Shown: positions 1 to 64,000 of the stretch, piece after piece
How the letters are laid out: each line of letters opens with the position of its first letter
How positions within the stretch are numbered: position 1 is the stretch's first letter
Source: an uncultured Pseudomonadota bacterium
GTDB taxonomy: Bacteria; Pseudomonadota; Gammaproteobacteria; Competibacterales; Competibacteraceae
Length of the DNA stretch: 64,000 bases
NCBI GenBank assembly: GCA_963708455.1
Contig: CAVPSQ010000003.1
Span: 241,442-305,441 of the forward strand
Reading direction: 5' to 3'
Program-made: the position numbers and the translations under genes
The notes under the pieces: model-generated
What the model saw: only the letters and a program-made list of their open reading frames with translations
The model's database searches: none
Told to the model about the DNA's origin: nothing

Positions 1-201
1 CGGTTCCAGGAGATGCGCCACCACCAATACCGTGGCTCCACATCCCAGACCGATGCTGATAAATCGCTGTTCACCATAGGTGGCTCGATCATCTTCCCGA
101 CTGATCACAAAGCCCTCGAAAATCAAGGCGGCATCCGCAAAAGATACCTTATGTTTTTTAAAGTTAGTTTTTGTTTTGATAGGGTCGAAAGAGATGCGCA
201 T
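1..201 (-). CDS. brnT: BrnT-family (DUF497) toxin; its 3' end runs off the window
   Basis: Own minus-strand translation from the ATG at 199-201: MRISFDPIKTKTNFKKHKVSFADAALIFEGFVISREDDRATYGEQRFISIGLGCGATVLVVAHLLEP... This fits the BrnT pattern (N-x2-KH-x-VSF-x2-A ... GE-x-R ... VL-x-VV). It is missing from the ORF track because no stop lies inside the window. Confidence 0.7.
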   Translation of the reverse strand, partial: MRISFDPIKTKTNFKKHKVSFADAALIFEGFVISREDDRATYGEQRFISIGLGCGATVLVVAHLLEP

Positions 202-302
202 GGCTTAGATTATACATATTTCATGCACGGGGCGCAGCGCCGTAGGGCAGGTTTGCTTCCTCCCGACTTTAAATATCAAAAGTATTCACCAGACAAGACG
301 AT

Positions 303-3300
303 ATGCCAAAACTACGCGATATCTTCGATCTGCCCGAACAGGTGCACCAGGGGGATTTCGTCCTCCGGTTGACGGACGGACTGAACGCCCCCGCCGAAAC
401 GGTGCGGAACTACATCGCCACCCCGCAACTGGTGAAATGCTTCGATCAGGCTTTGGGTGTCGTCAAGAGCGCCATCGACAGCGGGATAAGCAAGGGCGCT
501 TATCTGCATGGCAGCTTCGGCGCCGGCAAAAGCCATTTCATGGCGATCCTGTCCCTGCTGCTGCGCGGCGACCCGACCGCGCGCGGCAAGCCCGAACTCG
601 CCCCCGTCGTTTCCAAACATAACCCCTGGACCCAGGGCAGAAAATTCCTGGTCGTGCCGTACCACATGATCAATGCCGAAACGCTGGAAGCGGCGCTGTT
701 CTCCGGCTACGCCGAACTCACCGCCAGACTCCACCCCGACGCGCCCAGTCCCGGTTTCTATCAAAGCGAGGGCATGCTGCAAGATGCCCGGACGCTGCGC
801 GCCAGCATGGGTGATGACGCCTTTTTCCAGCGCTTGAACGCAGTGACAGGCAGCGCGCCGGGTGGCGGCTGGGGCCGGATCGCCCAAGCCTGGACCGTGC
901 CCCGGTTTGAAACGGTGTTACAGGCACCTCCCGGCAGCCCCGAGCGGTTCCAACTGGTGGGCGCACTGACCCGGGCGTTCTTCAGCACCATCAGCCACCT
1001 GTCCGCCGCGCAACGGGAACTCTATACCTCGCTCGACGAGGGCCTGGCGGCGCTGTCGCAGCATGCCCGCGACCTCGGCTACGACGCCGTTATCCTGTTC
1101 CTGGATGAATTCATCCTCTGGCTGGCGAGCCGGGCCGCCGATGCCGCCTGGATCACCCGCGAAGGGCAGAAAGTGGCCAAGCTGGTGGAATCGGGCAACG
1201 CCGACCGCCCTGTGCCGATCGTCAGCTTCATGGCGCGGCAGCGCGACTTGCGCGAGCTGGTGGGCGAACACCTGCCCGGCGCAGAGCAGTTGTCCTTCGC
1301 CGACACCCTGCAATGGTGGGAAGCCCGCTTCGACAAGGTCAACCTGGAAGACCGCAACCTGCCCGAAATCGCCAAAAAGCGACTGCTGCGGACCCGCGGT
1401 CCCGCCCAGGACGTGCAACTCAAGAGTGCTATCGACAAGCTGCTGAGCAGTCAGCCGGAAGTCCTGCAAACCCTGCTGACCCGCGAAGGCGACCAGCAGA
1501 TGCTGCGGGATCTTTATCCTTTCACCCCGGCCCTGGTGCAGACCCTGATCGCGGTCTCCTCGATGTTGCAGCGTGAACGCACCGCGCTCAAGCTGATGCA
1601 GCAGATGCTGGTGGATAAAGCAGACCGGCTGGAGCTCGGCGATATGATTCCAGTCGGCGATTTGTTCGACGTGATTGCCCAGGGCGACGAACCGTTCACC
1701 CACGGCATCAAGCTGTTTTTCGAACAGGCCAGGCAACTCTGGCGCCGCCGGCTGTTGCCGATCCTGGAACTGCAGCACGGTGTCAGTTGGGAGGACGTCG
1801 AAGCCGGCACCGCCGATCCCAGGAAAGCCACGGCGCTGCAAAACGACGCCCGCCTGCTGAAGACATTGGTGCTGGCCGCTCTGGTGCCGGAAGTGGAGGC
1901 GCTGAATAACCTCACGCCGACCCGACTGGCCGCCCTGAATCACGGCACCATTCGCACACCGGTTCCCGGCAGCGAGGGCAGCGCCGTCCTGATCCGGTTG
2001 AAGCGCTGGGCCGGTCAGGCCGGCGAAATCAAGATCGCCGACGATTCGCCCAATCCCATCGTGACGGTAGAGGTCGCCCGGGTCGATACCGACGCCATTC
2101 TGGCCAATGCGATGGCCTTCGACACCCAGGGCAATCGCCAGGCCGAGGTGCGGCAACTGCTTACCGATGGGGTGGGGCTGACCGATACTGCGTCGAGCCT
2201 GTTGCCGCCGGAACTGGAAATGACCTGGCGCGGCTCGCGCCGTCGCGCCGAAATTCTGTTCGGCAACATGCGCGAACAGTCCGACGACACCCTCAAGGGG
2301 CGCGAGGGTATCTGGCGAATTCTGGTCGATTTTCCATTCGACCAGCCCCCGCATGGGCCGAAGGACGACGACGCCAGAATCGACGCCTTTCTCAATGAGG
2401 GCCTTGTCGGCCGGTCGCTGGCCTGGCTGCCGTCTTTCCTGGCGCCGAATACTCAGGATCAACTGGGCCGTCTGGTCGTGATCAACTTCGTGCTGCGCGG
2501 CAATAATCTGGATCAGTACGCGGCGCATCTGTCGCAAGCCGACCGGGAACAGGCGCGCATGCTGCTGACCAACCAGCGGGATCAACTGCGCCAGTTCATG
2601 CGCAATTGCCTTTATACCGCTTACGGACTGAACAGCATCGCCCAGGAGACGCTCGATCCCGTGCACACGGTGAAGGAGCACTTCCGCAGTCTCGATCCGT
2701 CGCTGAACCTGCGTCCGCCCGTGGCGGCCGGCTTCAAGGACGCCTTCGAGAAACTGCTGGAGCAGGCCCTCGACTGCGAGTTTCCGGCCCACCCTCACTT
2801 CGAGGCGGAGCCGCGCCCCAGCGCCGTCAAGCGTCTGGCCGGCTGGCTGGTGCTGGCCGCCCAGCAGCCGGCGCAGCGGGTCGAACTGGACGCGGCGCTG
2901 CGGGATGACGCCCGGCGGATTGCGCCGAAGCTGGAACTGGCCGAAGTCGGCGAGGCCGCCCTGCAACTGCGCAATGACTGGTCGCAGCATTTTGCCCGCC
3001 AACTGGCGCAACAGGCGGCGCGTGACCCTACGGTGGGCGACTTGCGCCGCTGGCTCGATATGCCGACGCCACGGGGTCTGCGCGAGGATCTGCAAGACCT
3101 GGTGATTCTGACCTGGCTTGCCATCACCAACCGCGCGCTGTACCGCTTCGGCCAGCCGTTCCAGGGGGAGGTGGGCAAACTGCCCAATGAGTGCGAGGCG
3201 CGGGAGCAACCCTTGCCGACCGCCGAAATCTGGGAGCGGGCGACCCGCTTGGCTGGCGATCTGCTCGATCCGGCGATGGTGGGACTTTACCGCTCGGCCC

Positions 3301-3971
3301 CTGGGCTGGGAGAGTTTGCGCGGGTCACCCGCAAGCGCATCACCGAGATGACGCCGCACCTGTTGAGCTATCTGCGTGCCATCGAACCACTGCTGAGCCT
3401 GGTGCGCACCGCTGAGGTGGCGCCAGCGGAGCCGCCGCTGCGGCTGGACAGCGCCAAACGCCTGCGCGACTGGCTGGTCGGAATGGAAGCTTGTAAGGCG
3501 GAGATCGAACTGGTCAATCGGGTGGCAGCGCTCGACCTGACGACGGAGGAAGTCGCGGAGGCCAAGGCGGTGCTCGGCGCCGTGCAGTCGCTCGCGCGGG
3601 TGGAAGCCGAGCACCACCTCGTGAACAGTCTGCAAACGATTGCCGATGGCGGCGGCGAGTTCGCTCTGCAGGCCAACCAGATTCTGGAGAAACTGGCGCA
3701 TGCCGTGCTGCGCTACGAGTATGTCGCTGCGTTGCAGCCGGCGATGGCGCAATTCAAGCGGGATGCCGGCGAGTTTATTGCTACAGTCGCCAATCGGTCC
3801 AAGCCCAAATCTATTCACTCTTCCGATAAACCAAAGCCCGTGTACCAGATCGAACGGACGCGGCTGTCGCAGACCGACGCGCTGCAAGCGCTCGATGAAG
3901 CACGGCAGTCGCTCGAAGGGCTGAAGAACGCCAGCGTGGACCTTCAGATCGTGATCCGGCCGCAACCATGA
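303..3971 (+). CDS. pglY: BREX/Pgl-type large P-loop ATPase (PglY/BrxC family)
   Basis: 1222-aa ORF with Walker A GSFGAGKSHF near residue 70. The N-terminal segment DIFDLPEQVHQGDFVLRLTDG and the overall size are typical of PglY-like phage-resistance ATPases. The stop overlaps the start of a PglZ gene (ATGA at 3968-3971). Confidence 0.75.
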   Translation: MPKLRDIFDLPEQVHQGDFVLRLTDGLNAPAETVRNYIATPQLVKCFDQALGVVKSAIDSGISKGAYLHGSFGAGKSHFMAILSLLLRGDPTARGKPELAPVVSKHNPWTQGRKFLVVPYHMINAETLEAALFSGYAELTARLHPDAPSPGFYQSEGMLQDARTLRASMGDDAFFQRLNAVTGSAPGGGWGRIAQAWTVPRFETVLQAPPGSPERFQLVGALTRAFFSTISHLSAAQRELYTSLDEGLAALSQHARDLGYDAVILFLDEFILWLASRAADAAWITREGQKVAKLVESGNADRPVPIVSFMARQRDLRELVGEHLPGAEQLSFADTLQWWEARFDKVNLEDRNLPEIAKKRLLRTRGPAQDVQLKSAIDKLLSSQPEVLQTLLTREGDQQMLRDLYPFTPALVQTLIAVSSMLQRERTALKLMQQMLVDKADRLELGDMIPVGDLFDVIAQGDEPFTHGIKLFFEQARQLWRRRLLPILELQHGVSWEDVEAGTADPRKATALQNDARLLKTLVLAALVPEVEALNNLTPTRLAALNHGTIRTPVPGSEGSAVLIRLKRWAGQAGEIKIADDSPNPIVTVEVARVDTDAILANAMAFDTQGNRQAEVRQLLTDGVGLTDTASSLLPPELEMTWRGSRRRAEILFGNMREQSDDTLKGREGIWRILVDFPFDQPPHGPKDDDARIDAFLNEGLVGRSLAWLPSFLAPNTQDQLGRLVVINFVLRGNNLDQYAAHLSQADREQARMLLTNQRDQLRQFMRNCLYTAYGLNSIAQETLDPVHTVKEHFRSLDPSLNLRPPVAAGFKDAFEKLLEQALDCEFPAHPHFEAEPRPSAVKRLAGWLVLAAQQPAQRVELDAALRDDARRIAPKLELAEVGEAALQLRNDWSQHFARQLAQQAARDPTVGDLRRWLDMPTPRGLREDLQDLVILTWLAITNRALYRFGQPFQGEVGKLPNECEAREQPLPTAEIWERATRLAGDLLDPAMVGLYRSAPGLGEFARVTRKRITEMTPHLLSYLRAIEPLLSLVRTAEVAPAEPPLRLDSAKRLRDWLVGMEACKAEIELVNRVAALDLTTEEVAEAKAVLGAVQSLARVEAEHHLVNSLQTIADGGGEFALQANQILEKLAHAVLRYEYVAALQPAMAQFKRDAGEFIATVANRSKPKSIHSSDKPKPVYQIERTRLSQTDALQALDEARQSLEGLKNASVDLQIVIRPQP

Positions 3972-6163
3972 AAATTCCTGCGCAGCAGATCGGCCTGCGC
4001 GCCAAACAGGTGCATGCAGCAGACAGCACGGCCAAGTTCATTCTGCTGCGGCTGCCATCGGACGCCTTCGATGAGGATACCGTCGCCGTCGAGGCAGCGC
4101 GCTGGCCGGTGGTCCGGTGCAGTTCGCCCCTGGCCGTTCGCGCCGCCATGCGCCGCCATGCCGACAGCGCGACTCCGATCGTGCTCCTGTTCGCTGGTTC
4201 GGAAAACGAACTGGGCGCAGACGTGCTGGCCCGTTGCGCCAAACGGCGCCTGTTCACTCATGATGTCTGGCAGACCGTATCGGCCCTGTTCCGGGCCGCC
4301 CAGATCGACCCCCGGCTGGCCCGGCATCGCTGGCTCGCCGAACTGCTGCTGCAGTTTATGCCGGCTGAAGGTTATGCGCCGGTCCGTTCCCTGGCGCTCG
4401 ACGAGGAGCGCGCCTGGAAGGAATTGTTCCGAGTCGTGCTGGGGTTCGAATCCTATCCTCCCTCCGTGCTGGAGCTGTTGCAGTGGGCCGGTGACGCCCA
4501 GCGGCGCGCATCGTTGCAACGGCTCGAGCCGGCAGCGCGAGAGGAAATCGTCCAACAGTTGCGGCGCTCGCTCGGCGACCTGGTGAGCCTGGTGGTCGCG
4601 ACTATCGACGCGCAGCGTGCGGATGATCTGCTTGCTTTGGTTCTGCTGTGTCAGTCGCTGGAGAAGGAGGATGTGTCTCTGGTGGCCATTCAGGCCCAGG
4701 TGGCGGCACGGCTGGAAGTGCTGTCCGGCGGATTAACGCTGACGTCTACGCTGATTGCGCAACTTGCCACGGCGGCGGATGACTGGTTCGAGCGAGCCTC
4801 CGCAGCGGCCAGGGAACGCCAGCTCGATCGGTTCGAGAGCCTGGTCGCTCAGGTAAAAGCCGAACCCCTTACCGTGCAGGCGCGCTATGGCGCGGCGGCA
4901 TTCGGCGAAAAATTAAAGCGCTTCGCCGCCGCGCTGCGGGAGAGTGACTGGCCCGGTGCTCAAGGGTGGCTGCAGGCGGTGGCGGCGCATCGGGGTCCGA
5001 CCTTGAGCGAACCGCGCCGGGTTCGCTGCAACATGGCGCTCAGGCTGCTGGGCTGGCTGACGTCAACCAGCGGCGACTATCCTGCGTCCCTGTCCTTGCT
5101 GGCTGGCCAGTATCGCACCGAAATCGCCTGGGTGGACTGGGCGCAGACCGTGCTGCTCGAAGGCGACGATTCGCCAGAACTCGCCACCGCCTTCGCCCGG
5201 TTGCGTGACGCGGTCCGGCAGCGCCGGGACGACTTCGATCGGCGGTTTGCGGAACGGCTGCGCACCGATAGCCCCGATGGACATACCCTGATCGGCGTCG
5301 AACAGGCGCTGGACCGGTGCGTGGCTCCGGCAGCGGCGGCCGGTCGCATTCTGTTGCTGGTGATCGACGGCATGAGTCTGTCGGTGTTTCTGGAATTGCA
5401 TCACAGCCTCGAGGCGCACGGCTGGCGCCAGTACGAGCGCGCTGCGAATCCTTACCCGACGCTGCTGGCGATGCTGCCCTCGATCACGGCAGCGTCGAGA
5501 GCGTCACTGCTGTCCGGTAAAGCCTGCGCCGGTCCGGCGGCTGCAGAGCGGGCAGCGTTTAGAACGCATGCCGCTTTGGTGAAAGCGTCGGTCGCGGGGA
5601 AGCCACCGCTGCTGTTTCATAAAAAGGACCTGCTCGACAGTTCCGGCCTGACCTTGACGGCTGACCTGCGCGCCGCCATGAGCGATACCCGGCAGCGGGT
5701 GGTCGCCGTGGTCATCAACGCGGTGGACGACCATTTGCTGAAAGCGGACCAGCTCCGGCTGCGCTGGGATCTTGATCAGTTCAAGGGGCTGGACGCCCTG
5801 CTGGCCGAGGCCGACTCGGCCGGGCGCACCGTGATCTTCACCAGCGATCATGGCCATATTCTGGATCAGGATACGGAGTTAGGCGGGTCGAGCCCCAATG
5901 CCCGCTGGCGCGCACCCGATCCGGAGTCGCATCCGGGAGAAATCCGGCTGAGCGGTCCACGGGTGAAAGCGGCCAGCGGTCTGGACGAGGTTATCCTGGC
6001 TTGGCATGTCCGACTGCGTTACGCCACCCGCCGCAATGGCTACCACGGCGGCTGCTCGCCCGCGGAGGCGCTGGTCCCCATCGCGCTGTACAGGTACGGG
6101 AGCAGGGCAGGGGGGGAATGGCGGGTTAGGGAAGAGATTTGCCCCGCCTGGTGGCCTGTCTGA
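3968..6163 (+). CDS. pglZ: PglZ-domain (alkaline-phosphatase superfamily) protein of BREX/Pgl systems
   Basis: 731-aa ORF. Motifs LLLVIDGMSLSVFLEL and VIFTSDHGH in the C-terminal half are characteristic of the PglZ domain. It is translationally coupled to the upstream ATPase. Confidence 0.8.
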   Translation: MKIPAQQIGLRAKQVHAADSTAKFILLRLPSDAFDEDTVAVEAARWPVVRCSSPLAVRAAMRRHADSATPIVLLFAGSENELGADVLARCAKRRLFTHDVWQTVSALFRAAQIDPRLARHRWLAELLLQFMPAEGYAPVRSLALDEERAWKELFRVVLGFESYPPSVLELLQWAGDAQRRASLQRLEPAAREEIVQQLRRSLGDLVSLVVATIDAQRADDLLALVLLCQSLEKEDVSLVAIQAQVAARLEVLSGGLTLTSTLIAQLATAADDWFERASAAARERQLDRFESLVAQVKAEPLTVQARYGAAAFGEKLKRFAAALRESDWPGAQGWLQAVAAHRGPTLSEPRRVRCNMALRLLGWLTSTSGDYPASLSLLAGQYRTEIAWVDWAQTVLLEGDDSPELATAFARLRDAVRQRRDDFDRRFAERLRTDSPDGHTLIGVEQALDRCVAPAAAAGRILLLVIDGMSLSVFLELHHSLEAHGWRQYERAANPYPTLLAMLPSITAASRASLLSGKACAGPAAAERAAFRTHAALVKASVAGKPPLLFHKKDLLDSSGLTLTADLRAAMSDTRQRVVAVVINAVDDHLLKADQLRLRWDLDQFKGLDALLAEADSAGRTVIFTSDHGHILDQDTELGGSSPNARWRAPDPESHPGEIRLSGPRVKAASGLDEVILAWHVRLRYATRRNGYHGGCSPAEALVPIALYRYGSRAGGEWRVREEICPAWWPV

Positions 6164-6169
6164 CATCGT

Positions 6170-6586
6170 TTATTCCCCCTGTACGGTCAGCGTCAGCCGG
6201 CGGCGGTGCGGGGCCAGACGATGCTCCCAGAGATAGACGCCCTGCCAGGTGCCCAGCGTACAGCGTCCGTTGGCCAGCGGCAGCGTCAGGCTGTTCTGGG
6301 TCAGAATGGCGCGCACATGGGCGGGCATGTCGTCGGGTCCTTCGTTGTCGTGCAGAAACCAGGCGGCGCCGTCGGGAACCAGGCGGGCCATGAACGTTTC
6401 CAGATCCTGGCGCACCGCCGGATCGGCGTTCTCACATAGAATCAGCGAGGCGCTGGTATGGTGCAGAAAGAGATGCACCAGACCGGTGCGCAGGCCGGCG
6501 GCGCGAACGCTGTCCTGCACCTGCGCGGTGATGTCGTAAGTTCCCCGACCCTGGGTGGCGACCGTGAAGCTGTGCTGGCTGATCAT
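6170..6586 (-). CDS. YjbQ/UPF0047 family protein
   Basis: 138-aa ORF with conserved family blocks: HLFLHHTSASLILCENADP, MPAHVRA, LGTWQGVYLWEHR. Confidence 0.8.
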   Translation of the reverse strand: MISQHSFTVATQGRGTYDITAQVQDSVRAAGLRTGLVHLFLHHTSASLILCENADPAVRQDLETFMARLVPDGAAWFLHDNEGPDDMPAHVRAILTQNSLTLPLANGRCTLGTWQGVYLWEHRLAPHRRRLTLTVQGE

Positions 6587-6639
6587 AAGCAGGGATTGGG
6601 TTGACTGCGGTGGATGGTTTCGATTCGTTCCAATGCCGG

Positions 6640-6876
6640 CGGCGGCAGCCGCGCTGTTTAAGCCACTCGCCGATATAGCGCTCGGTCAATCCCTGGGTCT
6701 GGGCGCGTGGCGGCACCGGGTATCTCGGCGGTGTCGATGAAATTAATGCCCTGCTCCAACGCATAATCCAGTTGGGCGTGGGCTTCGGCTGCGCTGTTCT
6801 GTTCACCCCAGGTCATCGTGCCCAGGCAGATGCGACTGACCTTGAGATCGGTATGGGTGATAAGCTGGTAGTGCAT
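6640..6876 (-). pseudogene. Remnant of a Tas-like aldo/keto reductase (about 77 N-terminal codons, frameshifted, rest deleted)
   Basis: MHYQLITHTDLKVSRICLGTMTWGEQNSAAEAHAQLDYALEQGINFIDTAE in one frame continues as YPVPPRAQTQGLTERYIGEWLKQRG in a second frame. Together these match the N-terminus of Tas-type AKRs. No further AKR sequence follows before yjbQ. Confidence 0.7.
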
Positions 6877-6993
6877 GCAATGTCCTCGAAGCAATCTGGA
6901 AACAGTCCCGTTCATACGGAACCCGATTATAATCCGGCGGTCGATTTGCAAGACCCTGACAATTACCGCCGTTTACCGAGATCGAACCACATC

Positions 6994-7785
6994 ATGATCA
7001 ACAAACCCTCGTTAACCGCTTTACTGGCGCTCACCCTGACCAGCTTCTGCTATGCGCCTGCCGGCTTTGCGCAGCAGGGCGCTGAACTGGACAGCCTGCG
7101 CAAGGACGTCGAAACGCTCAAAGAGAGTCAGCAAGGCGTCCAGAAAGATCTGCAAGAAATCAAGCAGTTGCTTCAGCAGGCCCGGCAGGCGCCAGCGCGC
7201 ATGCCACCGCCGGTCGAGGCCATCAACGTCTCCCTCAGCATCGCCGGCAGCCCACTGAAGGGTGACAAAAACGCCAAACTCACCCTGATCGAGTTTTCCG
7301 ACTATCAGTGTCCCTACTGCAAGCGGCACGAGCAGGCTACTATGCCGCAGCTCGAGAAGGATTACATCGAATCCGGCAAACTGCGTTACGTGTTCCGCGA
7401 CTTCCCTCTGGAGGCCCTCCACCCCGACGCCTTCAAGGCGCATGAAGCCGCTCATTGTGCCGGCGACCAGGGTAAATACTGGGAGATGCACAATCAGTTG
7501 TTCAACGGCTCGCCGGCTTTGCAGTTGGACAAACTGCCCGGTTACGCCGCACAACTGGGTTTGCAGGCGGACCCGTTCCGGCAGTGCCTGGAGTCCGGCA
7601 AATATGCCGAACAGGTGCGTAAGGATCTGGATGAAGGCCAGAAACTCGGCGTGCGCGGCACCCCCACGTTTTTCCTGGGCGTGACTGAGGGCGACGAGGT
7701 AAAGCAGGTCAAAGCGATACGGGGTGCGCACCCCTTCACCGTCTTCAAGCAGGAAATCGACGCTCTGTCGGCCGCCAAGCCCTGA
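6994..7785 (+). CDS. DsbA-family thioredoxin-fold protein with signal peptide and coiled-coil linker
   Basis: Start chosen at MINKPSLTALLALTLTSFCYAPAGFA (a signal peptide), in frame with ORF 6772..7785. CPYC active site in FSDYQCPYCKRH. The C-terminal GTPTFFLG block is typical of the DsbA family. Confidence 0.8.
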   Translation: MINKPSLTALLALTLTSFCYAPAGFAQQGAELDSLRKDVETLKESQQGVQKDLQEIKQLLQQARQAPARMPPPVEAINVSLSIAGSPLKGDKNAKLTLIEFSDYQCPYCKRHEQATMPQLEKDYIESGKLRYVFRDFPLEALHPDAFKAHEAAHCAGDQGKYWEMHNQLFNGSPALQLDKLPGYAAQLGLQADPFRQCLESGKYAEQVRKDLDEGQKLGVRGTPTFFLGVTEGDEVKQVKAIRGAHPFTVFKQEIDALSAAKP

Positions 7786-7812
7786 GGCGCTGCGCAGCGT
7801 TCAGCCGGCATC

Positions 7813-8922
7813 TCAGGTGAACAGACTCAGCACGCCCGTGTAGCCATACAGTCGGTTGTGGCAAATTTCGCCGTTGGCGAAGAAGCCCACCAGCGGAATA
7901 TCGCCCAATTCGGCGCGGATCAGCCGCAGCTCCTGGGAATCGGGTCCGAACAGGTGGCGGCCTCGTCCCAGGCAGGAGTAATATACGCCTCCTCTGGCCG
8001 GACCGGGCAATTGCCGGCGCAGTTCCCGCACCATGTGCAGCAGATCGTTGCGGGCAGTGTTGCCGTCGCGCCGGCAGAACAGCAGCCTCTGGCCGGCGGC
8101 AACCTGCTCGCCGATGGCGATGCGGCCCGTGCGCAGATCCAGCCCCAACAGATTGCGCACCAGATAATCGCCGTCTTCGGCGACCGGCAGGCCGGCGAAA
8201 ATATAGCCGGCGATCCGTTTCGGGTCGCGCGCCAGAATTTCGCCGATATCCTCGTACAACACCTCCAGGGCTGGCCGGTCGTCGATGCGGCGGATGATAT
8301 TCAGGCGGCAGTCGGTAATCCGCCGCACCGGACCGAGCGGCGCACAGCCCTGGGTCAGGCCGGTTGTGATGCGCACGCTGGGGGCGAACAGCACGCCGGA
8401 TACGCTGCCCTCGGTGAGCGTATCGGCCACCTGAGCATAGACGCCCTCGGAGGACGTCAACCCGCCGGTGAAAGCAGCGCCCGGCACTTCCCTGGCGAGT
8501 TGCGCCAACAGCGCCATAAAGGCCGGATTGCGGGGGTCTGCATGGAGGATGCCGGCATGATAGCGATGGCGCAGATACCAGCCGCTGCAAGCGGCGCTGA
8601 GCGGCTCCAGGCTGTCGTACAGGTCGGGAATGATGCAAAAGCCGTCCTGCGGAAATTCACCCAGCAGGACCGCCAAGGCCGGCGTTGCATAATATTCCTG
8701 CCCGGTGCAGTTGATGCCCACGCCCACACTGCCGACCCAGTGATCGACGGCCGTGGCCTGTTTCAGCTTGGCCAGGATGCCGCCCAGATGGCGCGCCAGG
8801 GCGGTCGTAACATAGATGAAACCCAGGTTGGCGCCGCCGACCTCGCCGAGTTGCCGCAGACAGGCGTCGCTGAGGCTCAGCCAGTCCCTGCCGCTGGCGT
8901 GGGCCATGATAAACCGCTGCAT
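7813..8922 (-). CDS. FIST-domain signal-transduction protein
   Basis: 369-aa ORF. Its length and blocks (GFIYVT..., HWVGSVGVGI..., PLVGFFANGEI near the C-terminus) fit the FIST_N/FIST_C architecture. Confidence 0.65.
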   Translation of the reverse strand: MQRFIMAHASGRDWLSLSDACLRQLGEVGGANLGFIYVTTALARHLGGILAKLKQATAVDHWVGSVGVGINCTGQEYYATPALAVLLGEFPQDGFCIIPDLYDSLEPLSAACSGWYLRHRYHAGILHADPRNPAFMALLAQLAREVPGAAFTGGLTSSEGVYAQVADTLTEGSVSGVLFAPSVRITTGLTQGCAPLGPVRRITDCRLNIIRRIDDRPALEVLYEDIGEILARDPKRIAGYIFAGLPVAEDGDYLVRNLLGLDLRTGRIAIGEQVAAGQRLLFCRRDGNTARNDLLHMVRELRRQLPGPARGGVYYSCLGRGRHLFGPDSQELRLIRAELGDIPLVGFFANGEICHNRLYGYTGVLSLFT

Positions 8923-8924
8923 GT

Positions 8925-9626
8925 TTAACCTCGCTTCAGCTTCAATCCCGTCAGCATCTGCTGAAAATCAGACTCCCGGACACGGTGCCCCAGGTGCTCG
9001 CCCCGTCGCTCGAACCGGGTGATGGGCCGGCCGGCGAGCCGGTCCGCAAGCCGGCCGCTGCCAGCGGCGTTGCGGAAATGGCTGTCGGCCTCCACCACCG
9101 CCAGGATATGCGCGGCATAGTGCTCCCAGTCGGTGGCCAGATGCAGACAGCCGCCCGGCCTGAGCGCGCGGGCCAGCAGCCCGACGAAAGCCGGCTGGAT
9201 CAGGCGGCGCTTGTGATGGCGACGCTTGGGCCAGGGGTCCGGAAAAAATATCTGCACCCGCTCCAGGCAGGCCTCGGGCAGATGCCTGTCCAGCGCCTCC
9301 ACGGCGTCCATGCACAACACCCGCACATTGTGCAGCGCCAGCCGCTCGGCCGTCAGCAGCAGATGGCCCACGCCGGGGCGATGGGTTTCCATGCCCAGAA
9401 AATCCGCCTCCGGTTGCGCCTGCGCCATGAGCGCCAAGGCTTCGCCGTCGCCGCAGCCGATCTCCAGAATGCGCGCCGCCGGGCGGCCGAACACAGCGTC
9501 CAGATCTAACCAGCCCGGTGGCGGGTCGATGCCATACTGTCCCCACAGAGTGGTCAAGGCCCGTTGCTGTCCTGCGGTCAGGCGGCCTTCCCGGCGGACG
9601 AAGCTGCGAATGCGGCGTGGCGTCAA
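8925..9626 (-). CDS. trmB: tRNA (guanine-N7)-methyltransferase
   Basis: 233-aa ORF with IRSFVRREGRLTAGQQRAL at the N-terminus, SAM motif LEIGCGDGE, and FFPDPWPKRRHHKRR, all typical of TrmB. Confidence 0.9.
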   Translation of the reverse strand: MTPRRIRSFVRREGRLTAGQQRALTTLWGQYGIDPPPGWLDLDAVFGRPAARILEIGCGDGEALALMAQAQPEADFLGMETHRPGVGHLLLTAERLALHNVRVLCMDAVEALDRHLPEACLERVQIFFPDPWPKRRHHKRRLIQPAFVGLLARALRPGGCLHLATDWEHYAAHILAVVEADSHFRNAAGSGRLADRLAGRPITRFERRGEHLGHRVRESDFQQMLTGLKLKRG

Positions 9627-9729
9627 TCCAGACCTCTTGTGGGCTGAAGTAAAGCGCTGCGGAATAGCGTAATATGATGATTGACTATACCCAAGCGGCT
9701 TGATTCCCTACCTCTGTGAATGAGCAACC

Positions 9730-10074
9730 ATGACTGAACTTGTTGAGCAGTTGGACCTCACTGTCTATTCTATACAAGAGCTGAAAGCCCTGGTGGAAAG
9801 GGCGGAAAGACAAATCATCCTGAAAGAGCGCACGCGACTGGATGATGTCCGCAGCCAGATCGACAAACTGGCCGGCGGTTTGAACATGTCGGCCGAGGAA
9901 TTCATCCACTACGGCGGCGCGCGTGGCCGTCCGTCCGGCTTGGACGGTGACGCCAAATATCGCAATCCCGCCGATCCGACCCAGACCTGGAGCGGGCGCG
10001 GCAAGCGGCCACGCTGGCTGCAACAGGCGCTGGCGCAGGGCGCCCGGCTGGAGGATTTCGCCGTAAACCGTTAG
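9730..10074 (+). CDS. H-NS-like nucleoid-associated protein
   Basis: 114-aa ORF. It has an N-terminal coiled coil and the C-terminal DNA-binding signature YRNPADPTQTWSGRGKRPRWL. Confidence 0.85.
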   Translation: MTELVEQLDLTVYSIQELKALVERAERQIILKERTRLDDVRSQIDKLAGGLNMSAEEFIHYGGARGRPSGLDGDAKYRNPADPTQTWSGRGKRPRWLQQALAQGARLEDFAVNR

Positions 10075-10152
10075 CCCGACATGGCGTCGGCTCTAGCATC
10101 GGGCGCTGCTTGGGCTATAATTGTTTTTATGGTAGTGAGGAAGCACGAGCAA

Positions 10153-10226
10153 GCGGGTGTAGTTCAATGGTAGAACTTCAGCTTCCCAAGCTGATAGCGT
10201 GGGTTCGATTCCCATCACCCGCTCCA
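10153..10226 (+). tRNA. tRNA-Gly (anticodon CCC)
   Basis: Cloverleaf folded by hand: acceptor GCGGGTG/CACCCGC, anticodon stem TCAGC/GCTGA with loop TTCCCAA, T-arm GTGGG-TTCGATT-CCCAT, encoded CCA. Confidence 0.9.
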
Positions 10227-10232
10227 ATCACC

Positions 10233-10260
10233 GGTTGCGTTACGGCGCAACCTTTTTTTT
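10233..10260 (+). terminator. Rho-independent terminator after tRNA-Gly
   Basis: Hairpin GGTTGCG-ttacgg-CGCAACC followed by T8. Confidence 0.75.
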
Positions 10261-10281
10261 GCCCTGTCCAGGGAGTCCCCT

Positions 10282-11086
<805 letters not shown>

Positions 11087-11189
11087 ACAGCGTGCGGTGG
11101 CTACAGTACAATCCGGCGCGCTTCAATCAATCCATGCGGGCGGGAACGGCTCAACGCCGTTCCCGCTGTCTGTCTGCCAGGAGAGTCCT

Positions 11190-12326
11190 TTGCGGAAACC
11201 AGCACTCTTAGCCCTGCAGGACGGCAGCCTGTTCTGGGGCAAGGCCATCGGCAGCGAGGGCGCAACCCACGGTGAAGTCGTTTTCAATACCGCCATCACG
11301 GGCTATCAGGAAATATTGACCGATCCTTCCTACTGCCGGCAGATCGTCACGCTGACCTACCCGCATATCGGCAACGTAGGCGCCAACCGGGGCGACGAGG
11401 AAGCACCCGCCATCCACGCCAGCGGACTGGTTATCAGAGATTGTCCACCGCTGGCCAGTAACTGGCGCAAGGAACAGCCGCTGGACGTCTATCTGCGCGA
11501 GCGCAAGGTGGTGGCCATCGCTGGCATCGACACCCGCCGGTTGACCCGGTTGCTGCGTGAGCAGGGCGCCCAGAACGGCTGCATCATGGCCGGTGACGGC
11601 ATCGACGTGGCGGCCGCGGTGGCCTCGGCCCGCGCCTTTCCCGGCCTCAAGGGCATGGATCTGGCCAAAGTGGTCAGCGTCACCGCGCCTTACGAATGGA
11701 CCGAGGGTGCCTGGCAGATAGCGCACAACGGCTACGCGCGGCCGTCCAGTCTCAGCTATCATGTGGTTGCCTACGATTACGGCGTCAAGCGCAATATCCT
11801 GCGACTGCTGGTCGAGCATGGGGCCCGGGTGACGGTGGTTCCGGCCCAGACCCCGGCGGCGCAAGTGCTGGCGCTGGAGCCGGATGGCGTGTTTCTCTCC
11901 AACGGTCCGGGCGATCCGGAGCCGTGTGATTATGCCATTCGGGCGATCGCCGAACTGCTCGACGCCGACCTGCCGCTGTTCGGTATCTGTCTGGGCCATC
12001 AATTGCTGGGGCTGGCCAGCGGCGCCCGCACTGTCAAAATGAAATTCGGCCATCACGGTGCCAACCATCCGGTGCAGGAGTTGGCTACCGGGCGGGTGCT
12101 GATCAGCAGCCAGAATCACGGCTTCGCCGTGGATGAAGCCAGTCTGCCCGGCTGTCTGCGGCCGACTCACCGCTCGCTGTTCGACGGTTCCCTGCAAGGC
12201 ATCGCCCACACCGACCGTCCGGCGTTCAGTTTTCAGGGACATCCGGAAGCCAGTCCCGGTCCGCACGATGTCGCGCCTTTGTTCGCACGCTTCGCCGCGC
12301 TGCTGGCGGCTCGGCGGCGCGCCTGA
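11190..12326 (+). CDS. carA: Carbamoyl-phosphate synthase small (glutaminase) subunit
   Basis: ORF 11097..12326. TTG at 11190 is preferred as the start because AGGAGA lies 6 nt upstream and the N-terminus [21 protein letters not shown] matches CarA. The catalytic GICLGHQLL block is present. Confidence 0.9.
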
Positions 12327-12372
12327 CCGCAGGCGGCGCGGGCGGCGCCGGCTTCCCCGCTTAGGTAGAGAT

Positions 12373-15300
12373 ATGCCGAAACGTACCGATCTTAAGAGTA
12401 TTCTCCTCATCGGCGCCGGTCCGATCGTTATCGGCCAGGCCTGTGAATTCGACTACTCTGGCGCCCAGGCCTGCAAGGCGCTGCGCGAGGAAGGCTATCG
12501 GGTTATCCTGGCCAACTCCAACCCGGCCACCATCATGACCGACCCGAATATGGCCGACGCCGTCTACATCGAACCGCTGACCTGGCAGACGCTGGCCCGG
12601 ATCATCGAGCACGAGCGTCCGGACGCGCTGCTGCCCACGATGGGCGGCCAGACCGCGCTGAACTGCGCCCTGGAACTGGTCACTGAAGGCGTGTTGCACC
12701 GCTTCGGGGTGGAGTTGATCGGCGCCTCCCAGGACGCCATCGATATGGCGGAGAACCGCGAGCGTTTCCGCCAGGCCATGCACGCCATCGGTCTGGAAAC
12801 GCCGCGTTCGCTGATCGCCTACAGTCTGCACGAGGCCATGGCAGCCCAGCAGCAGATCGGTTTTCCGATTATCATCCGGCCCTCGTTCACGCTGGGCGGC
12901 AGCGGCGGCGGCATCGCCTATAACCACGACGAGTTCGCCGAAATCGTCGAGCGGGGCCTGGATCTGTCCCCGATTCACGAGGTGCTGCTGGAGGAATCGG
13001 TGCTGGGGTGGAAGGAATTCGAGATGGAGGTGGTGCGGGATCATAACGACAACTGCATTATCGTCTGTTCTATCGAGAACCTGGACCCGATGGGCGTGCA
13101 CACCGGCGATTCGATCACGGTCGCGCCGGCGCAGACGCTGACCGACAAGGAATATCAGCGGATGCGCGACGCCTCCATCGCCGTGCTGCGCAAGATCGGC
13201 GTCGATACCGGCGGCTCCAACGTGCAGTTCGCCATCGATCCGCATAACGGTCGCATGGTCATCATCGAGATGAATCCCCGCGTCTCCCGCTCCTCGGCGC
13301 TGGCTTCCAAGGCGACCGGCTTTCCCATCGCCAAGGTGGCCGCCAAGCTGGCGGTCGGCTACACGCTGGACGAACTGCGCAACGAAATCACCGGCGGCGC
13401 CACTCCGGCCTCCTTCGAGCCGACCATCGACTATGTGGTCGCCAAGGTGCCGCGCTTCAATTTCGAAAAATTCCCCCAGGCCAACAACCGCCTGACCACG
13501 CAGATGAAATCGGTGGGGGAGGTGATGGCCATAGGCCGCACCTTGCAGGAAGCCTTGCAGAAAGCCTTGCGCGGTCTGGAAATCGGCACGGACGGTTTTA
13601 ACGAAATCCTGGCCGGACATCCCGACGCTCAGGCGGCGCTCAAGCACGAGCTGGGCCTACCAGGTCCGCAGCGCCTCTGGTATGTAGCCGAGGCGTTTCG
13701 GCTGGGCTACTCGCTGGAGGCGCTGTACGAGCGTACCTGGATCGATCCCTGGTTCCTGGCGCAGATCGAGGAGCTGGTCACTCTCGCCGAGCAGGTCCGC
13801 GGGCAGGAACTCGCGGCCCTCGATCGGGAGCGGCTGTATTTCCTGAAACGCAAAGGCTTTGCCGACAGCCGGCTGGCGACGCTGCTGGAGACCACGGAAA
13901 GCGCTATCCGCGACCTGCGCTGGCAATGGCATATCCATCCGGTGTACAAGCGGGTGGATTCCTGCGCTGCCGAGTTCGCCACCTCCACGGCCTATATGTA
14001 TTCCACTTATGAAGAGGAATGCGAAGCCGCTCCAACCGACCGGCGCAAAATCATGGTGCTGGGCGGCGGCCCCAACCGCATCGGCCAGGGCATCGAATTC
14101 GATTACTGCTGCGTGCATGCGGCGCTGGCGCTGCGCGAGGATGGTTACGAGACCATCATGGTCAACTGCAATCCGGAAACGGTATCCACCGATTTCGATA
14201 CCTCCGATCGGCTGTATTTCGAACCGCTGACGCTGGAGGACGTGCTGGAAATCATCGCCAAGGAGCAGCCCGAAGGCGTAGTGGTGCAATACGGCGGGCA
14301 AACGCCGTTGAAGCTGGCCAGACCGTTGGCGGCGGCCGGCGCGCCTATTATCGGTACGTCGCCCGACGCCATTGACCGGGCCGAGGACCGCGAGCGGTTT
14401 CAGGTAATGATCGAGCAACTGGCGCTACGCCAGCCGCCCAACCGCACGGCGCGGGACGCCGACAGCGCGGTGCGGCTGGCGGCCGAGATCGGCTATCCAC
14501 TGGTGGTGCGGCCTTCCTATGTGCTCGGCGGGCGGGCGATGGAAATCGTGCATAACGAGCAGGATCTGCGCCGTTATATGCACGAGGCGGTGCAGGTGTC
14601 CAACGATTCGCCGGTGCTGCTGGACCGGTTTCTGAGCGACGCCGTGGAAGTGGATGTGGACGCGGTCTGCGACGGCACGGCCGTGGTGATCGGCGGCATC
14701 ATGGAGCATATCGAAGAGGCCGGCATCCATTCGGGCGATTCCGCCTGTTCGTTGCCGCCCCATTCCCTCAATGCGGACGTGCAGGACCGGCTGCGCGAGC
14801 AGGTGACGCGGATGGCCCTGGAACTGGGCGTGGTGGGACTGATGAACACCCAGTTCGCCATCCAGAATGGCGAGATTTACGTACTGGAAGTCAATCCCCG
14901 CGCCTCCCGCACCGTACCCTATGTCTCCAAAGCTACCGGCCGGCCGCTGGCCAAGATCGCCGCCCGCTGCATGGTGGGACGCCGCCTGGCTGAACAGGGC
15001 ATCAGCGGAGAGATCGTACCCGGCTACTATGCCGTCAAGGAGTCGGTGTTTCCCTTCGTGAAATTTCCCGGCGTCGATCCGCTACTCGGTCCCGAAATGA
15101 AATCCACTGGCGAGGTGATGGGCGTCGGTCGCTGCTTCGGCGAAGCCTTCGCCAAGGCGCAGCTTGCGGCGGGTAATCCTGTGCCCACCGAAGGCAGAGC
15201 CTTCCTCAGCGTGCGCGATGTCGATAAGGGTAAAATTATCGCCATCGCCCGCACCCTGCGGCAGCACGGCTTCGCGCTGGTCGCCACGCGCGGCACCGCA

Positions 15301-15594
15301 GCCGCACTGCAAACCGCCGGACTGGATTGCCAGACGGTGCACAAAGTCGGCGAAGGCCGTCCCCACATCGTGGACATGATCAAGAACAACGAAATCGTCC
15401 TGATCATCAACACCACGGAAGGCAGGCAGGCGATCGCCGATTCGTTTTCCATCCGGCGGGAAGCCCTCATGCGTAAGGTAAGCTATACGACTACGCTGGC
15501 CGGGGCCAAGGCCACTTGTCTAGCGCTCGACTATCTGGAGGACGGCAAATCCGTCTACTCTCTTCAGGCATTGCATCAGGAGTTGCCGGCATGA
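12373..15594 (+). CDS. carB: Carbamoyl-phosphate synthase large subunit
   Basis: In-frame ATG at 12373 gives [30 protein letters not shown], the canonical CarB N-terminus. The duplicated ATP-grasp halves are visible (second half starts [22 protein letters not shown]). Confidence 0.95.
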
Positions 15595-16073
15595 CTCAAC
15601 AGCGGGTGCCGATGACTGCTGCCGGTGCCGCCAAGTTGCGGACCGAATTGCAGCAACTCAAGAACGTAGCCAGACCACAGGTTATCACGGCCATCGCCGA
15701 AGCTCGGGCGCATGGCGATTTGCGGGAAAACGCCGAGTACCATGCGGCGCGCGAGCAGCAGAGCTTCATCGAAGGTCGTATCGCCGATCTGGAGTACAAG
15801 CTGTCGCATGCTCATATCATCGATGTGAGCAGCCTGTCGCCTTCCGATAAAGTGGTGTTCGGCGCCAAGGTCTGTCTGGCCGACGAAGACAGTGGTGAGG
15901 AGTTGCAATATCAGATCGTTGGCGAGGACGAGGCCGATATCAAAGCCGGTCTGATCTCGGTCAATTCGCCTATCGCCCGCGCGCTGATCGGCAAATTCGA
16001 GGGCGATCAGGTCGATGTGCAAACCCCCGGTGGCACCAAGACCTACGAAATCGTGCAAGTTTCCTATGTGTAG
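15591..16073 (+). CDS. greA: Transcription elongation factor GreA
   Basis: ATG at 15591 overlaps the carB stop (ATGA). Sequence [24 protein letters not shown] ... [19 protein letters not shown] is typical of GreA. Confidence 0.9.
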
Positions 16074-16104
16074 GACGCAGGGCTGAGCGGTGATAGGACC
16101 CTGG

Positions 16105-16881
16105 ATGCGGATCGTTCTGCTGGTTATCGGCCTGCTCACCGGGTTGGGTGGCGGACTGGCGCGGGCGGATTTGCCCGACGTGGTCGCGAAAGTACGCCCG
16201 GCGGTGATCGGCGTAGGTACTGTGCTGCCCAGTCGCCGGCCGCCGGCCATATTCAGGGCGACCGGTTTCGCGGTGGCGGACGGCCGTTATGTGCTGACCA
16301 ACGCCCATGCCGTTGCCACTGATCTGAACGTCCAGCAGAATGAATCGCTGGCGATCTTCAGCGGTCGTGGACAGCAGTTCCAGGTCCATCCGGCGACGGT
16401 GGTCGCCACCGATCCCGAACATGATCTGGCCCTGCTCAGAATTGAGGGTAATCCCCTGCCCGTTTTGGGTCTGGACTGGTCGTCCCGGGTGCGGGAAGGG
16501 CAGGCGGTGGCGTTCACCGGTTTTCCCATCGGACTGATACTGGGCCTGTATCCGGTCACCAATCTGGGCATTGTATCGGCGCTCACGCCGATTGCGATTC
16601 CGCAGCTTTCCTCCGGCCAGCTCAATCCGACCTTGATCAACCGGCTCAAAGATCCGTTCGAGGTCATCCAACTGGACGCCATCGCCTATCCCGGCAATAG
16701 CGGCAGTCCGCTGTACGATCCCCGCAGCGGACGGGTGCTGGGGGTGGTCAACAGCGTCTTTGTCAAGGAAAGCAAGGAGGCGGTGTTGCAGAATCCCAGC
16801 GCCATCACCTATGCGATTCCCATCGAGTACGCGAAGGCGCTGTTGCAGAAGGCCGGCGCCGGCCTGCGTCAAGCCGATTGA
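16105..16881 (+). CDS. Secreted trypsin-like (S1 family) serine protease
   Basis: ORF 16090..16881. ATG at 16105 gives the signal peptide MRIVLLVIGLLTGLGGGLARA. Catalytic triad contexts are TNAHAV, HDLALL and GNSGSP. Confidence 0.8.
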   Translation: MRIVLLVIGLLTGLGGGLARADLPDVVAKVRPAVIGVGTVLPSRRPPAIFRATGFAVADGRYVLTNAHAVATDLNVQQNESLAIFSGRGQQFQVHPATVVATDPEHDLALLRIEGNPLPVLGLDWSSRVREGQAVAFTGFPIGLILGLYPVTNLGIVSALTPIAIPQLSSGQLNPTLINRLKDPFEVIQLDAIAYPGNSGSPLYDPRSGRVLGVVNSVFVKESKEAVLQNPSAITYAIPIEYAKALLQKAGAGLRQAD

Positions 16882-16918
16882 CGGCGGCGCCGTCAATCAT
16901 TACCATACTGCGTCCATC

Positions 16919-16993
16919 GGGCGATTAGCTCAGCGGGAGAGCACTGCCTTCACACGGCAGGGGTCGCTGGTTCGATCCCAGCATCGCCCACCA
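16919..16993 (+). tRNA. tRNA-Val (anticodon CAC)
   Basis: Acceptor GGGCGAT/ATCGCCC, anticodon stem CTGCC/GGCAG with loop TTCACAC, T-loop GGTTCGATCC, encoded CCA. Confidence 0.9.
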
Positions 16994-17122
16994 TCGAATC
17001 AAGCACTTAGCCTGTCCAGGTGGGTCTTGTCTGTATCCAGCGTGATCCGATCGTGGCGATCCAGCACCTGCACGATGACTTTCAATTGGTCCGGCAACCA
17101 GTGCGCGTAGACCCGTTCTCCG

Positions 17123-17269
17123 TCACCCGTAGGTCGGCATGGCGGAACAGTTTGGCAACTTCTCAACCCCCTGACGCACCCAGTCCGCAACAGAACACCC
17201 CTGGGCTGTGGCCAATTCCCGCAGTTGCCTGGCTTGGTCGTCGGTCAGTCGAATCTGCGCCTGTTGCAT
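17123..17269 (-). CDS. Small ribbon-helix-helix (CopG-like) protein, possibly a decayed antitoxin
   Basis: Own translation: MQQAQIRLTDDQARQLRELATAQGCSVADWVRQGVEKLPNCSAMPTYG. It shows the RHH pattern (beta strand IRLTDDQ followed by two helices). A second overlapping frame continues to 16999, which suggests a frameshifted longer gene. Confidence 0.4.
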   Translation of the reverse strand: MQQAQIRLTDDQARQLRELATAQGCSVADWVRQGVEKLPNCSAMPTYG

Positions 17270-17280
17270 AGGTTTTACCT

Positions 17281-17578
17281 AGGCTGTTGAATCTGGCTAA
17301 TTTTAATCAGCATTTGTTCATGCATAAATCATGTTATAGTCTCGCTAATGGTTATCCAGACATTCGTTGCCGTTGGCACCCTGGGAGCGCCGCACCCCAG
17401 TGCGGCTTTTAAATGCCGCACTGGGGTGCGGCGCTCCCAGGGGTATCACTGCATAGGTCCGGTTCTCAATTAGCCGAACTATAATCTAGGGTGCGTCCTA
17501 CGCACCAAAGCCTGCTTGATCAGTGCAGCAAAGTTGCATGAAGAAAATCCAGAGGAATTGGTACAAATTCAACAGCCT
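17281..17578. mobile_element. MITE-like non-autonomous element (298 bp)
   Basis: Perfect terminal inverted repeats AGGCTGTTGAAT (17281-17292) and ATTCAACAGCCT (17567-17578). They are flanked by the direct repeat AGGTTTTACCT (17270-17280 and 17579-17589). An alternative reading is a 16-bp TIR with a TTT duplication. The element has no ORF and carries a perfect 28-bp inverted repeat at 17379-17406/17415-17442. Confidence 0.7.
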
Positions 17579-17588
17579 AGGTTTTACC

Positions 17589-18530
17589 TCATTGTATCTG
17601 GATATAGGTAGATGAGGGAAAATGCTCAGGAATCGGGTCAAACGGCTTATATTTCTCAGAGGACAGCCCATTTACATCCGCTTGAGGATTGTATTCTGGG
17701 AACACTTCCCGCAATACATTCTTACATTCATAATGTAAATGACTTAGGCAAACCAAAATCTTTACCTTTTCGTTGAAAATAAGGAATGCACGTAAGAGCG
17801 AGGTTTCTGCCCAATGGAGGAACGTTCGACAAACATCGCGTTGATAATCATATGGTAAATAAATGTCATGGAAATGCACAATCACGCCTTTACGCAAACG
17901 AGGAAGCACTTCTAGAATGAGATAATTTACATCGCTTCCTACTTTGACAGTATGCGATGAGTCAATGAATAGTAGGTCATTCTCTTCCAACTCGGTGAAT
18001 ACTTCAAATGGTACGGTTTGGACTTGTTGAATTATGAGTTCAATCCCTGGCAAAGTCTTGAGTCTATTGGAAGGATATGGCTCGATGGAAATGATTTTGG
18101 AGTTTTGTCCTGTTTCCTTGCCATTCATCTCGGAAGCCTTCATCATACAATAAGTAGACACTCCGCTTCCTACTTCCACTATCCGTTTGGGTTTGTAGTG
18201 TCTGATGAAACCATGCAGGGCTTGGGCTTCGATGTAACCATATCCTGGGCCAAAATGGTCTGCTACGGCTTCCTTGTAAAATTTATTGCCTGCGTACTCG
18301 CTTTGGTGTGGCATACAGATGACTCGCAGATTGGCGGCCTGCTCATCTAAGTTAACTGAAACTCCTGGCAGTTCTGATTTCTTAGCCCAGACATCACGGG
18401 TTCTTTGCAATCCAAGGATATTCGGGACAGGCGAATAGTAGTGGACTGGAAGAATATGAATCCCGAATCTAATCCCCAGTTTGTGAACACCCAGTATGGC
18501 ACGTTTGATCGCGTTTCTATTGACTTTCAT
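17589..18530 (-). CDS. Class I SAM-dependent methyltransferase, low-GC
   Basis: 313-aa ORF in a tract of about 40% GC. Motif I is IVEVGSGVSTYCM, with the acidic LLFIDSSH block downstream. Confidence 0.75.
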   Translation of the reverse strand: MKVNRNAIKRAILGVHKLGIRFGIHILPVHYYSPVPNILGLQRTRDVWAKKSELPGVSVNLDEQAANLRVICMPHQSEYAGNKFYKEAVADHFGPGYGYIEAQALHGFIRHYKPKRIVEVGSGVSTYCMMKASEMNGKETGQNSKIISIEPYPSNRLKTLPGIELIIQQVQTVPFEVFTELEENDLLFIDSSHTVKVGSDVNYLILEVLPRLRKGVIVHFHDIYLPYDYQRDVCRTFLHWAETSLLRAFLIFNEKVKILVCLSHLHYECKNVLREVFPEYNPQADVNGLSSEKYKPFDPIPEHFPSSTYIQIQ

Positions 18531-18581
18531 AACTACTCTCCTGCGGGCACATTTGAACCTGACAGAGCGGGCTACGGTTAC

Positions 18582-18686
18582 TCATCCTGGTTTTGTTGAA
18601 TGTTTAAACTGTCGATGGCTACCTTGAGTAGCAACCAAGTACCAACCATTCGCCTTAAGTATTTTGAGCATCTCACTAACTTTCAT
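18582..18686 (-). pseudogene. hicA: Truncated hicA-like toxin gene
   Basis: Own translation MKVSEMLKILKANGWYLVATQGSHRQFKHSTKPG then TGA. It matches the HicA N-terminus (GW..vrq.GSH..f.h). The in-frame stop is followed by VTVA.., which resembles the HicA continuation. Confidence 0.55.
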
Positions 18687-18777
18687 AAAAACAGAATAAA
18701 TCTCTCTGTCGCTAAAGTCAAAGCTGAGAGCGCCTAATCGGGATAGCAAAAGACCTCACGGGCTCCCGCTCCCACAC

Positions 18778-18912
18778 CTCGCCGATCGGGGTTTTCATCG
18801 AAATAGGTCCCTTGGCGATCTTCATAACTTTACGCACTTTATCTTCCGGCATCTCCATCCCCTGTACAGCCCGCCTAGAGCGCAATAGCGTCAACATATT
18901 GCGCCGCATGAA
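18778..18912 (-). pseudogene. Decayed fragment resembling sigma-70 (RpoD) region 3
   Basis: Within ORF 18718..19095: MEMPEDKVRKVMKIAKGPISMKTPIGE resembles the conserved RpoD segment M.MPEDK[IV]RKV.KIAKEPISMETPIGD. Upstream PVH.. also resembles IPVHMIE. The flanks are scrambled. Confidence 0.4.
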
Positions 18913-19165
18913 ACCCGCAGGGGATGTCTGCCGGCGTAGCTTGGTGGACCGGCCACGGCTGTACCCAACGTGCACCGGAGCAAAGCAGCGTAGCGTTCCC
19001 ACGGGCTGGACAGCCAGACCGCCAGGGGAGCAGCCTGCCCTAGCTGAATATAGGCCAGACAGACCAACACCCGGCGGGCGCGCTCCGGCGAACAATTATG
19101 ACCAGCCCGCCATTAGCTAGTAAACTACAACCAAGAACAAATTATGGCTTCCGAAGGAGGCGCTT

Positions 19166-20101
19166 ATGAAAATCTGCCTGGCGTTAGCGCATTGCTCTCC
19201 CGTTACGTTGTCCCACCGCGGCGGACTGTGCCTGTTGCTGTGGCTGCTGGCCGCCGCTACCTGGGCGGATGCGCCGACGCCGATCACGGCCGACGCCGTG
19301 GTGCTGATGAACCTGCAGGACGGGCAGGTTATTTTTTCCAAGCAACCCAACGAACCCCACGCGCCGGCCAGCACCACCAAAATATTGACCGCGCTGATCG
19401 CCCTGGAGCACTTGAACCTCAACGCCAAGGTGCCGGTCAGCGCCAGGGCTGCCAATGTTGAGCCGAGCCGGGTCGGACTGCAGGCCGGCGAGAATCTGTA
19501 CGCCGCGGATCTGCTTTACGGTCTGTTGCTCAAGTCCGGCAACGACGCCGCCGCAGCGCTGGCCGAGGCCGTCGCCGGCTCGGTCGAGAACTTCGCCGGA
19601 TTGATGAACGCCAAAGCCTGGGAACTGGGTGCACGCGACAGCCACTTCACCAATCCGCACGGCCTGCCCGACAAGCAACACGTCAGCAGCGCCTACGACA
19701 TGGCGCTGATCTTCCGCCAGGCCATGCATAATCCGGTGTTCGCCGAAATCGTGCGCACCCACAACGCCGATCTGCGGGTCGAGCCTCAGGACGCCAGCGG
19801 CGGCTGGCGGCTGATTTCCGTTCAAAACAGCAACCGGCTGCTCAAAGGCTACCAGGGAGCGGTGGGGGGTAAGACCGGCTTTACCCGCGCGGCCAAGAAC
19901 TGTTTCGTGGGGGAGGCCAGCCGGGCTGGCGTGCAACTGCTGGTGTCGGTGCTGGGCAGCGCGGGCAAGGTGGCCTTGTGGCGGGATGTGCGAGCGTTGC
20001 TGGATTATGGATTTTCACGCTACGGTCTGGCCCCGCCGACTGACATCACCACGGTGCTGACTGCCCATGCGGAGCCGCAAGGCGACGACCGGGGGGATTG
20101 A
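19166..20101 (+). CDS. D-alanyl-D-alanine carboxypeptidase (S11, PBP5/6-like)
   Basis: Signal peptide present. SxxK in PASTTKILT, SxN in LKSGND, KTG in GGKTGFT. RBS GGAGG lies upstream. Confidence 0.85.
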   Translation: MKICLALAHCSPVTLSHRGGLCLLLWLLAAATWADAPTPITADAVVLMNLQDGQVIFSKQPNEPHAPASTTKILTALIALEHLNLNAKVPVSARAANVEPSRVGLQAGENLYAADLLYGLLLKSGNDAAAALAEAVAGSVENFAGLMNAKAWELGARDSHFTNPHGLPDKQHVSSAYDMALIFRQAMHNPVFAEIVRTHNADLRVEPQDASGGWRLISVQNSNRLLKGYQGAVGGKTGFTRAAKNCFVGEASRAGVQLLVSVLGSAGKVALWRDVRALLDYGFSRYGLAPPTDITTVLTAHAEPQGDDRGD

Positions 20102-20194
20102 AAGCGCCAACGGCCTGGACCGCCGCGGCGTGGATGCCGACAGCAAACCGGCCTGAACGTCGCCTGCAACGGCTTCGTCCAGGCCGGTTACATG

Positions 20195-20236
20195 CACAAG
20201 CCACTAATCACAAGCCACTAATCACAAGCCACTATC
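20195..20236. repeat. Three tandem 14-bp units CACAAGCCACTAAT
   Basis: Units at 20195, 20209 and 20223; the last one ends ..TC. They lie in the convergent intergenic spacer. Confidence 0.9.
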
Positions 20237-20238
20237 CA

Positions 20239-20754
20239 CTAAGGAAAAGCGGGGATGGTCGGCTCAGTGCCCTCTACATGGGCTTCGGGATGATGCGACT
20301 TGACCAGTTCGGTGATTTCTTCCGCCCGGGTCTTGGGCACATCGATCATCATGAGCAGTTCCCCCTTCTCGATGGCGTCGTGGAACCGGTCCAACTGCCG
20401 GTTGGGCACCGACGCCCCTACCATGCTCGAGGCCCATGCGCCCAACCCGGCGCCCAGCAAACTGGTGGCCAGGATGGCGCCGCCGCCCAGCACCAGCCCG
20501 GCGGGCGGGAATGTGACCGCTGCGATGCCGGCCAGCAGGCCGGTGACGCCACCCGCCGCCAGACCGCGCTCCAGCGCTGGCACAAAATCGCTTTCCTCGA
20601 ACAGCCCCGCTTCCGGCAGATGCTCTTTTTCCAGTGGGGCATGGTCCTTGGCGACAATATGGATATGCCGCTCTTCGATGCGCGCCAGCAGCAGCTCATC
20701 GACGATCTTTTTGGCGCACTCCGCGTCGGGAAGTAGAAAGTAAAGTCTTCTCAT
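20239..20754 (-). CDS. Hypothetical membrane protein with a central Gly-rich TM hairpin
   Basis: 171-aa ORF. The central segment GLAAGGVTGLLAGIAAVTFPPAGLVLGGGAILATSLLGAGLGAW is flanked by soluble halves. The family was not identified with confidence. Confidence 0.55.
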   Translation of the reverse strand: MRRLYFLLPDAECAKKIVDELLLARIEERHIHIVAKDHAPLEKEHLPEAGLFEESDFVPALERGLAAGGVTGLLAGIAAVTFPPAGLVLGGGAILATSLLGAGLGAWASSMVGASVPNRQLDRFHDAIEKGELLMMIDVPKTRAEEITELVKSHHPEAHVEGTEPTIPAFP

Positions 20755-20881
20755 GAAATGTTCACCTCCAATGGGTGCCTGTGACTGTCAACGTGGACCT
20801 AGACTATAAAATGCATAATTAAATCCGCCGCGCTCTCCGTAGCGCCTCTCCATCCCATCTTCCCTGGCCGGATCGAGCACC

Positions 20882-21790
20882 ATGAGTCACTTGAAACAGC
20901 GCCCATCCCCCTATCTGCTGCTGGTGCTGACGACCCTGTTCTGGTCGGGCAATTTCGTGCTCGGCCGGGCCGTGCGGACGGTTATGCCGCCGCTCGCTCT
21001 GTCCTTCTGGCGCTGGGCCGTGGCCCTGTTTATCCTGCTGCCGTTCGCCTGGGGTCGGTTGCGCCGGCAATGGCCGCTGCTGGCCCGTCATTGGCGAAGT
21101 CTTACCCTACTCAGTATCCTGGGCGTCGTCAACTTTAATACCTTGGTCTACACCGGTTTGCAGTCCACTACGGCCCTTAACGCCGTGATGATGGTGTCGA
21201 CCACGCCGGTTTTTATCGTAGCGTTATCGTTTCTGCTGCTACGCCAGCAAGTGACCCTGCGGCAAGCGCTGGGGATCGGCGTTTCTCTGCTGGGCATGGT
21301 CGCCATTGTGACCCGTGGCCAGCTCGGCGTCTTGCTGGAGCAGCGCCTGAATCACGGCGACCTGTGGGTGCTGGGCGCGGTGTTGAGTTGGGCCTTGTAT
21401 TCGGTCTGTCTTAAATGGCGGCCCGCCGAGCTGGATTCCTTAAGCTTTATGACCGCCACGGTCGGCATCGGCGTGGTTTTTCTGCTGCTCCTCTATGGCT
21501 GGGAGTTCAGCCGGGGGAGTCGGTTTCAGCCGAACGCCGCAACGCTCGGCAGCATCGCCTATGTCGCCGTATTTCCTTCGGTGCTCGCCTATATCTTCTG
21601 GAATCGGGCGGTGGCCGAACTGGGAGCCAATCGCGCCGGCCATTTCATGCATCTGATGCCGGCCTTCGGCGCCGTGCTGTCACTGCTGCTGCTGGACGAA
21701 CGGCTGTACCCTTTTCATGCCGCGGGAATCGCCTTGATCGCGGCGGGCCTTTATCTGGCTACGGTGCGCCACCGGCCCGGGCAGAACTAA
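20882..21790 (+). CDS. DMT-superfamily (EamA) transporter
   Basis: 302 aa, about 10 hydrophobic helices, with duplicated EamA-like halves (LFWSGNFVLGR...; SWALYSV...). Confidence 0.8.
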   Translation: MSHLKQRPSPYLLLVLTTLFWSGNFVLGRAVRTVMPPLALSFWRWAVALFILLPFAWGRLRRQWPLLARHWRSLTLLSILGVVNFNTLVYTGLQSTTALNAVMMVSTTPVFIVALSFLLLRQQVTLRQALGIGVSLLGMVAIVTRGQLGVLLEQRLNHGDLWVLGAVLSWALYSVCLKWRPAELDSLSFMTATVGIGVVFLLLLYGWEFSRGSRFQPNAATLGSIAYVAVFPSVLAYIFWNRAVAELGANRAGHFMHLMPAFGAVLSLLLLDERLYPFHAAGIALIAAGLYLATVRHRPGQN

Positions 21791-22635
21791 TCCGCCAGCA
21801 GCCAATCCCGCACCACGGTGATCTGCGCCGCGTCCAGGAGCATCGGCGCATGCCCTATGCCGGGAAATTCGAGCAGTTCGGCCCTGGGACCCCGCGCCTG
21901 CATTGCCCGGGCATCGGCGTGGTTCAGCACATCCGATTCCGCCCCCCGCAATACCAGTACAGGACAGCGGACCGCATCCCACACCGGCCATAAATCCACA
22001 TCGTCCAACTGGGCCTTAAAGGGTTCAGCAATGCCGGGGTCGTAGGCGAATTCGTAGCGTCCATCCTCCCGTTGGCGGGCGCTGTGTACGGTCAGGTGGC
22101 GCCATTGCTCGTCCGTCAGCGGACCGAAAGTCGTGGCGATCAGCCGCATATAGCGTTCCATCGCGTCCAGAGCGGCGAAATCCACCGGCCTGCCGATATA
22201 GGCAGCGATACGCTGCAAACCAGCCTTGGGAACGAACGGCCCCACGTCATTCATCAGCAGCTTGCGGATGGGCGTGCCCGGTTGCGCGGCCAGCAACATG
22301 CCGATGAGTCCTCCCATCGACGTCCCCACCCAATCCACCTGCGCGGCACCGCTGCGCGCGATCAGCGTCGTCATGTCGGCCAGATACTGGGGATAACTGT
22401 AGTCGCTCTTATGGACCAGCCACTGGCTCCGACCCCGTCCCACCACATCGGGACACAGAATCCGATACTCCTGTTGCAGCGCCGCCGCCAGATAGTCGAA
22501 ATCCCGCCCGCTGCGGGTCAGTCCGTGCACGCAGATCAATACCTTGTCATTGGCAGGATCGCCCCATTCGGTGTAATGCAGGCGGTGAAAGCCGTGGGGT
22601 CCGAGTCCCAGCAGATAATTCGATCTCAGGGTCAT
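21787..22635 (-). CDS. Alpha/beta hydrolase
   Basis: Start at MTLRSNYLLG within ORF 21787..22692. Nucleophile elbow GTSMGG, HG oxyanion VHGLT, C-terminal GHAPM. Confidence 0.8.
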   Translation of the reverse strand: MTLRSNYLLGLGPHGFHRLHYTEWGDPANDKVLICVHGLTRSGRDFDYLAAALQQEYRILCPDVVGRGRSQWLVHKSDYSYPQYLADMTTLIARSGAAQVDWVGTSMGGLIGMLLAAQPGTPIRKLLMNDVGPFVPKAGLQRIAAYIGRPVDFAALDAMERYMRLIATTFGPLTDEQWRHLTVHSARQREDGRYEFAYDPGIAEPFKAQLDDVDLWPVWDAVRCPVLVLRGAESDVLNHADARAMQARGPRAELLEFPGIGHAPMLLDAAQITVVRDWLLAD

Positions 22636-22743
22636 AAGCGGTCTCGTGCGGCTGGCGATGGAAAGCGGCGGCGGATCACGTGCCGGACCCACGCACGGCA
22701 GCGACTATAATGGCGGGCATTCAAGCTGACAAGGGCGGTTGCT

Positions 22744-23529
22744 ATGAGCATTCTGCATTACACCGAAACCGGCCAGGGCGAAGCCCTGATTCTGCTGCAC
22801 AGCGGCGGGATGAGCGGCCAGGAATGGCAACCGCAGCTCGTGGCGCTGTCCAGGCATTTCCGAGTCATCATCCCGGATCAGCTGGGGCACGGTGAAACCC
22901 CAATGATCGCGGAGAAGTTGACCATCGGTGACATCGCCCGCGAAGTGGTCGAACTGCTGGATACGCTGAATATCCAGCAGGCTCACCTGGTCGGTTCGTC
23001 AATGGGCGGAGCGGTGGCGTTGTGGATGACGGTGCATTATCCACAGCGGGTCAACAAGCTCGTGCTGTTCCGAGTCGGCTACCGCAAGAACGCCGACACC
23101 TACACGGTCAGCCGGGGCATGGCCGACCCGGACTACTGGCGCAAGGTCGGCCTGCATGGCTGGTTAAGCGACATCCATCATCCCCAGGGCGGGCCGGAGG
23201 CGTGGAAAACGGTGATTCAACGGGTGACGGATGCGATGAATCCGGCGACCTCGGACCATGCCCACGACCTGGAGATACTGAGTCGTATCGCTCAGCCGAC
23301 GCTGCTTATCGTCGGTGACCGCGACCCGGTCGTGCCGTTGGAACAGGCGCTGGAAATGTTCACCCATATCCCAGATTCCAGCCTGTGGGTGTTGCCTTAT
23401 GCGTCGCACGTCACGGCCACCAACACCTGGCGTGCCGAGTGTTTCGCCCTGGAAATCACCCGTTTTCTGCAACGGCGCCGACCAGACGCCGTCTCGAAAA
23501 AGATTAAACCCACTTCGCCGTCAGGCTGA
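22744..23529 (+). CDS. Alpha/beta hydrolase
   Basis: LLHSGGMSG, nucleophile elbow GSSMGG, C-terminal ASH. Confidence 0.8.
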   Translation: MSILHYTETGQGEALILLHSGGMSGQEWQPQLVALSRHFRVIIPDQLGHGETPMIAEKLTIGDIAREVVELLDTLNIQQAHLVGSSMGGAVALWMTVHYPQRVNKLVLFRVGYRKNADTYTVSRGMADPDYWRKVGLHGWLSDIHHPQGGPEAWKTVIQRVTDAMNPATSDHAHDLEILSRIAQPTLLIVGDRDPVVPLEQALEMFTHIPDSSLWVLPYASHVTATNTWRAECFALEITRFLQRRRPDAVSKKIKPTSPSG

Positions 23530-23540
23530 TCCAGCATAAA

Positions 23541-23569
23541 GCCAAAAAAAACCCCGCCAAATGGCGGGG
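23541..23569 (-). terminator. Rho-independent terminator of the minus-strand oxidoreductase operon
   Basis: On the minus strand: CCCCGCC-attt-GGCGGGG followed by T8. Confidence 0.7.
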
Positions 23570-23603
23570 CCAGGGATTGCAGCGAGTGCTGAGAGCAGCG
23601 TTA

Positions 23604-25235
23604 TCAGATATCTTCCGGAATCATCTTAATGGCACCGCAGGGGCATTCGCTCTCGCACAGGCCGCAACCCTTGCAGTAATCGTACTTGAACTCGAAGCCC
23701 AGGCTCGGACCCAGCTTGTTGATGGCGTTGTCCGGGCAGACGCCGTAACAGTTATCGCATTCGAAACAGTTGCCGCAGGACATGCAGCGGCGCGCCTCGT
23801 AAGCGGCGGTCTCATCGTCCAGATTGCCGACGATTTCGGCAAAGCCGGTGGCGCGCCGCACCACGTCCAGGCGCGGCCGGTGTGAACGTGGCGCATCCGA
23901 GTAGTACCACGGCTCCAGCAACTCGAACCGGGCGAGTTCGTCCTTGGCCGGCGGGTTGTAAGTCGCGCCCTGCAGATAGGCGTCGATGCAGCGGGCCGCC
24001 TTCTTGCCATGACCAATCGAAGTAGTGACGGTGCGGATGGAAGGCGCCATATCGCCGCCGGCGAACACGCCTTCGGTGCCCGTGTTCATAGTGTCATCCA
24101 CCTGCACCACGCCGTCCTTGAGCTCTACGCCGGGGAGCATCTTGAGCAAATCCTGCTCCACGCTCTGACCGACGGCATGCACCACGACATCGGCTTCCAG
24201 CGTCTCGAACTCACCCGTGGCGCGCGGCCAGCGCTCGTTGGTGGGCGCCATCTTCTCCAGCTTAAGGGTATGGCCGTCCAACCGGCGGATGGCGCGCAGA
24301 TTGAGGATTTCGGCGCCTTCCTCCACTGCCTCGCGGACTTCAAACTTGTGGGCCGGCATGTGTTCGTGCGCTTCGACCACGACCACGGTCGCCTTGCGGA
24401 CGCCATAGCGGATCGCCGTGCGGGCCACGTCCATCGCCGTGTTGCCGCCGCCATAAACCACCACCCGGCCATGCAGCTTGGTGGGATTGTCGAGTTCGGC
24501 GTCCCGCAGCACCTGCAAGGCGTCCAGCAACGGCACGCTGCCGGCGCTCACCTCGAAGTCCGCAAAGCGTGGCAGTTGCGCACCGACGGCCAGGAACACC
24601 GCATCGAAATGGCCCGCCTTTTGGGTGGCCAGCACGTCGCTGACCCGGGTGTTGCATTTGATTTCGACCCCCATGGCCTGAATGCGGGCGATTTCAGCGG
24701 TCAGCTTCTCGCGCGGCATGCGGTATTTGGGAATCCCGTAGCGGATCATGCCACCCGCCTTGGGGGCGGCTTCGTACACGCTGACCTCATGGCCCAGGCG
24801 ACGCAGATGGTAGGCGCAGGCCAGACCGCCGGGACCGGCGCCGACGATCAGCACGCGTTTGCCGGTGAAAGCCCCAGGCTCCATCTTCCATTCGTGTATC
24901 AAGGCCTGATCGCCCAGAAAGCGCTCCACGGAATTGATGCCGACCGATTCGTCCAGATACTGCCGGTTACAGGAGGACTCGCACGGATGGTAGCAGGCCC
25001 GCCCCATGACCGCCGGGAAGGGGTTGTCGTCCATGATCTGCCGCCAGGCGGCCTCGTATTTGCCTTCCTCGGCCAGCGCCAGCCACGCCTGAATATTCTC
25101 GCCGGCCGGACAGGCGTTGTTGCAGGGAGGCAGTCGACGGACATAGACAGGCCGTTCGTTGCGCCAGGAGCCGGTGTGGTTGATCAGACTGGTAGCGGGA
25201 TCCAGGGTAACGGCAAAAGGTTTCTGTTGCTGCAT
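23604..25235 (-). CDS. GltD-like FAD/NAD(P)-binding oxidoreductase fused to a 2x[4Fe-4S] ferredoxin (PorD-like) domain
   Basis: 543 aa. N-terminal Cys cluster LPPCNNACPAGENI...CYHPCESSCNR; dinucleotide fold VLIVGAGPGGLACA and VVVYGGGNTAMD; C-terminal CMSCGNCFECDNCYGVCP and CKGCGLCESECPCGAI. Confidence 0.8.
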   Translation of the reverse strand: MQQQKPFAVTLDPATSLINHTGSWRNERPVYVRRLPPCNNACPAGENIQAWLALAEEGKYEAAWRQIMDDNPFPAVMGRACYHPCESSCNRQYLDESVGINSVERFLGDQALIHEWKMEPGAFTGKRVLIVGAGPGGLACAYHLRRLGHEVSVYEAAPKAGGMIRYGIPKYRMPREKLTAEIARIQAMGVEIKCNTRVSDVLATQKAGHFDAVFLAVGAQLPRFADFEVSAGSVPLLDALQVLRDAELDNPTKLHGRVVVYGGGNTAMDVARTAIRYGVRKATVVVVEAHEHMPAHKFEVREAVEEGAEILNLRAIRRLDGHTLKLEKMAPTNERWPRATGEFETLEADVVVHAVGQSVEQDLLKMLPGVELKDGVVQVDDTMNTGTEGVFAGGDMAPSIRTVTTSIGHGKKAARCIDAYLQGATYNPPAKDELARFELLEPWYYSDAPRSHRPRLDVVRRATGFAEIVGNLDDETAAYEARRCMSCGNCFECDNCYGVCPDNAINKLGPSLGFEFKYDYCKGCGLCESECPCGAIKMIPEDI

Positions 25236-25250
25236 GGTGCGACTATCCCC

Positions 25251-26249
25251 TTAGATGAGGCCGTATTTGCGGATGTTGCGGTCGGCGAGTGCCTGGATTT
25301 GTTCCAGTTGCCACTCGTTGCCCGGCCGCAGCACATGGGCGAAACGGCGCTGCAATTTGAGGTAATCCTCTACCGGCTGTTTGCGGCGAATCTTGGTGAC
25401 CCCGGTGATATTGCCGTATTCCGCCTCGAACAACGGATAGATACCCGTTTCCACCGCCAGCCGGGCGATCTTGATCGTATCCGCCGAGCGCGAGCCCCAG
25501 CCCAGCGGGCAGGTGACGAACACTTCGATATAGCGGGCGCCGCGGTAGCCCATGGCTTTGGTGACCTTGTATTCCAGATCGCGCAGATCGTGGATGGAGG
25601 CCGTGGCGGTGTAGGGAATGTTGTGTGCCATGGCGATGGCCGGCACCGATTTGCCTATTCCGAACGGATTGCCGGGCTCCTTGCCGACCGGCATGGTGGT
25701 GGCGGTACGGGCTGCCCCCGGTGTCTGGCTGGAGCGCTGCACGCCGGTGTTCATATAGGCCTGGTTGTTGTAACAGATGTACAGTACGTCGTCGTTGCGT
25801 TCGAACATACCGGACAGGCAACCGAAGCCGATATTGGTGGTGCCGCCGTCACCGCCTTGCGCGATGACCCGGACATCGTTGCGTCCCTTGGCTTTGAAAG
25901 CGGCGGTGATGCCGGAGGCCACCGCGGGGGCGTTGCCGAACAACGAGTGTATCCAGGGCAACTGCCAGGCAGTTTCCGGGTAGGGCGTGGTGAACACTTC
26001 CAGGCAACCGGTGGCGTTGGCGGCGACCAGTTGCTTATCAGTGGCCCGCATGGCCGCATCGAGCGCGTAGCGGGCGCCCAGCGCTTCACCGCAACCTTGG
26101 CAGGCGCGGTGGCCGGAGGTAATGGCGTTGGTCCGTTCCTGCGTGGCCTGCACGGAGCGCTGCGCCTCGTCCAGCAGCCGGTTGCCGACCGTAAACGTGC
26201 CGGTTTGATAAAACTTGACCCGTTGAATGCTTTCGCGAATTTCAGGCAT
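25251..26249 (-). CDS. 2-oxoacid:ferredoxin oxidoreductase, beta (TPP-binding) subunit
   Basis: 332 aa. Contains GHRACQGCGE and GDGGTTNIGF (the TPP GDG motif). It sits in an operon with the alpha and gamma subunits. Confidence 0.85.
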   Translation of the reverse strand: MPEIRESIQRVKFYQTGTFTVGNRLLDEAQRSVQATQERTNAITSGHRACQGCGEALGARYALDAAMRATDKQLVAANATGCLEVFTTPYPETAWQLPWIHSLFGNAPAVASGITAAFKAKGRNDVRVIAQGGDGGTTNIGFGCLSGMFERNDDVLYICYNNQAYMNTGVQRSSQTPGAARTATTMPVGKEPGNPFGIGKSVPAIAMAHNIPYTATASIHDLRDLEYKVTKAMGYRGARYIEVFVTCPLGWGSRSADTIKIARLAVETGIYPLFEAEYGNITGVTKIRRKQPVEDYLKLQRRFAHVLRPGNEWQLEQIQALADRNIRKYGLI

Positions 26250-26261
26250 GTCGCACTGCTC

Positions 26262-27518
26262 CTAAGCGGTTTTGGCGGCGCGCACGGCGCCGATGTCACG
26301 CAGAATATTTTCGGCAGCGGGTCCGGAACCGCTGCGTGCCCGTTCCCGCTCCACCTGGCGTTTGACCAGGTCGATGTTGAGGTCGAGGAAATGAGTCTCT
26401 TCCAGTTGATCCTTGACCCCCTGTTCGAACAACCGGCGCAGCGATGGCCGGATGATGGGCCGACCGCCCAGACCGCCGATGACGGAATAGACCGGAATGG
26501 GCAGGCCGCGCAGTGCCCAGCGCACGTTGCTGGACAGGATGCCGCCCAGCCCCACGGCCAGCGACTTCTCGAACACGATCACCCGTTTGGCGTCTTGTAG
26601 CAGTTCGCGCAACTGGTCCTTGGGGAAGGGCCGGAAGGAGCGGATGGTGGCGGCGCCGATGGAGGTTCCCTCAGCCTGCATGCCGGCCAGCACTTCCTTC
26701 ATGGTGCCGATCACCGAACCCATGGTCACTACCACGGTAGCGGCGTCTTCAGCGCCATAGGATTGCAGCAGGCCGCCGGAATTACGCCCGGTCATGGCGT
26801 TGTACTCGGCCGCCAGCTTGGGAATCAGCTCCAGCGCCTCCATCTGCTTGTAGTGTGCCAGATAGCGCACCTCGGTGAAGGCTTCCGGACCGACCATCGC
26901 CCCCATCGATACCGGATCGGCCGGGTCGAGCACCTGGCGCGCCTGGAAAGGCGGCAGAAATTGATCCACTTCTTCCTGGCCGGGCATGTCAATGCGGGTG
27001 TAGGAATGGGTCAGGATAAAGCCGTCCATGCAGACCATCACCGGCAGGCTGAGGATTTCGGCCAGCTTGAACGCCTGGATGTGCACGTCCACGGCTTCCT
27101 GGTTGCTCTCGACGAACAGTTGAATCCAGCCGGCGTCGCGCGCCGACATGGCGTCGCTATGGTCGTTCCAGATATTGATCGGCGCGCCGATGGCGCGGTT
27201 GCCCAGGGTCATTACGATGGGCAGGCCCATGCCGGACGCGTTGTAGACGGCTTCCATCATGAACAGCAGCCCTTGACTGGCGGTCGCCGTGTAGGTGCGC
27301 GCGCCGGCCGCCGACGAGCCGATGCAGACGCTCATCGCGGCGAACTCCGATTCCACATTAAGGAACTCGCAGTTCTGCAGCTCGCCGCCTTTAACCAGTT
27401 CGCCCAGGTGCTCCACGATATGGGTCTGCGGGGTAATGGGGTAGCAGGCGATCACTTCCGGCCGGCACAGGGCGATTGCTTCCGCCACCGCGAAGGAGCC
27501 ATCGATTTGTCTCAACAT
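26262..27518 (-). CDS. 2-oxoacid:ferredoxin oxidoreductase, alpha subunit
   Basis: 418 aa. N-terminus ...GSFAVAEAIALCRPEVIACYPITPQTHIVE is typical of PorA/KorA. Confidence 0.85.
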   Translation of the reverse strand: MLRQIDGSFAVAEAIALCRPEVIACYPITPQTHIVEHLGELVKGGELQNCEFLNVESEFAAMSVCIGSSAAGARTYTATASQGLLFMMEAVYNASGMGLPIVMTLGNRAIGAPINIWNDHSDAMSARDAGWIQLFVESNQEAVDVHIQAFKLAEILSLPVMVCMDGFILTHSYTRIDMPGQEEVDQFLPPFQARQVLDPADPVSMGAMVGPEAFTEVRYLAHYKQMEALELIPKLAAEYNAMTGRNSGGLLQSYGAEDAATVVVTMGSVIGTMKEVLAGMQAEGTSIGAATIRSFRPFPKDQLRELLQDAKRVIVFEKSLAVGLGGILSSNVRWALRGLPIPVYSVIGGLGGRPIIRPSLRRLFEQGVKDQLEETHFLDLNIDLVKRQVERERARSGSGPAAENILRDIGAVRAAKTA

Positions 27519-27536
27519 TGAATTTACCTCCGCGAG

Positions 27537-28115
27537 TTAGTGCGCTTTGGCCAGAGACGCCTTGGCTGCTTCATACGCCGCGCTGGCCGCCGCCACATTC
27601 ATCTGGCCGACTTTGCCGGGAAAAATCTGCATGATGGCTTTCTCGACCCCCGCCATGTCGAACAGGTCGCCACGCATAGCGGTGAAGGCGCCGAGCAGGA
27701 CCGTGTTGGGGGTGGGCCGTTTGAGATGCTTCATGGCCAGTTCGGTAGCCGGCACGTTGACTACATGGCCCAGCGGCAGATGCTTGACGGCGTCTTCTAT
27801 GCCCAGTTCCTCGGCACTCTTGGAACTGTTGATGAGCACGTAGCCATCCGGCTTCAGGCCGGAGAACACGTCGATGGCATGGAACAGAGTGGGGTCCTGA
27901 ATAATCAGCACATCCGGGTCCAGCACCGGCTCACTCAATTCGATTTCCCGGTTGTCGATGCGCACGAACGCCATGACGGGGGCACCGTTGCGCTCCGAGC
28001 CGAAGCTGGGAAACGACATGGAATAGCGGTCATTGAAAAAGGCCGCCACCGCCATCATTTCCGAGGCGGAAACCACCCCCTGGCCGCCACGGCCGTGGAT
28101 GCGTATTTGAATCAT
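27537..28115 (-). CDS. 2-oxoacid:ferredoxin oxidoreductase, gamma subunit
   Basis: 192 aa. The N-terminus MIQIRIHGRGGQGVVSASE is canonical for the gamma subunit. Confidence 0.85.
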   Translation of the reverse strand: MIQIRIHGRGGQGVVSASEMMAVAAFFNDRYSMSFPSFGSERNGAPVMAFVRIDNREIELSEPVLDPDVLIIQDPTLFHAIDVFSGLKPDGYVLINSSKSAEELGIEDAVKHLPLGHVVNVPATELAMKHLKRPTPNTVLLGAFTAMRGDLFDMAGVEKAIMQIFPGKVGQMNVAAASAAYEAAKASLAKAH

Positions 28116-28237
28116 TGCTTTCCTCCTTCAGTGCCTGTAGCACAAACAGGCGGGTTGGACTAGACGCGAAGTATAGATAGGCATGAAAAATGCCGATTTG
28201 ATTTATCTCAACATATTCATTCAGGCTGTCGGTCTTA

Positions 28238-28270
28238 GGTCCGATTCCCCATCGACGGAGGAATCGGACC
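28238..28270 (-). terminator. 11-bp intergenic hairpin just downstream of lctP (no U-tract)
   Basis: GGTCCGATTCC (28238-28248) pairs with GGAATCGGACC (28260-28270). It could be an attenuator or an mRNA-stabilising element rather than a true terminator. Confidence 0.3.
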
Positions 28271-28279
28271 GGTGGGAGA

Positions 28280-29953
28280 TCAGTGCGCCGGAATCATCCA
28301 GGACAGGTAGTACGCCTGAATATAGGTAATGATACCGATCAGAGTGGCGAAGAACAGGCTGTGCTTTACGGTGAAGCGGAACAGGTCGGATTCCTTGCCT
28401 ACCAGGCCCACAGCAGCGCAAGCCACGGCAATCGATTGCGGCGAAATCATCTTGCCGGTCACGCCGCCGGTGGTATTGGCCGCGATAGTCAGGATGGGAT
28501 CCACGCCGATCTGCTGAGCGGTTACCTTTTGCAGGTTGGAGAACAGGGCATTACTGGAGGTATCGGAGCCGGTCAGGAATACCCCGAGCCAGCCCAGAAA
28601 CGGCGAGAAGAAGGGGAACAGGGCGCCGGTGGCGGCAAAGGCCAGACCCAGGGTGGAAGACATGCCGGAGTAATTGGCGATGAAGGCGAAGCCCAGCACC
28701 AGGCCGATGGTGAGGATGGGCAGGCTCAGTTCCACCAGGGTTTCCCCCAAGGTCTTGAAGAAAGTCCCGATACTCACCCGCAGGATAAAGGCGCTGATGA
28801 CCGCGGCCAGCAGGATGGAGGTGCCGGTCGCCGAGAGAATGTCGAATTTATAGACGGCTGGGTACGGTGTAGGGGCGGTGACGATAGGCACGTCCCGGAT
28901 CACCAGCTTATCCAAATAAGGGATGGACAGCGAAATCACCCAGGCATGCAGTGGTCCGTCTTTGGCGAACAGGGCTTTGAATTCCGGCAGGGTCCAGAGA
29001 GTGACCATGATGGTCAAAATGATGAACGGCGACCAGGCTTTAAGAATCTGCCCGGGGCTGTAGCTCTTGTCGGCACTACTCGACACCTTGGCAGTTGCCT
29101 GTGCGCCCGCGCTCTGGAAAGAGAAAGCGTGCTTGGGTTGCCAGACATATTTCAGAAAGACGGCCAGGGCAATCAGACTGACCAGGGCGGAGGTGATGTC
29201 GGGCAATTCATAAGCCCAGTGATTGGCGGTGTAGTACTGGGTTCCGGCAAACGCGGCGCCGGCCACCAGCACCGCCGGCCAGGTCTCCCGAATGCCGCGC
29301 CAGCCGTCCATGATGAACACCAGCCAGAAGGGCACGAACAGGGACAGCAGCGGCAGTTGCCGGCCCGCCATCTGGCCGATCAGAAACGGATCGATCTGGG
29401 TGGTGTCGCCGGCGACCTTGATCGGGATGCCCAAGGCGCCGAAGGCCACCGGTGCGGTATTGGCGATCAGGCACAGACCGGCGGCGTACAGCGGATTGAA
29501 GCCCAGCCCCACCAGCAGCGCCGCGGTGATGGCCACCGGCGCGCCGAATCCCGCTGCTCCTTCGAGAAAGGCGCCGAAGGAGAAACCGACCAGCACCACC
29601 AGTAAACGTTGGTCGGCGGTGATCGACAGCACTGAGGAACGGATGACCTCGAATTGACCGGTCTTGACCGTGAGCTTGTAGAGAAACACGGCGGCCACGA
29701 TGATCCAGGAAATCGGCCACAGGCCGTAGAGAAAGCCGTAACCGGTCGCCGCCAGCGCCATCGAGACGGGCATTTTGTACGCCAGTACGGCGACCAGGAC
29801 CGCCAGGACAACGGTGATAATGGCGGCAAGATACCCCTTCATCCGCAGCACGGCCAGCGCGACGAAGAAGAAGATGATGGGAATCAGGGCGGCCGCAGCG
29901 GATAGCCACAGGTTATCTGCCAGCGGTGAGTAGACCTGGGTCCAGGTTGGCAT
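28280..29953 (-). CDS. lctP: L-lactate permease (LctP family)
   Basis: 557 aa, polytopic. The N-terminus [30 protein letters not shown] and the overall length are typical of LctP/LldP. Confidence 0.85.
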
Positions 29954-30098
29954 CAGCGGTGATCCTCCTCAGGAGTGATTGGTATAGTGGTTAAACCTGA
30001 ACCCGGTGCAGGCATGCTCCGGGTCGGGTTATCGAATGGGGTAAAGATAGCCCGGTTGCAGGCTGGCGCCATTTTAAGGTAAATCGGCGGAAAAACCG

Positions 30099-30282
30099 AC
30101 TGCTGCGACTGATCTACCAGGACGGCCTGTCGGTGACCGAGGCAGGGCGTTTGTTGGGGCTGAGAACCGATCAGATGCATGGCCGTTTGCGACGGTTGTT
30201 GCAGCGCATTCGTCAGGATATGGAAGACAGCGGCCTGGCGCAGGAACTGAAAGGGTTGTTACAGGAAGAGCACGATGTTTGA
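30099..30282 (+). pseudogene. 3' (sigma-4) fragment of an ECF-like sigma gene; older paralogue of 37272..38150
   Basis: Nucleotide homology to 37967-38150 starts abruptly at 30099. It encodes LLRLIYQDGLSVTEAGRLLGLRTDQMHGRLRRLLQRIRQDMEDSGLAQELKGLLQEEHDV and has no sigma-2 region upstream. Confidence 0.85.
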
Positions 30283-30292
30283 GCCGGATGTT

Positions 30293-30450
30293 CGGGAGCA
30301 CCGGCGTCCCCGCCGGCCTGCACCTGGGAGCGCCGGCGTCCCCGCCGGCCCGTACCTGGGAGCGCCGGCGTCCCCGCCGGCCCGTACCTGGGAGCGCCGG
30401 CGTCCCCGCCGGCCCGTACCTGGGAGCGCCGGCGTCCCCGCCGGCCCGTT
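30293..30450. repeat. Five head-to-tail 32-bp GC-rich repeats (copy A)
   Basis: Unit starts at 30293 (degenerate), 30325, 30357, 30389 and 30421. Consensus TGGGAGCGCCGGCGTCCCCGCCGGCCCGTACC. There are no spacers. Confidence 0.95.
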
Positions 30451-30631
30451 CGAGGGTATCCACTTAAGATGGGACACTTTGCAGGCCGACCGCAAAGTGC
30501 CGGCGAGGACGCCGGCGCTCCCAGGGTCGGATCGCCCCGCCTTAAGTGAGTAGCCTAATTCGACAAAGTAAACAGCATGATCCGTCTAAATAAACAGGCT
30601 ATCCCTTCACCAGCCGCTGAGTTCACAGGCG

Positions 30632-31585
30632 ATGAAACCGTCCGCTTCCGATGAATCCACCCCACAAGACCGGCTGGCCGTGCTGGCCGCGCTGGCAGTA
30701 CAGCCGCGTACCACACTCGATCCCTGTCCGCCGCCGGAGGAACTGGCAGCCTTCAGTGACGACCGGTTGCCGCCTGAAGCATGTGCCCGTGTGCTCGCCC
30801 ATCTGGACGCCTGTCCGGACTGTTATCGCGAGTGGCTGGCGGTGCAGCGTGTCATGGCTGAGCAACCCGCTGCTGCGATGACGCCGTTGACGCGGCAGGC
30901 GCCACGCCGGCGACCTGCCATCGGCTGGCGGTCTGGGATAGGGATAGCGCTGGCCGCCGGTCTGCTGATAGCGCTGGTGTGGTGGTGGCCGCTTGTCAGG
31001 GAACCGACCCCGGCTGAACAGGTAGCTCAGGCTTATACCACGGTGCTGCAAGCCTCGTCCGGTTTGCCGGTGGAAGCGATAGCAGCAAGGCGTCTACCGT
31101 GGGAAGACGCGCCGGCGGGGTATGGGTTTGCAGCCGGCGGCGCCGCGGAACTGGCGACCCGCGCCTTCGGCGCCGGTCTCTGGAGCGGCAGAGCCGTCCT
31201 GCGCAACCGTGATCCACAGGCCCTGCCGACGCTGCCGCCAGAGTTGACTCCGCCGGTGGGGCAGGGAGCGTGGGAGGCGACCGAATGGGCGCCCTACACG
31301 GTGCTGGGCCGCTGGCTGGTGCTGTTGCAAGTGCTCTGTGCCTCACCGCAGGAGGTTTCCGCTGCACTGTGGAAACAGCAGCAGGCAATCGACCGGCGGT
31401 TACAGGCGGCCTTCCGCGAACGCCTGACGAATGAGGCTGATGCCCAGACGGTGCTGAAGGCGCTGGCAGAACTGGCCGCCGGCTTCGACAGCCGATACGC
31501 CGGCACCAGTCCGCGGCGGCTTTGCCAGCAGATCGAGCCGGTATGGACCGGCCTGGAAGCCCGCTTGCTGCCTTCAGTACCATGA
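30632..31585 (+). CDS. zf-HC2 anti-sigma factor (copy A)
   Basis: 317 aa. H-x3-C-x2-C in HLDACPDCYREW, a single TM (IALAAGLLIALVWWW), and a C-terminal extracytoplasmic domain of about 190 aa. Confidence 0.75.
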   Translation: MKPSASDESTPQDRLAVLAALAVQPRTTLDPCPPPEELAAFSDDRLPPEACARVLAHLDACPDCYREWLAVQRVMAEQPAAAMTPLTRQAPRRRPAIGWRSGIGIALAAGLLIALVWWWPLVREPTPAEQVAQAYTTVLQASSGLPVEAIAARRLPWEDAPAGYGFAAGGAAELATRAFGAGLWSGRAVLRNRDPQALPTLPPELTPPVGQGAWEATEWAPYTVLGRWLVLLQVLCASPQEVSAALWKQQQAIDRRLQAAFRERLTNEADAQTVLKALAELAAGFDSRYAGTSPRRLCQQIEPVWTGLEARLLPSVP

Positions 31586-32899
31586 ACGCCTGGACCGATC
31601 GTATTCTATTGTTGACCGGGCTTGAGCCAGACCCAGACCCGGCTGGACCCCTCCCATCCGGACCCGGCGGAGCGGGCTACGCTGCTGCGGGTGCAGTTGG
31701 GCCGGTTGCAGGAGCAACTGGAGTTCTTCCACACCGGCGTGCGGCTGACCCATTTCGGCGCCTACGCCGACGCCGAGTATTTCCTGCGCGAGTTTCAGAC
31801 GGTGTTTCCCGGTCGCGAGGTGCATAACAATCTGGGCTACGGCTATCTGCAACGGGCACGCCGGGAACTGCCGCCCAATCTGGCCTACCGTTATTGTCTG
31901 CCCACCCTGCTCGATACCACCACCCGCGCCGCCGCTATCGTCCAGCGAGGCGGTGGCGAAGAGACGGCGGCGATCACGGCGGAAGCCCGCACCCTGCTCT
32001 TGCAGGCGGTGGATGCGCTCAACCGCGCGGTCGCGGCGGATTCCGCCTATCTGCCGGCCCGGCTCAATCTGGCGGCAGCGTATTTTTACCTCAATGAAAT
32101 CTACCAGGCCCGCGCCGTCATCGAGGCCGCGCGAAAGTTGGCGCCGGACGACCGGGAGGTGCAGAACCTGCGCGCCCTGATTCTCTATCGGGAAGGGGTG
32201 GACGCCGACACTTGGCCCAGCGCCCTGAAGCTGCTCGAAGACTTGGCGGCTCAACCGCAAGCCTCGGCGTGTCTGACCTACAACCTGGCGCAACTGCTGG
32301 AAGAACGGCAGCGTAGCGCCAAAGCCCGAACGGTCTGGACCGCACTGGCCAGGCGCCTGCCGGAATTACCGTTACCCTACCGGCAGACAGTGTGTGAACA
32401 CGCCGCGACGGAGGCCGCCTGCCGGACGCTGACCACCGCCCCGATCAAGGTCGCAGCGCCACCCTGGCCACTGCCGGCGCCGCTGGGACTGGATTTGCTT
32501 CAGGAACCGAACCGCGCCAAGCGGTATCTGGCGGGCTGGACACCCACCGCATTCGACTGGCAGCAACCGGGCCTGACAGCGTCTGATTCGGGAACCATCG
32601 TCATGGAGATGGGGACGGCGACCGCGTTCGACTGGCAACAACCGGGCCTGAAGGGGCATCTGTACCGCAGTCCGCCAGGGGCCTCGGTGCTGGAACTGGA
32701 CGGTTATGTGGAGCTGGTGGTGTTGTGGGGTGAGGGACTGGGGACAGAGGACACCCTGCGTACCTGTTGTGGTCAGCCGACCCTGCAACAGCCGGTAGTC
32801 GGCGGCACGCTCTGGTCCTATGGCAATCAGTGGGCCGCGCTGGTGCGGGAAGGGCAGGTGGCGGAAGTGTGGGTCAAGCGGCAGCCGGTCCGCCTGTGA
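31582..32899 (+). pseudogene. M48/TPR protease paralogue that has lost its catalytic core to a deletion of about 0.6 kb plus a frameshift
   Basis: ATG at 31582 (MNAWTDRILLL) is homologous to 39450. Homology then jumps to the equivalent of about 40101 (LSQTQTRLDPSHPDPAERATLL) in another frame. The HExxH region is absent. A 25-codon insertion with duplicated TAFDWQQPGL lies near 32550-32640. Confidence 0.8.
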
Positions 32900-32979
32900 G
32901 TGGGGGTAAAGCGACACGAGAAGACAAACGATCAGGTTGTGTCCGTCTATTGAGGACAGTAACCGTTGAGGAGAAAGTG

Positions 32980-34092
32980 ATGAGTTACCGAAAAGGTTTA
33001 CAAAGCTTGATGATAGCGGTGCTGTTAGTGGGTACAGGAGTGTTCAGCGCAGAGGCTCAGGAACCTACATTAAATGGTTTTTTGTACTGGAGATTCCTAC
33101 AAGATCAGTTCGATGTACGCTATCGGGCTGGGGATTACAAGAGTGCCGAGCGGCTTGCACAAGAGGCGTTGGAAATCGCAGGGCGTACTTTCCCTTTTGA
33201 ACATCCCGCCACGGCTACCAGTCTCAACTCCCTGGCTTTGGTGCGGCGGGCCCAGGGTCGCTACGAGGAGGCCGAGCAAATCTGCCGCCGCGCCCTGGCG
33301 ATTAACGAGAAGGTGCAGGTATCACCCCAAGATCTCATCACCGCCCACATTCTAACCACTTTGGCTTTAGTGCTACATGATCAGGGCCGCTACGGGGAGG
33401 CTGAACCGCTCTACCGCCGTGCTCTGGCGATTCGGGAGAAGGTGCTGGGGGCCGAGCATCCCAGCACCGCCGATACTCGCAACAGCCTGGCCTTGATGCT
33501 GGAGCACCAAAACCGGGACAGGAAGGCCGAGCCGCTTTACCGCCGCGCCCCGGCGATTGAGGAGAAAGCGCAGGGCGCTGAGCATCCCGACACCGCCGCC
33601 AGTCTCAATAACTTGGCCTCGTTGCTGAATGCCCAGGACCGCTACGAAAAAGCCGAGCCGCTCTACCGCCGCGCCCTGGCTATCTACCAGCAGACTGAAA
33701 CGCCAGCCAACCTTCTCGTTTCCAGCCGCAACTTGGGTCACTTTCTGGTAGCACGGGGCCGTCTCCAAGACGCCGTTCCCCACTACCGCACCGCCATCGA
33801 TACCCTGGACCACCTGTTTGCCTACACTCAGGGTTTGTCCGAAGAAGCCCGCCAGACCTTCCTGGAGCAGTATGCCTACGTTTACCGCGAATTCATCGAC
33901 TTGCTGCTGAAGCTGCACGAACAAGATCCCAAGGCCGGTTACGACTGGGAGATGCTCGCCGTCGCCTCCCGCAACCAGAGCCGGATCTTCAGCAAACTGC
34001 TGCGCCAGGCGGACGTGCAGAAATTCTCGGCCAAGCCGGCCTTCGTCGAACTCAAGCGCCATCAAGGTCAGCACTTCAACCCAGGTCGGTAG
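32980..34092 (+). pseudogene. Truncated TPR-CHAT paralogue (signal peptide plus 4 TPR units, no CHAT domain)
   Basis: MSYRKGLQSLMIAVLLVGTGVFSAEAQEP followed by 42-aa TPR units. Homology to 41386..44907 ends at about 34047 (..KPAFV). The frame then reads antisense PIN sequence until a stop. Confidence 0.8.
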
Positions 34093-34257
34093 CACGACCG
34101 GATGACCGGCGGCGGCGCCAGCGTTGATCTCTTCAGCCACCTGCGGCGGCGCGATGAAACGGATGGGTAACTGCTCGATCACCGCCAAGGCGTTGGCACG
34201 ACCGAGCGTGATCAGGGGGCCGGTGTTGACGACTACCCGCTCAACTTCGTTGGGCAA
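34048..34257 (-). pseudogene. 3'-truncated DUF3368-type PIN toxin gene
   Basis: LPNEVERVVVNTGPLITLGRANALAVIEQLPIRFIAPPQVAEEINAGAAAGHPVVLPTWVEV fits the DUF3368 N-terminal pattern (vv.D.gPLi.L......l...l......P..V..E). It is cut at the junction with the TPR gene fragment. Confidence 0.6.
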
Positions 34258-34504
34258 AGGCCACCTCGTCAGCGGCGTCTTCCGGCCGCAGGTTACTGAT
34301 GGATATGCCAACCCGCGGCAGCGAAAGCAGAAAATCCACCCGCCCTTTACCGCAAAGGTCAGCCGCCTTGCCGGACGATAACCGACCCAACTCATACAAC
34401 TTGGCGGCGAGGATAAAGACCGCCTCACGCTCGAATTCTTCGCGCGTCAGGCTCGCTTCGAGCAGTACGGCATCACCGTAGGGTATAGTCAGAATGTGAG
34501 TCAT
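34241..34504 (-). CDS. UPF0175-family antitoxin
   Basis: MTHILTIPYGDAVLLEASLTREEFEREAVFILAAKLYELGRLSSGKAADLCGKGRVDFLLSL. The LYE.G.LS.GKAA block is the UPF0175 hallmark. Confidence 0.7.
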   Translation of the reverse strand: MTHILTIPYGDAVLLEASLTREEFEREAVFILAAKLYELGRLSSGKAADLCGKGRVDFLLSLPRVGISISNLRPEDAADEVAFAQRS

Positions 34505-34563
34505 GAATAGCCCAGTCCTCACCCGATTCAGCCCAGGAACCGAAACCAGCGACAAATCGATCA

Positions 34564-36114
34564 ATGGGGTCCGTCTATTTTGATCGACTACAACAGACAG
34601 GTACTTATCCTAACATCAGTGAAGAGCCATCACCTGAACCCACGGCAACGTCGCGCCTGGCTTGGTTGATCGGACTGCCAGCCCGAACCGGGATAGCTTC
34701 CCGACATCTTGGACAGAGATTGTCGAGCGCGATACAGCGCGTGCAACACGAGTGGCAGGCGCGGAGCGCTTTCCAGCGACATCTTCTAATCGGTTTGCTG
34801 GCGGGCGTTATCATCGAAATCGCCCTCCATTTCCTGCACCATCACCTGACTTTGCTTCAGGAACTCGAAGACATGGCTATCGACGTGATCATGAATCTTC
34901 AGCAGGCCACCACGATCGACAAACCGGCCATACCCTTCGTGATACTGGACATCGACGAGCCGACCTATCGCGCCTGGGACGAGCCTTTTCACGTTCCGCG
35001 CGACCGCTTGCTCAAGCTGATCGACTACGCGGTGCAGGGTGGGGCGGCGCTGGTGATCGTGGATGTCGACCTGAGCCAGCGCGGGCATGATCCGCTGGCC
35101 GATCAAGCGCTGCAGGACTATCTGGCCAACTATGGCGCCGCCGGTAAGCCGCCACTGCTGCTGGCGCGCGCCTTCCGCCCACCGTTGCCGGGGCAGCATG
35201 CTCTACCGACCGAGCGGCGCTCTTTTCTGGAGCAGGAGACCCGCCTTGCCGCTGCGCCCCTGATCCAGTGGGGATCGACCCTGTTCGAACTGGACCAGGG
35301 GCAACTGCTGCGACGCTGGCGCCTGTGGCAGATCACCTGCGATGAACAGACCCAGCAGCCGGTGGTGATCCCTTCTCTGCAACTGCTGGCGGTCGCTTTG
35401 CTGCGTCAACCCCATGAGGACCCTGGAACAGTGGCCGGGCAGGTGCACACGGCCTTGCAGACGCTGGCGCCGGCGCAGTGTGACGGGCGTCCTTCCCATC
35501 ATCACGAGGAAACGCTTGTCATTGCCGGTATGAAACTGAGCGCCCAGCCGCAAGGGATAGCCCAACGCATCCTCTATGAATTGCCCTGGCAACTGCATTC
35601 CGGCGAGGCTTATCCCACCCTGCCTCGACCGGATGGAACCTCGGCGCCTCTCTTATCGGTCTTCAGCGCTCTGCCCATTACCGCTGGAACCAAGCCGGTG
35701 GTCAGCGATGCCGTCACCGGGCGGGTGGTAGTTATCGGCGGCAGCTTCTGGGAAAGCCGTGATCTGTACCTGACGCCACTGGGCCAGATGCCGGGTTTTC
35801 TGGTGCTGGTCAACGCCATTCATTCCCTGCACCAGCATGAAGAAATCAAACCGCCGTCCCTGTATCTCAAGTTGCTGATCACCGTGGTATTGATCGTCCT
35901 GAGCAGCCTGATTTTTGCCAGCCTACGCTCGTTCCGAGCGATGCTCGTCGCCAGTCTGGTTATCATCATCGTCCTGCTGCCGGTCAGCTATTGCTGGTTC
36001 AAGGCCGGAGTCTGGCTGGATTTCGTGATTCCTTTTTGCGCCGTGGCGCTGCACTGGATGGCTGCTCGCTTCGAGGAACAGCGGCATGATCGGCACAGCA
36101 TCACAACCCATTGA
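34564..36114 (+). CDS. Stand-alone CHASE2-domain membrane protein (copy 1)
   Basis: 516 aa. N-terminal TM, then FVILDIDEPTYRAWDEPFHVPRDRLLKLIDYAVQGGAALVIVDVDLS (the CHASE2 core pattern), then three C-terminal TMs. No output domain. The exact start is uncertain. Confidence 0.75.
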   Translation: MGSVYFDRLQQTGTYPNISEEPSPEPTATSRLAWLIGLPARTGIASRHLGQRLSSAIQRVQHEWQARSAFQRHLLIGLLAGVIIEIALHFLHHHLTLLQELEDMAIDVIMNLQQATTIDKPAIPFVILDIDEPTYRAWDEPFHVPRDRLLKLIDYAVQGGAALVIVDVDLSQRGHDPLADQALQDYLANYGAAGKPPLLLARAFRPPLPGQHALPTERRSFLEQETRLAAAPLIQWGSTLFELDQGQLLRRWRLWQITCDEQTQQPVVIPSLQLLAVALLRQPHEDPGTVAGQVHTALQTLAPAQCDGRPSHHHEETLVIAGMKLSAQPQGIAQRILYELPWQLHSGEAYPTLPRPDGTSAPLLSVFSALPITAGTKPVVSDAVTGRVVVIGGSFWESRDLYLTPLGQMPGFLVLVNAIHSLHQHEEIKPPSLYLKLLITVVLIVLSSLIFASLRSFRAMLVASLVIIIVLLPVSYCWFKAGVWLDFVIPFCAVALHWMAARFEEQRHDRHSITTH

Positions 36115-36143
36115 ATTCAAGACTCGTTCTTTTGGAGGTGATT

Positions 36144-37031
36144 ATGAATCGCTCTGTGACATCGCTCGGTAGCCTGCTGCTCCTGGCCGCCAGCATCACG
36201 GCGTCGGCGGCGACCTGGATCGTAGACTTCACCGGTAAACCCGATGACTTTCGCCTGGAGCGTGGTAACCAGACGCTGCCGGTTGAAATCTACCGGCAAT
36301 TACAGCCGAATGACCGGCTGTTCGTACTCGTGGATGGTAGTGTCATTTCGCTGAAGCAGGACGATGGCCGCCGGATTGAGATTCAGAAAAACAACTCGCC
36401 TTACCTTATCCGGGACCAGGGCAAACCACCGGCAGCGCTGGATAATTTTCTGCATGAATGCTGTGCCTGGCTTACCCGGCAACGGCTGGAAGAGGTAGAT
36501 CGACCGGTGATCGGTATCTATACGCGGGGCGAGCCTGTCCCGCCCATCAGTTTGCCGTTGGCGCCGGGAGCAAAAATTCGGCTGGGCGCCGGTACTCGCT
36601 CACTGTATCTGGCCTGGCAAGGCGGCGAACCACCTTATCAGGTTCGCTTGACCAACAACGCCGGCAAGGAACTCATGAAACAGTCGGATATTGCCGCGCC
36701 CGGCGGTAACACCCAACCGTTCAAAACCACGCCCGTACCGCTGAAGCCGGGGCAGTATCGGCTGACCATCCGCGACGCTCAACGCCAAGCGGCAGTGGCA
36801 GTCGAGGTCGTGCCGGCTATCTCCCTGCCGCTACCGGCAACATTAGCAGGCATCACAGATGCCGATATCCGGCAAACTCTGGAAGCGCTGTGGCTGGCGA
36901 GCCAGGGCGAAGTCTGGTGGCTGGAAGCCTATCAACGAGTGATGCCGCTGGAAGGGCAACACCGGCCGGCACGGTTACTGCGCTACAGTCTGGAGAAGGG
37001 GCAGGCGCCACCACCGGTCAAGGCGGACTGA
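36144..37031 (+). CDS. Secreted hypothetical protein
   Basis: ATG at 36144 follows GGAGGTG. Signal peptide MNRSVTSLGSLLLLAASITASAATW. No family recognised. The pattern LYLAWQGGEPPYQVRLTN...LKPGQYRLTIRD is vaguely reminiscent of DUF928-type proteins. Confidence 0.7.
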   Translation: MNRSVTSLGSLLLLAASITASAATWIVDFTGKPDDFRLERGNQTLPVEIYRQLQPNDRLFVLVDGSVISLKQDDGRRIEIQKNNSPYLIRDQGKPPAALDNFLHECCAWLTRQRLEEVDRPVIGIYTRGEPVPPISLPLAPGAKIRLGAGTRSLYLAWQGGEPPYQVRLTNNAGKELMKQSDIAAPGGNTQPFKTTPVPLKPGQYRLTIRDAQRQAAVAVEVVPAISLPLPATLAGITDADIRQTLEALWLASQGEVWWLEAYQRVMPLEGQHRPARLLRYSLEKGQAPPPVKAD

Positions 37032-37058
37032 GCGGATAGGTCTGAGCAAGAGAGGTTG

Positions 37059-37171
37059 TTATCTCTGTCGCTGGAGCCACGCCATGAGTTCGGCCGGGGT
37101 ATGCCAATCCAGCAAGGCCTCCCCCAGCGCCTCCAATTCCGCCACCGGCAAGGTTTCGATCAAATCCAGCC
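37059..37171 (-). pseudogene. Internally deleted remnant of an Rpn-family nuclease gene
   Basis: Positions 37059 to about 37152 match the 3' end of 47732..48637 (..LPVAELEALGEALLDW.TPAELMAWLQRQ). Positions 37153-37171 (TTTCGATCAAATCCAGCCA) match an internal site of the full genes. Confidence 0.8.
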
Positions 37172-37271
37172 ATCAATGCCACGCTCAGTAAAAACCAGTC
37201 AGACCGTATAATAATATGCTTAAAGCAAGCTCTGTACGGCTGACCGGCTGTGGCGTTCAGGGGGCTGGAGA

Positions 37272-38150
37272 ATGGAACAAAACGACGACAATACCTATAA
37301 GGACCAACTTTTCGCACATTGGAAATGGCTGCAACGGTTGGCACAGCGCCGCTTTAAGAATAGCGTGCTGGCCGACCAGGCCCTCGATTTTGTCCTGGAA
37401 AAGTTGCAGGAAGACGATGGGTCCCGATTGCGAGCCTATCGAGGCGAAGCGCGTTTTTCCACCTATCTTGCGCATGTCGTGCAGCGGCTACTGGAAGATT
37501 TCGCTCGCCATCGGTTCGGGCGGCAGCGAACACCCGACTGGATTCAGGCGCAAGGTCCGCTCTGGGAACAGGTTTACCGGTTGCTGTGCCTGGAGCGGCT
37601 GTCGGCTACGGATGTCATTGAAACCTTGCGTGATGCCGTGCCGGGTGGCCGACCGCCCCAGATCATCCGGGAAGCCATCACCGTGATCCGAAAGCGGATC
37701 GTGAACTGTGGCGCCCCTTCCCCTGCGACCGCCGAACAGCCGCTGGTTGAACAGGAAGAACACCGCCATCGACCGTTGGCGGACGACTATCAGGTGCATC
37801 AGTTATCCCCCGAAGCGCTACAGGCCGCCGAGGAACGCACGCGGTTATTGACCCTCCTCTATGGCAGTGTGCTGGAACCGGCAGCCGACTCATCCCCGCC
37901 GGATGCCTGGCAACAGGCGGTGCAACGGCTGCGTGCGGCGTTGTCTCTCAGTTCCGAAGAGCGGTTACTGCTGCGATTGATCTACCAGGATGGCCTGTCG
38001 GTGGTGGAGGCAGGGCGTTTGTTGGGGCTGAGAACCGATCAGGTGCATGGCCGTTTGCGACGATTGTTGCAGCGCATTCGTCAACACGTGGAAGACAGCA
38101 GCCTGGCGCAGGAACTGAAAGGCTTATTACAGGAAGAGCACGATGGTTGA
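37272..38150 (+). CDS. ECF-like sigma-70 family sigma factor with a long inter-domain region
   Basis: 292 aa. Sigma-2-like N-terminus (ADQALDFVLEKL...FSTYLAHVVQRLLEDFARHRF) and sigma-4 C-terminus (LSSEERLLLRLIYQDGLSVVEAGRLLGLRTDQVHGRLRRLLQRIRQ), separated by about 120 aa. Confidence 0.8.
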   Translation: MEQNDDNTYKDQLFAHWKWLQRLAQRRFKNSVLADQALDFVLEKLQEDDGSRLRAYRGEARFSTYLAHVVQRLLEDFARHRFGRQRTPDWIQAQGPLWEQVYRLLCLERLSATDVIETLRDAVPGGRPPQIIREAITVIRKRIVNCGAPSPATAEQPLVEQEEHRHRPLADDYQVHQLSPEALQAAEERTRLLTLLYGSVLEPAADSSPPDAWQQAVQRLRAALSLSSEERLLLRLIYQDGLSVVEAGRLLGLRTDQVHGRLRRLLQRIRQHVEDSSLAQELKGLLQEEHDG

Positions 38151-38160
38151 GCCGAGTACC

Positions 38161-38318
38161 TGGGAGCGCCGGCGTCCCCGCCGGCCCGTACCTGGGAGCG
38201 CTGGCGTCCCCGCCGGCCCGTACCTGGGAGCGCTGGCGTCCCCGCCGGCCCGACCCTGGGAGCGCTGGCGTCCCCGCCGGCCCGACCCTGGGAGCGCTGG
38301 CGTCCCCGCCGGCCCGTT
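38161..38318. repeat. Five head-to-tail 32-bp GC-rich repeats (copy B)
   Basis: Unit starts at 38161, 38193, 38225, 38257 and 38289. Units 2-5 carry GCGCTGGCG instead of GCGCCGGCG. Units 3-4 end CGACCC instead of CGTACC. Confidence 0.95.
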
Positions 38319-38499
38319 CGAAGGTATCCACTTAAGATGGGACACTTTGCAGGCCGACCGCAAAGTGCCGGCGAGGACGCCGGCGCTCCCAGGGTCGGAT
38401 CGCCCTGCCTTAAGTGAGTAGCCTAATTCGACAAAGTAAACAGCATGATCCGTCTAAATAAACAGGCTATCCCTTCACCAGCCGCTGAGTTCACAGGCG

Positions 38500-39453
38500 A
38501 TGAAACCGTCCGCTTCCGATGAATCCACCCCACAAGATCGGCTGGCCGTGCTGGCCGCGCTGGCGATCCAGCCGCGTACCACGCCCGGTCCGTGTCCGCC
38601 GCCGGAGGAACTAGCAGCCTTCAGTAACGATCGGCTGCCCCCGGAAGCGCGTGCCCATATGCTCGCTCATCTGGATGCCTGCCCGGACTGTTATCGCGAC
38701 TGGCTGGCGGTGCAGCGCGTAGTGGCCGAGCAACCCACCGCTGTAGTGACGCCGTTGACGCGGCAGACGCCACGCCGGCGACCTGCCATCGGCTGGCGGT
38801 CCGGGCTAGGGATAGCGCTGGCCGCTGGTCTGCTGATAGCACTGGTGTGGTGGTGGCCGCTCGTCAGGGAACCGACACCGGCTGAACAGGTGGATCAGGC
38901 TTATGAAACGGTGTTGCAAGCATTGCCCGGTTCGCCAGTCGAGGCGATAGCGGCACGGCGTCTGCCGTGGGAAGAGGAGCCAGCGGGGTATGGGTTTGCG
39001 GCTGGCGGCGCCACGGAACCGGCGAATCGCGCCTTCGGCGCCGGTCTCTGGAGCGGCAGAGCCATGCTGCGCAGTCGCGATCCGCAAGCCATGCCGACGC
39101 TGCCGCCAGAATTGATTCCGCCGGCGGGGCAGGGGACGTGGGAGGCGACCGAATGGGCGCCCTATACGGTGCTGGGTCGCTGGCTGGTGCTGTTGCAGGT
39201 GCTCTGCGCCTCCCCGCAGGACGTTTCCGCCGCGCTCTGGGAACAGCAGCAGGCAATCGACCGGCGGTTACAGGCCGCCTTCCGCGAACGTCCAGCGAAT
39301 GAGGCTGCTGCCGCAGTGGTAATGAAGGCGCTGGCAGAACTCGCCGCCGGTTTCGACAGCCATCACGCCGGTAGCCGTCCGCAGCGACTTTGTCAGCAGG
39401 TCGAGCCGATACGGACCGGCCTGGAAGCCCGCTTGCTGCCGTCGGCGCCATGA
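38500..39453 (+). CDS. zf-HC2 anti-sigma factor (copy B)
   Basis: 317 aa. HLDACPDCYRDW, a single TM, and an extracytoplasmic C-terminal domain. The stop overlaps the next start (ATGA at 39450-39453). Confidence 0.8.
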   Translation: MKPSASDESTPQDRLAVLAALAIQPRTTPGPCPPPEELAAFSNDRLPPEARAHMLAHLDACPDCYRDWLAVQRVVAEQPTAVVTPLTRQTPRRRPAIGWRSGLGIALAAGLLIALVWWWPLVREPTPAEQVDQAYETVLQALPGSPVEAIAARRLPWEEEPAGYGFAAGGATEPANRAFGAGLWSGRAMLRSRDPQAMPTLPPELIPPAGQGTWEATEWAPYTVLGRWLVLLQVLCASPQDVSAALWEQQQAIDRRLQAAFRERPANEAAAAVVMKALAELAAGFDSHHAGSRPQRLCQQVEPIRTGLEARLLPSAP

Positions 39454-41306
39454 ACGCCTGGACCAATCGTATCCTACGGCTGCTAATCGGACTGCTGCTA
39501 TGGAGTGGGTTGGCTTCCGGCGATACGGATACCCCGCTCAACCCCCGTGCCCAGGTGCAGTTTTACATCACCACCTACAGCCTCGTGGACCCGCGTGAAC
39601 AGCCGCTGGTGGCGCGGGCCTATCGGATTTTCGAGGAACTGCGGCGGGTGGCCGAGCAGCCGGCCCGTCGTCAGCCGCAGTTGAAAATCGTCAACAGTCC
39701 GGGCGATCCCTGGGCGATTGCGTTGCCCGACGGCTTTATCGTGCTGTCCCGACGGGCGGTCGAGCTGGCCTATCAGGGGGTCGGTCAGCCGGAGGGCGAT
39801 GCCCGGCTGGCGTTCATTCTGGGTCACGAATTGGCTCATTTGGCCAAGGACGATTTCTGGCACCTGGAGGTCTATCAGGCGCTGGCCGGTGATCCCGAGC
39901 CGGCGGCGGTGACGTTGCGCCGGTTGCTGGAGCAGCAGGCCGATGTTCAGGGCGCCGAGGTCGAGCCGCGCTGGCGAGCGCTGCGTCTGAAAGAAGCCGA
40001 AGCCGATGATCGCGGCTTTCTGTACGCCGGATTGGCCGGCTATCGGGTGGATACGCTGCTGGGAGAACCCGGCGCGGGGAAAGCGGATTTTTTCCAATAC
40101 TGGCTGAGCCAGACCCAGGCTCGGCTGGACCCCTCCCATCCCGATCCGGCGGAGCGGGCCACGCTGCTGCGCGTGCAGTTGGGCCGGTTGCAGGAGAAAC
40201 TGGAGTTCTTCCACACCGGCGTGCGGCTGACCCATTTCGGCGCGTATGCCGACGCCGAGTATTTCCTGCGCGAGTTTCAGACGGTGTTTCCCGGTCGCGA
40301 GGTGCATAACAATCTGGGTTACGGCTATCTGCAACGGGCACGGCGGGAACTGCCGCCCAGTCTGGCCTACCGTTATTGTCTGCCCACCCTGCTCGATACC
40401 ACGACCCGCGCCGCCGCTATCGTCCAGCGGGGCGGCGGCGAAGAGACGGCGGCGATCACGGCGGAAGCCCGCACCCTGCTCATGCAGGCGGTGGATGCGC
40501 TCAACCGCGCGGTCGCAGCGGATTCGACCTATCTGCCGGCCCGGCTCAATCTGGCGGCGGCGTATTTTTATCTGAATGAAATCTACCAGGCCCGCGCCGT
40601 CATCGAGGCGGCGCGAAAGTTGGCGCCGGACGACCGGGAGGTGCAGAACCTGCGCGCCCTGATTCTCTATCGGGAAGGGGTGGACGCCGACACCTGGCCC
40701 AGCGCCCTCAAGTTGCTCGAAGACCTGGCGGCCCAACCACAAGCCTCGGCGTGCATGACCTACAACCTGGCGCAACTGCTGGAAGAACGGCAGCGTAGCG
40801 CCAAAGCCAGAGCGGTCTGGACCACGCTGGCCAAGCGCCTGCCGGAATTACCGCTACCTTACCGGCAGACGGTGTGCGAACACGCCGCGACGGAGGCCGT
40901 CTGCCGAGCGCTGACCACTGCTCCGGCCAAGGTCGCGGCGCCACCCTGGCCGCTGCCGGCGCCGCTGGGACTGGATTTGCTCCAGGAACCAGACCGCGTC
41001 AAACGGTATCTGACCGGCTGGACGGCAACCGCGTTCGACTGGCAACAACCGGGCCTGAAGGGGCATCTGTACCGCGGACCGCAAGGAGCGTCGGTGCTGG
41101 AACTGGACGGTTATGTGGAACTGGTGGTGCTGCGGGGCGAAGGGCTGGGAACAGAGGACACCTTGCGCAACGGCTGTGGTCAGCCGACTCTGCAACAGCC
41201 GGTGGTCGGCGGCACGCTCTGGTCGTATGGCAACCAGTGGGCCGCGCTGGTGCGGGATAGGCAGGTGGCGGAAGTGTGGGTCAAACGGCAGCCGGTCCGC
41301 CCGTGA
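39450..41306 (+). CDS. Exported M48-family zinc metalloprotease with TPR region and unknown C-terminal domain
   Basis: Signal peptide MNAWTNRILRLLIGLLLWSGLASG. HExxH in ILGHELAHLAKDD, third-ligand block KEAEADDRGFLYAGLAGY, then SHPDPAERA. TPR-like helices and a beta-rich tail of about 150 aa follow. Confidence 0.8.
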   Translation: MNAWTNRILRLLIGLLLWSGLASGDTDTPLNPRAQVQFYITTYSLVDPREQPLVARAYRIFEELRRVAEQPARRQPQLKIVNSPGDPWAIALPDGFIVLSRRAVELAYQGVGQPEGDARLAFILGHELAHLAKDDFWHLEVYQALAGDPEPAAVTLRRLLEQQADVQGAEVEPRWRALRLKEAEADDRGFLYAGLAGYRVDTLLGEPGAGKADFFQYWLSQTQARLDPSHPDPAERATLLRVQLGRLQEKLEFFHTGVRLTHFGAYADAEYFLREFQTVFPGREVHNNLGYGYLQRARRELPPSLAYRYCLPTLLDTTTRAAAIVQRGGGEETAAITAEARTLLMQAVDALNRAVAADSTYLPARLNLAAAYFYLNEIYQARAVIEAARKLAPDDREVQNLRALILYREGVDADTWPSALKLLEDLAAQPQASACMTYNLAQLLEERQRSAKARAVWTTLAKRLPELPLPYRQTVCEHAATEAVCRALTTAPAKVAAPPWPLPAPLGLDLLQEPDRVKRYLTGWTATAFDWQQPGLKGHLYRGPQGASVLELDGYVELVVLRGEGLGTEDTLRNGCGQPTLQQPVVGGTLWSYGNQWAALVRDRQVAEVWVKRQPVRP

Positions 41307-41385
41307 GTCGGGGGTAAAGCGACACGAGAAGACAAAGGTTCAAGTTGTGTCCGTCTATTGAGGGCAGCAACCGTTTGAGGAGAGC

Positions 41386-44300
41386 ATGATGAATTACCGC
41401 AAAGGTTTACAAATCTTGATGATGGTGGTGGTGTTGGTGGGTATAGGGGTGCTGAGCGCAGAGGCTCAGGAGCCGACATCCAATCCGGCTTGGCAACAGT
41501 GGAACGCCCTGCAAGATCAGGTTGCTGCGCGCTATCAAGCTAGGGATTATGCCGGCGCCGAGCGGCTTGCACGACAGGCGCTGGCGGTGGCGGAGCGTGC
41601 AGTTGGTTCCGAGCATCCCGCCACCGCCACCAGTCTCAGCAACCTGGCCGTGGTGCTGGGTAAGCAGGGCCGGTATGGGGAGGCCGAGCCGCTCCACCGC
41701 CGCGCCCTGGCGATTTGGGAGAAGGTGCTGGGCGCCGAGCATCCCAACACCGCCACCAGTCTCAACAACCTGGCCGAAGTGCTGCGGGTCCAGGGCCGCT
41801 ACGGGGAAGCCGAGCCACTGTGCCGTCGCGCCCTGGCGATTGACGAGAAAGTGCAGGGGGCCGAGCATCCCGACACCGCTCTCAGTCTCAACAACCTGGC
41901 CGCGGTGCTGCAGGTCCAGGGCCGGTACGGGGAGGCCGAGCCGCTCTACCGCCGCGCCTTGGCGATTGCCGAGAAGGTACTGGGGGTTGAGCATCCCAAC
42001 ACCGCCATCAGTCTCAGCAACCTGGCCGTGGTGCTGGGTAAGCAGGGCCGGTACGGGGAGGCCGAACTACTCCACCGCCGCGTCCTGGCGATTCGGGAGA
42101 AAGTGCTGGGGGTCGAGCATCCCGCCACCGCCACCAGTCTCAACAACCTAGCCGCGGTGCTGAAGGATCAGGGCCACTACGGGGAAGCCGAGCCGCTCCT
42201 CCGCCGCGCACTGGCGATTTGGGAGAAAGTGCTGGGGGCCGAGCATCCCGATACCGCCCTCAGTTTAAACAACCTGGCCGCGGTGCTGAAGGATCAGGGC
42301 CACTACGGAGAGGCTGAGTCGCTCCTCCGCCGCGCCCTGGCGATTAACGAGAAAGCGCTGGGGGCCGAGCATCCCGACACCGCCACCAGTCTCAACAACC
42401 TGGCCGCGGTGCTGGACCACCAGGGCCGCTACGGGGAGGCCGAGCCGCTTTACCGTCGCGCTCTGGCGATTCAAGAGAAAGCGATGGGGGCCGAGCATCC
42501 CGACACCGCTCTCAGTATCAACAACCTGGCCGTGGTGCTGGGTAAGCAGGGCCGGTATGGGGAGGCCGAGCCGCTCTACCGCCGCGCCCTAGCGATTCGG
42601 GAGAAAGCGCTGGGGGCCGAGCATCCCGACACCGCCACCAGTCTCAACAACCTGGCTATGGTGCTGAAGGATCAGGGCCACTACGGAGAGGCTGAGTCGC
42701 TCCTCCGCCGCGCCCTGGCGATTAACGAGAAAGCGCTGGGGGCCGAGCATCCCGACACCGCCACCAGTCTCAACAACCTGGCCGCGGTGCTGGACCACCA
42801 GGGCCGCTACGGGGAGGCCGAGCCGCTCTACCGCCGCGCCCTAGCGATTCGGGAGAAAGCGCTGGGGGCCGAGCATCCCGACACCGCCACCAGTCTCAAC
42901 AACCTGGCCTTGGTGCTGGGTGCCCAGAGCCGGCCTGGGGAGGCCGAGCCACTTTTCCGGCGCGCCGTGGCCATTGATCAGCAGGCTGAAGAACCGGCCA
43001 TGCTTCTCCTTCACAGTCGCAACTTGGGTTTCTTCCTGGTAAAACGGGGTCGTCTCCAAGACGCCGCCCCCCACTACCGTACCGCCATCGACACCCTGGA
43101 CCGGCTGTTTGCCTACACCCAAGGTCTGCCCGAGGAAGCCCGCCAGACCTTCCTGGGGCAGTATGCCTACGTTTACCGCGAATTCATCGACCTGCTGCTG
43201 AAGCTGCACGAGCAAGACTCCAAGGCCGGCTACGACCGGGAGGTGCTCGCCGTCGCCTCCCGTAACCAGAGCCGGATCTTCAGCGAACTGCTGCGGCAGG
43301 CGGATGTACAGAAATTCTCGGCTGAGCCAGCCTTCGTCACTATCCAGCAACGCTGGCAAGACCTGCAAACTCAACTCGCCACTCTGCGCGGGAAACGGGC
43401 CACCATCCCCATCAGCGAACCGGAGGCGGAAACCCGTAAAGCTAATCTCACCCAGGAAATCGCCAAAGCTGACGCTGAGCTGAACAAGGTTACGGAACAA
43501 TTGCAGCGCGACTATCCGCGTTTCCTGGAACTCCAGCAACCGGCGCCGGTGACGCTAGTGCAACTGCAACAGACCCTTTTGCGCCCCGATGAAGTCCTGC
43601 TCAGCTTTGTTCTGCTCAAGGACCGCACCGTGCTGCTGGCCGTCACCCCGAAGAACTTTACCCTCCACACGGTCGCCGTGTCTGAAAAAGCCATGACCGA
43701 GCGTGTCGACAAAATCCGCCAGCCGCTGGAACAGGTCGCTCAACTCAACAAACTGGACCCGGAGGAGTTGTATAAGCTGTATCAAGACCTCATCGCCCCG
43801 GTCGAGGACACCCTGCACGGTGCCCAGCGGGTGCTGGTGGTAGCCGATGGCGCCCTCTACAACCTGCCGCTGGAACTGCTGGTGACAGCCTACGGCGAAC
43901 CGGAACAGCGGGCGTTCCGGCAGGCCCAACGGGATGCCGATGGCAGCAGCGCCGAGCACCCCCAGCTGGGCGAATACGCCACCCTCCCGTACCTGGCCGA
44001 CCGCTACCGCTTCAGCTATCTGCCCAGCCTGGCGGCGCTGGTCTCGCAGCGCAACTACCAGAAACCGTCGGTACCGCTGACCCGCAATCTGGTCGCCTTT
44101 GCCGATCCGATCTTCGAGCCGGAACAGGGTAAGTCCCCGGCCAAGCCGACCTCGGCAGCCACCAAAGGCTATTCCGCCGCCACCCAGGCCACCTTGCAGT
44201 TGCTGGCTCGCAGCGGGATGGACAGTCAGTTGCCCCGATTACCGGAAACCGCCGACGAAGTCCGCGCCATGGCCAAGCTCGTGGGCGCCAACTCCCAGCT

Positions 44301-44907
44301 TTACCTGCGCGACAAAGCCCAGGAATACACCGCCAAAGACTTGGCCAAGAAGGGCGACCTGAACGGATTACGGTATCTGGTATTCTCCACCCACGGTCTG
44401 CTCGGTGGCAAGTTCCGGCCAGAGCAGCAGGCGCAAACATCCCCGTCAACCCTGAGCCTGGACCGGCCCCTCCCGGCCACTCCTATCGAAAAGCTCGGCC
44501 AACCGGCGCTGGCGCTGACCCTGGTCGGTGACCTCCACGACGAAGACGGCTTACTGACCATGAGCGAAGTGCTCGGTCTGGACATCAACACCGACTTGGT
44601 CGTGCTATCCGCTTGCAACACGGCGGGCGAGAAACCCAACCAGGGTGAAGGTTTCGTCGGCCTGACCCGTTCGTTCCTGTATGCCGGCGCCCGCCGCCTG
44701 CTGGTCAGCCACTGGAAGGTCGCCAGCGAGTCCACCCGCGACCTGATGGTCGCCACCTTTACCCAACTGCAAGCCGGCCAGACCCCGCTCGACGCCCTGA
44801 CCGAGGCCCGCCGCCAGTTGCGGGGCCGGACCTGGAGCACCACATCCGGCCACGTTTCCCTTGCCCATCCTTACTTCTGGGCGCCGTTCGTGGTGGTGGG
44901 GGATTAA
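41386..44907 (+). CDS. Exported TPR-CHAT (caspase-like) protease
   Basis: 1173 aa. Signal or anchor peptide MMNYRKGLQILMMVVVLVGIGVLSAEA, then 11 consecutive 42-aa TPR units. The C-terminal CHAT domain has His context YLVFSTHGLL and Cys context LVVLSACNTAG. Confidence 0.85.
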   Translation: MMNYRKGLQILMMVVVLVGIGVLSAEAQEPTSNPAWQQWNALQDQVAARYQARDYAGAERLARQALAVAERAVGSEHPATATSLSNLAVVLGKQGRYGEAEPLHRRALAIWEKVLGAEHPNTATSLNNLAEVLRVQGRYGEAEPLCRRALAIDEKVQGAEHPDTALSLNNLAAVLQVQGRYGEAEPLYRRALAIAEKVLGVEHPNTAISLSNLAVVLGKQGRYGEAELLHRRVLAIREKVLGVEHPATATSLNNLAAVLKDQGHYGEAEPLLRRALAIWEKVLGAEHPDTALSLNNLAAVLKDQGHYGEAESLLRRALAINEKALGAEHPDTATSLNNLAAVLDHQGRYGEAEPLYRRALAIQEKAMGAEHPDTALSINNLAVVLGKQGRYGEAEPLYRRALAIREKALGAEHPDTATSLNNLAMVLKDQGHYGEAESLLRRALAINEKALGAEHPDTATSLNNLAAVLDHQGRYGEAEPLYRRALAIREKALGAEHPDTATSLNNLALVLGAQSRPGEAEPLFRRAVAIDQQAEEPAMLLLHSRNLGFFLVKRGRLQDAAPHYRTAIDTLDRLFAYTQGLPEEARQTFLGQYAYVYREFIDLLLKLHEQDSKAGYDREVLAVASRNQSRIFSELLRQADVQKFSAEPAFVTIQQRWQDLQTQLATLRGKRATIPISEPEAETRKANLTQEIAKADAELNKVTEQLQRDYPRFLELQQPAPVTLVQLQQTLLRPDEVLLSFVLLKDRTVLLAVTPKNFTLHTVAVSEKAMTERVDKIRQPLEQVAQLNKLDPEELYKLYQDLIAPVEDTLHGAQRVLVVADGALYNLPLELLVTAYGEPEQRAFRQAQRDADGSSAEHPQLGEYATLPYLADRYRFSYLPSLAALVSQRNYQKPSVPLTRNLVAFADPIFEPEQGKSPAKPTSAATKGYSAATQATLQLLARSGMDSQLPRLPETADEVRAMAKLVGANSQLYLRDKAQEYTAKDLAKKGDLNGLRYLVFSTHGLLGGKFRPEQQAQTSPSTLSLDRPLPATPIEKLGQPALALTLVGDLHDEDGLLTMSEVLGLDINTDLVVLSACNTAGEKPNQGEGFVGLTRSFLYAGARRLLVSHWKVASESTRDLMVATFTQLQAGQTPLDALTEARRQLRGRTWSTTSGHVSLAHPYFWAPFVVVGD
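42283..42827. repeat. Internal duplication with a 378-bp period (3 TPR units) inside the TPR-CHAT gene
   Basis: 42283-42449 and 42661-42827 are identical over 167 bp by direct comparison. The basic unit period is 126 bp. Confidence 0.9.
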
Positions 44908-44918
44908 GTGATTGACGG

Positions 44919-45800
44919 CTATCCCTGGCGCTGGAGCCACGCCATAAGTTCGGCAGGGGTGCGCCAATCCAGCAGAGCCTCCCCCAGCGCCTCCAACTCC
45001 GCCACCGGCAAGGTCCGAATCCGGCTCTCCACTTCCGTCGGCACCGCTCCCAGCCGGCGGTGCAAGAGCCGTAGCACCAGCGCCGCTGCTTCTTGCTGCT
45101 GGCCCTCGGTGCGGCCTTCGGCGTGCCCTTCGGTGCGCCCTTCGGCGAACACGTCTTGATAGAAGCGGGTTTGTTTCAACTCGACATCAGGTAAGTGCAA
45201 CATGCGTTGAATCTCCTCGCGCGATAAATGCGGCAGCTTGTACACCACAATCGTTTCGATCAAATCCAGCCACCCTGTCCAGTCGGGGTCCGCTGTTGGA
45301 CCACCCCGGACCTGCAACAGCGCTTGCGCCTGACTCACCGCTTCTTCCGGTTCGGCGACGATCAATTGGATCAGTTGCAAGCCTGGCGTCAGATCGGCGC
45401 GTCCCTTCAAGTCTTCGAGATAAACCCGCTTGACCCAGGGACTGTCCAGCAGCGGCTGGTAGGCTGTCGGCGGCTGAGGGTCTGCCTTCCGACTCGGAAA
45501 AATCACCACCGCCCGCCACGGTCCCTGCCACCGTCGCCGGTACAGAAACAGAAAAATCTGGGTAAACCAACGACTGTAGAAGTCGTTATTCAGTTGAAAC
45601 TGCGTCTCGACAAACACCCCTGGCAGGTGGGGCAGTTCCGGCGGTGGCAGTAGCAACCCATCGAGCCGGAAGCTGGTCTGTTTCACCTCTTCGGCATGCA
45701 GCGTGTAGACCGCCCCGGCAGGCGCCGGCCAATCAGCGAGTTCAAACACCAACCCCGGCAGTTCTTGAAACAAGCGGTAGAACAGACTATCAGTTTTCAT
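44919..45800 (-). CDS. Rpn-family recombination-promoting nuclease / putative transposase (PD-(D/E)XK plus DUF4351-like tail)
   Basis: Start at MKTDSLFYRLFQELPGLVFELA within ORF 44919..45866. Core FRLDGLL...GVFVETQFQ. EGRTEG repeats and a C-terminal LPVAELEALGEALLDW tail. Confidence 0.75.
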   Translation of the reverse strand: MKTDSLFYRLFQELPGLVFELADWPAPAGAVYTLHAEEVKQTSFRLDGLLLPPPELPHLPGVFVETQFQLNNDFYSRWFTQIFLFLYRRRWQGPWRAVVIFPSRKADPQPPTAYQPLLDSPWVKRVYLEDLKGRADLTPGLQLIQLIVAEPEEAVSQAQALLQVRGGPTADPDWTGWLDLIETIVVYKLPHLSREEIQRMLHLPDVELKQTRFYQDVFAEGRTEGHAEGRTEGQQQEAAALVLRLLHRRLGAVPTEVESRIRTLPVAELEALGEALLDWRTPAELMAWLQRQG

Positions 45801-45916
45801 AAAATTGCCTGAGAGTAGAGGCACATTATTCGGCCCAGGAACCGAAACCAGCGACAAAGCAATCAACGCGGTCCGTCTATTCTGATCGACTAGAACATAC
45901 AGGCACTTATCCTAAC

Positions 45917-47416
45917 ATGCGTGAAGAGCCATCACCTGAACCCGCTGCAACGTCGCGCCTGGCTTGGTTGATCGGACTGCCAGCCCGAATCGGGATCGCT
46001 TTCCGACATCTTGGACAGAGATTGTCGAGCGTGAAACAGCGCGTGCAGCACGAGTGGCAGGCGCGGAGCGCTTTCCAGCGACATCTTCTAATCGGTTTGC
46101 TGGCGGGCGTTATCATCGAAATCGCCCTCCATTTCCTGCACCATCACCTGACTTTGCTTCAGGAACTCGAAGACATGGCTATCGACGTGATCATGAATCT
46201 TCAGCAGGCCACCACGATCGACAAACCGGCCATACCCTTCGTGATACTGGACATCGACGAGCCGACCTATCGCGCCTGGGACGAGCCTTTTCACGTTCCG
46301 CGCGACCGCTTGCTCAAGCTGATCGACTACGCGGTGCAGGGTGGGGCGGCGCTGGTGATCGTGGATGTCGACCTGAGCCAGCGCGGGCATGATCCGCTGG
46401 CCGATCAAGCGCTGCAGGACTATCTGGCCAACTATGGCGCCGCCGGTAAGCCGCCACTGCTGCTGGCGCGCGCCTTCCGCCCACCGTTGCCGGGGCAGCA
46501 TGCTCTACCGACCGAGCGGCGCTCTTTTCTGGAGCAGGAGACCCGCCTTGCCGCTGCGCCCCTGATCCAGTGGGGATCGACCCTGTTCGAACTGGACCAG
46601 GGGCAACTGCTGCGACGCTGGCGCCTGTGGCAGATCACCTGCGATGAACAGACCCAGCAGCCGGTGGTGATCCCTTCCCTGCAACTGCTGGCGGTCGCTT
46701 TGCTGCGTCAACCCCATGAGGACCCTGGAACAGTGGCCGGGCAGGTGCACACGGCCTTGCAGACGCTGGCGCCGGCCCAGTGTGACGGGCGTCCTTCCCA
46801 TCATCACGAGGAAACGCTTGTCATTGCCGGTATGAAACTGAGCGCCCAGCCGCAAGGGATAGCCCAACGCATCCTCTATGAATTGCCCTGGCAACTGCAT
46901 TCCGGCGAGGCTTATCCAACCCTGCCTCGACCGGATGGAACCTTGGCGCCTCTCTTATCGGTCTTCAGCGCTCTGCCCATTACCGCTGGAACCAAGCCGG
47001 TGGCCAGCGATGCCGTCACCGGGCGGGTGGTAGTTATCGGCGGCAGCTTCTGGGAGAGCCGCGATCTGTACCTGACGCCACTGGGCCAGATGCCGGGTTT
47101 TCTGGTGCTGGTCAACGCCATTCATTCCCTGCACCAGCATGAAGAAATCAAACCGCCGTCCCTGTATCTCAAGTTGCTGATCACCGTGGTATTGATCGTC
47201 CTGAGCAGCCTGATTTTTGCCAGCCTACGCTCGTTCCGAGCGATGCTGGCCGCCAGTCTGGTCATCATCGTCGCCCTGCTGCCGGTCAGCTATTGCTGGT
47301 TCAAGGCCGGAGTCTGGCTGGATTTCGTGATTCCTTTTTGCGCCGTGGCGCTGCACTGGATGGCCGCTCGTTTCGAGGAACATCGGCATGCCCGGCACGG
47401 CATCACGACCCATTGA
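45917..47416 (+). CDS. Stand-alone CHASE2-domain membrane protein (copy 2, near-identical to 34564..36114)
   Basis: 499 aa. Almost base-for-base identical to copy 1 at an offset of about 11.3 kb. Confidence 0.75.
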   Translation: MREEPSPEPAATSRLAWLIGLPARIGIAFRHLGQRLSSVKQRVQHEWQARSAFQRHLLIGLLAGVIIEIALHFLHHHLTLLQELEDMAIDVIMNLQQATTIDKPAIPFVILDIDEPTYRAWDEPFHVPRDRLLKLIDYAVQGGAALVIVDVDLSQRGHDPLADQALQDYLANYGAAGKPPLLLARAFRPPLPGQHALPTERRSFLEQETRLAAAPLIQWGSTLFELDQGQLLRRWRLWQITCDEQTQQPVVIPSLQLLAVALLRQPHEDPGTVAGQVHTALQTLAPAQCDGRPSHHHEETLVIAGMKLSAQPQGIAQRILYELPWQLHSGEAYPTLPRPDGTLAPLLSVFSALPITAGTKPVASDAVTGRVVVIGGSFWESRDLYLTPLGQMPGFLVLVNAIHSLHQHEEIKPPSLYLKLLITVVLIVLSSLIFASLRSFRAMLAASLVIIVALLPVSYCWFKAGVWLDFVIPFCAVALHWMAARFEEHRHARHGITTH

Positions 47417-47444
47417 ATTCAAAACTTGTTCTGGCTAATCATCA

Positions 47445-47704
47445 GCGACGCTCAACGCCAGGCAACGGTAGCTATCGAGGTCGTGCCGGCCATCCCGTTG
47501 CTACCTCCGGCGACATTAGCAGGCATCACAGATGCCGACATCCGGCAAACTCTGGAAGCGCTGTGGCTGGCGAGCCAGGGCGAAGTCTGGCGGCTGGAAG
47601 CCTATCAACGAGTGATGCCGCTGGAAGGGCAACACCGGCCGGCACGGTTACTGCGCTACAGTCTGGAGAAGGGGCAGGCGCCACCACCGGTCAAGGCGGA
47701 CTGA
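47445..47704 (+). pseudogene. 3' remnant of the secreted-protein gene (equivalent of about 36140-36770 deleted)
   Basis: DAQRQATVAIEVVPAIPLLPPATLAGITDADIRQTLEALWLASQGEVWRLEAYQRVMPLEGQHRPARLLRYSLEKGQAPPPVKAD matches the last 86 or so residues of 36144..37031. Confidence 0.85.
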
Positions 47705-47731
47705 GCGGATAGGTCTGAGCAAGGGGGGTTA

Positions 47732-48637
47732 CTATCTCTGTCGCTGGAGCCACGCCATGAGTTCGGCAGGGGTATGCCAATCCAGCAGGGCTTCCCCCAG
47801 CGCTTCCAATTCCGCCACCGGCAAGGCCCGAATCTGGTTCTCCACTTCCGCTGATACCGTGCCGAGCCGGCGGTGCAAGAGCCGGAGCACCAGCGCCGCC
47901 GCCTCTTGCTGTTGGCCTTCGGTGCGCCCTTCGGCACGGCCTTCAGTACGCCCTTCGACACGACCTTCAGTACGCCCTTCGGCGAACACGTCTTGATAGA
48001 AGCGGGTTTGTTTCAACTCGACCTCGGGTAAGTGCAACATACGTTGAATCTCCTCGCGTGATAAATGCGGCAGCTTGTAAACCACAATCGTTTCGATCAA
48101 ATCCAGCCACCCCGGCCAATCGGGGTCCGCTGTTGGACCACCCCGGACCTGCAACAGCGCCTGCGCCTGACTCACCGCCTCGTCCGGTTCGGCGACGATC
48201 AATTGCATCAATTGCAAGCCCGGCGTCAGGTCGGCGCGTCCCTTCAAGTCTTCGAGATAAACCCGCTTGACCCAGGGACTGTCCAGCAGCGGCCGGTAGG
48301 CTGTCGGCGGCTGAGGGTCTGCCTTCCGACTCGGAAAAATCACTACCGCCCGCCACGGTCCCTGCCACCGTCGCCGGTAGAGAAACAGAAAAATCTGGGT
48401 AAACCAACGACTGTAGAAGTCGTTATTCAGTTGAAACTGCGTCTCGACAAACACCCCGGGCAGATCGGGTGATTCCGGCGGTGGCAGTAACAGCCCATCG
48501 AGCCGGAAGCTGGTCTGTTTCACCTCTTCGGCATGCAGGGTATAAACCGCCCCGGCCGGTACCGGCCAATCAGCAAGTTCAAACACCAATCCCGGTTGTT
48601 CCTGAAACAGCCGGTAGAACAGGCTATCGGTTTTCAT
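47732..48637 (-). CDS. Rpn-family recombination-promoting nuclease / putative transposase (second copy)
   Basis: 301 aa. Roughly 90% identical to 44919..45800 by eye, with one more EGRTEG-type repeat unit. Confidence 0.75.
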   Translation of the reverse strand: MKTDSLFYRLFQEQPGLVFELADWPVPAGAVYTLHAEEVKQTSFRLDGLLLPPPESPDLPGVFVETQFQLNNDFYSRWFTQIFLFLYRRRWQGPWRAVVIFPSRKADPQPPTAYRPLLDSPWVKRVYLEDLKGRADLTPGLQLMQLIVAEPDEAVSQAQALLQVRGGPTADPDWPGWLDLIETIVVYKLPHLSREEIQRMLHLPEVELKQTRFYQDVFAEGRTEGRVEGRTEGRAEGRTEGQQQEAAALVLRLLHRRLGTVSAEVENQIRALPVAELEALGEALLDWHTPAELMAWLQRQR

Positions 48638-48766
48638 AAAATTGCCGAGAGTAAAGGCGAACCATTCAGATCTGGAGCGGTGGAGATACGTTGGTCATTA
48701 TGCCACGCTCAGCGGGCATTGAGAGGAACAGGAAAAGGCGCATGATGAGGATGGTAAACTTAAAAG

Positions 48767-49010
48767 ACAGAGGACACGCTGCGTACCTGCTGTGGTCAGC
48801 CGACCCTGCAACAGACGGTGGTCGGCGGCACGCTCTGGTCGTATGGCGCCCAGTGGGCCGCGCTGGTGCGGGAGGGGCAGGTGGCGGAGCCTCGCCCAGC
48901 GCTTCCAATTCCGCCACCGGCAAGGCCCGAATCTGGTTCTCTACTTGCGCTGATAAAGCGCCCAGGTGGCGGCGCAACAAGCGCAGTACCAGCGCTGCTT
49001 CTCCTTGCTG
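48767..49010. other. Mosaic scar: 3' fragment of the M48/TPR gene fused to an Rpn gene fragment
   Basis: 48767-48889 is homologous to 32745-32867 and 41150-41275 (..TLRTCCGQPTLQQ.VVGGTLWSYG.QWAALVREGQVAE). 48890-49010 is homologous to about 47790-47900 (antisense of Rpn). Confidence 0.8.
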
Positions 49011-49190
49011 CGCTGGCAACTTGAACAGACTGTGCTATGGTTCAAAGTAGGGCGACGGTTCGGAACGGTCGGTTTCAGGAAGCCGCGTCAGTCCTAACTG
49101 AATGCCCCAGCCGACCGTGCTACGCCGGTGGCTGAGCTTGAGGCGTTGGGCGGACGAGATGAATTTTTGCTCTCCTCGGAGATATAGACC

Positions 49191-51128
49191 ATGTTTGCGT
49201 TCGATCGAAAGCCACGTCCGTCTGCAATGCACTCTACTGCCCCGAAGCCCACCTCGCAGCATGCTGCCAAGAGACCCGCCGGTGAATCCACACTGGATGC
49301 GGCCATGGCGACCAACGCTCAAGCGGCTACCTTGCCTGAGATGACTGACGAGAGTCGGCGCTACAGGGAGGCGCGCTTCGGACACGACTTCAGCCAAGTG
49401 CGCGTGCATGCTGACAGCGAGGCAGCGAACGCGGAACCGGCGTCGGCCCGCTCCAAGCCCACCGGGGTCCAGCGCAAGTGCACGGAGGGCGACGAAGCAA
49501 AGGGGAAGACAGCTCCTACCGTCCAGCGCTCGGCCGCTGCCGACGCCTCAGAGACGAACTTCATCCATACACCGGTGGTCCAGGTCAAGGCGAGGACCAC
49601 CGGGAGCTTGCTGCAGGACAGCTTCCAATCCAAGCAGGGAGACGCGACCGGGCAGACCAGCGCGCCGGTGGCTCGAGTCCACGCGACAGCGCTGGCGGGC
49701 ATGCAGGGCGGGGCGCAGCCGCTGCCCTACCTGGACACCATTCAACGTGCCTTCCGCCGCCACGATGTCAGCCGGATCCAGGCCCATGTGGGCGGTTCGG
49801 CGAGCGCCGCGGCGGAGGCCATCGGCGCGGTCGCCTATACCGTCGGAGAGGCGGTCGCCTTCCACAGCGCCCCGGACCTGCACACGGCGGCGCACGAAGC
49901 GGCGCACGTCGTGCAGCAGCGCGCCGGCGTCGAGCTGTCGCACGGGCTCGGTCGAACCGGGGATCGCTATGAGCGGCACGCTGACGCCGTGGCCGATCGA
50001 GTGGTGCACGGGCAGGCAGCCGAGGGACTGCTCAGCGAGGTCGCGGACCCGGCCGGAGGTGCCCGCAAAGACGGCGATCTTGCCTTCGTGCAGCGGCAGA
50101 TCGTGTCGGACTCGTCCACGAAGACACCGACCACCTCAAACCCGAAGGCGCTCATCCCGCTCGCGCAGTTCATCCAGTACGTCGAGGCGGTGGAGAAGGC
50201 TTATCCGTCCGACACGCCGACGGACATCATCACACGCATCCGCGTCCAGTACTACAGCGGCGCCGCCTTCGAGAGCCTGATCCCGGACGCGCATTACGAG
50301 GACACTTACTGGGTACTGCACCCCGACATTACCTTCTCCGTTTCGCGAACGATGGACAAGGACAAGATCGACAAGGTCAATCCGGACGCCTATGAGCACC
50401 TGACCGCGCACGCCGACGAGAACAAGATCGGCGACAATCCCTCTCCCTACGTGGTGATGCCGAGTGGCGACAGGGTCGACGTCGGGCACCTCCTGCTCGG
50501 GCTCGACGCGCTCATTCACCCTCGTGCTGGCGACCCCTATGCCACGCTCGGGGTGCCCAACATCGATCCGGCGTCGTGGGTCGCGGATATTGGCATCGCC
50601 GCGGTGTGGATGACCCAGCACGAGGAGGCCGGCAGCCCACCGAGCGACGCGCCCAAGAAGTTGTCCAGTCCGGACCTCAATGCCTACTACCAGATGTCCG
50701 CGCCCAAGGAGGATCTGCTCAGCGACGTGGATTCGTTCGGCCTTCACGTCCAATTCGCCTCCAAGGCCAACCAGACGCTGTCGCAGGCGCTGCGCGCGTA
50801 TTACATCGGCAGCGCGACGCAGAGTGCCGGGGTGAAGCAGCGCTGGCAGACCTTCTGCAGCAAGAACGGGCTCGGCTATGCCCGCTCGGGCAACTCCATC
50901 ACCTGGAATGCGGGGACGCGGGCGGCGGTGATTAAGCGCGTCGATACGTTCAACGATCTGTACGGCGCAGGGAAGTTCGGCTCGATCTGGAACATGTTGA
51001 AGCAGAAGTCGGGCGCCACGATCGCGCGCCGGAGTTGGCCGCACACGCCAACGGTCGTCGACAAGTTCCTCAACTGGGTCAAGACGAACCTGGAGGCCGA
51101 GCTGAGCGCCGGCGGCACCAAGCCGTGA
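49191..51128 (+). CDS. DUF4157-domain (zincin-like) protein with an uncharacterised C-terminal domain of about 330 aa
   Basis: 645 aa. Partial DUF4157 signature [17 protein letters not shown], then a full one ([47 protein letters not shown]...[11 protein letters not shown], then [15 protein letters not shown]). Confidence 0.8.
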
Positions 51129-51451
51129 GCGGGCGCGGCAGGTTGGCACGGAAGGTGGTGATTGGTACGGCGAGCGTTCTGATCGTGCCGCTGGCGGCGG
51201 TGAGCGGGGTGGGGGCAGCCAGGGTCGTCGCCGGCGGCAACGTGTCGGACGTGGGCGTCGCGATGTATGAGCATGGCCAGGCCGCCATCGTCGTCGGTGC
51301 GGCGGTCTACATCGTAAGTGTCGCCGCACTGCTCGCCCTCCTCTCCAGAGCAGCAGGCGAGCACCGCCGCACACCCTATGTCGTGGGCCTCCCCCTGGCG
51401 CTCTGCGGCCTGGTTCTAACGACAGCACTGCTGCGCTTCACCTACGGATGA
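51125..51451 (+). CDS. Small three-TM membrane protein overlapping the DUF4157 gene stop (GTGA)
   Basis: GTG at 51125 is in frame with ORF 51035..51451. Hydrophobic spans are [43 protein letters not shown] and [19 protein letters not shown]. Confidence 0.5.
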
Positions 51452-51531
51452 CGGGCACGCGGCCGTCACGTGGGTTCTTTCTCGGCCTTCCGATCATTCC
51501 CCTCGTGCGGCTGGTCTCCCTGCCGCTCTTC

Positions 51532-51870
51532 GAGGACCACAAGAATCCGTTGGGAGGCAAAAAGGAACGTTACTACGACTGCCCTCTGGTACTGGTCGAG
51601 GTGAGTTCGCCGAGCACCCAGTATCTCGACCGCGCCAAGAAAAAGCAGGATTACATGCAGCTTCCCTCGTTGTCGCTGTATCTGATCATCGATTCCATCC
51701 GCAATCACGTGGCGGGTATCTATCGGCAAAGCGGCAATACCTGGGAGGAATTCGCTGTTACCAACGAGAGCACGATCGACCTGCCGGTGATTGGCGGACT
51801 GCCGGAGATCGCATTCACCGCAGCCCAACTTTATGAGAAAACGGGGGTAAAACAGAAGCTCATAGATTGA
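51532..51870 (+). pseudogene. N-terminally truncated Uma2-family (DUF820) endonuclease
   Basis: CPLVLVEVSSPSTQYLDRAKKKQDYMQLPSLSLYLIIDSIRNHVAGIYRQSG fits the Uma2 core (PDLvvEV.SpsT...D...K...Y...gv.eYwlvD). The N-terminal 80 or so residues are missing. GC is lower than the flanks. Confidence 0.6.
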
Positions 51871-52274
51871 GCAACCGGCGTATTTCCCGAACTCGCTGCC
51901 TATTTTGGCAACCGCTTCCCCGATTTTCAGCACCAGCTCCAGGACACCGGCAGTCAAGGATTGGGCATAACGTCGGGAGCGCCTTTTGGCGATGCTGCCA
52001 ATCTCAGCGAAAGCCCCATCACCGCGCTGGATCAGACAGCCAGGAATCAGTTATTCCAAATGATCTAACCGCAATATCGGCTGGGATGCTCTGAACAATC
52101 ATTACGCCCCTCCCCCAGTCTGGATGTGAACCTCGTTTTTTACCTACCGTATTCGCTTCCTGGCACGACTTCTCGCTCATTCAAGTTCCCTGCTATGCTT
52201 ATAAAAGTTCTGTCCTGCAGCGCTCAGCACAGAGCTACCGCGACAAGCATAATGAAGGACGCGACCTCATTCCG

Positions 52275-53036
52275 ATGGCAAAGATCTATATTTCTTCCAC
52301 TTACAGTGACCTTGAGAAACACCGCACCGCCGTCTACCGCACGCTCCAGCAGATGAGGCATGAGGTGATCGCCATGGAGGATTATGTCGCCACCGATCAA
52401 CTCCCAGTGGACAAGTGTCTGGCTGATGTCGCCGCCGGTGATCTGTACGTGGGCATCTTTGCCTGGCGCTATGGTTACCGGCCACCGCATGCAAACCCGA
52501 CCCACAAGTCCATTACCGAGCTGGAATACCGGCAGGCCCGGCAAACGGGCAAACCCTGCCTACTGTTTCTGACGGAGGAGAAAGAGGCAGCCGCCCCGCC
52601 GGAGGCAGATGCTGATGACTCGGAAGACTATCGGTGCATCCGGGCACTGCGCCGCGAACTGGAGCGAGGACATGTCGTCAGCTATTTCAGGAATTCTGAC
52701 CACCTCGCCAGCCTGGTGAGCCTTGCAGTCCGGGACTGGGAGCAGTCGCAGACAAAACCGGTCTACCAGCCGGGAGTCTGGGGACGTTGGTGGGCGGAAC
52801 TCACCGCGGCGCTGTTCGCACGCCGCCGCACCCAACGTTATCTGCGCAACCTGCTGGTGCAGCATCGTGAGTTCACCTTCCTTGGCCGGGCCAAGCCATT
52901 AAAGTTGGAGAACATCTATGTCAGCCTGAAGGTGGGAGAATACACATCCGCGGCGTTGCAGCCGGATGCGCCTGACGCCAGAGTTGCTGAAGAACCCCCC
53001 GCCCCGGTGGGCGAAGTGTATGGACCGGAGAGATAG
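52275..53036 (+). pseudogene. DUF4062-domain (TIR-like) STAND/NACHT-type gene, truncated by IS insertion before the P-loop
   Basis: MAKIYISSTYSDLEKHRTAVYRTLQQMRHEVIAMEDYVATDQLPVDKCLADVAAGDLYVGIFAWRYGY...SITELEYRQARQTGKPCLLFL fits the DUF4062 pattern. The ORF runs into the IS inverted repeat at 53016 and stops at 53036. Confidence 0.7.
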
Positions 53037-53164
53037 GTAACAGGTGTTCGGAGACATCGGTAACACCTGTTCGGAGACATAGGTAACACTGAAAAACTAT
53101 CATGAGATGATGTGTATTGACTTCATGCCGGTGTCCTAATACCAAATATTAGTAAAATATTACT

Positions 53165-53826
53165 TTAATTAGTATCTGGTGCCATACCAATTTTTTGAAG
53201 GGCATCGAAGATAAACTTCCTGCTAGTTAATGAGGCAAAGAACGCTTTTGATTTGGATGAAAAAAGCTGTTTTACCTTCTCTTTCAAGACATCCAGATTA
53301 GGAAAAATCTGATTAGCAATTTCACCTTTAGCCCATTCCCATAACTGCTCGGATGAGTTTACTTGGGGGCTGTGCGGGGGTTGATAAAGTAGCATTACAT
53401 TATCCGGCATCACCAAGTCATTCGAACAGTGAAAGCGCGCATTATCGGTTTGAAGGATGTGAAAATCGTTCGGGTACTGTTGTGAAAAATCATTGAGAAA
53501 TTGCTGAAAATTTTCAGTATTCACCTGATCATAATCTTGAATCATGCACTCACCAGTCAAGGGTTTCACCGCACCATACAGATAGAACGCTTTAAAGAGC
53601 CATTGCACCTTGACCAGTGGTTTGACTTTTTTCAGGGTAATCCGCCGCCGCGTGATGGTCTTCAGGCCAAACCGACTTTCGTCCTGGGTCCAATAACGAA
53701 TCTTTGAATATCTTTCTAAACAAGGACTTGCAATTTCATTTAGGCTGGCCGGCACGATTTTTTTTTAAAGTCTTCAACAGCGTCCGGATCGTAACCAGTC
53801 GCATACGGTCGAGGCACTTTGAGGCA
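53165..53826 (-). pseudogene. IS630 transposase, C-terminal (DDE) half
   Basis: ..IRYWTQDESRFGL...ILQTDNARFHCS...LLYQPPHSPQVNSSEQLWEWAKGEI carries the Tc1/IS630 DDE blocks. It is separated from its N-terminal half by the IS4 insertion. Confidence 0.8.
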
Positions 53827-53836
53827 GGCCTTGAGC

Positions 53837-55303
53837 CTGTCCATTACACACATCTTGTAGAACGAACCGCCGCCTCCATCTAAGGGAGGTAGATGCAGAC
53901 GACTGAGGTACAAGTGATGACGGACACGGCGGCGGGAAGTTGGGCAGCGGCGGAACTGGCGGGAGCGGACTTGGGCGATGCCCGGCTGAACCGGCGGCTG
54001 GTGCAGGTAGCGCAACAACTGGGCGCGCAGCCTGGCGCGAGCATTCCGGTGGCGTGCGGGGGCTGGGCGGAGACGCAAGCGGCGTATCGATTGCTGGCGC
54101 ACGAGAACGTCGACTGGGAATCGGTGCTGGCGCCGCACTGGGACGGTAGCGTCGAGCGGATGCGGGCGCATCGGGTGGTGCTGTGCGTACAGGACACGAC
54201 CGAGTTGGATTTCACGTCCCAGCCGGGAATTGGCGGTCTGGGACCGCTGAGCTATTTGCGACAGCACGGAGTGTATGTGCATCCTACCCTGGCGGTGACC
54301 CCGGACGGGGTGCCGTTGGGAGTGCTGGATGCGTGGTTGTGGGCACGCGACCAGAAGACCTTTGGCGACGACAAACGCCACTGGCCCATCGAGGCCAAAG
54401 AGAGCATGCGCTGGCTGGAAGGATTTGAGCGGTGCGCGGAACTGGCCGCCACATTGCCGGACACCCGGTTGGTCTATGTCGCCGATCGGGAATGCGATAT
54501 TCATGAATTCATGGTGCGTGCCGGCCGCTGGCCGGGCATCGACTGGCTGGTTCGGGCCACCCACAACCGCTGCCTGGCGGAGGGTGATAAACTCTGGGAC
54601 CGGCTGGCGAAAAGCGCGGTGTTGGGTGAAGTCCGTTTCATCCTGCCCGCCCGGCCGGGACGGCCCAGCCGGCCGGTGGTGCTGACCGTCCGCGCGGAAC
54701 GCGTGACCCTGCAACCGACGGGTGGCGAAGCGGTCACCGTGACCGCGTTACGGGCGCGGGAAGAAGCCCCGCCAGCGGATGTCGAGCCGCTCGACTGGCG
54801 GCTGCTCACCAACCGCCCGGCCGACACTCTCGCCCACGCGGCCGAGTTGCTCCAATGGTACGCAACTCGTTGGAGCATCGAGGTTTTTTTCAGAATTTTC
54901 AAAACCGGCTGCCGCGTGGAAGCGTTGCAACTGAGCACCCTGGAGCGGCTGCAACCGGCCTTAGCCTTGTATCTGATCATCGCGTGGCGGATTCAGTATT
55001 TGACCTTGCTGGGGCGGGCCACCCCCGACCTGCCTTGTGATGCAGTCCTGGACCCGGCCGAATGGCAGGCCGTCTACGTCGCAATTCACCGCCGGCCGCC
55101 GCCGGTGACCCCACCGTCGCTGCCCGTCATGCTCCGTTGGATCGCCCAACTGGGCGGCCATTTGGGGCGCAAGCATGATGGGCCACCCGGTCCCAAAGCC
55201 CTCTGGATCGGCTTGCAGCGAGCTCGCGACCTTGCCTGGGGTATGCAATTGGCGTCTGATCTCCATTCCCAATCAACCGGTTAGAGATGTGTGTAATGGA
55301 CAG
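53837..55303 (+). mobile_element. IS4-family element inserted in the IS630 transposase gene
   Basis: 19-bp perfect TIRs: CTGTCCATTACACACATCT (53837-53855) and AGATGTGTGTAATGGACAG (55285-55303). 10-bp target duplication GGCCTTGAGC (53827-53836 and 55304-55313). Confidence 0.9.
53893..55284 (+). CDS. IS4-family DDE transposase (intact)
   Basis: 463 aa. Y-x2-R-x3-E-x6-K signature in YATRWSIEVFFRIFK. Confidence 0.85.
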   Translation: MQTTEVQVMTDTAAGSWAAAELAGADLGDARLNRRLVQVAQQLGAQPGASIPVACGGWAETQAAYRLLAHENVDWESVLAPHWDGSVERMRAHRVVLCVQDTTELDFTSQPGIGGLGPLSYLRQHGVYVHPTLAVTPDGVPLGVLDAWLWARDQKTFGDDKRHWPIEAKESMRWLEGFERCAELAATLPDTRLVYVADRECDIHEFMVRAGRWPGIDWLVRATHNRCLAEGDKLWDRLAKSAVLGEVRFILPARPGRPSRPVVLTVRAERVTLQPTGGEAVTVTALRAREEAPPADVEPLDWRLLTNRPADTLAHAAELLQWYATRWSIEVFFRIFKTGCRVEALQLSTLERLQPALALYLIIAWRIQYLTLLGRATPDLPCDAVLDPAEWQAVYVAIHRRPPPVTPPSLPVMLRWIAQLGGHLGRKHDGPPGPKALWIGLQRARDLAWGMQLASDLHSQSTG

Positions 55304-55313
55304 GGCCTTGAGC

Positions 55314-55723
55314 CGGTATTTGACGGTTCCAAAAACGGTTGAATAAGGTACCTCTAAGCCATGCGTTTCTTTGAGCCAAACTTGGATAGCTTTGTAACTG
55401 GCAAACCCCTCGGGTTGGGCAAGTTTTTCTTTTAATTGCCATTGGATTTCCACCGGTATAGAGGGTGCTAAATTGCCACCTCGATAATTTAGATGGAGTA
55501 AACTGTTTAATCCTCGGGTACGGTAGATGTTGATCCATTGCCCGATGGCAACCTGACTCCGGTTCAACAATTTCCCCAACGCTTGCCGAGTCTTGGCTTG
55601 GCCTGTTTTGTACCAGTATAGAAACTGTAATCGTTCACGCTTGCGAACATCTTTCTCTTGCTTGAGTAAAGCTTCTAGGGTTTCTGGTGACTCTATCACT
55701 TCAAATTTAAACACTCGGCACAT
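55314..55723 (-). pseudogene. IS630 transposase, N-terminal (HTH) half
   Basis: MCRVFKFEVIESPETLEALLKQEKDVRKRERLQFLYWYKTGQAKTRQALGKLLNRSQVAIGQWINIYRTRGL... ends at ..VKYRLKA, at the IS4 junction. Confidence 0.8.
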
Positions 55724-55779
55724 GTTTTTTCCTCCACATTAAATGCTTATATAATACACTATTTTAGTAGTATTTGGTA

Positions 55780-56898
55780 TAAGATCAATCCGAGTGACCT
55801 TATGGTGACAGAAGTAGATATCAAACTGGCCCTCGGTGTTAACGGGCCGCAATGCCACCGGGTAACCTTGCAAGGCGCTACTGACGGTAAACAACCGCCC
55901 TTGGAAGTGCACCACCCCTTTGTTTTGCACCCTGCGGACCCGATCATCCGGACCGTACTCAATTGGCGGCAGGGTTTCAGGAAAGGAACAGGGACTGGGT
56001 TGATAGCGGCTGATCGGGACAGCCATGTCCAGAGCCTGATGGGGGCGCTCCCGGTTGTACACCTCCCGCCACCGATCAAAGGCCCCTTGACACACCGACA
56101 ACGACGCAAAGTACTGGTCACGCAACACCTCTGCCTTGAGGGTACGATGAAACCGCTCATCCTTTCCCTGGGTCTGCGGATGATAGGGATGACTATGACT
56201 GATGCGAACCCCCAAGCGGATCAGCCACAGGACCAGGGCCGACAGGGTTTGCTGGCCCTCGCCCCCCCAGGGTGGGCCATTATCCATGAGCATCCGTTCC
56301 GCAAGCCATAGCGCCGAAAGGTCGCGGTCAGGGCCGCTTGCACCGTGGCGCCCTGTTCGTCCCCACACGCCTGCAGGCAGACCGCGAAGCGGGAATGGTC
56401 ATCCAACACCGTCAAGGGATGGCAGCGGCCTTGGGCAATGGCAAAGTGGCCTTTGAAGTCCATCTGCCACAAGCGATTGGGGGCTACCTGTTCAAAGCGA
56501 TGCCACGGCTGATGCTTACGCCCGTCTGCTGCACTCAACCGCTGATGGCGCCGCAAAATAGCCGTCATGGTGCTCGCACTGGGCAAGGCCGTCTGCCCCT
56601 GGGCCTGCAGGTAGGCGCGGAGTTTGCGCCCACCCCAGGCGGGATGGGCATCCCGCACCGCTACGATCATCTGCTCGAGCGCCGCCACCGTTTGACGCGG
56701 CGACCGGTATGGCCGGTGGTCACGCTCGACCAACGCTTCCAGACCCCCGGCACGAAACCGCTTCAGCCATTGGTAACCGGTCTTGGTACTGATGCCATAC
56801 CGGTGGCACAAGGTTCTCATCTCGATCTGCGCTTGGTTGGCCAACAGGACAAACTCTTGCCGTACTGCCAGCGACACTCTCTGTTGCGACATCAACAT
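55780..56898 (-). pseudogene. IS481-family transposase, frameshifted (1-nt deletion near 56300) and split by IS630
   Basis: N-terminal frame ..LWQMDFKGHF...TFRRYGL, then a second frame ERMLMDNGPPWG...HPYHPQTQGKDERFHRTLK. The expected join is RRYGLPERML. Confidence 0.8.
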
Positions 56899-57051
56899 TC
56901 TCCTCTAGGAAAATGCTGGTCAGCTTAAAAGAATGTTACCGATGTCTCCGAACAGGTGTTACCGATGTCTCCGAACAGTGTTACCCATCTCTCCGAACAG
57001 GTGTTACCGATGTCTCCGAACACCTGTTACCTATCTCTCCGGTCCATACAC

Positions 57052-57154
57052 GCCGCACCCCAGTGCGGCATTGTAATGACGCCAGTGGCAATGGCGAGAG
57101 CCGCACTGTGGGGTGCGGCGCTCCCAGGGTGCCAGCGGCAACGAATGTCTGGAC
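57052..57154. repeat. Partial copy of the palindromic core of the 17.3-kb MITE (REP-like)
   Basis: 57100-57154 is the reverse complement of 17355-17406 with 1 mismatch and a 2-nt indel. 57052-57069 (GCCGCACCCCAGTGCGGC) is the opposite arm, abutting the IS481 end. Confidence 0.8.
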
Positions 57155-57162
57155 ATGAGCCA

Positions 57163-58065
57163 TTAATTCGACTGATGCGATTGGCTGAGTGTGCTGCCCA
57201 GCGATTCCAGATAATCGCGGAATTGGGTGCCGAGTTCAGGGTGCTTGAGACCGTACTCGATATTGGCGATCAGATAGCCCAGCTTGTTACCGCAGTCGTA
57301 GCGCCTTCCTTCAAACTCATAGGCTAATACCTGCTCTTCCTGGAGTAAAGCAGCGATGCCATCGGTCAGTTGGATTTCGTTACCGGCTCCCTTGGGTGTG
57401 GTCGCCAATAAATCGAAAATCCGCGGTGTCAGGATATAGCGGCCTACCACCGCCAGATTGGAGGGAGCGTCTGCCGGTTTCGGTTTCTCCACAATGCTAT
57501 CCACATTGCTTAAGTTCTGGGCGAATGCCAGGGGATGGACGATGCCATATTTGTAAGTTTCCTCCTCGGGCACTCGTTCCACGCCCAGGATGGAGCACTG
57601 ATATTTATGGAAATGAGTAGCCATCTGCGCCAGAGCACCGCCTCGGGGTGCATCGATCAAGTCATCCGCAAGCAGGATGGCAAAGGGTTCATCGCCGACC
57701 ACCGCGCTGGCGCACAGCACGGCATGGCCCAGACCCAGCGCCTCCGGCTGCCGGATATAGACGCAGGTGACGCCGGAGGGAACGACCGCGCGTACCAACT
57801 TAAGCAAATCCTCCTTGCTCCTGGCTTCCAGTTCCGCTTCCAGTTCATAGGCTTTGTCGAAGTGATCCATGATGGAATTTTTGGTGCGACCGGTGATAAA
57901 AACCAAAGTATCCACCCCGGCCGCCATCGCCTCCTCGACGCCGTACTGGATCAGGGGTTTGTCCACAACGGTCAGCATTTCCTTCGGATTGGCTTTGGTA
58001 GCCGGCAGAAACCGGGTTCCCAGACCAGCCACTGGGAAAACTGCTTTACGAACTCTCCGTTTCAC
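57163..58065 (-). CDS. galU: UTP-glucose-1-phosphate uridylyltransferase
   Basis: 300 aa. The N-terminus [35 protein letters not shown] is the GalU signature. Confidence 0.9.
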
Positions 58066-58164
58066 GGAATCGACCTCGTTGGTTTTGATGGATTAGGATA
58101 GGGGTCACACCCAATGTAGTGAGATTGCTACACATTGCCGGTGATCTTTAGTGGAAAATAGAGC

Positions 58165-58193
58165 TTGACATTTCTTTAAAATGAGCTATAAAT
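58165..58193 (+). promoter_or_regulatory. Near-consensus sigma-70 promoter upstream of 58237
   Basis: TTGACA (58165-58170), a 16-nt spacer, then TATAAA (58187-58192), about 45 nt before the ATG. Confidence 0.45.
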
Positions 58194-58236
58194 ACTACAC
58201 AACAACTTTCAAGCTACTTACAGAGGAGCAGTTCCC

Positions 58237-61200
58237 ATGTTGTTCTCTCTAAGCTCAACCCTATCGGCCGCTACCCAGGAAGAGTTCGAGCAAAGCAAAG
58301 CGATATTCGAAACTATTCTGCAGAGACAACTCAAGGAAGATCTGAATACACTCATCCAAGCGAAACAACCCGTTGACTTACCGTGGGTGATCGGGCCGAT
58401 CGCCGTGGTCAACGAAGACACCCGCATCAATCTCATTGAACGCATCCTGAATTCCCTGGGGTGGTTCTATCAGCAGTTGTTTCCTGAACCTCCCCGACAA
58501 CCCCGTCTGCCTTTCGCACAGCTCTTGGAGCCTATCTACCATCCACAAACCAGAGAGATAACCAGTTTAGCATATCTGGTCGTTCATGCTCTGACCCGCA
58601 GTTATCTGGCCTTCACCCAACCGCACTATCATGACTTCCTATCCGCCGTGCTGGCCCGTGAGGATCTGGTCAGCAATAATGTCTACTCGGCCCCGTTGGC
58701 CAACCACGTTGCGACCTTAATAGAATTTCAAAATGGCGTGCGCACGGCGTTGCTAGGCAAACAGGAAAGCGAGGTCGGCGTATGGACCGGGACCGGATTC
58801 AAACTGGATCCGGACAGCGTCGCGCCCATCCTGTGGCGGGAGATTTTACAAGAATGGCAAGGCGGTGCCGCGATCAGCAGAGAGGCAGTGATCCTGGCTC
58901 ACCTTGCGGTTGCGCTGAGCTATGAAAATCGTTGGACCAAGTCCGCCGCCGAAGCAGCGCCCGACGGCAGCGCCTTGCCTCGTATCGAACGGCAGATCGC
59001 TGAGGCGCAACGTGTTCTCAAGCAGCTGGGCGAGCTTGGCGAAGATGCGCTGGCAGCGGAAGGCGTATTGTGCATTTTCGAATTCGCCAGCTATGCCGTC
59101 GGTAAGGGGGGGCTGGAAAAATTTGCGCAGACCTCCTTAGCGCCACTGTTGCAGGCGCCCTTACCGCAACGGGCCTGGCTGAGTTTTGGCCGCTTCTGGT
59201 CCAACAATGAAGCCGCACGGCTGAGAGACTGGCTGGCCAGACAGCAAGCGCCGGTCAGGTTTGCGGAGGACAAGCACCACCGGCTGGCGACCTTGCGGCC
59301 ACAACCCTACGAGCAGCTAAGAACCCTGTTTGCTTATCTCGACCCGACGCCGGCAGACCGCTTTGAAATTTTATTTGGCGAAAAGCCCGCGAGTTCTTCT
59401 TCTATCTGGGACTTGTTGTCAACAGCGTTTGGCTGGTTTCAGCAGCGCCGTTCTCTGGATGGACAGACAACATTGCCGGTTCCCGCTGTCAGCAGCATTT
59501 TGAAAATGCTGGAAGTGATCTATCCCGATCACTTCTGCTGCGTGCGCATCAATCAGGCGCATCCGCAGTTACCCGATGTGCAGCTTAAAAGCCGCGTCAT
59601 CGTGCTCCCGGGCGATTATCCTCAACCGGATGAATTGGAGCAGTTGGTCGGCCAGGCGGAACAGGACGCGCAACAGTGGCTGGCTCCAAGACTGGTGGTG
59701 ACCCGTTATGCAGCCGCTGAACTCCTGAACCAACGGCTGGCGTTTGGTTCGGGTCCTTTACAGTTGCAATTTCAGTTGAATACAACCGATCAATCCTCTG
59801 TCTCTACAATCACCAAGGGTTGGTTACAGGCCATCGAGTGGCTGGAGAATCGCAATCACCACGCCACTTTATTGCATTACACTGAGCAGGCCGCCAGTCC
59901 GCGTGAAGACGCCGCCACCGATTTGTTACAGGAAGAAGGTTTTGCCTTGCCAGACCTCAGCGATGAGGCGTGGGCTTTATGTATAGACATCGGTGGAACG
60001 GGCATTAAAGGTGGGCTGTATCCTCTGCTGCAACAAGAGCGCGGCTATCAACTGGGAGACGCGCCGGAGCTGATCTTTGCTTTTGCCACCGAGCCTGAGA
60101 AAGATTATGGTGAAATAACCGGTGAAGGACGGTATCTGAATGGCCGACAATTTGCCGCGCGGTTACATAGCAAGTTGCTGGATACTTGCCAAGAGGCGAT
60201 TGGAAAAGGCGAGACCACGGCGGAAAAAATTTACAAACCTATCGCCATCATCGGCTTGACCTGGCCTGGCGCTGTTTCAGGCGAGAGAGGGCGTGAGTAC
60301 GTCTCGGCGACTTCAAAAATCCTCAGCCGGTTTTCCGGTCTGACTGATGAGATTGCTCGCAACTCACCGATACAAATACATCTGTTGCGAATCCGTGAAA
60401 ATATCGCCGATGTATTCCGTGAATCTGAACAATTCGGATATCAGCAACAGCCGCAACGGGCGCCATTGGTCACCCTGCTGAATGACGGGGAAGCGCATAC
60501 CCTGGCTTCCTTGGATCAATTCGACGCCAGCGATTTGCCGCCCGGCTGCGCCATTGTGCTCACGGCCGGGACGGGGACTGCGCTGGGCGTGCTGCGCGAT
60601 GGGGAACCTTTACCCCTATTGGCGGAAGCAGGCAAATTCGTCATGGATCTGGCGGTGCCGTTTACGAAGCAGGGCAATTTCCCCGTCGGCGCTGGTAACA
60701 AGATGTTTTCGACCAATACCTTCCCGGAACTGGCTGCACAGATTATCCACGCCTATGAGCAAGCGAGGCGGCGACAATCTCTGCCAGCGGAGCCGTCGGC
60801 AATACCGATGCTGCCGGTCAAAGCGGTCGAGCTTGGCTATTATTGTGCCGAGTTGCTCGAGGATTCGGCTGGCGCCGAACAGTGCGCGAAAGAGTGGTAT
60901 AAGAGTTATGCCGAGGAGCAATTGAGAAATCCGGTGCTGCCGTTTGAAGGCAGGCAGGATTATCGTGAAATCATGACCAAACGACAGCAAGTGCTCAGAA
61001 ATGCACTGCGCTACTATGGCGATCCTAATGTCGCCTCTATAGGCAGTCCAAACTACGCTGTCTTGCAACAGGTCATTGCTCCTATATGGGATAACATTAA
61101 GGCTGAAAGCCGAGGTCTGGACGGTCTTTTGACATTTGTGGCAGAAACCGCTTATCGCGCTGGGTGTCTGCTGGCCGATTTAATTGCAGGAGCCGATGGT

Positions 61201-61710
61201 TTGTTCGGCATCAACATCGCATTGACTACCGGCGGTCCGATGTCAGGCGCCATGGGCCAGATCGTCAGAGCGTTCGCCCGCTATGAGTTGCGGGAAGCCT
61301 ACGGTTATAACGTGGTCGAAGTTTTTAAGGAACGCCGTGACCGCTACCGCCCGCTGCGTTTGCGTGGCATTTATTTCCCTGAACCGAGTCGTGAAACGTT
61401 GACCTCCGCCGCCTGGGGGGCCGGCAAAGCGGCGCTGGAACTGTATAAAGATAAATATAAGCAGAGCGAGTTGTTGCGACTGGAAGAGTGGTTACGCGCC
61501 CGCCACCCCGGCGCCAAAGTCAGGTTAGATAAAACCCGCGCTGAGCAAGGCGTCAACCGGTTGGTCAGCGAAGACGCTGCTATCGATATTCATGTGAGCG
61601 ATGTGGCGGCTTATTTGAATCGATATAAGGCGCATCTGGGTCTTTGTGTAACGCAGGGTTCTGTGGATGAGTTCATCAAATTGGATAATCTGGATATCCA
61701 CATTTTGTAG
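58237..61710 (+). CDS. Large two-part protein: unrecognised N-terminal domain of about 570 aa plus an expanded ROK-like (ASKHA-fold) kinase domain
   Basis: 1157 aa. ASKHA/ROK motifs appear in order: LCIDIGGTGIKGGLY, GLTWPGAV, LLNDGEAHTLAS, VLTAGTGTALGVL, ALTTGGPMSG. No ROK CxCGxxGC zinc motif was seen. The N-terminal half has no motif I recognise. Confidence 0.75.
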   Translation: MLFSLSSTLSAATQEEFEQSKAIFETILQRQLKEDLNTLIQAKQPVDLPWVIGPIAVVNEDTRINLIERILNSLGWFYQQLFPEPPRQPRLPFAQLLEPIYHPQTREITSLAYLVVHALTRSYLAFTQPHYHDFLSAVLAREDLVSNNVYSAPLANHVATLIEFQNGVRTALLGKQESEVGVWTGTGFKLDPDSVAPILWREILQEWQGGAAISREAVILAHLAVALSYENRWTKSAAEAAPDGSALPRIERQIAEAQRVLKQLGELGEDALAAEGVLCIFEFASYAVGKGGLEKFAQTSLAPLLQAPLPQRAWLSFGRFWSNNEAARLRDWLARQQAPVRFAEDKHHRLATLRPQPYEQLRTLFAYLDPTPADRFEILFGEKPASSSSIWDLLSTAFGWFQQRRSLDGQTTLPVPAVSSILKMLEVIYPDHFCCVRINQAHPQLPDVQLKSRVIVLPGDYPQPDELEQLVGQAEQDAQQWLAPRLVVTRYAAAELLNQRLAFGSGPLQLQFQLNTTDQSSVSTITKGWLQAIEWLENRNHHATLLHYTEQAASPREDAATDLLQEEGFALPDLSDEAWALCIDIGGTGIKGGLYPLLQQERGYQLGDAPELIFAFATEPEKDYGEITGEGRYLNGRQFAARLHSKLLDTCQEAIGKGETTAEKIYKPIAIIGLTWPGAVSGERGREYVSATSKILSRFSGLTDEIARNSPIQIHLLRIRENIADVFRESEQFGYQQQPQRAPLVTLLNDGEAHTLASLDQFDASDLPPGCAIVLTAGTGTALGVLRDGEPLPLLAEAGKFVMDLAVPFTKQGNFPVGAGNKMFSTNTFPELAAQIIHAYEQARRRQSLPAEPSAIPMLPVKAVELGYYCAELLEDSAGAEQCAKEWYKSYAEEQLRNPVLPFEGRQDYREIMTKRQQVLRNALRYYGDPNVASIGSPNYAVLQQVIAPIWDNIKAESRGLDGLLTFVAETAYRAGCLLADLIAGADGLFGINIALTTGGPMSGAMGQIVRAFARYELREAYGYNVVEVFKERRDRYRPLRLRGIYFPEPSRETLTSAAWGAGKAALELYKDKYKQSELLRLEEWLRARHPGAKVRLDKTRAEQGVNRLVSEDAAIDIHVSDVAAYLNRYKAHLGLCVTQGSVDEFIKLDNLDIHIL

Positions 61711-61790
61711 TGTCAGTTGCGCCAGATAATGGCCGGCGCTGAGAGGTGCGTGCTACCCATGCGACGAGGGCCAATGTGAGCCGGTCCAAC

Positions 61791-62681
61791 ATGAGCCTGT
61801 CGCTGGCTGACATGAAGAATGTGGTCAGCATGGTGGACAACCAAGTGGACAGCGTGGCGGCTGCTGCTGAATTGCTGGGGACCGACCGCGCTTATGTCTA
61901 TCGGCTGATTCAGCGGGTCAACGACACCATCGGTCGCGATGCGCCGCCATGGCGGGACGGCGCGCGGCTGGTCATTCCGGCGGAGATTCATCGCCTGGCG
62001 ATGCGGATGCGGAATCTGGCTGCCGCCTTCGATGAGGCGACCCGTTTTCCCCGGATTGCCGCCGGCAGCACGATCGCGATTTTGGTCCACGAAGTGTTGC
62101 ATGAGTTGGGCTGGGAACACAGTGCCTATCAGATATTGCGCTCCACCGGAGCGGTGCAGGCTGTGTGCGATAAAGAGGTCGATATCGCCCTGTTGCACGA
62201 AAGTTCCTTGGAGCATGGCAAGGGCGGTCAGGAATTACCGGCGGAATTGGCAATGGTGAAGTTGTTGGAGTGGCGGGCGGTTATGGTGGAGCCGCCTCAC
62301 CCCCCGGAGCGACAAGAAACGGAAACTCGCTGGCTGCTTTCCTGGCCGCCGGCTACCCATGCCGCCCGATTGAACGCCAGGGCGTTGGGCGCAGCATGGG
62401 AACAGTCCAAAGCAAACCCTGGGCCGCACCTGGGCTCGTATGTCGCGGCACTGGAGGCGATCCGCATCGGACTGCCTTTCAAGACGGTTATCCCGGATAT
62501 TTATTTGATGCCGGCGGATTGGCAAAACTTGAAGGTTACTGATTTGTCGTCTATGGTTAAGGAGTGGTTGGTTGGGTTGTATCGGGGTTGTGATCGGCAG
62601 CGGTTGCAGAGTTTACTGAGCCCTCATGAATGGGAAAAAATAGGGATAAGACGGCGCGGGGTAAACCTGAAGATAATTTGA
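61791..62681 (+). CDS. LysR-like regulator-type protein (HTH plus periplasmic-binding-like fold)
   Basis: ORF 61746..62681; ATG at 61791 preferred. HTH-like SVAAAAELLGTDRAYVYRLIQRV. The remainder has the length of a LysR effector domain. Assignment is tentative. Confidence 0.5.
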   Translation: MSLSLADMKNVVSMVDNQVDSVAAAAELLGTDRAYVYRLIQRVNDTIGRDAPPWRDGARLVIPAEIHRLAMRMRNLAAAFDEATRFPRIAAGSTIAILVHEVLHELGWEHSAYQILRSTGAVQAVCDKEVDIALLHESSLEHGKGGQELPAELAMVKLLEWRAVMVEPPHPPERQETETRWLLSWPPATHAARLNARALGAAWEQSKANPGPHLGSYVAALEAIRIGLPFKTVIPDIYLMPADWQNLKVTDLSSMVKEWLVGLYRGCDRQRLQSLLSPHEWEKIGIRRRGVNLKII

Positions 62682-62700
62682 GATATTTGGGGAGAGCAAC

Positions 62701-64000
62701 ATGTCTAACTTAGCTAAATTTGAGTCTGATTTACTATCTATCGTGTTATCACGCAATACTATAGAGTTGACAGAAGAGAAAATAGATGAAAATCAAAAAA
62801 CTTCATTAGAGAAGCGATTGAAAAATCGACTCAAAACAGAATTAGATTTTTTTTTTAAAAATCCCGAAATAAAACAGGCAATTATTAACTCTATTTTAAA
62901 ATATCAATCAGATTGGGGGATTCGCAATCAGATTTGGCCTCGTATTCAGAATAGCTTGAGAAAATTTCATGATTTTTGTTTTTCAGAAAAATTTAATGCA
63001 ACTTGGGAACTCTCTCGTAAAGACCTTTTCAAGCTTATTTCTGATAATAGCAATTCAAAATGCTGTGTAACAACGCCAGCGATGCTGGTATTGGAAGCAA
63101 TTCTATACAGCCATCAAGAATGGGCTCGACCTTTTTACCATGATATATGGTCAGCGGGCCAAGCTCGTGCTGACATATTACGTAGAATTACCAAAATGGA
63201 TACTGAAAAAAGAGGGGTTCGAGATAGCTTCATAAATAAAATTGTGACTATGATCTCATTTCAGAATATTTTCCGTAATGGATTGCTGGACCCAATGGAA
63301 GTAGGGGTGTGGGATGGAAAGAATACGTGTATAACAGAAGATGTTCGAGTAAGAAAGGCGTTGATCCGAGAGGTTTTCAGACTCTGGGCCCCAGAAGGAT
63401 TGGAGGATAAGAAAATAGCTTTGAGTGCAATAGCAGCTTGTTCTCTTAGCCATGAGGGACGTATCAGTTTAGGCCACAATTTTTTGAAAAAATGCGATGT
63501 ATTCAAACAACTATATGATTGTATTTGTATTGACGGCAACTGGTATTCTGATGAAGAAGCTATACTTTATTATTTTGAGTATGCAAATTATATGTTTATT
63601 CGGGGAGGAAGTGATCAATCAACACAGCAGCAAAGAGAAGAATTTCAACAATTTGCTGAAGAAGTGCTGGAAAAGAATATCCCGGTTCAAGGTGTCAGTG
63701 AGCAACCATCAATGATTTTCCTTAGCTTCGGGCGTTTTTGGTCAAATCGAGAGATAGACAATTTTTATAAAAATAGAATGAATTTTGCAAAATCTTTCGA
63801 GGTAGAAAAAAACGCGCAGCTTAAAACTTTACAAAAGGCTTTACTTGACACAAGTGGTAAAACCAGATTTGCTCATTTAAAGATTGATCCAAAAGAAGCT
63901 TTTAAACTATTCTTTGATGGATTAGAATGTTCCCCATCTTTAGTTGTAGATAACGATCCGAAAAAAATATGGCCCTGGATAGACAGCGCTATCCAGTGGA
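62701..64000 (+). CDS. AT-rich open frame (433+ codons, runs off the window), paralogue of the N-terminal domain of 58237..61710
   Basis: Translated codon by codon from ATG 62701 (RBS GGGGAGAG) to 64000 with no stop, in DNA of about 35% GC. Shared blocks with the 58237 protein, in the same order: P.YHD..SA, FQN, EVGVW.G, LSFGRFWSN, IW....S(A/T)..W. It is absent from the ORF track because no stop lies in the window. Confidence 0.8.
   Translation, partial: MSNLAKFESDLLSIVLSRNTIELTEEKIDENQKTSLEKRLKNRLKTELDFFFKNPEIKQAIINSILKYQSDWGIRNQIWPRIQNSLRKFHDFCFSEKFNATWELSRKDLFKLISDNSNSKCCVTTPAMLVLEAILYSHQEWARPFYHDIWSAGQARADILRRITKMDTEKRGVRDSFINKIVTMISFQNIFRNGLLDPMEVGVWDGKNTCITEDVRVRKALIREVFRLWAPEGLEDKKIALSAIAACSLSHEGRISLGHNFLKKCDVFKQLYDCICIDGNWYSDEEAILYYFEYANYMFIRGGSDQSTQQQREEFQQFAEEVLEKNIPVQGVSEQPSMIFLSFGRFWSNREIDNFYKNRMNFAKSFEVEKNAQLKTLQKALLDTSGKTRFAHLKIDPKEAFKLFFDGLECSPSLVVDNDPKKIWPWIDSAIQW

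What the first reader, a model, noticed from the sequence alone, without database searches (positions are those of the whole stretch)
34564..44907. Candidate undescribed system: exported TPR-CHAT caspase-like protease and M48 protease wired to an ECF-like sigma/anti-sigma pair, a CHASE2-only sensor and a secreted partner
Six intact same-strand genes lie in 10.3 kb:
- a CHASE2 membrane protein with no output domain;
- a secreted protein of unknown family;
- a 292-aa ECF-like sigma factor;
- a zf-HC2 single-pass anti-sigma factor with an outside domain of about 190 aa;
- a signal-peptide M48/TPR metalloprotease, whose start overlaps the anti-sigma stop (ATGA);
- a signal-peptide protein with 11 TPR units and a CHAT domain, with a recognisable His/Cys dyad (STHG, SACNTAG).

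Every sensory and proteolytic part is predicted to be extracytoplasmic.

Two pieces of established knowledge bear on this. ECF sigma factors are commonly released by regulated proteolysis of their anti-sigma factor (the RseA/DegS/RseP paradigm). In type III-E CRISPR systems, a TPR-CHAT protease (Craspase) cleaves Csx30, a protein that holds an ECF-type sigma factor.

Here a TPR-CHAT sits beside a sigma/anti-sigma pair with no gRAMP or CRISPR present. The inference is a CRISPR-independent, envelope-located caspase-like switch, either a stress or defence signalling cascade or a death effector. Repeated duplication and decay of the cassette around it fit the behaviour of a fast-evolving conflict locus.
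Basis: partly seen in the sequence, partly recalled or inferred. Interest (0 to 1): 0.85.

Follow-up and report, generated by a model that had tools for sequence, protein, structure and literature searches.

The report
Sigma-controlled exported caspase-like protease cassette
A little-known sigma/anti-sigma pair carries its own promoter signature in front of an exported caspase-like protease, a zinc protease, a CHASE2 membrane protein and an unnamed secreted partner, so these genes form one regulated envelope module whose purpose is still unknown.

Summary
The six genes are real and their domains are as described. One caveat applies. The CHASE2 ORF at 34564 starts inside a promoter, and its canonical ATG is mutated to ATC; the duplicate at 45917 is intact.

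The cassette joins two conserved modules:
- A small sigma family with a full-length-conserved anti-sigma partner, found in about 80 loci. Neighbours vary: a YfbK-like VWA protein in Desulfobulbales, M48-TPR in Magnetococcales.
- A widespread triad of an exported caspase-fold protease (TPR-CHAT or C14), a CHASE2-only membrane protein and a secreted family ("SEC") absent from Pfam. SEC has 1161 representative clusters. Fusions exist of SEC with TPR-CHAT, C14 and CHASE2.

The modules co-occur in two distant lineages with different gene order.

New evidence is an ECF-type motif, GACAAA-N14-CCGTCTA. It occurs six times in the window (0.04 expected), always just upstream of anti-sigma/M48, TPR-CHAT or CHASE2/SEC. 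Across the family it precedes the anti-sigma gene (56 of 78 loci) and the VWA gene (53 of 58).

So the wiring is real at least as sigma-to-protease transcription. Cleavage of the anti-sigma factor by CHAT or M48 is untested, and CHAT cannot be the general mechanism. There is no CRISPR array in the window and no known defence-system match for the six proteins. I rate it a new variant of a known kind, moderately to highly interesting.

The parts
30100..30283 (+). Remnant of the sigma gene (last 60 codons), the left edge of the decayed upstream copy of the cassette
   Evidence: 90% identical to 37967-38150; translation.
30562..30588 (+). Promoter-like motif GACAAA-N14-CCGTCTA upstream of the anti-sigma paralog
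   Evidence: Exact match.
30632..31585 (+). Intact anti-sigma paralog (317 aa, zf-HC2, one TM segment)
   Evidence: zf-HC2 25.1 bits. Against the main copy it has 56 synonymous and 47 non-synonymous codon differences.
31622..32899 (+). Truncated M48-TPR paralog that lacks the protease domain
   Evidence: 31619-32576 is 93.5% identical to 40102-41058. Only TPR families hit.
32923..32949 (+). Promoter-like motif upstream of the truncated TPR gene
   Evidence: Exact match.
32980..34092 (+). Truncated TPR-CHAT paralog: signal-like N-terminus and TPR repeats, no CHAT domain
34551..34577 (+). Promoter-like motif upstream of CHASE2 copy 1; it overlaps the ORF's ATG at 34564
34615..36114 (+). CHASE2-only membrane protein, copy 1. 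The ORF is open from 34564, but the canonical start at 34615 is ATC.
   Evidence: CHASE2 80.6 bits; start-region alignment; 1 + 3 TM-like segments.
36144..37031 (+). SEC: secreted partner protein of a family not in Pfam (two beta-sandwich domains plus a C-terminal helical part)
37272..38150 (+). Sigma factor of a small distinct family: region 2, a helical insert, a disordered linker, then region 4
   Evidence: TIGR02937 52.8 bits; 45 homologues; model and fold matches.
38156..38317 (+). Five tandem 32-nt GC-rich repeats in the sigma/anti-sigma spacer (also at 30294-30449). The 92-aa ORF here is not conserved and is probably not a gene.
38430..38456 (+). Promoter-like motif upstream of the anti-sigma/M48 operon
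   Evidence: Exact match. The position is conserved across the family.
38500..39453 (+). Anti-sigma factor: HxxxCxxC motif, one TM segment, and a periplasmic domain of about 190 aa conserved across the family
39450..41306 (+). Exported M48 zinc protease with TPR and a C-terminal domain of unknown family; translationally coupled to the anti-sigma gene (ATGA)
   Evidence: The same gene order occurs in Magnetococcales L002-L004.
41331..41357 (+). Promoter-like motif upstream of TPR-CHAT
   Evidence: Exact match.
41386..44907 (+). Exported TPR-CHAT caspase-like protease with an intact His/Cys dyad
44919..45866 (-). DUF2887/DUF4351 (Rpn-like nuclease/transposase) gene; a second copy lies at 47732-48637
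45853..45879 (+). Promoter-like motif upstream of CHASE2 copy 2
   Evidence: Exact match.
45917..47416 (+). CHASE2-only membrane protein, copy 2, with canonical ATG and promoter
   Evidence: 97.5% identical to copy 1; CHASE2 80.7 bits.
47417..47704 (+). Remnant of a second SEC gene (last 95 or so codons)

Best explanation
The locus is a transcriptionally unified envelope module made of two older parts.

**Part A** is a sigma factor of a small, distinct sigma-70 family together with its membrane anti-sigma factor. The anti-sigma factor has a cytoplasmic HxxxCxxC sigma-binding part, one TM segment and a conserved periplasmic domain.

**Part B** is an extracytoplasmic protease triad:
- an exported TPR-CHAT caspase-like protease;
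- a CHASE2-only membrane protein;
- a secreted partner, SEC.

These three probably work as a physical complex at the outer face of the inner membrane.

**How it works.**
- *Shown from sequence:* the cognate promoter of this sigma family (GACAAA-N14-CCGTCTA) stands in front of anti-sigma/M48, TPR-CHAT and CHASE2/SEC.
- *Inferred:* when the anti-sigma factor releases the sigma factor, the cell makes more anti-sigma (negative feedback), a BepA-like M48-TPR protease and the CHAT/CHASE2/SEC module. The sigma gene itself has a different upstream sequence, with a TATAAT-like element.
- *Not known:* the stimulus, and how it reaches the anti-sigma factor.
  - The co-translated M48-TPR is the better candidate for acting on the anti-sigma periplasmic domain.
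  - CHAT acting on the anti-sigma factor is possible only as a lineage-specific feedback.
- *Also not known:* the substrate and purpose of the CHAT triad.

The tandem duplication, with complementary decay, leaves one usable copy of each gene.
For: **Promoter motif**
- Six exact same-strand matches in 64 kb, against 0.04 expected. All lie 29-44 nt upstream of the starts of anti-sigma, TPR-CHAT and CHASE2, and of the duplicates of these genes.
- Relatives carry it at the same genes.
- A variant lies 10-20 nt after the sigma stop, ahead of the anti-sigma gene, in 56 of 78 family loci. Control windows show it in 4.8%.
- It lies ahead of the divergent YfbK-like VWA gene in 53 of 58 loci, against 5.9% of controls.
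- In the independent L098 and L008 lineage it precedes anti-sigma, CHASE2/SEC and TPR-CHAT.

**Co-occurrence**
- Sigma/anti-sigma with M48-TPR occurs in Magnetococcales.
- Sigma/anti-sigma with TPR-CHAT, CHASE2 and SEC occurs in L008 and L098-L100.
- The window's gene order occurs in L088.

**The triad as a unit**
- CHASE2 and SEC are adjacent in all but one of the SEC loci that have enough flanking sequence to tell; L107 is the exception.
- A CHAT or C14 protease is nearby in most.
- Fusions exist of SEC with TPR-CHAT, SEC with C14, and CHASE2-TM with SEC.

**Intact active sites:**

**Export signals:**
Against: - No expression or binding data exist. The motif is a sequence inference, and its -35/-10 assignment is by analogy with ECF promoters.
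- The six window matches represent three independent sites, each doubled by the duplication.
- The sigma gene itself lacks the motif, so classical ECF autoregulation is not shown.
- Close relatives carry decayed parts, so the module is dispensable and may be partly inactive:
  - sigma is frameshifted in L001 and L081;
  - CHAT is interrupted in L112;
  - an IS21 element sits in the M48 gene in L085.
- CHASE2 copy 1 lacks its start codon.
- The triad often occurs without any sigma pair, so the coupling is lineage-specific.
Confidence: 0.6

Rival explanations
1. The exported proteases are the input. TPR-CHAT and/or M48-TPR cleave the periplasmic domain of the anti-sigma factor (site-1 cleavage). 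Intramembrane proteolysis follows and the sigma factor is released. CHASE2 and SEC sense the stimulus and gate the protease.
For: - M48-TPR is translationally coupled to the anti-sigma gene, and it follows the anti-sigma gene in Magnetococcales too.
- All parts are predicted to share the periplasmic compartment.
- Both active sites are intact.
- Established knowledge offers precedents: DegS/RseP acting on RseA, and Craspase cleaving Csx30, which holds a sigma factor.
- This model is compatible with the promoter result if there is feedback.
Against: - The anti-sigma periplasmic domain is conserved over its full length in about 80 loci.
  - CHAT, CHASE2 and SEC were found near the sigma gene in only one of the 80 genome loci.
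  - M48 was found in three of them.
- The motif places the proteases downstream of the sigma factor.
- No cleavage evidence of any kind exists.
Confidence: 0.25
2. The locus is an anti-phage or other conflict system. The exported caspase-like protease acts as a death or defence effector that is switched on through the sigma factor.
For: - The locus lies in a variable region with toxin-antitoxin genes, Rpn-like genes, a Tn5-type transposase and a BREX system 28 kb away.
- The cassette shows rapid duplication and decay.
- The literature links bacterial caspases with ECF sigma factors in predicted conflict systems (PMC8195603).
Against: - PADLOC gave no family-specific match for the six proteins; TPR-CHAT had one significant generic TPR hit and two marginal ones.
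- All parts face the periplasm, where phage nucleic acid is not sensed.
- The sigma family's main partner elsewhere is a VWA lipoprotein-like gene next to housekeeping genes.
- No toxin-like effector was identified.
Confidence: 0.1
3. The adjacency is a chance product of recombination in a rearrangement hot spot. The sigma pair and the protease triad are functionally unrelated.
For: - Each module occurs alone in most loci.
- Junctions in the window carry Rpn-like and toxin-antitoxin remnants.
Against: - The shared promoter motif, with non-conserved spacers, sits in front of all three units.
- The combination recurs in a second lineage with a different gene order and its own motif copies.
- Both families are rare. 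The sigma family gave 45 hits among 5.8 billion sequences.
Confidence: 0.05

Closest known systems
E. coli sigma-E envelope stress system (RpoE/RseA with the regulon members DegP and BepA; from established knowledge)
   Same: - A membrane anti-sigma factor with a periplasmic domain.
- A regulon that includes the anti-sigma gene and exported quality-control proteases. BepA is a periplasmic M48 protease with a C-terminal TPR domain, the same architecture as the 39450-41306 product.
   Different: - The sigma factor belongs to another family and carries a structured insert.
- The anti-sigma factor is of the zinc-finger type with an unrelated periplasmic domain.
- The M48-TPR gave no phmmer match to any solved structure, so none to solved BepA, and matched no BepA model in NCBIfam.
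- A caspase-like protease, a CHASE2 protein and SEC have no counterpart in the sigma-E regulon.
Type III-E CRISPR Craspase (gRAMP with TPR-CHAT, Csx30, Csx31 and an RpoE-like sigma factor)
   Same: A TPR-CHAT protease is encoded beside a sigma-70-family sigma factor and its inhibitor.
   Different: - There is no CRISPR array in the window.
- None of the six proteins matches a cas model in PADLOC. The other ORFs in the window were not screened for gRAMP.
- The sigma factor scores 17 bits against the CAS_III-E_sigma model, whose cut-off is 100.
- The TPR-CHAT here has a signal-like N-terminus and periplasmic partners, whereas Craspase is cytoplasmic and RNA-guided.
[quoted passage not shown]
   Same: Caspase-fold proteases, CHASE2 and ECF-type sigma factors are linked by gene neighbourhood. 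A metacaspase-CHASE2 fusion is known in Trichodesmium.
   Different: - In those systems the caspase is drawn as cytoplasmic and fused to the sensor.
- Here the protease is a separate exported TPR-CHAT, and CHASE2 has no fused domain.
- The partner is SEC rather than EACC2 or DUF1822.
- None of those papers reports the promoter motif or the SEC family, as far as my searches show.
Cyanobacterial CHASE2 / DUF928 gene pairs (Nostoc punctiforme cluster with WD40 proteins; PMC5587647)
   Same: A CHASE2 sensor gene sits next to a gene for a small secreted protein of unknown function, near repeat-containing proteins.
   Different: None of the 141 SEC-family members scanned hits DUF928 or any other Pfam family at E <= 0.01. 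Any relationship would be analogy or very remote homology.
ECF289 (ECF sigma factors whose neighbouring anti-sigma candidate carries von Willebrand and DUF3520/YfbK_C domains; PMC7826278)
   Same: In Desulfobulbales this sigma family sits beside a protein with vWF_A, VWA and YfbK_C domains.
   Different: - Here a separate zinc-finger anti-sigma gene is present. The VWA gene is divergent and carries the family's promoter motif, so it looks like a target.
- Membership of this sigma factor in ECF289 was not tested.

Membership tests
ECF (group 4) sigma factors | Match to the sigma-70 ECF profile | tested here: met
   TIGR02937 at 52.8 bits against a cut-off of 42.9, spanning residues 12-272.
ECF (group 4) sigma factors | Only regions 2 and 4, joined by a short linker, with no region 3 | tested here: inconclusive
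   - About 100 residues lie between regions 2 and 4.
- The AlphaFold model (pLDDT 81) shows confident helices at 89-142, then a disordered stretch at 151-176.
- The best fold matches are the group-3 factors SigB and sigma-28, followed by ECF factors.
ECF (group 4) sigma factors | Adjacent anti-sigma gene and a bipartite AAC / CGT-type target promoter at its own operon | tested here: met
   - The anti-sigma gene follows the sigma gene in 80 loci.
- The GACA[C/A]A-N14-CCGTC motif lies ahead of the anti-sigma gene in 56 of 78 loci.
- The motif is not upstream of the sigma gene itself in the window.
Zinc-binding anti-sigma factors (zf-HC2 / ZAS) | HxxxCxxC motif in an N-terminal anti-sigma domain, followed by a TM segment | tested here: met
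   - H56-x3-C60-x2-C63, with C32 upstream, is read from the sequence.
- zf-HC2 scores 18.2 bits (below the 22.2 cut-off) for the main copy and 25.1 for the paralog.
- 7 of 14 family members hit zf-HC2.
- The motif is lost in the L008, L098, L011 and L079 proteins.
- Zinc binding was not tested.
Peptidase M48, BepA-like | HExxH plus a downstream Glu ligand, with a C-terminal TPR domain and an export signal | tested here: met
   - Peptidase_M48 33.3 bits against a cut-off of 20.3; TPR_19 35.6 bits.
- HELAH and EAEAD are present in the sequence.
- The N-terminus MNAWTNRILRLLIGLLLWSGLASG is signal-like.
Peptidase M48, BepA-like | Orthology to BepA | tested here: not met
   No NCBIfam BepA model was hit. 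There was no phmmer match to any solved structure at E <= 0.01.
CHAT (caspase-haemoglobinase fold) proteases | CHAT profile match with the catalytic His and Cys | tested here: met
   PF12770 at 172.8 bits over 4-289 of 289 profile positions. His in STHG and Cys in LSACNT are invariant in 8 aligned CHAT domains.
Type III-E CRISPR Craspase system | gRAMP/Cas7-11, a CRISPR array, Csx30/Csx31 and a CASP-sigma factor | tested here: not met
   - There is no repeat-spacer array in 64 kb.
- The CAS_III-E_sigma model scores 17.1 bits against a cut-off of 100.
- PADLOC finds no Cas protein among the six.
CHASE2 sensor proteins | [quoted passage not shown] | tested here: met
   PF05226 at 80.6 bits. TM-like segments lie at about 56-74, 416-434, 442-460 and 466-484 of the 499-aa form. 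No output domain is present.
DUF928 | Match of SEC or its relatives to PF06051 | tested here: not met
   No hit for SEC at E <= 10, and none for 141 relatives at E <= 0.01.
Known anti-phage defence systems (PADLOC-DB 2.0) | Match of any component to a defence-system model | tested here: not met
   The only significant hit is a generic TPR model on TPR-CHAT, plus two marginal hits near the E-value limit.

The most novel reading that the evidence does not exclude
The triad is an undescribed, widespread extracytoplasmic caspase signalling or effector machine. It consists of an exported caspase-fold protease (TPR-CHAT or C14), a CHASE2-only membrane protein and SEC. SEC bridges the protease to CHASE2. 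Proteolysis in the periplasm is the signal or the output. In some lineages, including this one, the machine is coupled in a feedback loop to a dedicated sigma/anti-sigma pair of a new family. The loop would resemble a periplasmic counterpart of the Craspase / Csx30 / sigma logic. This would also give the long-orphan CHASE2 domain a first functional context: a protease-associated receptor.
Probability: 0.25. Interest if true: 0.85.

Novelty: new variant of a known kind. Interest (0 to 1): 0.64.

Why it matters
- **A ready experiment.** The locus offers a sigma factor, its anti-sigma factor, a precise candidate promoter (GACAAA-N14-CCGTCTA) and three predicted target operons. The regulon claim can be tested in a heterologous host within weeks.
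- **A handle on exported bacterial caspase-like proteases.** Their substrates and roles are essentially unknown.
- **A handle on CHASE2.** This common sensor domain has no known ligand.
- **A new family to study.** SEC is a sizeable secreted-protein family (1161 representative clusters) with no Pfam model. It is fused in some genomes to CHAT, C14 or CHASE2, which argues for direct physical partnership.
- **A general rule for this sigma family.** It switches on its anti-sigma gene plus a locally encoded envelope protein: VWA, M48, or the CHAT triad.

Tried and rejected
1. **DUF928 identity of SEC.** No Pfam hit for SEC or for 141 relatives.
2. **A small ORF between the sigma and anti-sigma genes** (38143-38421, also called in L088). 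The protein is not conserved, and the DNA is an array of 32-nt GC-rich repeats. I rejected it as a gene.
3. **Solved structures.**
   - The phmmer searches with the CHAT half and with M48-TPR found nothing.
   - The anti-sigma family profile gave only insignificant hits, including the anti-sigma factors DdvA and 3hug at E of about 0.4-0.5.
4. **Fold of SEC.** Only generic Ig-like matches with low TM-scores.
5. **Sigma-70 promoter and terminator consensus scan.** Counts were at or below the shuffled expectation.
6. **Exact look-up of the window's sigma factor.** Not on record.
7. **Organism name from cluster members.** No names were returned. The only hint is SEC at 83% identity to a Candidatus Competibacteraceae MAG protein.
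8. **First try of the search for related loci with 35 sigma factors.** It failed for lack of a conserved stretch; a 15-sequence subset worked.
9. **Word-index search with the anti-sigma factor.** It found only 6 close relatives, so the periplasmic domain could not be modelled with a deep alignment.
10. **ECF classification paper.** No supplementary text was held, so assignment to an ECF group was not possible.

Full report
**1. What is in the window**

| Gene | Coordinates | Evidence |
|---|---|---|
| CHASE2-only membrane protein | 34564/34615-36114 | CHASE2 80.6 bits, no other domain |
| SEC, secreted partner | 36144-37031 | No Pfam or NCBIfam family |
| Sigma factor, 292 aa | 37272-38150 | TIGR02937 sigma70-ECF 52.8 bits, cut-off 42.9 |
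| Anti-sigma factor, 317 aa | 38500-39453 | HxxxCxxC motif; weak zf-HC2 hit |
| M48-TPR protease | 39450-41306 | Peptidase_M48 33.3 bits and TPR; HELAH and EAEAD motifs; ATG overlaps the anti-sigma stop as ATGA |
| TPR-CHAT, 1173 aa | 41386-44907 | CHAT 172.8 bits; 10.8 copies of a 126-nt TPR unit |

- The CHAT His (STHG) and Cys (LSACNT) are invariant in an alignment of eight CHAT domains drawn from distant loci.
- Hydropathy supports the predicted topology:
  - CHASE2 has 1 + 3 TM-like segments.
  - The anti-sigma factor has one TM-like segment, at 104-122.
  - SEC and TPR-CHAT have hydrophobic, signal-like N-termini. The M48-TPR N-terminus also reads as signal-like but did not reach the hydropathy threshold.
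- No signal-peptide predictor was available, so export is inferred.

**2. Duplication and decay**

A self-comparison shows a tandem duplication of the whole cassette with complementary losses.

Upstream copy:
- the last 60 codons of sigma (30100-30283);
- an intact anti-sigma paralog (30632-31585);
- an M48-TPR gene without its protease domain;
- a TPR gene without CHAT (32980-34092).

Downstream copy:
- a second CHASE2 gene (45917-47416, 97.5% identical to the first);
- only the last 95 or so codons of a second SEC gene.

Rpn-like DUF2887/DUF4351 genes and a UPF0175/DUF3368 toxin-antitoxin remnant sit at the junctions.

- The ATG at 34564 lies inside a promoter-like motif.
- The start codon used by copy 2 and by the relatives L085 and L088 is ATC in copy 1.
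- The locus therefore keeps one obviously usable copy of each gene, but these are spread over both duplicates.

**3. The sigma / anti-sigma pair is a module of its own**

- The sigma factor belongs to a small family, with 45 hits among 5.8 billion sequences.
- A scan of one genome per species found 80 loci. Most are in Desulfobulbales. Others are in Magnetococcales, Thiorhodococcus, Microbulbifer and a gammaproteobacterial MAG.
- An iterated profile finds a full-length homologue of the anti-sigma factor, periplasmic domain included, next to the sigma gene in 80 loci.
- That periplasmic domain matches no Pfam family or solved structure.
- The neighbours of the pair differ by lineage:
  - a divergent YfbK-like protein (vWF_A, VWA and YfbK_C domains) in Desulfobulbales: its gene cluster occurs in 75 of 80 loci, and a VWA profile hits 60;
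  - M48-TPR directly after the anti-sigma gene in three Magnetococcales loci;
  - CHAT, CHASE2 and SEC only in L008 among these 80 loci.
- The AlphaFold model of the sigma factor (pLDDT 81) shows region 2, a confident helical insert at 89-142, a disordered stretch, and region 4.
- All of the 50 best fold matches listed are sigma factors. The group-3 factors SigB and sigma-28 rank ahead of ECF factors.
- "ECF-like" is therefore the right level of claim.

**4. The protease triad is another module, and a large one**

- The word-index search gave SEC few relatives. A profile search of 1.84 billion representatives found 1161 clusters at E <= 0.001 and 761 at E <= 1e-10.
- None of 141 members scanned matches a Pfam family, apart from four fusion proteins.
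- The fusions are informative:

| Protein | Architecture |
|---|---|
| P0120 | signal peptide, SEC, TPR, CHAT |
| P0175 | signal peptide, SEC, Peptidase_C14 |
| P0165 | SEC, TPR |
| P0212 | CHASE2, extra TM segment, SEC |

- CHASE2 and SEC are adjacent in every locus reached from the SEC side that has enough flank, except L107.
- A caspase-fold protease (TPR-CHAT, Sel1-C14 or WD40-C14) lies nearby in most of them. Sometimes a trypsin-like protease or a ShlB-type transporter is also present.
- These proteases carry signal-like or lipoprotein-like N-termini.
- Many of these loci have no sigma gene.
- The SEC model (pLDDT 72) has two beta-sandwich domains and a C-terminal helical part. Its fold matches are only generic Ig-like ones.

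**5. The two modules are joined, and the join is regulatory**

The modules co-occur in two lineages:
- the window's lineage (L088 has the same gene order; L085, L111 and L112 have parts of it);
- the lineage of L008 and L098-L100. There sigma identity is about 40%, the CHAT domain is only about 26% identical, and the order is TPR-CHAT on the minus strand, then sigma, anti-sigma, CHASE2 and SEC.

Reading the intergenic regions showed a shared bipartite motif, GACAAA-N14-CCGTCTA.
- It has six exact matches in the 64-kb window against 0.04 expected. All are on the + strand.
- Each ends 29-44 nt before the start of anti-sigma/M48, TPR-CHAT or CHASE2/SEC, or of their duplicates.
- The spacers differ between the three kinds of site, so these are three independent occurrences, each doubled by the duplication.
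- Relatives carry the motif at the same genes, and Thiorhodococcus carries it ahead of its anti-sigma gene.

Family-wide, the variant GACA[C/A]A-N14-CCGTC behaves the same way:

| Position | Loci with motif | Control windows |
|---|---|---|
| 10-20 nt after the sigma stop, ahead of anti-sigma | 56 of 78 | 4.8% |
| Minus strand, ahead of the divergent VWA gene | 53 of 58 | 5.9% |

- In L098 and L008 it precedes anti-sigma, CHASE2/SEC and TPR-CHAT.
- The motif has the form of ECF promoters, with a CGTC-containing -10 element.
- I take it to be the cognate promoter of this sigma family.
- The window's sigma gene has a different upstream sequence with a TATAAT-like element.

**6. Interpretation**

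What the sequence shows:
- the genes and their domains;
- the two modules;
- their repeated association;
- the shared, family-specific motif.

What I infer:
- The sigma factor, once freed from the anti-sigma factor, transcribes anti-sigma/M48, TPR-CHAT and CHASE2/SEC.
- CHAT, SEC and CHASE2 act together at the periplasmic face of the membrane.

What remains unknown:
- the stimulus;
- the way the anti-sigma factor is inactivated;
- the protease substrates.

M48-TPR is the more plausible actor, because it is co-translated with the anti-sigma factor and this arrangement is conserved in Magnetococcales. CHAT cannot be the family's general mechanism, because most loci with the same anti-sigma domain lack it.

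A defence role has no direct support:
- PADLOC gave no family-specific match for the six proteins.
- There is no CRISPR array in the window.
- The type III-E sigma model scores far below its cut-off.

The module is dispensable:
- In close relatives the sigma gene is frameshifted.
- CHAT is interrupted there.
- M48 is split by an IS21 element.

**7. Comparison with what is known**

- The closest working analogy is the sigma-E system, whose regulon includes the anti-sigma gene and the M48-TPR protease BepA (established knowledge).
- Associations of caspases with ECF sigma factors and with CHASE2 have been noted computationally. Examples are the EACC2-caspase systems (PMC8195603), and the metacaspase-CHASE2 fusion and metacaspase/sigma operons (PMC3501461).
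- A CHASE2/DUF928 pair has been noted in Nostoc (PMC5587647).
- ECF289 is linked to VWA/DUF3520 proteins (PMC7826278).
- I found no description of the SEC family, of the exported CHAT/CHASE2/SEC triad, of this sigma family, or of its promoter.

**8. Verdict**

- Novelty: a new variant of a known kind (a sigma/anti-sigma-controlled envelope protease regulon). It contains a truly uncharacterised and widespread protease triad.
- Interest: 0.64.

Noticed in passing
L005-L080 (for example L068:4611-9848, minus strand): In Desulfobulbales the same sigma/anti-sigma pair sits next to a divergent YfbK-like protein (vWF_A, VWA and YfbK_C domains). The family's promoter motif lies ahead of that gene in 53 of 58 loci. 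The VWA protein therefore looks like a regulon member there.
   Followed up: partly
window:34551-34620 and window:45853-45920: CHASE2 copy 1 has ATC where copy 2 and relatives have the start ATG. The ORF's upstream ATG lies inside the promoter motif. The intact CHASE2 gene (copy 2) and the intact SEC gene (beside copy 1) are thus in different duplicates.
   Followed up: yes
window:38156-38317 and window:30294-30449: Five tandem copies of a 32-nt GC-rich unit (GGGAGCGCCGGCGTCCCCGCCGGCCCGTACCT) lie between the sigma and anti-sigma genes, with a reverse-complement copy about 60 nt downstream. They create a spurious 92-aa ORF. They could form strong hairpins that insulate the sigma gene from the anti-sigma promoter.
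   Followed up: partly
window:303-6163: A BREX defence system lies at the start of the window. BrxC/PglY scores 1491 bits in PADLOC and is followed by a PglZ-domain protein.
   Followed up: no
window:44919-45866 and window:47732-48637 (minus strand); remnant near window:37060-37153: Two Rpn-like DUF2887/DUF4351 genes, about 90% identical, and a remnant of a third lie at the duplication junctions. A UPF0175/DUF3368 toxin-antitoxin remnant lies at 34093-34504. These elements probably mediated the rearrangements.
   Followed up: partly
window:49191-51128, 52275-53036, 53893-55284, 58237-61710: Downstream of the cassette lie an eCIS_core-domain protein, a DUF4062 protein, a Tn5-type transposase and a 1157-aa ORF with no Pfam or PADLOC match. 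GC content falls to 43% in the last 2 kb of the window.
   Followed up: no
L001:5429-6306 and L081:10001-10878: In the closest relative (88% identity) the sigma gene is split by a frameshift into 192-aa and 115-aa ORFs. The identical split product is seen on 13 contigs from several samples. There the gene follows surE, pcm, an RpoS-like sigma gene and a DUF498 gene, and the four contigs with retrievable sequence end shortly after the sigma gene.
   Followed up: partly
L008:11060-11971, L098:6965-8026, L011:3255-4193, L079:10743-11672: The anti-sigma proteins of these lineages have lost the HxxxCxxC cysteines. Those of L008, L098 and L011 have also lost the two conserved periplasmic cysteines. 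All four keep the overall alignment, so zinc or redox chemistry is not essential to the family.
   Followed up: no
L095:3635-4651: In one metagenomic locus a ShlB-type POTRA protein (a two-partner-secretion transporter) follows the CHASE2/SEC pair. This hints that some triad components may cross the outer membrane.
   Followed up: no
L003:9511-9537 and L004:9841-9867 (minus strand): The Magnetococcales loci carry a strong motif copy on the minus strand just upstream of the sigma gene. It points at a gene that I did not identify.
   Followed up: no
window:37272-38150 (residues C106, C146): Two cysteines in the insert between sigma regions 2 and 4 are conserved in at least 90% of the 35 aligned family members. 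Their role is unknown.
   Followed up: no

Follow-up and report, generated by a model that had tools for sequence, protein, structure and literature searches.

In GNE (UDP-GlcNAc 2-epimerase/ManNAc kinase), an enzyme domain lies N-terminal to a ROK-type kinase, and the two carry out two steps on one sugar. Its N-terminal domain is a well-known epimerase fold, one that Foldseek would find in the PDB, and to our knowledge GNE has no NAGPA-like or LysR-type partner. The big protein of the locus described here likewise fuses an N-terminal domain to a ROK-type domain, whereas its N-terminal domain has no PDB neighbor at E ≤ 1e-3. The source family, Competibacteraceae, comprises glycogen-accumulating bacteria of wastewater plants, where their role centers on the handling of carbohydrate and phosphate. 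A second described enzyme with a counterpart in related loci is NAGPA, in which the DGGGS motif, with a catalytic Asp, is essential (PMC13474241).

The window, a 64,000-nt stretch of Competibacteraceae DNA, carries at its 3' end gene A, a LysR-type regulator gene and a 433-codon open frame of gene B, in that order (Table 1). The intact Competibacteraceae-type operon runs from gene A through the LysR-type regulator and gene B to a NAGPA-like gene, an order retained in at least five genomes. The window holds the left three quarters of this rare, horizontally mobile operon, and the remainder would lie past position 64000. Where the genes are intact, the paralogous products of A and B are about 1160-1260 aa long, apparently cytoplasmic, and built alike, from an undescribed alpha/beta N-terminal domain through a connector of helices to a ROK/PPGK-like ASKHA domain. 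On the opposite strand, a galU-type gene is transcribed divergently from gene A; this left neighbor was present in L001 (88% identity), L006 and L017 and absent from distant loci, and is restricted to Competibacteraceae-type loci.

Table 1. Positions of the features of the locus within the window
Feature	Position	Strand	Basis or remark
galU-type NTP_transferase gene, 300 aa	57163..58065	-	Pfam NTP_transferase 5.5e-29
Interrupted dyad TGTAG-N8-CTACA	58115..58132	.	read from sequence; candidate operator
Sigma-70-like promoter TTGACA-16 nt-TATAAA	58165..58192	+	hexamer regions conserved in L001, L005
GAGGAG ribosome-binding site	58223-58228		3' of sigma-70-like promoter
Gene A, whole, 1157 aa	58237-61710	+	ORF
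Gene A N-terminal domain, aa 1-485	58237..59691	+	unrecognized alpha/beta domain, AF2 model
Gene A helical connector, aa 486-578	59692..59970	+	conserved in all long members
Gene A ROK/PPGK-like ASKHA domain, aa 579-1069	59971..61443	+	motifs, PPGK match, hhalign
Gene A C-terminal extension, aa 1070-1157, and stop codon	61444..61710	+	
Divergent LysR-type regulator gene, 296 aa	61791..62681	+	hhalign; ATG as in orthologues
Left boundary zone of exchanged cassette	62250..62620	.	sliding-window identity; inside 3' part of regulator gene
Gene B, first 433 of 563 codons	62701..64000	+	ORF; ends ~64392, outside window

The original prediction had given the gene A product an ASKHA/ROK-like domain with its complete, ordered set of phosphate and adenosine motifs, large insertions and no sign of the ROK zinc motif; the C-terminal half proved ROK/PPGK-like and showed each of these features. 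The motifs were DIGGTGIKGG (residues 584-593), WPG (676-678), ND (749-750), AGTG (777-780), AEAGK (796-800) and GGP (999-1001), which is the ASKHA order DxGGT, PG, ND (catalytic Asp), GTG, ExG and GG common to ROK and PPGK kinases. The domain aligned to PDB 1woq, and DIGGTGIKGG, which contains the PHOSPHATE-1 motif DxGxT, aligned with the same motif in 1woq and NagK and was invariant in nine diverse family members. N749-D750, G778-T779-G780, E797-x-G799 and G999-G1000 were also invariant in the nine and aligned to their ROK counterparts in canonical order. When a 23-sequence profile was compared by hhalign with E. coli NagK, Mak, NanK and AlsK, the probability was 88% in local mode (E = 2.9e-6) and 96% in global mode (E = 1e-9), pointing to profile-level homology over the whole ROK fold; the same comparison with a 9-sequence profile gave only 10%, and negative controls with unrelated profiles gave 0.1%. 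NCBIfam PPGK matched gene A at 3.7e-5 (23.6 bits against a curated cut-off of 250) and matched four family members, while Pfam ROK (PF00480) gave no match to the gene A product and was matched at 7e-4 in 2 of 39 members. The ROK zinc motif GHx9-11CxCGxxGCxE, which PPGK also lacks, was absent: lysine stands in place of the ExGH histidine, the aligned region has no cysteine motif, and an insertion of ~145 aa (aa ~822-966) sits where the motif would be. This insertion, a 90-aa C-terminal extension and an unrelated 575-aa N-terminal region that always precedes the domain set the big protein apart from ROK and PPGK kinases. Judged from these alignments, the C-terminal half appears to belong to the ROK/ASKHA fold and is a predicted sugar kinase that falls below every curated family threshold. 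All long members of the family (1000-1631 aa) carried both the N-terminal and the ROK-like domain, and this fusion appears to be the family norm.

The N-terminal domain was modeled by AF2 from a 39-sequence alignment as a confident alpha/beta fold (pLDDT 85.9, pTM 0.85). No family was matched in Pfam, NCBIfam, PHROGs or PADLOC, and the model had no PDB or BFVD structural neighbor at E ≤ 1e-3, in agreement with the earlier statement that the domain was unrecognized. The family-conserved residues, numbered as in gene A, were R69, H132, D133, R169, E179, R232, E282, S316, R319 and W391. The connector that follows opens with a VVxRYAAxxLLNQ motif and forms helices at 484-566 in the model. The sole structural lead for the domain was the A. 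aeolicus CC-adding enzyme, a class II tRNA nucleotidyltransferase (PDB 3WFO-3WFS; PMC4810234), found by Foldseek at E = 0.008 over ~285 aligned columns. Assignment to the class II tRNA nucleotidyltransferases was unsupported: the TM-score was 0.22-0.32 with an rmsd of 13 Å, hhalign against E. coli Cca and PcnB gave a probability of 0.1%, and the domain had neither the GG...DxD nucleotidyltransferase motif nor a DxD among its conserved residues. The confident fold and conserved charged site of a domain with no relative in curated families or among solved structures make a new enzymatic activity plausible.

As predicted, the ATG at 62701, 20 nt after the regulator gene, opens a stop-free 433-codon frame that reaches the window end. 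In a BLASTP comparison, A residues 1-570 and this 433-aa frame matched colinearly in a single alignment of 439 columns at 26% identity (E = 1e-23), and all four peptide blocks quoted in the prediction were found in the sequences. With this E value the similarity is not due to chance, and the two genes are true, highly divergent paralogues, as had been proposed. The gene B product recorded for the source contig (P0005) has 563 aa; the frame therefore ends ~390 nt past the window, and the product has no ROK-like domain. Its N-terminal domain keeps all family-conserved residues. In relatives, the gene B product was full length (1167-1257 aa), with both domains in the four related loci that have an intact copy (L001, L002, L005 and L017), the ROK-like motifs being intact in L001 and L005. 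Whether the second copy carries a ROK-like domain past position 64000, as the prediction had asked, was thus answered in the negative for the source genome and in the positive for its relatives. A pairing by design of a kinase-fused copy with a stand-alone copy was not borne out, since every long member, intact B included, carries both domains. The 563-aa product ends in ARYAVCCNS before its stop codon, and one extra T in the conserved ARYAVAAILNQ would yield the same end. Gene B in the source genome is probably broken by a +1 frameshift (a single-base insertion) ~375 nt past the window, so that only gene A is certainly intact there. The early end agrees in part with a condition that the prediction had named as refuting it, a stop or frameshift just past the window. 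An assembly error would explain the frameshift equally well: its site is a T-run, and other assemblies of the same clade show evident indel errors.

The low GC that had made the second copy look foreign was confirmed in the window and in relatives. A drop in GC, from about 0.55-0.60 down to 0.34-0.41, coincided exactly with the first position of gene B; the gene had 36% GC in the window and 36-41% in five loci, compared with 52-62% in the flanks, a pattern found in every Competibacteraceae-type locus. Between-genome identity was 88% for galU, 74-75% for A, 66-80% for the regulator and 85% for the NAGPA-like gene, but only 34-40% for B. Between the window and L015 the relationship was incongruent, with 63% identity for A and 70% for B, and dS was 0.44 for B compared with 1.96 for A. 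Because the B alleles do not track the relationships of the flanking genes, as the dS values indicate, B has been horizontally replaced. In sliding windows, identity to L015 climbed from ~0.65 to ~0.80 near 62250-62350, and identity to L001 and L005 dropped from ~0.75 to ~0.45-0.5 near 62510-62610. Gene A is vertically conserved (63-75% identity), and B is an AT-rich cassette that has been replaced through recombination, with the regulator gene's 3' end and the NAGPA-like gene as its limits. The dN/dS of B was 0.36, about three times that of A, and at this value the B N-terminal domain is under purifying selection. A conserved A beside a lineage-swapped, AT-rich B is a clean natural experiment on specificity, and the pattern is a signature usual in defence or surface-variation loci.

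The NAGPA-like gene, which in the source genome would lie past the window, adjoined the big-protein gene in six loci of relatives, and in four distant family representatives the big protein ended in a fused NAGPA-like domain in place of the C-terminal extension. The gene's product is an obligate partner of the big protein and a predicted phosphodiester glycosidase. Compared with NAGPA and bacterial DUF2233 proteins, the partner passes the Pfam threshold over the catalytic-loop segment (PF09992, 27.5 and 27.0 bits, the cut-off being 25), whereas only about a third of the model is matched (positions 92-150 of 169). The loop reads DNGGS in place of the essential DGGGS, the glycine after the Asp being replaced, and ENSGS or DSGAT in two members. 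The partner had no PDB sequence match; unlike the known enzymes, it appears cytoplasmic, is sometimes fused to a kinase-like protein, and is known here from the relatives' loci alone. The original prediction included neither this partner nor its fusions, nor the allelic replacement of the second copy, for which most of the evidence is found past the window.

Our best guess at function is cytoplasmic sugar-phosphate or phosphoglycan processing by putative enzymes, and we tentatively favor the prediction that the operon as laid out above acts as such a module, without regarding it as probable. All three putative enzymatic parts would share a single carbohydrate-phosphate substrate. Cleavage of a sugar-1-phosphodiester would fall to the NAGPA-like part, and phosphorylation of a sugar hydroxyl from ATP or polyphosphate to the ROK-like domain; the arginine-rich conserved patch of the N-terminal domain would bind the phosphorylated substrate or process it. 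The LysR-type protein would activate the operon in response to a ligand, possibly via the conserved dyad upstream of the promoter, and specificity for substrate or target would depend on the exchangeable B copy. If true, this would be an undescribed multi-enzyme module with a core domain outside curated families and solved structures, and the steady association, at times as a fusion, of a sugar-kinase-like domain with a cytoplasmic "uncovering-enzyme"-like glycosidase would point to sugar-phosphodiester chemistry hardly studied in bacteria.

A cytoplasmic enzyme of plain metabolism would not usually be hypervariable and horizontally exchanged, and the galU adjacency is limited to one clade; both count against a metabolic module. 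A role in defence or conflict competes seriously with this reading, although it is unlikely: the big proteins would be ATP-dependent sensors or effectors in an anti-phage or inter-genomic conflict system, with B giving target specificity in an arms race, the NAGPA-like protein serving as effector or signal-processing enzyme and the LysR-type protein controlling expression. The family is extremely rare and patchily spread (1.84 billion proteins yielded only 38 clusters, with members from Competibacteraceae to a Spirulina MAG), which agrees with such a role, as do the replacement and persistently low GC of B alleles and the raised dN/dS of B. The module is set among toxin-antitoxin genes, integrases, IS elements and plasmid genes; the neighbors across loci include PIN, AAA_35, MNT-type NTP_transf_2, zeta toxin, Uma2 and Rep3 plasmid genes, and the window upstream resembles a conflict island (TPR-CHAT, eCIS_core, DUF4062). 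This context suits a conflict system at least as well as a metabolic module. However, no component had a specific match in PADLOC-DB v2: A, the regulator and B had none, and among 39 family members only sporadic coiled-coil matches (LmuB, JetC; SMC-like models) occurred, in 1-2 members with coiled-coil insertions. No nuclease, NADase, pore or protease effector was recognizable, metabolism is the typical setting of LysR-type regulators and of ROK/NAGPA chemistry, no homologues were found in 50,697 phage records, IMG/VR or 72,556 plasmids, and the distant loci are single-copy and lack the variable paralogue.

Diversification or remodeling of envelope or storage glycans seems improbable. B would then be a variable, low-GC specificity gene like those of O-antigen or capsule loci, and sugar-phosphate decorations would be made or edited with UDP-glucose from galU. 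A low-GC hypervariable gene between conserved flanks, sugar-kinase-like and phosphodiester-glycosidase-like chemistry, the divergently adjacent galU with rmlC and rmlD nearby in L001, and a glycosyltransferase/GtrA gene and glgB close to the L019 copy all fit. Yet by eye the A, B and NAGPA-like sequences have no signal peptide or hydrophobic N-terminal segment, the conserved core is without a glycosyltransferase, flippase or polymerase, and the galU/rml adjacency occurs in only one clade, with phaC-pta between them. Equally improbable in our judgment is that A and B have no joint function, B being a decaying duplicate, a pseudogene in the source genome, and only A, or neither, being active. 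The 563-aa stop inside a conserved motif is consistent with a frameshift, single-copy loci show that one copy suffices, and B evolves faster than A; against this, B has its full length and undamaged ROK-like motifs in L001 and L005 and both domains in L017, its N-terminal domain keeps all family-conserved residues at a dN/dS below 1, the gene order is kept in at least five genomes, and the T-run frameshift may be an assembly artefact. Beyond the favored sugar-phosphate module, we see a rather doubtful prospect of a new system of "phosphorylation by uncovering" or sugar-phosphodiester sensing, in which the new N-terminal fold, the ROK-like kinase and the cytoplasmic NAGPA-like glycosidase would work on a cellular or invader phosphoglycan and B would be a specificity cassette traded under arms-race selection, making it a new defence or conflict system or a glycan-editing pathway.

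The middle gene, predicted to be LysR-like, was supported as a divergent LysR-type regulator by hhalign against OxyR, CysB, LysR and an L001 LTTR (96.4%, E = 1.2e-9, 229 columns, HTH_1 and LysR_substrate both covered). It aligns with OxyR, CysB and LysR across an N-terminal HTH, a linker helix and a two-lobed effector domain. It differs from LysR-type regulators in lying below Pfam thresholds (among its orthologues, LysR_substrate at 8.3e-5 and HTH_1 at 1.5e-3, each in 2 of 8, were sub-threshold), in being co-directional between structural genes rather than divergently transcribed, and in a 3' end that belongs to the exchanged cassette. Its ORF opens at GTG 61746, and the orthologues begin at the ATG listed in Table 1. 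By sequence comparison, orthologues adjoined the big gene in L001, L005, L006, L015, L017, L008 and L011; in L018, a 293-aa gene 3' of the big gene aligned with them at 26% identity, and in distant single-copy loci a regulator of 30-41% identity co-occurred with the big gene. Even there, the regulator is the big protein's dedicated partner.

The near-consensus sigma-70 promoter proposed before gene A was seen and is conserved in two relatives. A consensus promoter scan did not list the site because the last base of its -10 hexamer is A. The dyad lies ~75 nt upstream of the inferred transcription start and is a candidate operator for the LysR-type partner; L001 retains its GTAG-N8-CTAC core, and L006 has it with one mismatch.

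Genes A and B are true paralogues. When residues 1-570 of A were compared with the 433 residues of B encoded in the window, BLASTP yielded a single colinear alignment with 26% identity over 439 columns (E=1e-23), which ruled out a chance likeness of the two copies and bore out the two colinear, divergent paralogues of the original prediction; the four peptide blocks aligned there were all found in the sequence. No ORF was called after the regulator because the frame of B, with 433 stop-free codons translated from its ATG, runs past the window end. The GC content, ~0.55-0.60 ahead of B, dropped to 0.34-0.41 precisely where B starts.

Features of the module and of the insertion sequences upstream of it
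Feature	Position	Strand	Remark
Gene A ORF, 1157 aa	58237-61710	+	ORF list
Regulator ORF, 311 aa	61746-62681	+	ORF list
Gene B start, ATG	62701	+	20 nt past the regulator stop at 62681; translation
Promoter-like site TTGACA-16-TATAAA	58165-58192	+	GAGGAG ribosome-binding site ahead of the ATG
Interrupted dyad TGTAG-N8-CTACA	58115-58132		~75 nt upstream of the inferred gene A start
Tn5/IS4-type transposase	53893-55284		IS pile-up 53893-56898
IS481-type transposase, two overlapping ORFs	56221-56898 and 55739-56368	minus

The C-terminal half of the gene A product had no match in Pfam, and NCBIfam returned a weak match of the product to polyphosphate-glucose phosphotransferase (3.7e-5, far under the cut-off). 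Across the family, NCBIfam matched four members to polyphosphate-glucose phosphotransferase and single members each to allose kinase, pantothenate kinase II and xylulokinase, and Pfam found ROK in two and Glucokinase in two of 39 members. These sequence searches do not support placing the gene A C-domain in the curated ROK or PPGK families. Gene A aligned with PDB 1woq at two motif blocks, DIGGTGIKGG and ND...GTG. When a 23-sequence profile was set against aligned E. coli NagK, Mak, NanK and AlsK, the hhalign probability was 88% in local mode (E 2.9e-6) and 96% in global mode (E 1e-9); a 9-sequence profile was not enough, with only a weak match (10%). With the 23-sequence profile the alignment spanned aa 579-1069 with all ASKHA motifs in register, and a ~145-aa insertion occupied the position of the ROK zinc motif. 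Control comparisons of the N-domain with ROK and of the C-domain with nucleotidyltransferases gave 0.1%. The data argue for the ROK-like domain proposed earlier, with all its motifs, large insertions and no zinc motif.

In every family member longer than ~830 aa, the N-domain was followed by the same C-terminal region. The related loci run in the order galU (minus strand), A (~1160 aa), regulator (~285 aa), a two-domain B (1167-1257 aa) and, last, the NAGPA-like gene (~320 aa); this layout was found with intact genes in L001, L002 and L005, and in the same order in L006 and L017, where indel errors of the contigs break some genes. Because the long family members and the relatives' B carry both domains, the B of the window is, on this comparison, the exception and no purpose-built stand-alone version, and a by-design pairing of a kinase-fused with a stand-alone copy found no support. 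The recorded B product (P0005) has 563 aa and ends ...IMIVARYAVCCNS*, at a point where the family reads ...ARYAA(V/T/A)AILNQ.... One added T (GTT to GTTT) converts ARYAVAAILNQ into exactly ARYAVCCNS*, and for every possible coding of VCCNS* the +1 frame can read xAAILN and the +2 frame cannot. Since a single extra T reproduces the recorded end of B, we infer a one-base frameshift ~375 nt past the window end, either a mutation or an assembly error. Two other assemblies of the clade, L006 and L017 (ENA sample ERZ25039459), had evident indel errors: many genes were split, with A and B each in several pieces and the isoleucyl-tRNA synthetase in five. These split genes mark the assemblies as indel-rich, so apparent truncations among family members from such data are untrustworthy.

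The middle gene gave only weak HTH matches in Pfam. Aligned with OxyR, CysB, LysR and a Competibacteraceae LTTR, it reached an hhalign probability of 96.4% over 229 columns, which makes it a divergent regulator of the LysR type, as had been predicted. Even distant loci with a single copy of the big gene had a regulator orthologue (30-41% identity) beside it. Both hexamer regions of the promoter-like site were kept in two relatives; the consensus scan had passed over the site because the last base of the -10 hexamer is A. The dyad, which L001 shares fully and L006 shares save for one mismatch, could be a candidate operator of the LysR-type partner. No Rfam element was matched within 56900-64000.

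In L001, L005, L006, L017 and L008, and more distantly in L009, the big gene(s) were followed by a gene for the ~320-aa NAGPA-like protein (phosphodiester-glycosidase-like). This protein matched Pfam NAGPA with 27.5 bits (threshold 25) in the catalytic-loop region only, and carries DNGGS at the position of human NAGPA's DGGGS, a motif that is essential and includes the catalytic Asp (PMC13474241). In four family representatives (P0015, P0018, P0021 and P0024), the big protein carried a fused NAGPA-like domain at its C-terminus, which indicates a functional link between the two. A literature search returned no paper connecting ROK with phosphodiester glycosidases.

The N-domain stayed unrecognized, in agreement with the original prediction. 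No known family was consistently matched by Pfam, NCBIfam, PADLOC or PHROGs among the window proteins, nor by Pfam, NCBIfam or PADLOC among 39 family members, and a PDB sequence search gave no match. AF2 with a 39-sequence family alignment modelled residues 1-575 of gene A as a mixed alpha/beta fold (pLDDT 85.9, pTM 0.85); the full-length run with seven sequences was unusable (pLDDT 43.8). At E<=1e-3, Foldseek with the N-domain model returned no neighbour from PDB or BFVD. The top match, a PDB entry of the A. aeolicus CC-adding enzyme (PMC4810234), had E 0.008, TM 0.22-0.32 and rmsd 13 Å, and was dropped as a relative with 0.1% in hhalign against E. coli Cca/PcnB and no DxD motif. The N-domain was likewise rejected as an internal repeat and as a degenerate form of the regulator, ROK-like or NAGPA-like domain. 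Family-wide conservation was seen at R69, T109, S122, H132, D133, S136, N166, R169, E179, R232, E282, S316, R319 and W391 (100% for R169 and E179), several of which lie at strand ends in the AF2 model. This arginine-rich, charged site suggests binding of a phosphorylated ligand.

The family is rare. Among 5.8 billion proteins, a word-indexed search yielded only three relatives of A (63-75% identity), one from a Candidatus Competibacteraceae MAG, and for B one relative besides P0005. The N-domain profile, run exhaustively with HMMER over 1.84 billion cluster representatives, returned 38 proteins at E<=1e-3. One of 185,579 GTDB species representatives, a related MAG, carried the family, and a JGI metagenome scan added two short contigs. 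One distant member came from a Spirulina MAG, and all named members were annotated "hypothetical protein". Searches by tblastn of phage records, plasmid collections and IMG/VR gave no match, and a phage or plasmid origin was rejected on these collections.

Gene B behaved as an exchangeable cassette. Comparison of the window with L001 and L005 and of these with each other gave identities of 88% for galU, 74-75% for A, 66-80% for the regulator and 85% for the NAGPA-like gene (relatives only), and only 34-40% for B. L015 was more distant from the window in A (63%) and closer in B (70%), with synonymous divergences of 1.96 and 0.44; the regulators of L015 and L006 were 91% identical and their B genes ~45%. 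Sliding-window identity placed the left breakpoint in the regulator gene, within its 3' part, at ~62250-62600. The GC content of B was 36-41% in 5/5 loci examined and that of the bordering genes 52-62%. Neighbour joining grouped the B genes and the single-copy gene of L008 in one clade, sister to that of the A genes and L009. Because of these identity, divergence, breakpoint, GC and tree data, B is, as far as sequences can tell, an old paralogue whose alleles have been swapped repeatedly between lineages.

By sequence, three of the four parts belong to known superfamilies, as very divergent members, and the operon reads as a fused ROK-type enzyme under an LTTR; the N-domain and the overall architecture had no described counterpart in the libraries searched. 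That the module is a new kind of system is unlikely in our estimate. We tentatively lean to a carbohydrate-phosphate reading, with somewhat less than an even chance, in which the three enzymatic parts would act jointly in the cytoplasm on a sugar-phosphodiester or phosphoglycan, the LysR-type protein would control the operon and B would determine specificity. The dN/dS was 0.36 for B and 0.11-0.13 for A; a B that is merely a decaying duplicate, a reading partly independent of the others, has a low probability. A glycan-diversification role is likewise improbable.

An undescribed defence or conflict system, which hypervariability, mobility and genomic context favour, is less likely than the carbohydrate-phosphate reading. 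PADLOC gave no specific model match for any module component. The surroundings of the module were variable or mobile DNA. In the window, a conflict-like island and IS elements precede it, and the place of the IS pile-up upstream of galU is taken in relatives by phaC-pta. On the downstream side, relatives have PIN/AAA_35 or MNT genes; L011 and L012 carry integrase and DUF5906 genes, and L019 carries IS66, PIN and Uma2 genes. In L018 (5753-15538), P0024 was encoded on a plasmid-like contig, flanked at one end by a Rep3 initiator and a transposase and at the other by an integrase and a zeta toxin.

The split IS481-type transposase suggests a frameshift or decay. Between this element and the galU 3' end, a 45-nt unit matched at least four times, with overlap and at 22-23-nt spacing (56929-57041), which implies ~5 copies of a 22-23-nt repeat (ACAGGTGTTACCGATGTCTCCGA), perhaps the end of an IS or a small array of repeats. 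A conflict-type gene run (41386-53036) encoded 1173-aa TPR+CHAT, CHASE2, DUF2887/DUF4351, 645-aa eCIS_core (DUF4157) and DUF4062 proteins, and an AT-richer patch (41-42% GC) was found at ~53000-53750. In the distant loci L011 (2664-4091), L012 (6175-7602) and L019 (3480-4220), a flavin amine-oxidase-type gene (NAD_binding_8 + Amino_oxidase) stood divergently upstream of the big gene and may be another clade-specific partner.
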